This document shows positions 1-32,715 of a DNA stretch of 32,715 bases, piece after piece. The stretch lies in assembly GCA_963662265.2 (NCBI GenBank), contig CAXXHA010000038.1, forward strand, positions 1 to 32,715. The letters are read 5' to 3'. Made by a program: the position numbers and the translations under genes. This DNA comes from Spirochaetia bacterium. Lineage in GTDB: Bacteria; Spirochaetota; Spirochaetia; CADAEX01. Each line of letters starts with the position of its first letter. The first letter of the stretch is position 1. The notes under the pieces were generated by a model. That model made no database searches and was not told the DNA's origin. It saw only the letters and a list, made by a program, of their open reading frames with translations.

Positions 1-1201
1 AATGACAGGTCTGGAAATCAGATAATTCCGGGGGCAACTCATGAAAGCGGGGAATTCAGGGAGATTACGCCGGGATTCATGCCGGGGCAGGATTTCAGGA
101 CCGGAAGGCAGTTTATCCCTGACAGCAGCGGAACAGGAATGATGAGAAACAACAGGGCTGTAAGGCAGTATATGCAGAACCGGCTCAACACAATGCTGCC
201 TGAACAGTTTATTATCAGGCCTGTGATAGCAGACAGGCAGGTTAAGGCTTTTGTCAAGGTTAAATCGCTGAAACTGAAATTCTACAGCAATGCAAACAGG
301 CGTTTTATTAATTCCATAATCATAACAGTACTTGCGGGAACTCTCGCGGCGCTTGTAATTGCAGTCTTCTCATCATGGTTTATATCAAACAAGCTGACCC
401 GCGATGCTGCAGCCCTCTCAACAGGGCTTAACCGCCTTGCCGGCGGGAGAAGAGATGTAATATTTCCGGATAAAGGCTCGGAGGAAATACTATCAATCTC
501 AGAAAGCGCAGCTGTCCTCCAGAAGGAACTAATACATGACGAGGAAAGGAGAAAACAGTGGGCCCAGGATATTGCGCATGACCTTCGGACCCCGATAACA
601 GCTGTAAAAGCCCAGGTTGAAGCTCTGAAAGACGGAGTATTCAAACCGGATTCTGAAAGATTCAGCAAGGTACTGAAGGAACTCGGGCATCTTGAAACAC
701 TTGTGGAAGACTATGAACAGCCTCAGCAAAATAGAATCAGAGCAGAACAGTCTCAATATTTCCCCGGTCAGCACATTGGATATAAAGGGAATTCTGAAAG
801 AAAGGTTTGACCTGCTTGCTGAGGAGAAGAAAATAGATTTCATTTTAGAGGCAGAAAATTTTTCAGTTGAATGCGACCTGCACCTCCTGATAAGGGCGCT
901 CAGTAACCTTGCCCAGAACAGCATAAATTATTCAGCTGCTGATTCATCTGTAAAAGTCAACATGCTTAAAAAGGAAGATTCTGCTGTTTTCATTTTTGAA
1001 AACCCGGGTAACATTGAAGAAACAGAGATTGAAAAAATCTTTGACCGGCTTTACAGGGGAGAGACAGGAAGGAGTTCAGAAGGCTCGGGACTGGGCCTTA
1101 CTATTGCATCTGCTATTATCCGGAGGCATGGCGGCGGAATTGCGGCTGAAAACAGGGGAAAAAGTATTATATTCACTGTCAGCATACCCATCAGGCTATG
1201 A
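1..1201 (+). pseudogene. Two-component sensor histidine kinase (TM-HAMP-HisKA-HATPase, BaeS-like); 5'-partial and split by a frameshift near 712
   Basis: Frame 1 is open from base 1 and has a TM helix, HAMP and the H-box IAHDLRTP. ORF 692-1201 carries the N-box (LSNLAQNSINY), F-box (IFDRLYRG) and G2 (GSGLGL). Removing one base at GAC-T-ATG (709-715) joins the frames. May be a sequencing error. Confidence 0.8.
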
Positions 1202-1207
1202 ACAGGT

Positions 1208-1840
1208 CTAACTCAGGAAGAAATCCTCAAGCTCCTCTATGGATCTGAATATAAAATCAGGATCTGTATCAAGCATATTATCATAACTATGCCAGCCATA
1301 AGTGACAGCTGCAGTATTTACGCCGGCTTTCTTCCCTTCAATAATATCTCCTCTGGTATCACCAATCATCCATGTTTCTTCCGGTGAAAAACTGTACTTT
1401 TCCATGAGATACTTTATTTTCTCAGACTTGCTTCCCGGTATATCACCCCCGATAATTTCTGTAACATAATTATCAAGCCCCTCTGCCTTGAATTTCCTGC
1501 CGACAAGGCTGCTTCCATTTGCAGTATTTATACAGACAGTATTTCCCCTGCTGTAAAGCAGTTTCAGGACTTTATCAATGTTTTTAAAAAATGGAATATT
1601 CATTGAGTTTGCAGCCATATCTGAATAGACACATTCCAGGTACTTTGCTGATTCATCCCTGGAGCTTCCGGATTTTTCAAGAATACCATCCATTGTCACA
1701 TGTTCCAGCTGATTCACATTTTCCTTTGTCATTTTATAGAGAAAACCATATTCATCACCAAGCTTATCAAGAACATCAATCCAGATATCAAGAGAATCTG
1801 CAATAACACCGTCATAATCAAATATATATAGTTGTCCCAT
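1208..1840 (-). CDS. HAD-family hydrolase (phosphoglycolate phosphatase-like)
   Basis: Motifs FDYDGVIADS (I), NTAN (II), K (III), IGDTRGD (IV) and AVTYG. Confidence 0.85.
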   Translation of the reverse strand: MGQLYIFDYDGVIADSLDIWIDVLDKLGDEYGFLYKMTKENVNQLEHVTMDGILEKSGSSRDESAKYLECVYSDMAANSMNIPFFKNIDKVLKLLYSRGNTVCINTANGSSLVGRKFKAEGLDNYVTEIIGGDIPGSKSEKIKYLMEKYSFSPEETWMIGDTRGDIIEGKKAGVNTAAVTYGWHSYDNMLDTDPDFIFRSIEELEDFFLS

Positions 1841-1868
1841 AATACACCACCAATTTTAAAAACTCTTA

Positions 1869-1897
1869 TTGATATTTTCCCTACAAAAATGTAGCAT
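1869..1897 (+). promoter_or_regulatory. Putative sigma70 promoter of the activator gene, overlapped by a CTACA-N4-TGTAG palindrome (1881-1894)
   Basis: TTGATA (1869-1874), 17-bp spacer, TAGCAT (1892-1897). The palindrome matches the sites at 3460 and 3489. Confidence 0.55.
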
Positions 1898-1903
1898 ATT
1901 ATC

Positions 1904-3457
1904 ATGAGTGACTCAATTCCTTCCAAACATTATAGACGTAAACTTCAGGAACTGTCTCTGCTGTTCGACATAAGCCAGTTTCTTCAGGAATCTGAAGACA
2001 TACAGACTGCTCTTTCCCCGATAATCAGACACACAATAAAATCAATGGAAATGTATCAGGGTGTAATAACACTTCTCAACAGGCAGACAGGAGAAATTTC
2101 AATTGACGCTTCCTACGGAATTGCAGAAGACCATGCGGAAAAAGTCAAATTCCAGGTAGGAGAAGGAATAACAGGAACTGTAATCAAAACCGGTGAAAAA
2201 ATCACCATAGAAGATGTAACTAAGGATCCCAGATTTCTGGATAAAACACGGTCAAAAAAAAGATGGAGCAACCACTCATTTATCTGTGTTCCTATAAAAA
2301 TAGGTACAGAAACAATAGGTACCATAAGCGCGCAGAGAAAAAGAACATCTGATCTTGTTCTTGAGGAAGATGCGAAACTTCTTTCTATAATTGGATCACT
2401 GATAGCGTTATCTGTACAGCTGAGAAGATCCTCCCAGGAGAAACAGGAGGAACTGAAGAGTGAAAACTTAAGGCTTCAGAATGAACTCAAGAGTAAATTC
2501 ACCCCGAAAAACATTATTGGAAGTTCTACTGCAATGCAGGAGGTATTTGATCTTATTGCCCAGGTATCAAAGAGCGAGGCAACAGTCCTTATCAGAGGGG
2601 AATCAGGAACAGGTAAGGAACTCATTGCCCATTCAATACACTACAACAGCATGAGAAGCGATAAACCGTTTATCAAGGTAAACTGTGCAGCCCTTCCGGA
2701 AACAATAATTGAAAGCGAACTTTTCGGACATGAAAAAGGCGCATTTACAAGTGCGATTGCTGCAAGAAAAGGAAGATTTGAGCTTGCAAACGGAGGGACA
2801 ATTTTTCTCGATGAAATAGGCGACCTTTCCCCGACAACCCAGGTAAAACTACTCAGGGTTCTCCAGGAAAAGGAATTTGAAAGGGTCGGGGGAACTGAAA
2901 CAATCAAGACAAATGTCAGGATTGTCGCTGCAACAAACAGGGACCTTGAAGCATTGATGATTGAAAACAAATTCAGGGAAGACCTATATTACAGGCTCAA
3001 TGTATTCCCGGTACATGTCCCCCCCCTGAGAGACAGGAAAAGCGATATAATGCTTCTTGCAGACTACTTCACAGAAAAATACAGCAAAAGAAACGGTAAA
3101 GATATAAAAAGGATATCAACACCGGCAATTCAGCTGCTTACAAGCTACCACTGGCCCGGTAATGTAAGGGAACTTGAAAACTGCATAGAAAGAGCTGTAC
3201 TTCTTAGCTATGATGAAGTTATTCATGGGAATCTGCTCCCCCCCAGTCTTCAGAGTGCAGAATCCACAGGAACAGAAATAGACAACACGCTTCAGCAGGC
3301 TCTTGATAACCTGGAGAAAGAACTGATCATGGACGCGCTTAAATCTGCAAAAGGCAATCTTACCAAGGCTTCCAAAATTCTTGGAATAAGTGAAAGAATT
3401 ATAGGACTGCGGAAGAAAAAGTATAAAATTAAACCTGAAAAATTCAAATCATCATAG
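1904..3457 (+). CDS. NifA-like sigma54-dependent activator (GAF-AAA+-Fis HTH)
   Basis: N-terminal GAF domain, Walker A GESGTGKE, ESELFGHEKGAFTSA, Walker B FLDEIG, WPGNVREL and a C-terminal HTH. Confidence 0.92.
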   Translation: MSDSIPSKHYRRKLQELSLLFDISQFLQESEDIQTALSPIIRHTIKSMEMYQGVITLLNRQTGEISIDASYGIAEDHAEKVKFQVGEGITGTVIKTGEKITIEDVTKDPRFLDKTRSKKRWSNHSFICVPIKIGTETIGTISAQRKRTSDLVLEEDAKLLSIIGSLIALSVQLRRSSQEKQEELKSENLRLQNELKSKFTPKNIIGSSTAMQEVFDLIAQVSKSEATVLIRGESGTGKELIAHSIHYNSMRSDKPFIKVNCAALPETIIESELFGHEKGAFTSAIAARKGRFELANGGTIFLDEIGDLSPTTQVKLLRVLQEKEFERVGGTETIKTNVRIVAATNRDLEALMIENKFREDLYYRLNVFPVHVPPLRDRKSDIMLLADYFTEKYSKRNGKDIKRISTPAIQLLTSYHWPGNVRELENCIERAVLLSYDEVIHGNLLPPSLQSAESTGTEIDNTLQQALDNLEKELIMDALKSAKGNLTKASKILGISERIIGLRKKKYKIKPEKFKSS

Positions 3458-3459
3458 TG

Positions 3460-3502
3460 TTACAATTATGTAGGATTTAGACCATATACTACATAATTGT
3501 AG
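3460..3502. promoter_or_regulatory. Paired upstream activator sites (TACA-N4-TGTAG twice)
   Basis: TTACAATTATGTAG (3460-3473) and CTACATAATTGTAG (3489-3502). Together they form a perfect 13-bp inverted repeat 110-150 bp upstream of the sigma54 promoter. Confidence 0.7.
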
Positions 3503-3611
3503 TATCAAGCTTTATCATCAGGGACTACTGAAATAACACTGCTTCAAATGAATTATTCTATTTCCTTATAAACTAAGTATTTAAAAATATTTCTCGCTAT
3601 CAATTTATTTT

Positions 3612-3627
3612 TGGCACAACAATTGCA
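3612..3627 (+). promoter_or_regulatory. sigma54 (-24/-12) promoter of glutamine synthetase
   Basis: TGGCAC-AACAA-TTGCA is an exact consensus match. RBS AGGAGG at 3652-3657. Confidence 0.9.
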
Positions 3628-3668
3628 TTTAGTAAATTATATATATCCATCAGGAGGTCATAGTAACA

Positions 3669-5798
3669 ATGGATGAAAATATTATTGATTTTAAAAAAAC
3701 ACCGCTCCCTGAAATTTACGGCGTAAACTGCTTTAACGATGCATTAATGAGAGAGCGTCTTCCAAAGAGTATTTACAAAGAACTCAAGGAAGTACAGAAA
3801 GGTAAAAAGGAACTATCACTCGAAATCGCGGAAGTTGTTGCCAGTACAATGAAAGACTGGGCAATAGAAAACGGAGCAACGCATTTCACTCACTGGTTCC
3901 AGCCAATGACCGGCCTGACTGCTGAAAAACATGACTCATTTATAAACCCGACACCTGACGGAAAAGTTATACTTGAATTCTCAGGAAAAGAGCTTATTAA
4001 AGGGGAACCTGATGCATCTTCATTTCCGAGCGGGGGATTAAGAGTTACATTCGAGGCAAGGGGATATACTGCATGGGACACAACTTCACCTGCTTTCCTG
4101 ATGAAAGACAATACAGGTGTTACTCTTAAAATTCCAACAGCATTTTTCTCCTATACCGGTGAAGCGCTTGATAAAAAAGTACCGCTCCTCAGATCAATGG
4201 AAACAATAAACAAAGAGTCACTGAGACTCCTGAGAGCTATAGGAAATACAACATCAGCAAGAGTTGACTCCACAGCAGGAGCTGAACAGGAATATTTCCT
4301 CATTGACAGCAGCTTTATGGAATCAAGGCCGGACCTTCTTCTTGCGGGAAGAACACTTTTCGGTGCAAAACCTGCAAAGGGACAGGAAATGGAAGATCAC
4401 TATTTCGGTTCCATAAAACTCAGAGTTGCAGATTTCATGAGAGAACTGAACTGCGAATTATGGAAACTCGGTATAAGCGCAAAAACACAGCATAATGAGG
4501 TCGCCCCGAATCAGTTTGAACTTGCACCGATTTTTACAACAGTGAATGTTGCAACAGATACAAACCAGCTTACAATGGAAGTGCTTCAGAAAGTAGCAAG
4601 CAGACACGGTCTTGTAGCGCTGCTTCACGAAAAACCATTTGCAGGAGTAAACGGTTCAGGAAAACACAACAACTGGTCTCTCTCAACAGACGACGGAATC
4701 AACCTGCTTGAGCCGGGTGATGATCCAAAATCAAATATGCAGTTTCTCCTGGTTGTATCTGCTATTATAAGAGCTGTGGACAAGTATGCCACATTACTGA
4801 GATTTTCCGCAGCAAATGCAGGAAATGACCACAGACTTGGAGCAAACGAAGCGCCTCCGGCTATTATTTCAATATTCCTCGGAGAGGAACTCACAGATAT
4901 TTTTGAAAAAATGGCAGAGGGCAAACTTTCAGAATCATCAGGCGGCGGATTAATGGAACTGGGAATCAGTTCTCTTCCAAAACTGCCTAAAGATTCAACA
5001 GACAGAAACAGGACATCGCCGTTTGCATTTACAGGAAATAAATTCGAGTTCAGAATGGTACCTTCATCTGCATCAATAGCAATGCCGAACACTGTACTCA
5101 ACACTGTGGTGGCAGAGATTTTCAGCGAAATTTCAGAGAGGCTTGAAAAATCAGATGATATAAACAAAACTGCCAGGGAAGTAATCACTGAATTCTATAC
5201 AAATCACAAGAGGATTATTTTCAACGGCAACGGATATTCTGAAGAATGGATTAAGGAGGCTGAAAAAAGAGGTCTTCCAAACCTGAAATCAACAGTTGAT
5301 TCAATCCCTGAAATAGAAAAACCTGAAGCTGTAAAACTTTTTACAAAACACAGTGTTTTTTCAAAAGAGGAGCTGGAATCAAGATGTACAATATATCTTG
5401 AAAAATACAGCAAGCAGATCAATATTGAAGCGGGAATCATGATAGATATGACAAGAAAAAGCATAATACCTGCCATAATTGAGTATATGGATACAATTGC
5501 AACATCTATTTCTTCATTGAAAGATGCGGGAGTCAAGGCGCCTGTCACAGCACAGAGCAAACTGCTTGAATACCTGCTTGAAAATTTCAACGGACTTTCT
5601 GAATCTGTTGATGAACTTGAAATAAAGCTGAAAAAAGCTCAGGATATTATAAACACTGAAAAACAGGCAAGATGCTATCATGATGATGTTTTCCCGGCAA
5701 TGGAAAAACTCAGATCCTACAGTGATGCTCTTGAAGAAAAAACAGACCTTGATATATGGCCTTTTGCAAGTTATCAGGATCTTTTATTTAAAATATAA
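3669..5798 (+). CDS. glnA: Glutamine synthetase type III
   Basis: 709 aa with GSIII motifs HWFQPMTGLTAEKHDSF, EPDASSFPSGG, HEKPFAGVNGSGKHNNWS and DRNRTSPFAFTGNKFEFR. Confidence 0.96.
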   Translation: MDENIIDFKKTPLPEIYGVNCFNDALMRERLPKSIYKELKEVQKGKKELSLEIAEVVASTMKDWAIENGATHFTHWFQPMTGLTAEKHDSFINPTPDGKVILEFSGKELIKGEPDASSFPSGGLRVTFEARGYTAWDTTSPAFLMKDNTGVTLKIPTAFFSYTGEALDKKVPLLRSMETINKESLRLLRAIGNTTSARVDSTAGAEQEYFLIDSSFMESRPDLLLAGRTLFGAKPAKGQEMEDHYFGSIKLRVADFMRELNCELWKLGISAKTQHNEVAPNQFELAPIFTTVNVATDTNQLTMEVLQKVASRHGLVALLHEKPFAGVNGSGKHNNWSLSTDDGINLLEPGDDPKSNMQFLLVVSAIIRAVDKYATLLRFSAANAGNDHRLGANEAPPAIISIFLGEELTDIFEKMAEGKLSESSGGGLMELGISSLPKLPKDSTDRNRTSPFAFTGNKFEFRMVPSSASIAMPNTVLNTVVAEIFSEISERLEKSDDINKTAREVITEFYTNHKRIIFNGNGYSEEWIKEAEKRGLPNLKSTVDSIPEIEKPEAVKLFTKHSVFSKEELESRCTIYLEKYSKQINIEAGIMIDMTRKSIIPAIIEYMDTIATSISSLKDAGVKAPVTAQSKLLEYLLENFNGLSESVDELEIKLKKAQDIINTEKQARCYHDDVFPAMEKLRSYSDALEEKTDLDIWPFASYQDLLFKI

Positions 5799-5825
5799 AC
5801 AGCAATTCCTCAGGATATATACATT

Positions 5826-5853
5826 ACCGCCCTTAATCGGGCGGTTTTTTTTT
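5826..5853 (+). terminator. Rho-independent terminator of glnA
   Basis: ACCGCCC-TTAATC-GGGCGGT followed by a T run. Confidence 0.9.
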
Positions 5854-5935
5854 GTATGCGGTTTTCAAGGCATTAAATATCTGTCAGTTTTTTTACACAG
5901 GCTGATCCTGTATTTTTATTTATTCAGGCTGATAA

Positions 5936-8311
5936 TCAATTCTCTTTTTCAATTAATTCAGAAATTCTTGAGATCAGTTCCCTGCTCTTGAAAGGCTTTC
6001 CAAGTATTTCGTGATTATCTGCAGAATCAAGCTCCCTCTCGGCATAACCGCTTATAAAGAGGACCGGAATGTTTTTCCCGGATTTTCTTATCTGCTCAAC
6101 AGCTTCCTTACCCGATATTCCCGGCATAAAAAGATCAATAACCATGAGATCAAGCTTCTTATCATAATCCCTGACAAACTTAACAGCCTCAAGACCGTTT
6201 GAAGCTGTAAAAACAGTATAACCTGCCTTTTCAAGCATTATTTTACCGAGAGATACAATCAGCTCCTCGTCATCGACAAAGAGAATTGATCCTGACTTCA
6301 ATTGCTTCTCACCATTTGGACTTCTTATTTCAGGCTGAATCATTGCAGCCTCAGGAATATTAACAGTAAAGATGCTTCCTTTCCCCTCTTCTGATTCAAC
6401 ATGGATAAATCCCTTGTGATTCATTACAATGCTGTAACTGATGGAAAGCCCCATGCCGGAAGCCTCACCTTTTTTTCTTGTCGAATAAAAAGGTTCAAAA
6501 ATTTTCCTAAGCTGATCATCCGGAATGCCGGAACCGCTGTCTTTAATTCTGATATAAACATACTTTCCCGGGCCGGCTTCCGGATATGCCCTGACATCAT
6601 CCTCACTGTATTCAACAGAACCTGTTGATATCTCGACATTTCCTGTTCCGTTAATAGCTTCCCTGGCATTCACTGCAAGATTAATAATAACCTGTTCAAG
6701 CTGGCTTTCATCACCTATACACTCGGGATCTGTACCATCATCCGATATATGAAGCTTTATGTTATGATTAAATATTTCATTCAGTATATTCTCAAGATCA
6801 CTAACAAGTGATTTTACATTCACAAGGACAGGCTCTGTCATCCTGTTGTCCTTACTGAAAATCTTGAGGTGGCGAGTCAGTATGCCTGCCCTCTTTGATG
6901 AATCAACCATATTACCCAGAACATCTCTGACCTCTTCCTCATCAAGCCCGCCAAGCATGAGATATTCAATATACCCGTTTAAGATCTGCAGTATATTATT
7001 AAGACCGTTTGCTATGCTTCCCGCCAGCTTGGACATCCCTTCAATCCTGAAATAATCAACATTGGGATTGTCCCGGCTGCCGCTCGCTGAAAGATCAAGA
7101 AAACTGATAATAACATTTTTTTCAGCTTCAGATCTGTTCACAGACTTAATCCTGATTTCAAAAAACTGATGCCTGTAAGAGCCCCTGAACAGCCGGCACC
7201 TGCGAATATACTCCTTTTTTTCCCCGCTTATAACATAGGAAAGATTCTCAAACAGGAGATCTGAATCACTTCTATTGAGTATTGAATAAAATACTCCGGG
7301 AAAAGGTTCATAATCACCGTTAAATAAAGACTTTATGAAACTGTTTTCATAAATAAATTTCCCTTCACCATCAAGAACAATAATTCCCAGAGGTATATTC
7401 TGAAAAATCACATTATAATTTTCTATTTCATTACGTATTTCATTCTCAGTTTTTACAGACTCATCAAGAATACTGTTTATGGAATTCCCGATATCCGAAA
7501 GAGTATCTCCTCCAGCAGTATAAATCCTGAGCCCCCTGCTTCCCTTCAGTATCTCTTTAAGAGAATTATTAATATTTTCAGCTCGTTCGTAAAAATAAAA
7601 CCTGTAGTCAGGAAGAATAAAAACAAAAAACATTACAAACCCAACTGCAGCAATAAGAATGAAAACAAATGTGCTTCTGAGAATATGCGAAGTGATTTCT
7701 GAAAAATCATATATCAGCTCAAGGACCCTGACATCACCTGAATTATTTTCCCAAGATATTCCGCTTCCTGAAAACCTGTGATTTCTTATGAAAACAAGCT
7801 GCCTGCAGAAATTTCCGCTGTAGAGAGTCACATCCCGGAGCTCCTTTAACAGAGAATTCTCACTCAAATCAGTATCCATATTCTTATTCTTATACAGAAG
7901 AGATTTTTTTTCTTCACCAGAAAAGGAATAAAGATCTGCAGAAACCAGGTAGCTGCTTTTACTGACTAAAGCTTCAATAAAAGATCGTATATTGCTGCTG
8001 TACAGCCATGTATAAAAGTTTTCGCCATTTTCCTGATGGTAGGAAGATATTTCACTGGCAGCTGTTTCAGTAAAGCTGCTGTCAATATTTTCTGATAAAT
8101 CCATGAGTTTCCTGATAATATCTGCTGAATATGAATAATCTGAAGTCTCAAGATGGATTATCAAATTCCTTATATATTCCGAACTCTCTGATGTGATTTT
8201 CTCTCTGGTGTTTTTAATATAAACAGATGTAAGAAAAACAGATGTTGTCAGCAAGAGGAGAAAAAAAGCAGATACAAATAATATTGTTTTTCTGATTAGC
8301 TTTTTTTTCAT
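5936..8311 (-). CDS. Membrane hybrid histidine kinase-like protein (TM-sensor-TM-PAS-HisKA-HATPase-REC) with a degenerate H-box
   Basis: N-box QVIINLAVNAREA, DSGSGI, IFEPFYST, GMGLS, and REC motifs FVDDE...DLFMP...KPF. The H-box reads IANGLNN instead of IAHDFNN. Confidence 0.88.
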   Translation of the reverse strand: MKKKLIRKTILFVSAFFLLLLTTSVFLTSVYIKNTREKITSESSEYIRNLIIHLETSDYSYSADIIRKLMDLSENIDSSFTETAASEISSYHQENGENFYTWLYSSNIRSFIEALVSKSSYLVSADLYSFSGEEKKSLLYKNKNMDTDLSENSLLKELRDVTLYSGNFCRQLVFIRNHRFSGSGISWENNSGDVRVLELIYDFSEITSHILRSTFVFILIAAVGFVMFFVFILPDYRFYFYERAENINNSLKEILKGSRGLRIYTAGGDTLSDIGNSINSILDESVKTENEIRNEIENYNVIFQNIPLGIIVLDGEGKFIYENSFIKSLFNGDYEPFPGVFYSILNRSDSDLLFENLSYVISGEKKEYIRRCRLFRGSYRHQFFEIRIKSVNRSEAEKNVIISFLDLSASGSRDNPNVDYFRIEGMSKLAGSIANGLNNILQILNGYIEYLMLGGLDEEEVRDVLGNMVDSSKRAGILTRHLKIFSKDNRMTEPVLVNVKSLVSDLENILNEIFNHNIKLHISDDGTDPECIGDESQLEQVIINLAVNAREAINGTGNVEISTGSVEYSEDDVRAYPEAGPGKYVYIRIKDSGSGIPDDQLRKIFEPFYSTRKKGEASGMGLSISYSIVMNHKGFIHVESEEGKGSIFTVNIPEAAMIQPEIRSPNGEKQLKSGSILFVDDEELIVSLGKIMLEKAGYTVFTASNGLEAVKFVRDYDKKLDLMVIDLFMPGISGKEAVEQIRKSGKNIPVLFISGYAERELDSADNHEILGKPFKSRELISRISELIEKEN

Positions 8312-8370
8312 ACTTATTAAATAGTATTATAGAAAACCATATGACACAAGTTTTTTATCATTGTTCTTAA

Positions 8371-8399
8371 TTGACACTGAAAAGTTTTATATGTATCAT
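8371..8399 (+). promoter_or_regulatory. sigma70 promoter of the tRNA
   Basis: TTGACA-17 bp-TATCAT, ending 12 nt before the tRNA. Confidence 0.8.
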
Positions 8400-8411
8400 A
8401 CATTTATATGT

Positions 8412-8485
<74 letters not shown>

Positions 8486-8516
8486 ATACTTAAAGTGCTG
8501 TGGCACAACAAATTAT

Positions 8517-8549
8517 AAAGCTTCCCGTTTACCGGAGAAGCTTTTTTTT
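8517..8549 (+). terminator. Rho-independent terminator after the tRNA
   Basis: AAAGCTTC...GAAGCTTT stem followed by a T run. Confidence 0.75.
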
Positions 8550-8966
8550 GCTCATATTGGTGCGGATTGTGACAAAAATGTGACAGTGTCTTTATTTTTC
8601 TATCAAATTATATTTCACAGGTATTATAATTGGACTTATTGCAACCATGCCCCCTACTCTCACAATTAAAGAAATCCCGCTGTTTTAATTACAGGTAACA
8701 TTGAATCACTTGAACTATCTTACTTTTTTGAATACAATAAAAATATAATAAAAGAGATTTAATATTTTCTATTATCAGTAATAGAAAACGAGCGATGAAA
8801 ACCTGAATATTCAGAAGGCAGCAGACCTTTATCTTCCCCCTGACCTGCCCCTTATTTCTGTATGAACACCAAGTTGCTTTTATAATAAGCAGTTATATGA
8901 GACTATACATCGTATCCAGGATTATATATAATAAAATTTAAATATTTTTTCAAAAGGAGTATCAGT

Positions 8967-9605
8967 TTGATTCCTGATTCCCGAAAATTAAAGCAAGATA
9001 TCTATATGCACCTGGCAAGGATTGGTAAGGCATTATCAAGTCCGGGGCGTCTTCACCTGATTGACCTTTTGTGCGAAGGATCAAAAACAGTTGAACACCT
9101 GGCAGAAGAAACAGGAATGAATTATGCTAATACTTCACGTCATCTTCAAACCTTACTTGAAGCAAGGCTGGTCGGTTTTGAGAAAAAAGGGCTATATTCC
9201 TATTACCAGATTACAGATCCCCTGGTTGAATACATGTTCCAGACAATGCAGGAACTTGGAGAAAAACTGATAAAAGATATAAAAGAACTTGTTGAAGATA
9301 TTTACGGCAAAGACAGCAAAATAGAACATGTAGGCTGCAAAGAGCTTGTAAAGCGAATGCAAAGCGGTAAAGTTACACTGATTGATGTCAGGCCGAAACA
9401 GGAATATGACAAAGATCATCTTCCAGGCGCCAGTTCTATTCCTCTTGAAGAGCTGGAAGAACATTTATCTTCTCTTTCTCCTGACCAGGAGATAATAGCC
9501 TACTGCAGAGGAAGATATTGTCTGTTATCGGTCGAGGCTGTATCAGTTCTCAAGGCAAATGGTTATCATGCAGTTCGCCTTGATGACCGGTGCCTCCCTG
9601 AATAA
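8967..9605 (+). CDS. ArsR/SmtB-family regulator fused to a rhodanese domain
   Basis: KALSSPGRLHLIDLL...TSRHLQTL winged HTH, followed by LIDVRP..EY...HLPGA and the active-site loop AYCRGRYC. TTG start with an AGGAG RBS. Confidence 0.92.
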   Translation: MIPDSRKLKQDIYMHLARIGKALSSPGRLHLIDLLCEGSKTVEHLAEETGMNYANTSRHLQTLLEARLVGFEKKGLYSYYQITDPLVEYMFQTMQELGEKLIKDIKELVEDIYGKDSKIEHVGCKELVKRMQSGKVTLIDVRPKQEYDKDHLPGASSIPLEELEEHLSSLSPDQEIIAYCRGRYCLLSVEAVSVLKANGYHAVRLDDRCLPE

Positions 9606-9815
9606 CCGCATAAATTCCATGATTATCTAAAACCGGGTTGTTATATTTACAACCTGCACATCTTCCACTTCCCCCATATATTAAACAGTCAAAAGAAAAA
9701 TTTCATATAGTCTGTTTTCAAAACTGCAAATAACGTTTAAAACCCTCTGTTCAACCTGATCACAAGATATTTACATTTCATTAATAAATAATTGATATAT
9801 TTTTATCTAAATTAC

Positions 9816-9875
9816 TTGATTATTCAATTGAATAGTTGTATACAGTATTAAATAATTCAATTGAATAGTAGAATA
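9816..9875 (+). promoter_or_regulatory. Promoter of the Fe-S operon with two tandem operator palindromes
   Basis: TATTCAATTGAATA (9821-9834, perfect palindrome) and ATTCAATTGAAT (9855-9866). The first lies between TTGATT and TATACA (17-bp spacing). Confidence 0.7.
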
Positions 9876-9923
9876 CTACAAGTCAATCAGACTGTCTGAA
9901 AACTTAAATGAGGTGGCTTAAAT

Positions 9924-10403
9924 ATGCAGACAATGCTGGAATTTACAAAAGAACAAATTCTTCAGGTTGATGAATTAATCGACAAATTCGGTATGCACCC
10001 CAGCGGACTGATTCCGTTACTGGAAAAAGTCCAGGAAGTCCTGGGATATTTACCGCTAAGTATCCAGGATTACATTTCTGAAAAAACAGGATTTTCTCCC
10101 AACAGGATTTACGGTGTTGTAACTTTTTACTCTTTCTTTTCCATGGAACCAAGAGCCAGGCACAGGGTCCAGCTATGCCTGGGAACAGCCTGCTATGTAA
10201 AAGGGGCTGATGTTATACAGGCAAAAATTGAAAAAGACTACCAGATTACACTCGGGGAAAGCACAGAAGACGGAAGATTTACATTTGAAAAGGCAAGATG
10301 CGTTGGTGCCTGCGGCCTGGCTCCTGTAATGATTGTAGACGGGAAAGTCTTCGGCAAAGTGACTGCTGATGCAGTTGATGAAATCCTTGCACAGTATGAA
10401 TAG
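9924..10403 (+). CDS. NuoE/HydC/HndA-like [2Fe-2S] subunit
   Basis: YGVVTFYSFF, CLGTACYVKG and CVGACGLAP give four [2Fe-2S] Cys ligands. Confidence 0.93.
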   Translation: MQTMLEFTKEQILQVDELIDKFGMHPSGLIPLLEKVQEVLGYLPLSIQDYISEKTGFSPNRIYGVVTFYSFFSMEPRARHRVQLCLGTACYVKGADVIQAKIEKDYQITLGESTEDGRFTFEKARCVGACGLAPVMIVDGKVFGKVTADAVDEILAQYE

Positions 10404-10416
10404 GAAGGGGAGAAAA

Positions 10417-12132
10417 ATGAAAACAACTGAAGATATTAACCTCATCCGTCAGGAAATGAATAGCAATGAGGCAGATAAAACATACCTTTATGTACATATG
10501 GGGACATGCGGTATTGCATCCGGTGCAATGGGTGTACTTGCCGCATTAAAAAACAGGATTAAAGAAGAAAATGCATCAAAAAATATCCAGATTATTACTA
10601 CAGGATGTGCAGGGATATGCTCCCAGGAACCACTGCTTACAGTAAAAACACCCGGTACAGAACCTGTTATATATAAACAGATGAATGAAGAAAAAGCCCT
10701 CACTGTTTACGATAAACATGTGAAAGGCAATACAGCTGTGGAAGAATATGCCCTTGCGAGGGGAATGGAATTCCAGATTAAAGAGAGAATCAGGGCAAAA
10801 GGGAAGCTTCCTGATGAAAGCGTTATCTCAACATCGATTCCAGGCATTGAAGAACTTCCCTTCTTTTCTCTTCAGGAGTCCCGTGTCATGCGGAACCGCG
10901 GACTCATAGACCCGGGAAAGATCAGAAACTATATAGGCAGAGACGGATACCAGGGAGTTATAAGGGCTCTTACCAAATTGTCTTCAGAACAGATCATCGA
11001 CGAAGTAGTAAACTCGGGTCTCAGAGGAAGGGGCGGAGCTGGTTTTCCTATCGGATTAAAATGGAAATTAACCCACTCAGAAAAAAGCGATATCAAATAT
11101 ATGCTCTGTAATGCTGATGAAGGGGATCCCGGAGCCTATATGGACCGTAATGTCATGGAAAGCGATCCCCACAGCCTTATCGAAGGGATGATAATCGGCG
11201 CAAAAGCGATTGGAGCAAGTCAGGGTTATATTTACTGCAGAGCCGAATACCCCCTGGCAATCGAAACTCTCAACAAAGCAATAAAACAGGCAAAGTCATT
11301 AAACCTTCTTGGAGAGAATATTCTCGGAACAGACTTCTCTTTCGATATAGAAGTATATGAAGGGGCAGGAGCTTTTGTCTGCGGAGAAGAAACTGCCTTG
11401 ATGAGATCTATTGAAGGGAAAAGGGGAAACCCGAGACCTAAACCGCCGTTTCCGGCAAAAGCAGGACTATGGGAAAAACCGACAGTTCTCAATAACGTGG
11501 AGACTCTGGCCAATATCCCCCAGATTATTGTCAGAGGATCAGAATGGTTTCGGGAAGTCGGGACATACAGGAGTCCTGGCACAAAAATTTTCTCCATAAC
11601 CGGAGATATTGAAAATGTGGGCTGTGTGGAAGTCCCCATCGGTACAACAATCAAAGAGATAGTAAATCAAATAGGTGTGGTGCTTGGGGATAAAAAGCTG
11701 AAAGCTGTTCAGCTTGGAGGACCTTCAGGAGGCTGTATTCCCAGGGAGTACATGGATGTTAAAGCTGACTATGAAACATTGCAGGAATACGGCGCTATTA
11801 TGGGATCAGGCGGCTTAATCGTCATGAGCGAAGATAAAACCGGCGTTGATATTGCAAAATTTTTCATGGAATTCTGCAAGGATGAAGCATGCGGAAAATG
11901 CCTCCCGGGAAGAGAAGGGACAAAACAGATGCTCCTGATACTCAATAAAATATCATCAGGAAATGGTTCTCTTGACGACATCAGTAAGCTTGAGGATTTA
12001 AGCGAAGTGATCCAGAATACCGCGCTCTGCGCATTATGCAAGACAGCGGTAAACCCTGTATTAAGCACCCTGAGATATTTCCGTGATGAATATGAAGAGG
12101 CTGTGAAAAGTAAAGTCGAAATGGGGGTATAA
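10417..12132 (+). CDS. NuoF/HydB/HndC-like FMN/NADH-binding subunit with an N-terminal thioredoxin-like Fe-S domain
   Basis: MGTCGIASGA...TGCAGIC..EP, SGLRGRGGAGFP, CNADEGDPG, GAGAFVCGEETAL, GGPSGGC and CGKC. Start placed at ATG 10417 after an RBS. Confidence 0.93.
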   Translation: MKTTEDINLIRQEMNSNEADKTYLYVHMGTCGIASGAMGVLAALKNRIKEENASKNIQIITTGCAGICSQEPLLTVKTPGTEPVIYKQMNEEKALTVYDKHVKGNTAVEEYALARGMEFQIKERIRAKGKLPDESVISTSIPGIEELPFFSLQESRVMRNRGLIDPGKIRNYIGRDGYQGVIRALTKLSSEQIIDEVVNSGLRGRGGAGFPIGLKWKLTHSEKSDIKYMLCNADEGDPGAYMDRNVMESDPHSLIEGMIIGAKAIGASQGYIYCRAEYPLAIETLNKAIKQAKSLNLLGENILGTDFSFDIEVYEGAGAFVCGEETALMRSIEGKRGNPRPKPPFPAKAGLWEKPTVLNNVETLANIPQIIVRGSEWFREVGTYRSPGTKIFSITGDIENVGCVEVPIGTTIKEIVNQIGVVLGDKKLKAVQLGGPSGGCIPREYMDVKADYETLQEYGAIMGSGGLIVMSEDKTGVDIAKFFMEFCKDEACGKCLPGREGTKQMLLILNKISSGNGSLDDISKLEDLSEVIQNTALCALCKTAVNPVLSTLRYFRDEYEEAVKSKVEMGV

Positions 12133-12134
12133 GA

Positions 12135-12614
12135 ATGATTTTTACGAAAGCTCTTACTTATGATGAAATTAAACAAAAACTTGACAAGGATGATGTCATA
12201 TCGATAATAGGCTGCTCCTCCTGTGCAAGAGTGGCAGGAACAGGCGGCGAAGAACAGATGGAAGATCTTGCCAAGAATCTTCGTAAAGACGGCTATAACG
12301 TTCAGGAGGGATTTTCCATCAATACTGTCTGCACGCCAAAAGTCTTTCAGGCCAGATTAAACAGAAAAGTAAACACAATAATTACGATGGCCTGCTCTGC
12401 CGGCTTTGCAAATGTATCCAGTATTTTTGCAGACAAGAAAATTATCACATCAAGTGATGATATCGGGCTTATGGCCGCTGATATAAAAAATGAAACTATT
12501 CATGTAGCTGTACCGTTTGAAAAACACAAAGAAACAAAAGGTGAAAAATTCAAGATGTATTCCGGTGAAGCATTGAACGAGGCTTCTGTAAAGAAAAACA
12601 GGGAGGATCAATAA
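12135..12614 (+). CDS. Cys-containing protein resembling the N-terminal domain of MetV (MTHFR small subunit)
   Basis: Pattern MIFTK...EI...ISIIGCSSC....GTGGEEQME.L...L...G...TVC...MACSAG, recognised by eye as MetV-like. Confidence 0.6.
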   Translation: MIFTKALTYDEIKQKLDKDDVISIIGCSSCARVAGTGGEEQMEDLAKNLRKDGYNVQEGFSINTVCTPKVFQARLNRKVNTIITMACSAGFANVSSIFADKKIITSSDDIGLMAADIKNETIHVAVPFEKHKETKGEKFKMYSGEALNEASVKKNREDQ

Positions 12615-13828
12615 TGATTATATCTCTCAGAAATTTAACTTATTCAGATCTTAAAAAGGAATTGACCAGGGAAAACAGAATTGTTCTTTACAGCTGCAAT
12701 GCCTGTGTAAAAGCATGCGGTATCGGGGGGCTTGAAATGATGAAGCGCCTTGAAAAGGCTTTGAAATCAGACGGTTACAACGTAATCGGAAAAGATCTGA
12801 TAAGCATGGGATGCTCCACCAACCTGATTGAAAAGAGAAAACTTGAAATTGAGAAAAAAGCTATGTATGAAGAGGCTGATGTTATTATTCCGCTTATCTG
12901 TGAAGATGGATATGAGGGAATCACAGAGACATTCAGCGATAAAAAAGTGATATCTACAGCCAGAACTCTTGGTGTCGGAGCCTTCACCGCGGACAGGGGA
13001 ACTGTTCTCACAACTCCTTTTGAAAGCACAGGACTGGAAGCAAAGGCTGAAGGTTATACACTTTCAGAAGTAATAGAAAAGCTTGATCTTCCCAATGGTT
13101 TCTTTGACGAGGAAGATGATAAGGATATTCAACCTGAATATATCAACATAACAATAAACGGGGAGAGTATTAAGGCATGTAAGAATCAGAACCTGATGGA
13201 AGTGTGCAGGGAAAACAGCATTGATATTCCCCTCCTCTGCCACCATGATGATCTGGACAGTTACGGAGCCTGCCGCATGTGCGTTGTCAGGATTGAAGGA
13301 TTCAAGGGGCTATCTGCAGCCTGCTGTGTGAAAGTAACTGATGGTATGAATATTGTGACCAGCGATGAAAAGCTTGAAAGTTACAGAAAGATATTGCTTG
13401 AACTTGCAATATCATCGGGCGATCACGACTGCCTGACCTGTTCAAAGGGTGTCCCCACCCCTTTTGCCTCATGTGAACTGCAGGCCCTGGTCAGACAATA
13501 CGGTATTACAGAGAGCCGGTATAAGAAGGACAATGAAATAAAAACTGAAGATAATTCAAGTCCTGTAATATATCATGATCCCGGTAAATGTATACTTTGC
13601 GGAAGATGCGTTAGGGCATGTGAAGAGATTGCCGGGCTTTGCAACCTCGGTTTTGTAAAGCGGGGAGAAAAAACAACAGTTGTTGCAGGTCTTAACAAAG
13701 AAATAAAACAGAGCGCCTGTGTTTCCTGCATGGCCTGTACAGATGCCTGCCCTACCGGAGCATTATGCGAAAAAGTTGTTCATTTCACAGGAGAAAACTG
13801 GGAACCTGCGAGGGTTCTTGGAGTGTAA
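12614..13828 (+). CDS. Fusion of a MetV-like Cys domain with the NuoG/HydA/FdhA-type N-terminal Fe-S module; no catalytic domain
   Basis: N-terminal SCNACVKACGIGG...GC...LICEDG. Then IPLLC, GACRMC, AACC ([2Fe-2S]); HDCLTC...CELQ; CILCGRCVRAC and CVSCMACTDACP (2x[4Fe-4S]). Stop codon follows shortly after. Confidence 0.8.
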   Translation: MIISLRNLTYSDLKKELTRENRIVLYSCNACVKACGIGGLEMMKRLEKALKSDGYNVIGKDLISMGCSTNLIEKRKLEIEKKAMYEEADVIIPLICEDGYEGITETFSDKKVISTARTLGVGAFTADRGTVLTTPFESTGLEAKAEGYTLSEVIEKLDLPNGFFDEEDDKDIQPEYINITINGESIKACKNQNLMEVCRENSIDIPLLCHHDDLDSYGACRMCVVRIEGFKGLSAACCVKVTDGMNIVTSDEKLESYRKILLELAISSGDHDCLTCSKGVPTPFASCELQALVRQYGITESRYKKDNEIKTEDNSSPVIYHDPGKCILCGRCVRACEEIAGLCNLGFVKRGEKTTVVAGLNKEIKQSACVSCMACTDACPTGALCEKVVHFTGENWEPARVLGV

Positions 13829-13948
13829 AGATAAAAGCAGTTTAATGTAAATTTATCTTTATGCAATGTTTTTACTTCATGAAATTGAAAACCTCATAAA
13901 GATTATGCAGAAATACTGCATTTTCAGAATTATCCGTCTTTCTATTTT

Positions 13949-13985
13949 GTCCCTGCCCGGAATTAAACAATTCCCGGGCAGGGAC
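13949..13985 (+). terminator. GC-rich hairpin, probable terminator of the Fe-S operon
   Basis: GTCCCTGCCCGG/CCGGGCAGGGAC perfect 12-bp stem with a weak T tail. Confidence 0.55.
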
Positions 13986-14273
13986 TTCTATGATTTCAGG
14001 CAGACAGTTACCGGGATAATATATAACAGCCAGCATGCAAACCACAAGTTAAACTAAGTCAGTTTATATTTTCCCTTACCGCAGTTCCTGGAGGATAATA
14101 CCGGAGTTGCAGTTTAGATAGTAACCTGCTTGAACTCTTTGAAAAGACCTCATCATTGTTTTCAGATAAATCAGGAAATATTTCATATTTTTCAAAATTA
14201 TATAATCAATATTGCATATCTATTTCATACTACATACAATTATTTATAAAATAAAAATTTGATTAAAAGGAAT

Positions 14274-14924
14274 ATGATTATGCATCTGCCTGTAGAAATT
14301 CTCGGGACACTATCATCAGTAATAGTGGCAGTTTCCCTTACACAGAAAAACATCAAACTTCTCAGAATTCTCAACCTGATAGGAGCATCAGGATTTGCTT
14401 TTTACGGATACCTGATAAATTCACTGCCGGTGCTCGGCCTTAACGGCTTTATTGCGGTTATTGATCTTTATTACTACTGGTCAATGATCAGGTATAAATC
14501 ATATTTCGACCAGCTTGAAATTGGAAAACCGGAAACTTCCCCTTATCTCAGGAAATTCCTTTATTTTCATATTAACGATATTAAACTTTTCCAGCCTTCG
14601 TTTGACCCTGAAAAAATATCCGGATGCTACGGGATTTATATATTGAGAGATATGCAGCCTGCCTCTGTACTGCTTTTCAGGGAACAGCAGCAGGGAAAAA
14701 TTGAAATGGTTCTTGATTATGCGGTACCGGCATACAGAGACTACAAGAACGGAGAATATTTTTTCAGAGAAGCTGTAAACACAGACCGAAGCAGAAATAT
14801 TCAGGAAATCACAGCATTTTCAGAAACAAAAAAACACTCAGAATACCTCGAACGCCTGGGCTTTATAAAAGAGACAGAAAAAGAGGGGGGTATTATTTAC
14901 AGGCTTGAGTTATTAAATAAATAA
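14274..14924 (+). CDS. Membrane protein with a YgjV-like N-terminus and a soluble, possibly GNAT-like, C-terminus
   Basis: Three hydrophobic helices with LRILNLIG; C-terminal LDYAVPAYRDYKNG and YLERLGF. Start codon uncertain (14259, 14274 or 14280). Confidence 0.6.
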   Translation: MIMHLPVEILGTLSSVIVAVSLTQKNIKLLRILNLIGASGFAFYGYLINSLPVLGLNGFIAVIDLYYYWSMIRYKSYFDQLEIGKPETSPYLRKFLYFHINDIKLFQPSFDPEKISGCYGIYILRDMQPASVLLFREQQQGKIEMVLDYAVPAYRDYKNGEYFFREAVNTDRSRNIQEITAFSETKKHSEYLERLGFIKETEKEGGIIYRLELLNK

Positions 14925-14928
14925 TATG

Positions 14929-15046
14929 CTTTTATTCTGTGCATCCTGAGAAATGAATCCGCGTTTATATTATAATAATATAAGGATATCCCAAAATTTC
15001 CTGGACAAAATAATGGGGAGGTCAAGATCATGATGGGAAAAGCCGG
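14929..15046 (+). repeat. Direct repeat copy 1 (~118 bp); duplicate of the 5' region of the small gene at 18089
   Basis: Shares AATATAAGGATATCCCAAAATTTCCTGGACAAAATAA, GGGGAGGT and AGATCATGA with 17985-18105. Confidence 0.9.
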
Positions 15047-15238
15047 GGAAGAATATTCTTATTAAAATTATTGTTTTTTTATTGCTGAATAATAATTGAG
15101 CTGTTATTATTGTGTCTGTATATTTTTATCGATACATCTTTATTCATTCAATAAATCGAATGATTTTGCAGAAATATTTTCTGGCACAAATTAATGACTA
15201 TTAAAACTTATCAATGAGAAACAGAAAAGGAATTAAAT

Positions 15239-16096
15239 ATGAAGAAAATATTTTTTATTACTGTTTTAACTTTTTCAGCTGTAAATATTTTTTCAGAACC
15301 TATCAAAATTGGATTTATTGAGAGTGATATTGAAGACACTGTAAAAACACATCAGGAAGCTGCTGATTTCATAGGCAATAAGCTGGGTATGTCGGGAGGT
15401 CAAGTCGTTGTAGCTGGAAACAGCACCGAAATGGCAGACCTGTTAAAAGCAGGAAATGTCGACATATTTATCGACACAATTTTCTCATCCCTGTCTGTAC
15501 AGGAGAAATCCGGTTCAAAGATTATACTAAGAAGATGGAAAAAAGGGGTTGCAGAATATCAGACACTTTTCATCGCATTGGAAAATAATGAAAATATCAA
15601 CGATTTTTCAAACCTTAACGGCACTGTAATAGGATTCAGCGATAATAGCTCCACATCTGCAAGATGGCTTCCTCAGGCCTTGCTCATGAAAATGGGCTAT
15701 ACTTTCAGGGAAACTTCTGCACCCGGAAATAACAATGTAGGGTTCATGTATTATGATGATGATCTGGAAAAAGCGGTGGAATTATTATTCAACGGAAAGA
15801 CAGATCTTACAGTAATGTCAACAAATGATTATGAAGATCTGGATAGCGATGTCAGGACAAAACTCAAAATAGTTGGCAGGTCCTTTGATGTGCCAAGGCA
15901 GCTGATTTCGGTAAGCCCTGTCCTTGATAACAGCACAGTAAAACAATTAGTAAATATTCTTACAACAATGGATTCAACACCTGAAGGGAAAAAAGTTCTC
16001 GGGAATTGGGAAAAAACAGAAAAATGCGACAGAATAAACATGAAAATTCTTGATTCTATCAAGCTATCAAAAAAACTGCTTCAGTACATGCAGTAA
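15239..16096 (+). CDS. PhnD/SsuA-like periplasmic substrate-binding protein
   Basis: Signal peptide MKKIFF...; motifs [21 protein letters not shown] and G.S.DVP typical of the phosphate/phosphonate-binding family. Confidence 0.75.
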
Positions 16097-16116
16097 TTAT
16101 ACGGGGATTAAAAATT

Positions 16117-17883
16117 ATGAAGTTATCAATAAGAAATAAAATATCTGTTCTGACAGGAGCAATTATAATAATTTTAGGGTTATCTCTATCCCTTTCTTCA
16201 GTAACAACCATGAAAAAAGTTATCTCTGAAGAGAGGATGAATGATTTTTCTGAAAGAATAAGGATTATAATCGATGAACTCAATGTAACTGCGGAAGAAC
16301 TTGAAGAGACCGGGCTGACTGAATTCTTTGAAAAAGACTTCCAGAATGATGTTCTTGAGATACTCAGAAAAAGGTATTATATAAAAGAGAATAATTCCAT
16401 TAAATTTTTCCCGTACATCCTTGATGAAAACGGAAATGTGTTAATACACCCGGAACAGGAAACAGGTTCAGAAATATTTGCTGGTACTGATTTTATTCAG
16501 GAAGCATTTAATATGAAAAACGGGTATCTTGAATATGAAAGTAACGGTGAAAAATACTGGATGGTTTATCAGTTATTTGAAAAGTGGAACTGGCTGATAA
16601 TATACAGCTGCAAAATATCAGATAAATATGAAGATGTGGCAGATTTCAGAACAACAATAATATTTCTGGGAATATTGCTCGGTTCTGTGGGAATCGGGCT
16701 GATGTATATTGTCATGTTCAAGCTGCTCAAACCTCTGGAAAAAAGCACTATCATGCTGAAAGATATTTCAGAAGGAGAAGGCGATCTTACAGGAAGGCTG
16801 ACAATAAAATCTCATGATGAAATCGGGAAAATGGCTGAATATTTCAACAGCTTCATCAGCAAGCTGAACATTATGATCAGCTCGATAAAATCAATCTCAG
16901 GTAAAAATCTTTCTATAAAAAATGATTTAAATTCAAGCACAGAGATAGTATCTTCTTCACTGATTCAGATTACAGAAAATGTAAAGGATATTCAGGGACA
17001 GATAAAAAAACTTGACAACAATGTGCTGAACTCATCATCTCATGTGGATAATATTTCCGGAAATATCGCAAGCCTGGACAACCTTATAGAGGAACAAGTT
17101 GCAATGGTTGAAGAATCTACCGCTTCAGTGACACAGATGATAGCATCTCTGAACAATGTTGCATCAATAACAGAGAAAAAAAAGGTTTCTACCGACAGAC
17201 TTGTTGAAACAAGTAAAGACGGGGAAGAAAAACTTGATGTTTTTATCCAGGTTGTCGAAGAAATAAATCACACAATAGATACAATATTTGAGATGACAGG
17301 GATAATTTCCGGTATTGCAGCCCAGACAAATCTTCTTTCAATGAATGCGGCAATTGAAGCTGCGCATGCGGGGGATGCAGGCAGGGGGTTTGCGGTTGTT
17401 GCTGATGAAATAAGAAAACTGGCAGAAACATCAAGTGAAAATTCAGGAGAAATCTCAAAAGCCCTGAAAACAATTGTCGATAAAATAAAATCTGCTTCCT
17501 CATCAAGCCAGGTAACAAGGACAGCATTTGATGATATAAAATATGAGATAAACGATGTCGCCCTTGCCTTATCAGAGATAAGCAGCAGCACTGCCGAACT
17601 CCAGGTGGGGGGTAATGAAATTCTCATAGCCATGAATAAACTCCAGTCTGTTTCTGAAAATGTAAAAAAAGGCTCTGATGAGATGAGCGGCGGTTCTAAT
17701 CATGTCGCCAATTCTGTCATGACAACCAAAGAGATATCAGGAGATGTAACATCAGCAATTGAAATTATATTCACAGGCATTGAAGATATTATTAATGAAA
17801 TGAAACATGTTTCTGAGAGATCAGCAGCCCTTGGAACAGCTGCCGATAATCTTGCTGCGGAAGTAAATAAATTTAAAACATGA
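16117..17883 (+). CDS. Methyl-accepting chemotaxis protein (TM-Cache-TM-HAMP-MA)
   Basis: [35 protein letters not shown]; HAMP GDLT.RL...DEIG; Cache-like [13 protein letters not shown]. Confidence 0.95.
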
Positions 17884-17960
17884 TAATAATAAATCGTTTA
17901 TGACTTAATTCTCTTTAGTAATTATAGACAGGCTATTAGTAAGACTGTAATTATGAGGGG

Positions 17961-17993
17961 GTGAATTATTTAACAAATAATTCACTTTTCTTC
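17961..17993 (+). terminator. Probable terminator after the MCP
   Basis: GTGAATTATTT-AAC-AAATAATTCAC (11-bp stem) followed by TTTTCTTC. Confidence 0.55.
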
Positions 17994-18105
17994 TGCGTAG
18001 CATGAGAATTGAATCCGCGGTTATATTATAATATTAATATAAGGATATCCCAAAATTTCCTGGACAAAATAACGGGGAGGTTCAGATCATGAGGGAAAAA
18101 GCTGG
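17985..18105 (+). repeat. Direct repeat copy 2
   Basis: Aligns with 14929-15046 with one 3-nt indel and scattered substitutions. Confidence 0.9.
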
Positions 18106-18265
18106 TCAATGGTTTATTGTCGAAGGGTTGATGAATCAGAGAATGGTTAACCAGGTACTTGAATTCCAGAGACACGGTGACAGGCATAAATTCGGGGAAA
18201 TTGCACTGGCAAGGCACCTTATCAACGGAAAATCACTCAAACGTTATCTCCACACAATTTACTGA
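18089..18265 (+). CDS. 58-aa stand-alone MshEN-like (putative c-di-GMP-binding) protein; not in the ORF track
   Basis: RBS GGGGAGG 8 nt before the ATG. Translation MREKAGQWFIVEGLMNQRMVNQVLEFQRHGDRHKFGEIALARHLINGKSLKRYLHTIY fits the G..(L)..G.....(L)..L..Q....GE pattern. A terminator follows. Confidence 0.72.
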   Translation: MREKAGQWFIVEGLMNQRMVNQVLEFQRHGDRHKFGEIALARHLINGKSLKRYLHTIY

Positions 18266-18286
18266 TCCAATGCGTACAAAGGCATG

Positions 18287-18325
18287 AAAAAACCGGTATC
18301 ACAGAACTGACAGATACCGGTTTTT
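18287..18325. terminator. Bidirectional terminator between the small ORF and slyD
   Basis: AAAAAACCGGTATC-12 nt-GATACCGGTTTTT. Confidence 0.85.
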
Positions 18326-18345
18326 ATATATGAACATAATATTAA

Positions 18346-18897
18346 TTAATGTCCGCAGCAGCCGCAGCCTCCGTGATTATCGCATGAAGGGCCGTCCTTC
18401 ATATCATCGCCTCCGCAGCAGCCGCCCCCATGATTGTGGCCGAACAGTTGTTCAATATCTTCATCAGTTGTTTCCTTGACGCTTCTTACATCAACACTGA
18501 AAACAAGAGTCTTTCCTGCAAAAGGGTGGTTTGCATCAACTGTTACAGTTTCATCTCCAATTTCAGTTACTGTGACAAAAACATGGTTTCCTTCATCATC
18601 ATGACTCTGGAATTCATCTCCTATCTTAATTTCGCCGAAATCAACAAATTCAGACTTCGGGATCTCTCTGAAAAGGGAATCATCACGCTCTCCGAACCCG
18701 TTTTCAGGTGTAACAGAAACACTGATTGATTCTCCTTCTTCTTTTCCAAGCAGTGCATCTTCAACTGCCTGAAGCATCATTTCCTTGCCATGAATATAAA
18801 CAGCAGGTCCTGACTCTGCTGTGCTTTCCACAATATTTCCTTCCGGATCTTTGATTGAAAAATCGATTTCCACTGTTGTATTTTCAGAAATTTTCAT
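18346..18897 (-). CDS. slyD: FKBP-type peptidyl-prolyl isomerase SlyD with a His/Cys-rich tail
   Basis: YIHG, V.PENGFGERD and VDANHPFAGKTLVF.V; tail HNHGGGCCGG...HGGCGCCGH. Confidence 0.93.
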   Translation of the reverse strand: MKISENTTVEIDFSIKDPEGNIVESTAESGPAVYIHGKEMMLQAVEDALLGKEEGESISVSVTPENGFGERDDSLFREIPKSEFVDFGEIKIGDEFQSHDDEGNHVFVTVTEIGDETVTVDANHPFAGKTLVFSVDVRSVKETTDEDIEQLFGHNHGGGCCGGDDMKDGPSCDNHGGCGCCGH

Positions 18898-19052
18898 TTA
18901 CTACTCCTGTAAGTATTATTCTCTCTTCGCTATTAAGGGAAATGCATAATATAAAAATCTTTATTTCAGTTTTATTATACAGTTGCACTGAAAATTAATG
19001 TAAGTATAGGATAAAAGTCAATATAAAAATATCCATATCAATTGTCTGCAGA

Positions 19053-21818
19053 TTAATTCAGCATCCTGTTCACAACAGAGATAAGCTCTTTTCCAGTAAA
19101 TGGTTTTTTAATCAGCTGATCCACCCCGTATGGAAGTGTCTTTTCCATCAGCCCTTCACTGTATCCGGAACTCAGAAGCACAGGTATACTGCTGTTGATT
19201 TTTTTCACCTCTGCAGCCAGTTCATCTCCTGAGAGATCAGGCATTGTCATATCAGTGATTACAAGATCAAGAGATGAATGGTTATTTTTAAAATATTCAA
19301 GCCCTTCAAGAGCATCACTGAATGAATAGACTGAATGCCCCTCTCTTGTCAGAAATTTCTCCATCAGATCCAGAATCATGCTTTCATCATCAAATAAAAT
19401 TATACTGGACACTTTATCCACCTTTTCATCAAAAACTTCGACATCATCATTTTCCAGATATCCCTTATATATTTCGAAATAGAGAAGCACATTTGTACCT
19501 TCCCCGCGATGACTTTCAACTCTTATCCTGCCGCCCCACTGTTTAATCAGCCCATGAACAACCGACATTCCCATTCCCGATCCCTTTCCGACTTCCCTTG
19601 TTGTAAAAAAGGGATCAAAAATCCTTTCCCGGACCTCTTCACTCATGCCGCAGCCTGTATCTCTGAGAGAAATTTCCACAACTTCTGAATAAGTTATATC
19701 CGGAAATATCTTCTCGGCAATATACTTATCAAGTTTTGAAAGACTTATATCAAGACTGCCGCCGTCAGGCATAGCAAGTTTCGCATTTTTACATATATTA
19801 ATAAATATCTGATGTAGCTGACCTTCATCTGCCAGGACAATAAATTCATCTTCATAATTAAGATTAATTTTTATCGATCCGGGGAAGGAGGGTTTTATAA
19901 GCTTATATACTTCTTCTGCAATTGCTGTAATATTTACCGGCTTGATCTCACTTCTCCTGTCCCTGGCAAAATCAAGAATCTGCCCTGTCAGATCAACACC
20001 CCTGTTGGCCGCCTGCAGAATTGTACTGAATTTACCCCTTATTTCGGGATCAAGATCAGGTGCAATCTGCCCAAGCTCGGCATATCCCCTGATTATTGCC
20101 AGTATGTTATTAAAATCATGAGCAATCCCCCCTGCCAGGACTCCTATAGATTCTAGTTTCTGCCTGCGGTTAAGCTGCTGCTCCATACTTTTCCTCTTAT
20201 CTATATCCCGGATGCTTCCCCTGAAGCCTATGAAGCGGTTGTCGGAATCGAATATTTTCCTGCACTGCTGTTCCACCCACACAACAGCACCGTCCTTTCT
20301 GGTAATTCTGTACTCAAAACTGCTTTCTGTTTTATTTATATCAGAACAGCCTGTGCAGTAATCATCCCATATCTGCCCATCTTCAGTGTAAATAAGTTTC
20401 CCGAGAAGTGTGCTGTCATTCAGAAACTCATCCGCGCTGTACCCCGATATCCTCAGACAGGAAGGAGATGAATATATGAATTTCCTTTCAGATGTCTGCC
20501 AGAATTCCCAGTCATAGTTATAATCTGCAATTGTCCTGTATTTAGCCTCCATAGCAGATATCAGGTTATCAAATTCTTCCCTGTAGCTGAGATCCCTGAC
20601 TACTGCCAGTACAAAACCTTCATTGTTAAGCTTTATTGTTATAGCATTCACCTCGACAGGAACTTTTTCCCCGTCATATGTGAGATAAACAGATGTAAAA
20701 AGAAGATGACCTTCAGTTAAAAGCTTATTCTTTACCCATTGTATTTTATTCTGATCCTCATCAGCAGTCATATCAACCGGGGACAATTTCAGAAGCTCCT
20801 CTTTCGTATACCCGAACCTGTCACATGCAGTCCTGTTTACATCATAATATGCCCCGTTTTCACCCCTGGAGATCTTCATCATAAAAATAGAATCATTCAC
20901 ATCATTGAAAAGCGCTTTATAAACCTCTTCACTGGCAACCAGCTTTTGCCTGATATTTTTAACCCTGATACGGAGGAAAAAAATAAAAAGCACTGTGATA
21001 AAAACAAATGCTGAAAAAACTGAAAATGTTATATATACCCATGAGGGAACAACACTGTAAGGTTCTGCAAGAAGCCATTTGTCAAGAAGCTTGTAATATA
21101 TGGAATTATTATCCTGTTTAAGAATAGCCAGCTCCCTGTCTATAATATCAAGGAGTTCAGAATGGGTACCCTTTTTTACTGCGACAAGAGATCTTGCAGG
21201 TGAAAAAATAATCTCGGTTGCCTTTAACCTGCTGTTGTTTTTTATATAGAAATTATATGCGACAAGGGCATCAACCTGCCCCTTATCAAGTTCCATGTTT
21301 ATCTCTTCAAAACTGTTGTAGAAAACAGGAATAAACTGTATATCAAAGTCTTTCATAAGCTTTATGAAATTTTTCCCGTTCTGGTCACTGTTCAGCAATG
21401 CAACTTTTTTATTTTTCAGATCAAAAACAGATTCAATTTCTGAATCAGGAACAACAAAAACCTGGCTCCATGAGATAATAAAGGATTCTTTGTTGAAATC
21501 AAAATAATCTGTCCGGTCGAGGGTATATTTAATACCGGGAAATATATCTATTTCTCCGGACATTGTTTTAAGATAGGATTCCTGAAATGTATTTCCGCTG
21601 ACAAACTGTATTTCCACATTATTTTTACTGAAAATATACTGGAGAAGTTCCGGGAAAAAACCTGATGCTTTGCCGTTTGAACTGAGAAAAGCCATAGGAT
21701 TAACACCATCAAACACCGCAACTGTCACATTATCAGCAACATCGGCAAAAACAGGCATCCGAAAAAGAGATATCATACATAAAATGACAAGACAAAGAGT
21801 AATACTTCTTTTTTTCAT
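19053..21818 (-). CDS. Hybrid sensor kinase (periplasmic binding domain-TM-PAS-PAS-HisKA-HATPase-REC)
   Basis: Signal peptide, family-3 SBP-like domain, two PAS domains, LAGGIAHDFNN, FDPFFTT, GSGMG and REC DMTMP...KKPF. Confidence 0.92.
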   Translation of the reverse strand: MKKRSITLCLVILCMISLFRMPVFADVADNVTVAVFDGVNPMAFLSSNGKASGFFPELLQYIFSKNNVEIQFVSGNTFQESYLKTMSGEIDIFPGIKYTLDRTDYFDFNKESFIISWSQVFVVPDSEIESVFDLKNKKVALLNSDQNGKNFIKLMKDFDIQFIPVFYNSFEEINMELDKGQVDALVAYNFYIKNNSRLKATEIIFSPARSLVAVKKGTHSELLDIIDRELAILKQDNNSIYYKLLDKWLLAEPYSVVPSWVYITFSVFSAFVFITVLFIFFLRIRVKNIRQKLVASEEVYKALFNDVNDSIFMMKISRGENGAYYDVNRTACDRFGYTKEELLKLSPVDMTADEDQNKIQWVKNKLLTEGHLLFTSVYLTYDGEKVPVEVNAITIKLNNEGFVLAVVRDLSYREEFDNLISAMEAKYRTIADYNYDWEFWQTSERKFIYSSPSCLRISGYSADEFLNDSTLLGKLIYTEDGQIWDDYCTGCSDINKTESSFEYRITRKDGAVVWVEQQCRKIFDSDNRFIGFRGSIRDIDKRKSMEQQLNRRQKLESIGVLAGGIAHDFNNILAIIRGYAELGQIAPDLDPEIRGKFSTILQAANRGVDLTGQILDFARDRRSEIKPVNITAIAEEVYKLIKPSFPGSIKINLNYEDEFIVLADEGQLHQIFINICKNAKLAMPDGGSLDISLSKLDKYIAEKIFPDITYSEVVEISLRDTGCGMSEEVRERIFDPFFTTREVGKGSGMGMSVVHGLIKQWGGRIRVESHRGEGTNVLLYFEIYKGYLENDDVEVFDEKVDKVSSIILFDDESMILDLMEKFLTREGHSVYSFSDALEGLEYFKNNHSSLDLVITDMTMPDLSGDELAAEVKKINSSIPVLLSSGYSEGLMEKTLPYGVDQLIKKPFTGKELISVVNRMLN

Positions 21819-21900
21819 AACTATATGTAATATCCTTTTTTAATTAAAACACAGGAGACTTTATCCCCCCTCTTATATAAATTATATACAGAAGAGGAAA

Positions 21901-22578
21901 TTAATCATTATTTATTTTATTCAGATACCTGTAAATCGTAGGCTCGGAACATCCCAGCTGCTTTGCAGCTTCCCGGACAGCCCCTTTCATCATGAAAATA
22001 TTCTTCTGATTTAATAGTTCCACTATATTCAGCCTGTCATCCTGGGTAAGACGTTCTTTTGTAATATTATTATCAGAAAGATAATTCTTTATAACACCAT
22101 CTGCTTCTTCAGTTACGGAATCATAAAATATTTCTCCTGCATTATTCATAAGAGTATCAACAGAATCATATGAACTGTTAATCTCGACAAGCTGATCAGG
22201 ATGGCAGAGTTTCAGAATATTCTTACTTAGTTCCTTATAACGCCTGTCATCAAAATTAATACAGAGCATGCCAACTATATTTTTGTCATCATCCTTGATA
22301 TACATTGTTGATGAACGGAGTATTCTGTGATCCTTGGAGATACCATTGTAGTTAACTTTAAAATCCTGATCCTTATAACTTTCATCTGATATTACTTCAA
22401 GAGCGAAATTTGTAAGAGGTCCCCCGACCTGACGCTGGCTGACATGACCGTTTGCTATAGCTACGATTGAGTTTATATGATCCTCAGTATCATGCAGAAC
22501 AACTTCATAATCAGGCCCGAGAGTTTTTCCTAGAAATTCAACAACAATACTGTATTTTTTCTTTAAATCTTCATTCAT
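21901..22578 (-). CDS. YheO/DauR-like PAS-HTH transcriptional regulator
   Basis: EVVLHD, SIVAIANGHVSQRQVGGP, LRSST, GMLCINFD and the C-terminal F.MKGAV...A..LGCSEPTIYRYL. Confidence 0.9.
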   Translation of the reverse strand: MNEDLKKKYSIVVEFLGKTLGPDYEVVLHDTEDHINSIVAIANGHVSQRQVGGPLTNFALEVISDESYKDQDFKVNYNGISKDHRILRSSTMYIKDDDKNIVGMLCINFDDRRYKELSKNILKLCHPDQLVEINSSYDSVDTLMNNAGEIFYDSVTEEADGVIKNYLSDNNITKERLTQDDRLNIVELLNQKNIFMMKGAVREAAKQLGCSEPTIYRYLNKINND

Positions 22579-22701
22579 TTATTTATTCCGCCTGTTTAAA
22601 CTTATATACAGGATTACAAGTTAATACTGTTTCAACCTGCAAAGCAAGCTGCGTTTAACACCTGAATCATAATAATCCCTACAGGTGTTAAACCCTTTCA
22701 G

Positions 22702-22720
22702 TGATAATAAAATATTATCA
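22702..22720. promoter_or_regulatory. Palindromic operator TGATAAT-N5-ATTATCA upstream of the YheO-like gene
   Basis: TGATAATAAAATATTATCA; related copies lie upstream of ridA. Confidence 0.6.
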
Positions 22721-22954
22721 GCATGATATTCAAGTTTAATTTATTTCTTCTTATAATTTACCTGACTGATTCAGGAAACACTTTATTGTAATATTTTTTC
22801 TGCAGATAATAAAATCCCATAATTCAGAAAATTACAGGATTCACAACTGACAATATATATTTTTCTTATATTGCAGCCTGCTGAATACAGGCTGTCTATT
22901 ATATTATATCTGCCAGGATTCATACTCCGGGCAGAATTATTCATTTCAGCAGAA

Positions 22955-24304
22955 TCAGCCGATACCGCCGTAAATTATTCCGAGGATATAAACAATAATT
23001 GTTGCTCCGCAGAAAACATATTTTGTCATAGGCTCAAACCATTTTCCGATTTTCTTTTCACGACCTGTCTGTGCCTGTTCTCGTGCAAAACCTTTACCGC
23101 ATACCCAGAAAAACATGATTCCGGCAAGAAGAGCTCCAAGAGGGATTATATAGATTGATACAATATCCATCCATGTGCCGAGGGCTGCTCCGTTTTCAAG
23201 AACAAGTCCCACAGAAGCACTTACTGCAGCAACAATTGCAATAGAAACACCTCTTGAAAGCTTGAATCTCTGCTGAATCGCTTCTACAGGAGTTTCAAGA
23301 AGGTTCATAAGAGAACTAACCCCGGCAAAAAGAACTGCAACAAAGAATACAATTGAAAACAGGTACCCTGCAGGCATCATTTTAAAAACATTTGGCATTG
23401 TTATAAACATGAGAGGAGGACCTGCTGTAAGATCAAGACCGAAAACAAATACTGCAGGTATAATTACAACTGCAGCAAGAAGAGCTGCTATTGTATCATA
23501 TATTGCTACATTTTTTGCACAGCTGATTACATCTTCCGATTTCTTAAGATATGATCCATATACAACAGTCCCGGAACCGGCAAGTGAGAGTGAAAAGAAA
23601 GCCTGCCCCAGTGCATACACCCATGTTTTGGGACTTGCAAGAAGGTTCCACTTGGGAACAAAAAGATACTTGTACCCTTCCATTGAACCGGGAAGTGTAA
23701 GCACTCTTACAGCAAGGATAAGGAAAAGTATAAAAAAAGCAGGCATCATAACTTTGTTTACTTTTTCAATACCTTTTGCAATACCCATCATCATAATTAT
23801 AAAAGTTATTGCAAGACCAAGCATATGCCAGCTCACACTTCCGAGAGGACCTGCGATCTGCCCGAAATAAGCGCCGCTGTTCTCTGCCCTGATAACAGCA
23901 CCTGTAATTGAACCGACAGTAAACCTGAGTATCCATCCGACAACTACAGCATATCCTATTGCAATACCAAGTGATCCTATTACAGGAACAAGACCCAGCA
24001 GCTCGCCGTTCTTTTTACCCCGTCTTTCAAAGGCTTTTTTAAAAGCACCAAGAGGACCTGTCTGCATTGCACGTCCGAAAGACATTTCCCCGATAACACC
24101 TGATATTCCGATAAGTATAATAAAAAAGAAATAGGGAATTAGAAAAGCAGCTCCGCCGAACTGTCCCAGCCTGTATGGAAAAAGCCAGATATTAGCCATC
24201 CCTACTGCTGAACCTATACATGCAAGAATAAATCCGATTTTTGAATTAAAATTATCTCTGTTTTCTAGAGTAGTTTCTGTGAAGTTAGTATTTTTATCAG
24301 ACAC
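22955..24304 (-). CDS. Sodium-dependent amino-acid transporter, NSS (SLC6/TnaT-like) family
   Basis: GFILACIGSAVGMANIWLFPY, GGAAFLIPY and ALGQAFFSLS; many TM helices. Confidence 0.93.
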   Translation of the reverse strand: MSDKNTNFTETTLENRDNFNSKIGFILACIGSAVGMANIWLFPYRLGQFGGAAFLIPYFFFIILIGISGVIGEMSFGRAMQTGPLGAFKKAFERRGKKNGELLGLVPVIGSLGIAIGYAVVVGWILRFTVGSITGAVIRAENSGAYFGQIAGPLGSVSWHMLGLAITFIIMMMGIAKGIEKVNKVMMPAFFILFLILAVRVLTLPGSMEGYKYLFVPKWNLLASPKTWVYALGQAFFSLSLAGSGTVVYGSYLKKSEDVISCAKNVAIYDTIAALLAAVVIIPAVFVFGLDLTAGPPLMFITMPNVFKMMPAGYLFSIVFFVAVLFAGVSSLMNLLETPVEAIQQRFKLSRGVSIAIVAAVSASVGLVLENGAALGTWMDIVSIYIIPLGALLAGIMFFWVCGKGFAREQAQTGREKKIGKWFEPMTKYVFCGATIIVYILGIIYGGIG

Positions 24305-24681
24305 AACCTGACTCCTTATTTGTAATTCCGAAATTGATACAGACTGTTTTGCTGCATTTTAAAGCACTGCAGGTATAACAGCATCATGCTCCGGACACAG
24401 GTATCTCCACAATTCAAAATATGAAAAAAATAAGGAGAAATTCATGAAGAAACCTGTAATTTATTTATTTATTTAGACCGGCACCGATTTACCGGTATTT
24501 TCCGTACTGCTGTCAGCTGCCGGCCTCAATACAATCCTCCATAAATAGACAATAACGGGAGGACAGCATCAACTGTATCAGATACTGCTGAAAAACATTC
24601 TGCTTTCACATGTATCCTGATCCCCATCCGCCAAGCCCCGGGGCAGATATCCCTTCCGGCCGGCATAAAACATCCAGTTTT

Positions 24682-24716
24682 TAAAATACCTGCACCCTGT
24701 AGAAGAATGCAGGTAT
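24682..24716 (-). terminator. Hairpin after the lyase gene
   Basis: ATACCTGCA...TGCAGGTAT 9-bp stem immediately after the stop, with a short T run on the minus strand. Confidence 0.55.
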
Positions 24717-24721
24717 CAATA

Positions 24722-26104
24722 TTATTTCAACGGTTCAAGAAAAGCCTGAAAATGTCTGAGAACCGGTGGTTCCCATGTAATTCTGTAACCTTTCACATCT
24801 GCTGCTCTTTTCTTGATTTCAATAAGAGCATCAGCCATAACATCTATATGAGCCTGAGTATAAACTCGTCTTGGAATTGCAAGTCTTGTAAACTCAAACT
24901 TTGCATGAAGCTGCTCACCTGTATCAGGATCATTACCAAGCATGTAAGATCCGATATCACATGTTCTGATGCCAGCTTCCTTGTAAAGCTCTATTGCAAG
25001 TGCCTGGCCTGGAAATTCGTTGTAAGGAATATGAGGGAACATAGCTTTCGCATCAACAAATACCCCGTGCCCACCTACTGGTGACTGGTATGCAATACCT
25101 GCATCATCAAGCCTGGCAGCAAGATATTCCATCTGGCCGATTCTGTATCTCAGGTAGTTTTCATCAAGACCTTCGTAAAGACCTATTGAAAGCGCTTCAA
25201 GATCTCTTCCGGCAAGTCCTCCGTATGTTGTAAAACCTTCAAAGGAAATTGTTCTTCCCTTAAGAGCCCTGAAAAGTTCTTCATCATCTTTAATACCGAG
25301 AAGACCTCCCATATTTACGATAGTGTCTTTTTTTGCACTCATGGTAAACATATCAGCATAGCTGAAAAGCTCTGTGATAATCTCTTTGATTGATTTATCA
25401 GCATATCCTTCTTCTCTCTGTTTGATGAAGAAAGCATTTTCTGCATATCTTGCAGCATCAATATTCATTTTAATGCCGTATTTTTTACAAATTGCAGCTG
25501 TTTCCCTTACATTCTGCATTGAAACAGGCTGTCCTCCTGCAGAGTTGTTTGTAACAGTAACAATTACAAGTGCAACATTTTCAGGACCATGTTTTTTGAT
25601 AAGTTCTTCAAGTTTAACATTATCCATATTACCTTTAAATGGAGCTCTTTTTGCAGGATCTCCTGCTTCAGGAACTACACAGTCAATTGCTCTTGCGCCT
25701 GAAAGTTCAACATGAGCTCTTGTTGTGTCAAAGTGCATGTTGGAAATAGAATACTTGCCTTCACCCATAACTGCGCCGAAAAGAACTTTTTCAGCAGCTC
25801 TTCCCTGGTGAACCGGCTGAATATATTTATATCCAGTAATATCCTGTGCAGCTTCGAGAAGTTTGAAATAACTTGAAGCACCTGCATATGCCTCATCACC
25901 TCTCATAACACCAGCCCACTGTTCCTGGCTCATGGCATTTGTTCCGCTGTCAGTAAGAAGGTCAATATAAACATCCTCACCCTTAAGGTTGAACATGTTA
26001 TACTTAGCCTCAGCTATTTTCTGTTCTCTTTCCTCTCTTGTAAGCATCTTAATGGTTTCAACCATCTTGATTCTGAAAGGCTCCGGTACATACTTGATTC
26101 CCAT
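24722..26104 (-). CDS. tnaA: PLP-dependent beta-eliminating lyase, tryptophanase-like
   Basis: [26 protein letters not shown] and [13 protein letters not shown]-Lys motif SAKKD and C-terminal LRHF match tryptophanase; tyrosine phenol-lyase has SGKKD and LRFF. Confidence 0.75.
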
Positions 26105-26244
26105 AAAATAACCTCCTGGTCTTCTTTGTGATCTGCTCAGAACACACCTCGCACAGGATCATTAAAAAAGACCATCAAAAGGTGTAAGCAAATCGATTAT
26201 ATTTAAAATGAAATAATTTATTAAAAAAACAGATTAACAATCTG

Positions 26245-26628
26245 TTACTTTTTAAAAGCTATAGCCTCAATTTCAACAAGTGCATCTTTGGGAAGTCTTG
26301 CAACTTCTACAGCACTTCTCGCAGGATAATTGCTGTCTCCGAACATTTCTTTGTAGATCTCATTCATATCAGCAAAATTATTCATATCGCTTAAAAACAC
26401 TGTTGTCTTTAAAACATCATCAAGAGACAATCCATTTGATGCCAGAATTGCCTTGAGGTTTTCAAGAGACTGGCGTGTCTGTCCTTTTACACCGCCTTCC
26501 GCAAATTCACCTTTTGATGGATCTATAGGAAGCTGACCTGAAACAAAAACAAGCCCGGCTGCTTCTGTTCCCTGTGAATAAGGCCCTATTGCAGCAGGTG
26601 CCTTATCTGTTGATATTATTTTTTTCAT
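26245..26628 (-). CDS. ridA: RidA enamine/imine deaminase
   Basis: [15 protein letters not shown] and [23 protein letters not shown] with the catalytic Arg. Confidence 0.95.
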
Positions 26629-26642
26629 TGTTTTTCCTCTCT

Positions 26643-26797
26643 TTACAATAATACTTTATCACCGTAATAATTATCTGTCAAGTTTTTAATAAAATTTTAT
26701 CACACAAATAGCGTTTTTTCTCATATACCTGTATTATTCGCTATTTTCGACCTCAAAAAGGCTTAAAAGTGTTTCTATTGATAATAATTTATTATCT
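26643..26797 (-). promoter_or_regulatory. ridA sigma70 promoter with three TGATAA-type operator sites
   Basis: Minus-strand TTGACA (26681-26676)-17 bp-TAAAGT (26658-26653). Sites at 26643-26661, 26684-26702 and 26779-26797. Confidence 0.6.
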
Positions 26798-27034
26798 TGA
26801 TTGTTGTATATTTACAAATCACAGTGCGGGGATTATATATTTCCTCCGCATATGCATGATTTTGCCGGATGTATAACAAAAATAACTACTTTAAATTATT
26901 CATCATCAATCGTATAATTAAAAATACAGTAATTTTCCACCGGTTAGTTTTAAACAGCCTGCAGCATAACATCACCTTACTTGATTTGTTTCAATACCGG
27001 ACCCGTCACTGTAATAGGAGAAAGGCGGTTAACA

Positions 27035-28363
27035 TTGAATAATCCAATACAGATTATAAGGTGTGATATTCTTAATCCCGTATCTGACAAATCTGCAGAA
27101 CTGATAAGGGACGGGGCTGCTGTAATTGAGTTAACAGAAACAGGTTCAACTAAGCCGGGATATGTTTTCAAAGAAACAGGCAGTTCAGAAGATATAATAA
27201 AAAAATACAGTTCAGGAAGCAACACAGAAATAATCGACAGGTCAGGAAAGCTTCTGATGCCCCCTTTTTTCGACATACATTTTCACTGGGTTCAGGATGA
27301 TGTAAGGGAAATGCCGAAGGAAAATCTCCTCAACTGGCTGAGAGATTATGTATGGCCTTATGAATCTAAATTCAGCGATCCGGAATATTCCGAAACAAAA
27401 TGCGCTGCATTTTCTGAAAAACTTCTTTCGGCGGGAACTCTGGGAGGAGCCTGCTACTGTTCCATACATGGTCATACAGTGGATCATGCTCTTAAATACT
27501 TCCGGGGAACATTCAAGGTGGGGAATGTTCTCATGACAATGAATTCGCCTTCCTACCTGACACAGGATGAGGCGGATGCTCTTGATATTGTATATGAAAA
27601 ATCAGCCCGCTATAAGGAAAAATACGCAGTAACTCCACGTTTCGCACCTACAACATCTCCCGGTGTCATGAAAAAATGTGCAGGAACTGCAGCGGATAAT
27701 AATTCATTCATACAGAGCCATCTGTCGGAAACTGTCAACGAAATAAATTTTGTTCTTTCAATATACAGGGATCTTGAAGGATTCAAGGATGCGGGAATAT
27801 ACACGGAAATATACAGCCGGTGCGGAGTACTGGGGCCGAGAACTATAATGGGGCACTGTATACATGTCTCAGATGCAGAACTTGAAATTTTAAGAGAAAC
27901 AGGAACTGCTATCGCACACTGCCCGTCATCAAACGCGCCTGTTTCAGAGAAAGGGCTTGGGTCGGGTCTTTTCGACTTCAGGAAAGCTGAAAAAGCGGGT
28001 GTAAAATGGGCGCTGGGTTCCGACATAGGAGGGGGGCCCTATCTTTCAATGTTTGATGTAATGAGATCATTTGTTCATCAGAACAGGGAAAAAAATATCA
28101 GGGAAGCAAGCTATACAAAAGCACTTTACCGGGCAACAGCGGCAGGGGCGGAAATTCTTGGAGTAGGAAAATCAAAGGGAAATATAAAAAAGGGGAAGTC
28201 TGCCGATTTCATACTGATAGACTCACCTGCATACAGGGAAAATGAAACTGCCGAAGATATTCTGAGAACAGTAATTGAAGAGAAGGCAGATAAGAGGGAC
28301 AGGTATATTGATCTTGTTCAGAGTACCTTTTTAGACGGCAGGGAAATATTTACAAGAAAATAA
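27035..28363 (+). CDS. guaD: Guanine deaminase (amidohydrolase)
   Basis: P.FFDIHFHWVQ, LLNWL, VTPRFAPT, QSHLSE, AHCPSSN, LGSGLF and GSDIGGG. TTG start chosen after an RBS (ORF open from 26981). Confidence 0.88.
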   Translation: MNNPIQIIRCDILNPVSDKSAELIRDGAAVIELTETGSTKPGYVFKETGSSEDIIKKYSSGSNTEIIDRSGKLLMPPFFDIHFHWVQDDVREMPKENLLNWLRDYVWPYESKFSDPEYSETKCAAFSEKLLSAGTLGGACYCSIHGHTVDHALKYFRGTFKVGNVLMTMNSPSYLTQDEADALDIVYEKSARYKEKYAVTPRFAPTTSPGVMKKCAGTAADNNSFIQSHLSETVNEINFVLSIYRDLEGFKDAGIYTEIYSRCGVLGPRTIMGHCIHVSDAELEILRETGTAIAHCPSSNAPVSEKGLGSGLFDFRKAEKAGVKWALGSDIGGGPYLSMFDVMRSFVHQNREKNIREASYTKALYRATAAGAEILGVGKSKGNIKKGKSADFILIDSPAYRENETAEDILRTVIEEKADKRDRYIDLVQSTFLDGREIFTRK

Positions 28364-28446
28364 TCTTTTCATGACAATGGTTTTTACTTAAAAAGAATTT
28401 ACCTGGTTATTTAACAGGTATCCCGTACATAAGCTTCAAAATACAA

Positions 28447-29544
28447 TCAACTTTTTGAACCATCTCCTTCATACTTTTCCTTTACAATGTAATAGTCATC
28501 GATCGTATCAATATCAATAAAATCACATTCCTCTTCCATCTCAACCTCAACAACAGAGGAAATATTATCCTCTGCAACTTTTCTCCCCCCCGTATCGCCT
28601 TCAAGCATAAGAAGTTCCCTGCCGTATGCAGATGAAAAGACTGCAGGGCTAACCCATTCGCTGTTATATACAGGAACAACTATGCTGCAGCTGTTTTTTA
28701 TAAAAACAGCTGCAAGCTTCCGTACAGTTTCCACAGACAGCATTACCTGGTCACAGGGGATAAACATATACCCGTCTGCAGAATACTTATCCGCAGCTTC
28801 TACCCCTTTCTTAACTGATTCAGAAATTCCTGAATCTCCCCGGTCGTTGCAAACAGTCTCAATATTCCAGTATTGGCTGCTCCCTGAAAGAATTTCCCGG
28901 TCACCTGAAACCACAATTATTGAGGAAAAAACATCTGCCTTTATCATATTTTCAACAGTAATCCGGTAAAGAGATTTACCGTTTATTTTTTCAAGAAGCT
29001 TGTTTTTATTGCCGAACCGGGCTGAGCTGCCGGATGCAAGTATAACTGCTGCAATATGAATCTTCCTGATTATTCTGTATTCAGTTTTTCTTCCTCTGAT
29101 TAAATTAATGAGAGAACCAAGATTTCTGTCTGAGACTGTCAGGTAAACATCATTGTTTTCAGCTTTGTCGAGAAGAAGGAGCAGTGAATCATAGAATCCC
29201 CTTCTTAAAACAAGTTCCATATTACCTATCTCATCGAGAAAAAAACTATGTCCCTTACCCGATTCCCTTTTAAAACTTTCAAAGACATATTTATATGTTT
29301 TCCTTCGGAATATGAACCGGGGATTTTCCTCATAATCTGAAAATATAATACCGCATTTTTCTTTATCAGCTATAAAAGGAATTCTTTCAGATGTCCCAGG
29401 ATCAAGAAGATCATACCCTGTTATAAGATTTTTTTCAGTTTTCTTGAATGTGACGAAGCCGAAAGGATCAGAGACCTTGCTGTAGTAGTCCAGAGCAGTC
29501 TCTGTTTTCCCGGAAGAACGGCCTCCGGCAATTATATATATCAT
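28447..29544 (-). CDS. Fusion of a P-loop NTPase (NTPase_1/THEP1-like) with a MocA/MobA-like nucleotidyltransferase
   Basis: N-terminal GGRSSGKT, GFVT, GYDL and LDEIG. C-terminal AVILASGSSARFG.NKLL, GISES, PCDQ, GDTGGR and DIDT. Confidence 0.8.
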   Translation of the reverse strand: MIYIIAGGRSSGKTETALDYYSKVSDPFGFVTFKKTEKNLITGYDLLDPGTSERIPFIADKEKCGIIFSDYEENPRFIFRRKTYKYVFESFKRESGKGHSFFLDEIGNMELVLRRGFYDSLLLLLDKAENNDVYLTVSDRNLGSLINLIRGRKTEYRIIRKIHIAAVILASGSSARFGNKNKLLEKINGKSLYRITVENMIKADVFSSIIVVSGDREILSGSSQYWNIETVCNDRGDSGISESVKKGVEAADKYSADGYMFIPCDQVMLSVETVRKLAAVFIKNSCSIVVPVYNSEWVSPAVFSSAYGRELLMLEGDTGGRKVAEDNISSVVEVEMEEECDFIDIDTIDDYYIVKEKYEGDGSKS

Positions 29545-29694
29545 CAGGACCTGCCGTTAACCTGCCCGGTGCTTTCCCCGCAAAATAAGGAAAACATCGG
29601 GATAAAATTCACATAATAAAACAGAAATTTCATATAAGCAGATTACAGCAACATTTCAACCATCTTTGCAGCATTATTCAAAACCTGAACATAA

Positions 29695-30342
29695 TCAGAG
29701 TTTTACAATAATCTGGAATGCTATTCCCAGGGTCACTGCGGCGGCAGGGAAAAAGGGATTAAACCGGGATGGCAGCCTAAGCTCTCTTTCGGCAGTTGAG
29801 CCGGATTTAACCCTCACATATACATAGATAATAAGCATGTTTATGAGTCCGAGCATAAGGTATTCAAGAATTGAAAAAAGGCCGCTCTGTATCATACGAG
29901 AAGGTATATTCAGGTAATAGAGAACTGTCACTTCAGCCAGATATATGAGTCGCCAGGACATGCATGTCAGGACAACAGGAAACAGAGTTATTTTCTTATT
30001 TTTATCTACTGTCAGCTTGAAAAGCATTGCGACAGAAAATCCTTCCATGAGAATCGCAAACGCGGGATTTACAACTTTTACAACAGGAAGATAGGGAAGA
30101 GAAAGGTTGGTAAGCTTGATTGCAGCTGTGACAACAGTGAGAAGAGACAATACTTCAACACTTCTGGTTCTCTCATAAGCCCTGGTCATGAGTATGTAGG
30201 CTATCGGAAACATGATGCCGCCGCTTATCCCCATCGGAATCATATTGAGTATATATCCGAGAGTTGCTTCAAGAAATCCCCAGATACCTCCGTAAAGAAG
30301 GCCGAACCACAGGATTTCTTTTTTTGATAACTTGTCATTCAT
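29695..30342 (-). CDS. Uncharacterised membrane protein with about 6 TM helices (ECF S-component-like size and topology)
   Basis: Hydrophobic helices, GGIWGFLEATLG and AAIK...NP.FAILMEG. Start at ATG 30342 after GGAGA. Confidence 0.6.
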   Translation of the reverse strand: MNDKLSKKEILWFGLLYGGIWGFLEATLGYILNMIPMGISGGIMFPIAYILMTRAYERTRSVEVLSLLTVVTAAIKLTNLSLPYLPVVKVVNPAFAILMEGFSVAMLFKLTVDKNKKITLFPVVLTCMSWRLIYLAEVTVLYYLNIPSRMIQSGLFSILEYLMLGLINMLIIYVYVRVKSGSTAERELRLPSRFNPFFPAAAVTLGIAFQIIVKL

Positions 30343-30486
30343 CTTAATTCTCCTGTAACAATTGAACATTTTTAATAACCGATTAATAGGCTTTTTAATT
30401 ATTATACCCCGGTTATTCATCTATTCACAGCAAAAAACCTTTTCACCAGGGTTCTGAAGCTGCTTACATTTCCAGATAAATATTTT

Positions 30487-31854
30487 TTATTTTCTCGCCA
30501 GGTATCTCCCGAATCCTTTTTCAGCTACAGATCTGCTGTCGAAAACCCTTCCCCTGAAAACAACTTTGTCTATTTTCCCCCTGAGATGTATATTCTCATA
30601 CGGTGTGTAATCAACATTTTCAATCAGATCCCTGTGGTGAACAGTCCATTCTTCCTCAGGATCAAATATTACAAGGTCTGCATCGCTTCCCGGCCTTATT
30701 ACCCCTTTTTCAGGATATAACCCGAATATCCTGGAAGGGTTCTCGCAGCAGCTCCTGACAACATCATTTAGTGTAATATCAATATTACTGAGCGCACGGG
30801 AAATCATAAGAGACATCCTCAGCTGTACAGAGGGAAGACCTTTAGGACATTTAGTAAAATCATCCCTGCCCCGCTGTTTTTCAGCATTATAGTTGAAGGG
30901 GCAGTGGTCAGTGGCAACATTCTGAATATCCCTGTTTTTTACTGCGGTAAAAAGGATATCATTGTTTGCCCTGTCTCTTAATGGGGGGCTGAGTATATAT
31001 TTAAGAGCATCCTCCCCCTTATAAAGAGATTCATCAAGATAAAGATACTGGGGACATGTCTCTGCCAGAATTGAAGTAAGCCCATCCTCCCTGGATTTTA
31101 TAACCTCGTTAAGAGCCTCTTCTGATGATATATGCACAATATAGAGCCTGACGCCGGGGAACTTTTTTGCAATACCAGCAAGCCTTTTAACAGCAGATGC
31201 CTCGCACACGGCAGGCCGGCTTTCAGGGTAATACACTGGGGACATACAGCCCTTTTTCCGGAGATCTTCGGTAAAGCTGCTGATCATTTCATCATCTTCA
31301 GGATGCGCACATACTACAAGACCGAGCTCGGAAGCCCTTTCAAGCACTCTGTATATATCATTATCAGAAAGACTGTAGTTATATGTTGTATAGATTTTAT
31401 AACTTGTAAGCCCTCTTTCCTTCAAAGTTCCCATCTTTTCAAGCACATCATCATCAACATGCTGAATAACCCCGTGAAAGGAATAGTCAACAGCAGCAAT
31501 TCCGTCTGAAATTGTATGGTAGTAGTCAAGCTGATGATCAAGAGGGCATCCCGGGGGTCCGAATCCCATATGATCCACAATAGTTGTTGTCCCCCCCTTA
31601 AGAGCGGCAGCAGTCCCTGTGTAAAAATCATCCACTGCCACTGCATCACCTGTATCAAGATTCATGTGAGTGTGGATATCAACTCCGCCGGGAATTATAT
31701 ATCTGCCTGATGCATCTATCACCTCTTCATTTTCAGTAGTTATGCTTTTTTCAAGTAATACAATCTTCCCTTCCAGTATCCTTATATCGCTTTCAGTGAT
31801 TGAATCTGATGTTACAACCTTTCCGTTTTTAATTACCATTTTAAACCTCTGCAA
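30487..31854 (-). CDS. hydA: Dihydropyrimidinase / D-hydantoinase
   Basis: PGGVDIHTH, GGTTTIVD, SYKIY (carboxylated Lys), HPE, VHIS, ETCPQYL, SPPLR, ATDHCPF and DYTPYE. Confidence 0.9.
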   Translation of the reverse strand: MQRFKMVIKNGKVVTSDSITESDIRILEGKIVLLEKSITTENEEVIDASGRYIIPGGVDIHTHMNLDTGDAVAVDDFYTGTAAALKGGTTTIVDHMGFGPPGCPLDHQLDYYHTISDGIAAVDYSFHGVIQHVDDDVLEKMGTLKERGLTSYKIYTTYNYSLSDNDIYRVLERASELGLVVCAHPEDDEMISSFTEDLRKKGCMSPVYYPESRPAVCEASAVKRLAGIAKKFPGVRLYIVHISSEEALNEVIKSREDGLTSILAETCPQYLYLDESLYKGEDALKYILSPPLRDRANNDILFTAVKNRDIQNVATDHCPFNYNAEKQRGRDDFTKCPKGLPSVQLRMSLMISRALSNIDITLNDVVRSCCENPSRIFGLYPEKGVIRPGSDADLVIFDPEEEWTVHHRDLIENVDYTPYENIHLRGKIDKVVFRGRVFDSRSVAEKGFGRYLARK

Positions 31855-32072
31855 TAAAAGTGATTTTCATCATTTATAATTATAACCTGATATTCAGCAG
31901 CTTGAGATTTTTTAAGGGATTTAAATGCCGCAAAGTCCCGGGGAGAATAAACCTTAATCAGAACATGAATAAATCACTCCCTTCCTCGCCGGCCTCATCA
32001 CTCACGGGATATTGACAGCAAGCCGGCATCACCATTACACGGCTTCATACAATGGTGGAAATATTATTTCTA

Positions 32073-32330
32073 CTGCCGGTCAGGCCGATACATATGCGCA
32101 CTGCCGCAGGTGCAGCTTTCAATGCCTGACCGGCACACACCTTGCCCCTTACGGGATAATACCCTGTTTTTAACCGGTCTGACCTGTACACATGCACCAG
32201 TGCCGCAGGTACTGTTATCAATGTCAGACTGCATACACTTGCCTCCGTGTGGGGGAAACGTCATTTTTCCCGCCTGTCTGATCGACACAACTGCTCCAGT
32301 GCCGAAGTTACAGCTTTCCATGCCTGAGGC
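32073..32330. repeat. Degenerate tandem repeat with a 99-bp period
   Basis: Related cores TGCCGCAGGTGCAGCTTTCAATGCCTGAC, TGCCGCAGGTACTGTTATCAATGTCAGAC and TGCCGAAGTTACAGCTTTCCATGCCTGAG start at 32102, 32201 and 32300. Confidence 0.8.
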
Positions 32331-32381
32331 ATCCCGCTGCAGGGGGCAATGACACATGCACTAGGCACTGGCGAAACCATC

Positions 32382-32715
32382 CTACATCATGTCTTTCATC
32401 GGCTCTTCAACAGGGTGTTTTCTGAAACTTCTCGGAAGAATAATATTAAGAAGTATTGCAGTAAGTCCTCCTGTAGTTATGGCGGAACCGAATACCTGTT
32501 TAACAAAAGGGGGCATATTCTGAAGCACCATGGGATTCAGAAGCACACCGAGACCGAGGCCGAACGATATTGCCATAATCATCACACCTCTTCTGTCAAT
32601 AATTGAATTTGAAATAATCCTTATTCCGGATGCAGCAACTGTTCCGAACATAATAATTGTTGCCCCTCCAAGTACAGGATTGGGAATTACAGAGAAAAGT
32701 CCTCCGACTATAGGG
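32382..32715 (-). CDS. NCS2 xanthine/uracil permease, C-terminal part (5'-truncated by the window)
   Basis: IPNPVLGGATIIMFGTVAASGIRII, ISFGLGLG and GGLTAILLNIILP. Confidence 0.88.
   Translation of the reverse strand, partial: PIVGGLFSVIPNPVLGGATIIMFGTVAASGIRIISNSIIDRRGVMIMAISFGLGLGVLLNPMVLQNMPPFVKQVFGSAITTGGLTAILLNIILPRSFRKHPVEEPMKDMM

Follow-up and report, generated by a model that had tools for sequence, protein, structure and literature searches.

A conserved, uncharacterised four-gene cassette combining NuoEF-type subunits with two domains homologous to the N-terminus of MetV

Modular enzymes of the NuoEF/Bfu type are central to anaerobic energy metabolism. The BfuABC/HydABC group, of which NiFe-HydABCSL from Acetomicrobium mobile (PDB 7T2R/7T30) is the solved complex closest to the locus described here, contains a NuoE-like C subunit, a NuoF-like B subunit (thioredoxin-like N-domain, FMN site, SLBB, 4Fe-4S) and an A subunit that begins with a wire of 2Fe-2S and 4Fe-4S clusters; HoxEFU has a comparable three-part NAD(P)H module, with a HoxU wire ending after the Fe-S clusters. 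In mycobacteria, Lpd, a lipoyl protein and AhpD form an NADH-dependent peroxidase chain, and ferredoxin:thioredoxin reductase and HdrB each use an Fe-S cluster to reduce an S-S bond in two one-electron steps. The C-terminal domain of the B subunit in Bfu enzymes, with clusters B3 and B4, provides the low-potential path to ferredoxin and part of the ferredoxin site (PMC12018979), and 18 of the 57 Bfu clades still await characterisation (PMC9304861). RnfC2-MetVF of A. woodii couples MetV to an NADH subunit of NuoF type (PMC8760232).

The cassette analysed here shares the C, B and A components with BfuABC/HydABC, but its B subunit is devoid of the B3/B4 domain, its A subunit ends after the wire, and no hydrogenase, pterin or Nfn-type module is present in the window; instead, a MetV-N-type domain is added at the N-terminus of the A subunit and a fourth subunit of the same type is encoded. 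Compared with HoxEFU, its subunits fall below the equivalog cut-offs, HoxYH genes are absent from the window, and the two MetV-N-type domains are extra.

The cassette and its NAD(P)H module

Within the window, a stretch of 32,715 nucleotides from a Spirochaetia bacterium, four forward-strand genes at positions 9924-13828 are spaced by 13 nt and 2 nt and then overlap by 1 nt (TAATG), so that the initial annotation of a NuoE-like, a NuoF-like, a 159-aa Cys and a 404-aa gene with these gaps is confirmed by the ORFs. They encode a NuoE/HoxE/BfuC-like thioredoxin-like [2Fe-2S] subunit of 159 aa (9924-10403; PF01257, E = 9.9e-47), a NuoF/HoxF/BfuB-like NAD(P)H- and FMN-binding subunit of 571 aa (10417-12132; PF01512, PF10531, PF10589), a free-standing MetV-N-type domain protein, also of 159 aa (12135-12614), recognized by hhalign against a MetV alignment, and a protein of 404 aa (12614-13828), in which a fused MetV-N-type domain (12614-13126) precedes a HoxU/NuoG-N-terminal-type Fe-S wire (residues 177-404; 13142-13828). 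The longest ORF for the NuoF-like subunit opens at 10369, and the ATG at 10417 yields the 571 aa that match homologs of 570-576 aa. The originally annotated span began at 8967; the four genes stand, and positions 8967-9605 hold a fifth, previously undescribed forward-strand gene for a fusion of an ArsR/SmtB-type HTH with a rhodanese domain (PF01022, PF00581, NF033788). The four-gene order was seen again in 10 of 10 homologous loci and in further loci, up to the limit of each contig, and is thus not a product of chance. MTHFR, hydrogenase, molybdopterin and Hdr families are all absent from the 24 window ORFs scanned, consistent with the earlier remark that the window holds no metF, hydrogenase, fdh or hdr gene. 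Judged from these domains, the cassette encodes a soluble four-subunit iron-sulfur flavoprotein, an enzyme drawing electrons from NAD(P)H that is conserved yet uncharacterised: our searches returned no family model, solved structure or paper for the architecture, which had been proposed as new, and neither MetV-N-type domain is covered by an entry in Pfam, NCBIfam or the PDB.

The NuoE-like subunit matches the HoxE and NuoE NCBIfam models below their cut-offs (154.6 against 224 for HoxE, NF005747). The NuoF-like subunit contains Complex1_51K, SLBB and NADH_4Fe-4S domains as well as a weak PF01257 match at residues 18-95, corresponding to its thioredoxin-like domain at the N-terminus, and its closest solved chain is 7t2r_B (E = 9.1e-186). 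Residues 23-566 align to positions 7-529 of this 597-aa chain, and the query ends 5 residues later; consistently, a Pfam scan of the 571-aa protein detected no ferredoxin-like C-terminal domain (Fer4) of B subunits, and this domain is missing from all cassette homologs (570-576 aa). Respiratory complex I NuoEFG was considered and rejected, given that TIGR01959 (483 against a cut-off of 558.65) and TIGR01973 stay below the equivalog level and no full-length NuoG with a molybdopterin-like domain is present.

The similarity to NiFe-HydABCSL raises the possibility of a Bfu-like enzyme that bifurcates or confurcates electrons, or of an oxidoreductase between NAD(P)H and ferredoxin or flavodoxin, in which the MetV-N-type pair would merely dock or relay to a soluble one-electron carrier or form one bifurcation arm. 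Both the NuoF-like subunit and the wire find their closest solved chains in this bifurcating enzyme (7t2r_B and 7t2r_A), and the NuoF-like translation contains GGPSG, GAGAFVCGEE (F) and PGAYMDR (A..M), which, as placed by motif context, may correspond to the marks of bifurcating beta-subunits, namely GGPSG, F near FMN and A/E..M near NADH (Losey et al. 2020; PMC7311640). Reduced ferredoxin also feeds MetVF enzymes in vitro (PMC8760232). However, the B3/B4 domain is missing from the window and from all cassette homologs, and the linkage to the AhpD-like, lipoyl carrier and LplA genes or to ArsR-rhodanese (see below) would be left unexplained, so that we regard this reading as rather unlikely. 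The cassette also lies outside the collection criteria of the Bfu survey, in which IPR017896 is one of the four domains used (PMC9304861), because its B subunit has no ferredoxin-type domain of the kind used for collecting; the main text of that survey contains none of the terms MetV, lipo and Hox (PMC9304861).

The wire in the 404-aa protein consists of Fer2_4, NADH-G_4Fe-4S_3 and two 4Fe-4S modules in Pfam terms, with one 2Fe-2S and three 4Fe-4S clusters predicted by motif, and is closest to solved chain 7t2r_A (E = 8.7e-41). It matches the HoxU model NF005745 with E = 5.5e-53 (179.8 against a cut-off of 333) and TIGR01973 with 157 against 470, the latter over model positions 1-213 of 606 only. 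Invariant positions are C209/C220/C223/C237, H271/C273/C276/C287, C326/C329/C332/C336, C369/C372/C375/C379 and W396, which closes a conserved C-terminal tail (E386-W396). Among 61 homologs with the fused N-domain in the 222-707 aa range searched, 58 measure 380-423 aa and none is longer; the other 3 are of 235-307 aa, including one (L016) whose gene is cut off by the contig end. Within this range, the 404-aa form is therefore not a truncation, the possibility that would have undermined the first description. The stop right after the wire, without a catalytic domain, is likewise real, but it is not unusual on its own, since HoxU normally ends at this point too.

A further alternative is a diaphorase of HoxEFU type whose Cys domains act as adaptors to a hydrogenase or formate dehydrogenase encoded elsewhere. 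Two of the subunits have HoxE and HoxU as their best NCBIfam rows, the genome contains four matches to [FeFe]-hydrogenase large subunits, and one family member (P0223) is fused to a HycI-like protease domain. Nevertheless, every Hox model scores below its cut-off, no hydrogenase or FDH gene adjoins the cassette in the neighbourhoods scanned, and two other NuoF-like genes of this genome lie 1.5-3 kb from a hydrogenase match (contigs C1 and C15), which makes a diaphorase role very improbable.

Two paralogous domains of MetV-N type

The 159-aa protein yields no Pfam or NCBIfam match, but residues 1-150 of the 404-aa protein are 29% identical to it (E = 4e-21), which bears out the proposed paralogy of the two. 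In the free subunit, for which 40 homologs were found, C27, C30, C66, C87 and K102 are invariant, and in the fused domain C28, C31, C35, C67, C96 and K110. Comparison with a MetV alignment by hhalign gave 99.5% (E = 2.2e-22) for the 159-aa family and 98.9% (E = 1.5e-17) for the fused domain, with C27, C30, C66 and C92 of MetV aligned to Cys of the window domains; MetV shares with them both the four Cys of the N-terminal CxxC...C...C pattern and an M-I-x-T start. A search of 1.84 billion representatives with the 159-aa family profile recovered 405 proteins at E<=1e-3, and 17 of the 18 scanned matches of 200-255 aa carry PF12225 behind the matched domain. By contrast, neither the 159-aa nor the 404-aa protein matches PF12225, which contributes 8 more invariant Cys to MetV, even at E<=10, and this family was not found in the 90.6% complete genome. 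Hence the postulated likeness to MetV holds for the N-terminal domain and does not extend to the C-terminal one: on sequence comparison, both Cys domains are homologous to about 115 residues of MetV only, and there are two paralogous copies in the window versus one in MetV.

This homology, together with the RnfC2-MetVF precedent, would be compatible with the electron-input half of a methylene-THF reductase docking on a MetF encoded elsewhere. The window contains no PF02219 (metF) gene, and the only MTHFR domain of the genome lies on another contig (C10), within a long fused open frame of 618 aa. Since PF12225 is also missing and no MTHFR gene adjoins the cassette in the neighbourhoods scanned, we consider such a role improbable.

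The AF2 model of the 159-aa protein has a pLDDT of 85.9. Fold searches retrieved only generic alpha/beta folds, with a best Foldseek E of 0.018 and a periplasmic binding protein as the match of highest Z (10.5); neither ferredoxin:thioredoxin reductase nor Hdr showed any likeness. The Cys domains may bind a putative Fe-S cluster, with zinc as the alternative; for MetVF, Fe/S content has been measured (PMC8760232).

Complex prediction for the 159-aa subunit with the 404-aa protein gave scores of 0.85, 0.85 and 0.83 in three runs, as opposed to 0.06 for the best of 3 controls; the score mark, met by 58 of 80 solved complexes and 2 of 110 mismatched pairs, is a rough guide, as own alignments were used here. 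The runs share at least 94% of their contacts, with a partner pLDDT of at least 88. The free and fused domains are predicted to form a pseudo-twofold heterodimer with the Cys loops face to face, the interface comprising loops 66-69 and 87-90 of the free subunit and residues 65-70 and 96-102 of the fused domain. On the wire side it involves residues 370-373 beside the last cluster motif and the tail 386-401, which touches strand 57-62 of the 159-aa protein, so that the pair is predicted to sit beside the last 4Fe-4S motif of the wire, clamped by the conserved C-terminal strand. The earlier suggestion of a MetV-like pseudo-dimer thus gains support both from this prediction and from archaea, where both paralog types occur as adjacent genes, without NuoEF, in 8 of 51 genomes of one order. 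No lipoyl or rhodanese neighbour was found at four archaeal pair loci, and one pair adjoins a single MvhD + 2x4Fe-4S protein (L128:5076-6092), an arrangement in favour of a Bfu-like relay. Pairs of MetV-N-type domains, standalone in archaea, would represent a new output module for NuoEF-type enzymes.

Gene neighbourhoods and proposed function

We collected 21 distinct cassette loci, which fall into type A (5 loci, including this window), type B (10 loci, all in Clostridia) and 6 loci too short to tell; all loci with enough flanking DNA show one of the two contexts. In type A, the ArsR-rhodanese gene lies directly upstream, whereas in type B an AhpD-like protein, a lipoyl-type carrier and LplA are encoded at most about 1.5 kb away, their genes being arranged in three different ways. 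The two clades are separated by a well-supported split (99/97), and the confinement of each context to one side suggests that each association may have arisen once.

The type-B AhpD-like proteins score 45-58 bits against TIGR00778 (AhpD core; cut-off 27.8) and share the motif C-x-Y-C-I-V-x-H (CxxCxxxH), and the lipoate-protein ligase scores 370 against TIGR00545 (cut-off 280). PF00364 was detected on four carrier proteins of 79-93 aa (five loci, two identical). The best NCBIfam rows for the 80-aa carrier include biotin carriers, and it is the adjacent LplA that suggests lipoylation rather than biotinylation. AhpD-like orthologs are present in 6 of 400 scored genomes, one being the query's own and the 5 others belonging to the class Clostridia; in 2 of these 5 (L138, L139), the order is MarR, AhpD-like, a lipoyl-Lpd fusion (lipoyl domain, Pyr_redox_2 and Pyr_redox_dim; 566 and 582 aa) and LplA, so that the fusion takes the cassette's place and the cassette itself is absent for 9 kb around. 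Of 5 type-B genomes, 4 also encode a bona fide Lpd (TIGR01350 above cut-off), indicating that the cassette is not needed there to replace a missing one. Collectively, the gene neighbourhoods favour lipoyl and sulfur redox over MetF, and those in other bacteria suggest reduction of S-S bonds, for example that of a lipoic-acid carrier protein.

We therefore favour, with a probability of about 40%, a reductase that uses NAD(P)H to reduce a disulfide or persulfide. Electrons would pass from NAD(P)H via FMN and the wire to the clusters of the MetV-N-type pair, the output site, where two one-electron steps would reduce the S-S bond. In the Clostridia sister clade, the acceptor would be the dedicated 80-aa lipoyl-type carrier, which would in turn reduce the AhpD-like CxxC protein, and the cassette would do the job done elsewhere in Clostridia by the lipoyl-Lpd fusion. 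The parallel with the mycobacterial Lpd, lipoyl protein and AhpD chain lies in the neighbours of the sister-clade cassette, but the reductase would be an Fe-S/FMN complex instead of an FAD/disulfide flavoprotein. Neither a lipoyl carrier nor a close AhpD-like ortholog is present in the window or in the other type-A genomes searched, and the AhpD-like, lipoyl carrier and LplA neighbours were not found in this genome. The acceptor here is thus a guess from the sister clade: some disulfide or persulfide, for which a housekeeping lipoyl protein is one possibility. Likeness of the proposed chemistry to ferredoxin:thioredoxin reductase and HdrB is a functional analogy only, and we do not claim membership: no sequence or fold likeness was found, and CCG motifs are lacking. 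The putative bifurcation-linked marks of the NuoF-like subunit find no use in this reading and count against it, and MetV, the only studied relative, hands its electrons to the MetF flavin and not to a disulfide (PMC8760232).

A bolder idea, which we hold to be speculative and unlikely as it stands, is that the MetV-N-type pair constitutes an Fe-S catalytic module of a kind not recognised before, which trades electrons with lipoyl (dithiol/disulfide) proteins. NuoEF-type flavo-Fe-S complexes could then act as lipoyl-protein reductases and, by homology, MetVF-type methylene-THF reductases of acetogens would have a lipoyl protein, for instance GcvH, as the physiological redox partner that has long been sought. 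A GcvH gene and lpdA do lie in or beside the metVF cluster, and the report describing them raises the idea of a lipoyl partner (PMC8760232); the domain common to MetV and the cassette is here tied genomically to lipoyl proteins in an independent setting. Were a lipoyl protein the acceptor, the cassette would offer an Fe-S route for reducing lipoyl proteins alongside Lpd, the universal flavoprotein. It would also be a new defence of strict anaerobes against thiol stress, supplied by NAD(P)H, and would give experimental access to the question of which reductant feeds MetVF in acetogens.

The proposed upstream regulator and candidate operators

The ArsR-rhodanese protein comprises HTH_5 (PF01022, residues 25-69, E = 4.3e-11) and a rhodanese domain (PF00581, residues 125-204, 56.1 bits against a cut-off of 22.2), and passes the ArsR/SmtB metalloregulator model NF033788 (64.8 bits; cut-off 55). 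The catalytic Cys loop reads CRGRYC in the translation, and the domain is a putative sulfurtransferase. Weak matches were obtained to TsoR, BigR (E = 3e-5, 24 bits against 155) and rhodanese selenoprotein models. Orthologs with 59-80% identity lie directly upstream of the cassette in L013, L014, L103 and L113. The ArsR-type HTH, upstream position and promoter palindrome are shared with repressors of the sHdrR, SoxR, BigR and SqrR types, but the protein of the window joins its HTH to an entire rhodanese domain; among the literature matches listed, no paper describes such a fusion.

Alternatively, the cassette might reduce a small inorganic chalcogen or metalloid compound (polysulfide, thiosulfate, selenite, tellurite or arsenate), with the MetV-N-type pair as catalytic site and the regulator sensing metalloids or sulfane sulfur; published work describes ArsR-type repressors responsive to sulfane sulfur. 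The NF033788 match and the weaker ones above fit this scheme, as do sub-threshold matches of the AhpD-like neighbours to arsenosugar-associated and selenoprotein AhpD families. We nonetheless judge it unlikely, because all the family matches cited except NF033788 are below cut-off, no conserved transporter, ArsB/Acr3, ArsC or sulfur-carrier gene stands beside the cassette in the neighbourhoods scanned, and the type-B context favours a protein-bound dithiol.

Under the preferred disulfide or persulfide reductase, the ArsR-rhodanese protein would bind two palindromes and probably repress the operon until released by a thiol, persulfide or metalloid signal. With its clear candidate operator, the fusion offers a simple system for how a sulfurtransferase domain could gate a repressor. 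On the forward strand, a promoter-like site (TTGATT, 17 nt, TATACA; 9816-9844) holds in its spacer the perfect palindrome ATTCAATTGAAT (9822-9833), and a second copy (9855-9866) follows 33 nt after the first; this 12-mer has only these two occurrences in the 3.77-Mb genome. At 5 of 5 ArsR-rhodanese loci, nuoE is preceded by CTTG.., the conserved palindrome and a TATAAT-like hexamer.

Architecture and conservation of the cassette

ORF reading of the window reveals five consecutive genes on the + strand, namely, one encoding an ArsR helix-turn-helix–rhodanese fusion (8967-9605) and, after a 318-nt gap, a cassette encoding a NuoE/HoxE-like thioredoxin-like [2Fe-2S] protein (9924-10403), a NuoF-like protein of 571 aa (10417-12132), a Cys protein of 159 aa (12135-12614) and a 404-aa protein (12614-13828), in which a second Cys domain (residues 1-170) is fused to a C-terminal HoxU/NuoG-N-terminal-like wire. 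The intergenic spacings of 13, 2 and −1 nt given in the initial annotation were reproduced on the sequence, and a scan of 24 ORFs found no MetF, hydrogenase, molybdopterin enzyme or Hdr encoded elsewhere in the window. The NuoE, NuoF and HoxU/NuoG-N-terminal identities are backed by Pfam and NCBIfam (for the 404-aa protein, in its wire part), with all scores against the HoxE, HoxU, NuoE, NuoF and NuoG equivalog models lying under the curated cut-offs. Residues 1-170 of the 404-aa protein are paralogous to the 159-aa protein (29% identity over 150 residues, E 4e-21), and for neither did Pfam or NCBIfam give a family match even at E ≤ 10. Neither a family model in these databases nor a solved structure or paper was found for the Cys domain or the architecture, and the literature search returned no paper on a MetV structure or an ArsR-rhodanese fusion either; the supplements of PMC9304861 and PMC7311640 could list the clade. 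Searches of the ESM Atlas yielded 'hypothetical protein' clusters only. A 'DUF1847 domain-containing' label carried by one homolog, P0017, was dropped, as a Pfam hmmscan at E ≤ 10 failed to reproduce it.

The 404-aa protein ends directly after the wire, as noticed at the outset, and this form is not a truncation: 58 of 61 homologs of its N-domain measure 380-423 aa and none is longer (within a searched range of 222-707 aa), the three shorter ones being 235-307 aa long, one of them on a contig that ends inside the gene. The longest protein among the best 150 matches of the family profile search has 413 aa, so that forms of more than 707 aa are excluded for these matches. Across 40 relatives of the 159-aa protein (147-170 aa), C27, C30, C66, C87 and K102 are invariant, and the fused domain has the invariant residues C28, C31, C35, C67, C96 and K110. 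The wire likewise keeps every Cys and His of its one 2Fe-2S and three 4Fe-4S motifs, and W396 in the conserved C-terminal tail does not vary either. The four-gene order is held in all fetched loci, as far as each contig extends, in genomes labelled Spirochaetales, Eubacteriaceae, Tissierellales, Peptostreptococcaceae, Lachnospiraceae, Peptococcia and other Clostridia, as well as in one MAG labelled Planctomycetota. In two loci, the NuoF-like gene is split (L108:7780-9496) or several cassette genes are broken (L118:6195-11223), which may reflect frameshifts, decay or assembly errors.

In the input module, the NuoF-like protein and the wire have subunits B and A, respectively, of the bifurcating NiFe-HydABCSL as their closest solved chains (7t2r_B, E 9.1e-186; 7t2r_A, E 8.7e-41). 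The NuoF-like alignment ends at residue 529 of the 597-aa 7t2r_B and Pfam detects no Fer4 domain, indicating that the NuoF-like protein lacks the ferredoxin-like domain that houses clusters B3 and B4. Bfu enzymes use that domain as the low-potential path to ferredoxin (PMC12018979), and the Bfu survey gathered the family by its ferredoxin-type domain (PMC9304861), so that the cassette B subunit, which is devoid of it, differs from the family as surveyed. The NuoF-like protein nevertheless contains three marks tied to bifurcating beta subunits by Losey et al. (PMC7311640), namely GGPSG, the F in GAGAFVCGEE and the A..M in PGAYMDR, matched by motif context rather than by alignment, which may weigh against a simple non-bifurcating interpretation. 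A ferredoxin-linked or bifurcating enzyme, for which these marks speak and the loss of the B3/B4 path does not, ranks first among the alternatives that we weighed, although we regard it as unlikely. Ranked last, and highly improbable, is a diaphorase serving a hydrogenase or FDH encoded elsewhere. We class the cassette among the modular flavo-Fe-S enzymes of the NuoEF/Bfu type, its output module being new. On contigs C1, C3, C15, C35 and C38, the genome itself carries five full NuoF-like genes and four matches to the [FeFe]-hydrogenase large subunit, with two of the NuoF-like genes located 1.5-3 kb from such a match.

MetV-related Cys domains and their predicted pairing

A resemblance of the Cys domains to the N-terminal domain of MetV, proposed initially from the Cys pattern, proved to be true homology for both domains in profile-profile comparisons, although it covers only half of MetV. 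Against an alignment of 16 MetV proteins, the 159-aa family scored 99.5% (E 2.2e-22) and the fused domain 98.9% (E 1.5e-17), and the four invariant N-domain Cys of MetV line up with Cys of the window's domains. MetV has eight more invariant Cys in its C-domain, which is absent from both Cys proteins of the window. Among 1.84 billion representatives, the family profile matched 405 proteins with a threshold of E ≤ 1e-3, of which 77 reached E ≤ 1e-10. In 17 of the 18 scanned matches of 200-255 aa, the matched first ~115 residues are followed by PF12225 ('methylene-tetrahydrofolate reductase C terminal'), the MetV domain of Pfam; the 18th, a metagenomic protein of 252 aa (P0223), is a fusion of the MetV-N-type domain with a HycI-like domain of hydrogenase maturation proteases. 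The cassette could accordingly be imagined as an input module for a MetF, a role suggested by the MetV homology itself; the C-domain (PF12225) was not found in the 90.6% complete genome, and we consider this reading, third in our ranking, very unlikely.

The 159-aa family profile had no match among PDB sequences at E ≤ 10, and the MetV protein P0173 gave a single chance row (E 0.13). With a confident model as the query (pLDDT 85.9), Foldseek returned no PDB match at E ≤ 0.001, and a wide VIA-align search retrieved generic lobes of periplasmic-binding proteins and dehydrogenases (Z up to 10.5 over residues 1-111), which, for this modelled structure, we read as a common three-layer alpha/beta fold rather than kinship.

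Complex prediction for the 404-aa and 159-aa proteins gave scores of 0.85, 0.85 and 0.83, compared to 0.06 for the best of three controls; of 80 solved complexes, 58 attained this mark, as did 2 of 110 mismatched pairs, counts that are only rough because our own alignments served as input. Contact agreement between runs was at least 94% and partner pLDDT at least 88. The prediction thus supports binding of the two proteins. In the modelled interface, Cys loops 66-69, 87-90 and 111-118 of the free subunit face their equivalents in the fused domain (65-70, 96-102 and 118-126), residues 370-373, adjoining the last 4Fe-4S motif, are placed nearby, and the conserved tail (386-401) packs as an additional strand against strand 57-62 of the free subunit. 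That the pair is a unit is supported independently in archaea: one Methanomassiliicoccus MAG has a gene of the 159-aa type (hhalign 99.2%) directly followed by one of the fused-domain type (165 aa), NuoEF being absent from the vicinity, and adjacent genes of both types occur in 8 of 51 genomes sampled from the same order. At one of four such loci, a gene for an MvhD/FlpD protein with two 4Fe-4S motifs lies directly upstream of the pair (L128:5076-6092), hinting that different electron modules can feed it; the other three loci have no redox neighbour. Of these 51 genomes, from the order to which the genome of locus L122 belongs, 38 contain matches, mostly a single protein in an open frame of ~230-430 aa with the first ~108 residues matching; these may be archaeal MetV-like proteins. 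Overall, the architecture and the pair appear well supported, being much more secure than the electron acceptor.

Gene neighbourhoods and the putative electron acceptor

After merging duplicate copies of contigs, we compared 21 distinct cassette loci, 6 of which are too short for context typing. Type A loci (n = 5; the window, L013, L014, L103 and L113) have an ArsR-rhodanese ortholog directly upstream, and type B loci (n = 10; L015, L017, L018, L019, L020, L022, L024, L107, L108 and L118) have, within ~1.5 kb, a trio of genes. Their products are a CMD-family protein with a CxxCxxxH motif, which scores above the cut-off of the AhpD core-domain model, a small protein (79-93 aa) bearing a biotin/lipoyl attachment domain and the conserved sequence E-[SA]-[AG]-K-G, and a lipoate-protein ligase (LplA) passing TIGR00545. 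The trio occurs in three arrangements (upstream in the same orientation; upstream but divergent; divided between both sides of the cassette or placed downstream in the opposite orientation), so that its linkage to the cassette outlived rearrangement. In the tree of the 404-aa protein, the two context types fall on opposite sides of one well-supported branch (99/97), so that each association may have arisen just once. In view of these lipoyl-type proteins of 80 aa, the notion that LplA modifies the invariant Lys of the Cys domains (K102/K110) was dropped.

When 400 Clostridia-class genomes were searched with the AhpD-like protein, five more orthologs emerged. Two of these (L138 and L139) belong to clusters in which a MarR gene and the AhpD-like gene are followed by a fusion of lipoyl, pyridine-nucleotide-disulfide oxidoreductase and dimerisation domains (566 and 582 aa) and by LplA, with no cassette within 9 kb, suggesting that the cassette fills the place taken elsewhere by an Lpd-type lipoyl reductase. 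A third ortholog is preceded by an LplA-like gene and a radical-SAM gene, and the remaining two have no relevant neighbour. One of the fusion clusters encloses an Fe/Mn superoxide dismutase gene (L139:11607-12341) and the other lies beside a Sir2-family fragment (L138:12488-12949), neighbours consistent with an oxidative-stress role. The cassette is not a stand-in for a missing Lpd, given that a bona fide Lpd is present in four of five type B genomes. The lipoyl machinery detected in the window's own genome consists only of a conventional E1/E2/E3 and LplA cluster (contig C10), with one distant CMD match (contig C1), and two other type A genomes have no close orthologs of the AhpD-like protein or the small carrier.

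As the most likely mechanism, with a probability of about 0.4, we propose NAD(P)H-driven reduction of a sulfur-sulfur bond by the MetV-N-type pair. Electrons would pass from NAD(P)H through FMN and the wire to the pair, which would hold one Fe-S cluster per domain, considering the four invariant Cys and the approximately two 4Fe-4S clusters per MetV measured for MetVF (PMC8760232). In the sister clade, the acceptor would be the dedicated lipoyl-type carrier, in turn feeding the AhpD-like protein, and in the window's clade some disulfide or persulfide, with the operon under an ArsR-rhodanese repressor. The boldest reading, that MetV-N-type domains are in general redox sites for lipoyl proteins, is a long shot; if correct, it would touch on the debated question of what donates electrons to MetVF reductases. 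A lipoic-acid-binding cofactor is among the alternatives listed by the authors of PMC8760232, who also remarked on lpdA lying beside metVF and gcvH genes in the genome.

Regulator, promoter and flanking genes in the window

The type A loci have in common the ArsR-rhodanese regulator and a probable operator. In the window, a promoter-like site (9816-9844; TTGATT ... TATACA) has a perfect palindrome, ATTCAATTGAAT, in its 17-nt spacer, and a second copy of the palindrome follows 33 nt downstream (9855-9866). The same palindrome/promoter arrangement is found in all five type A loci, and within the 3.77-Mb genome the 12-mer is confined to these two positions of the window. ArsR-type repressors responsive to sulfane sulfur are documented, and the rhodanese fusion with its intact CRGRYC loop would, by its sequence, fit a sulfane-sulfur sensor, although the signal may instead be a metalloid. 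A small-molecule chalcogen or metalloid reductase, a function that such a regulator could accompany but that leaves the protein carrier of the type B loci aside, comes second among the alternatives and is improbable.

Just 3′ of the operon, a 221-aa protein (14259-14924, +) with an N-terminal third that looks hydrophobic has no Pfam or NCBIfam family and no blastp match (E ≤ 1e-5) beside the cassette in other loci. At the start of the window (1-1201, +), a histidine kinase is split over two overlapping frames, with HisKA in the ORF ending at 810 and HATPase_c in ORF 692-1201, which could be due to a frameshift, a sequencing error or a pseudogene. A sigma-54 activator with a GAF domain and, after it, a type III glutamine synthetase (1904-5798, +) make up a probable nitrogen-control unit. 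On the − strand (21901-26628), genes for a YheO-like PAS/HTH regulator, an SNF-family sodium symporter, a beta-eliminating lyase of the tryptophanase/tyrosine phenol-lyase type and a RidA-family protein form a probable amino-acid degradation unit.
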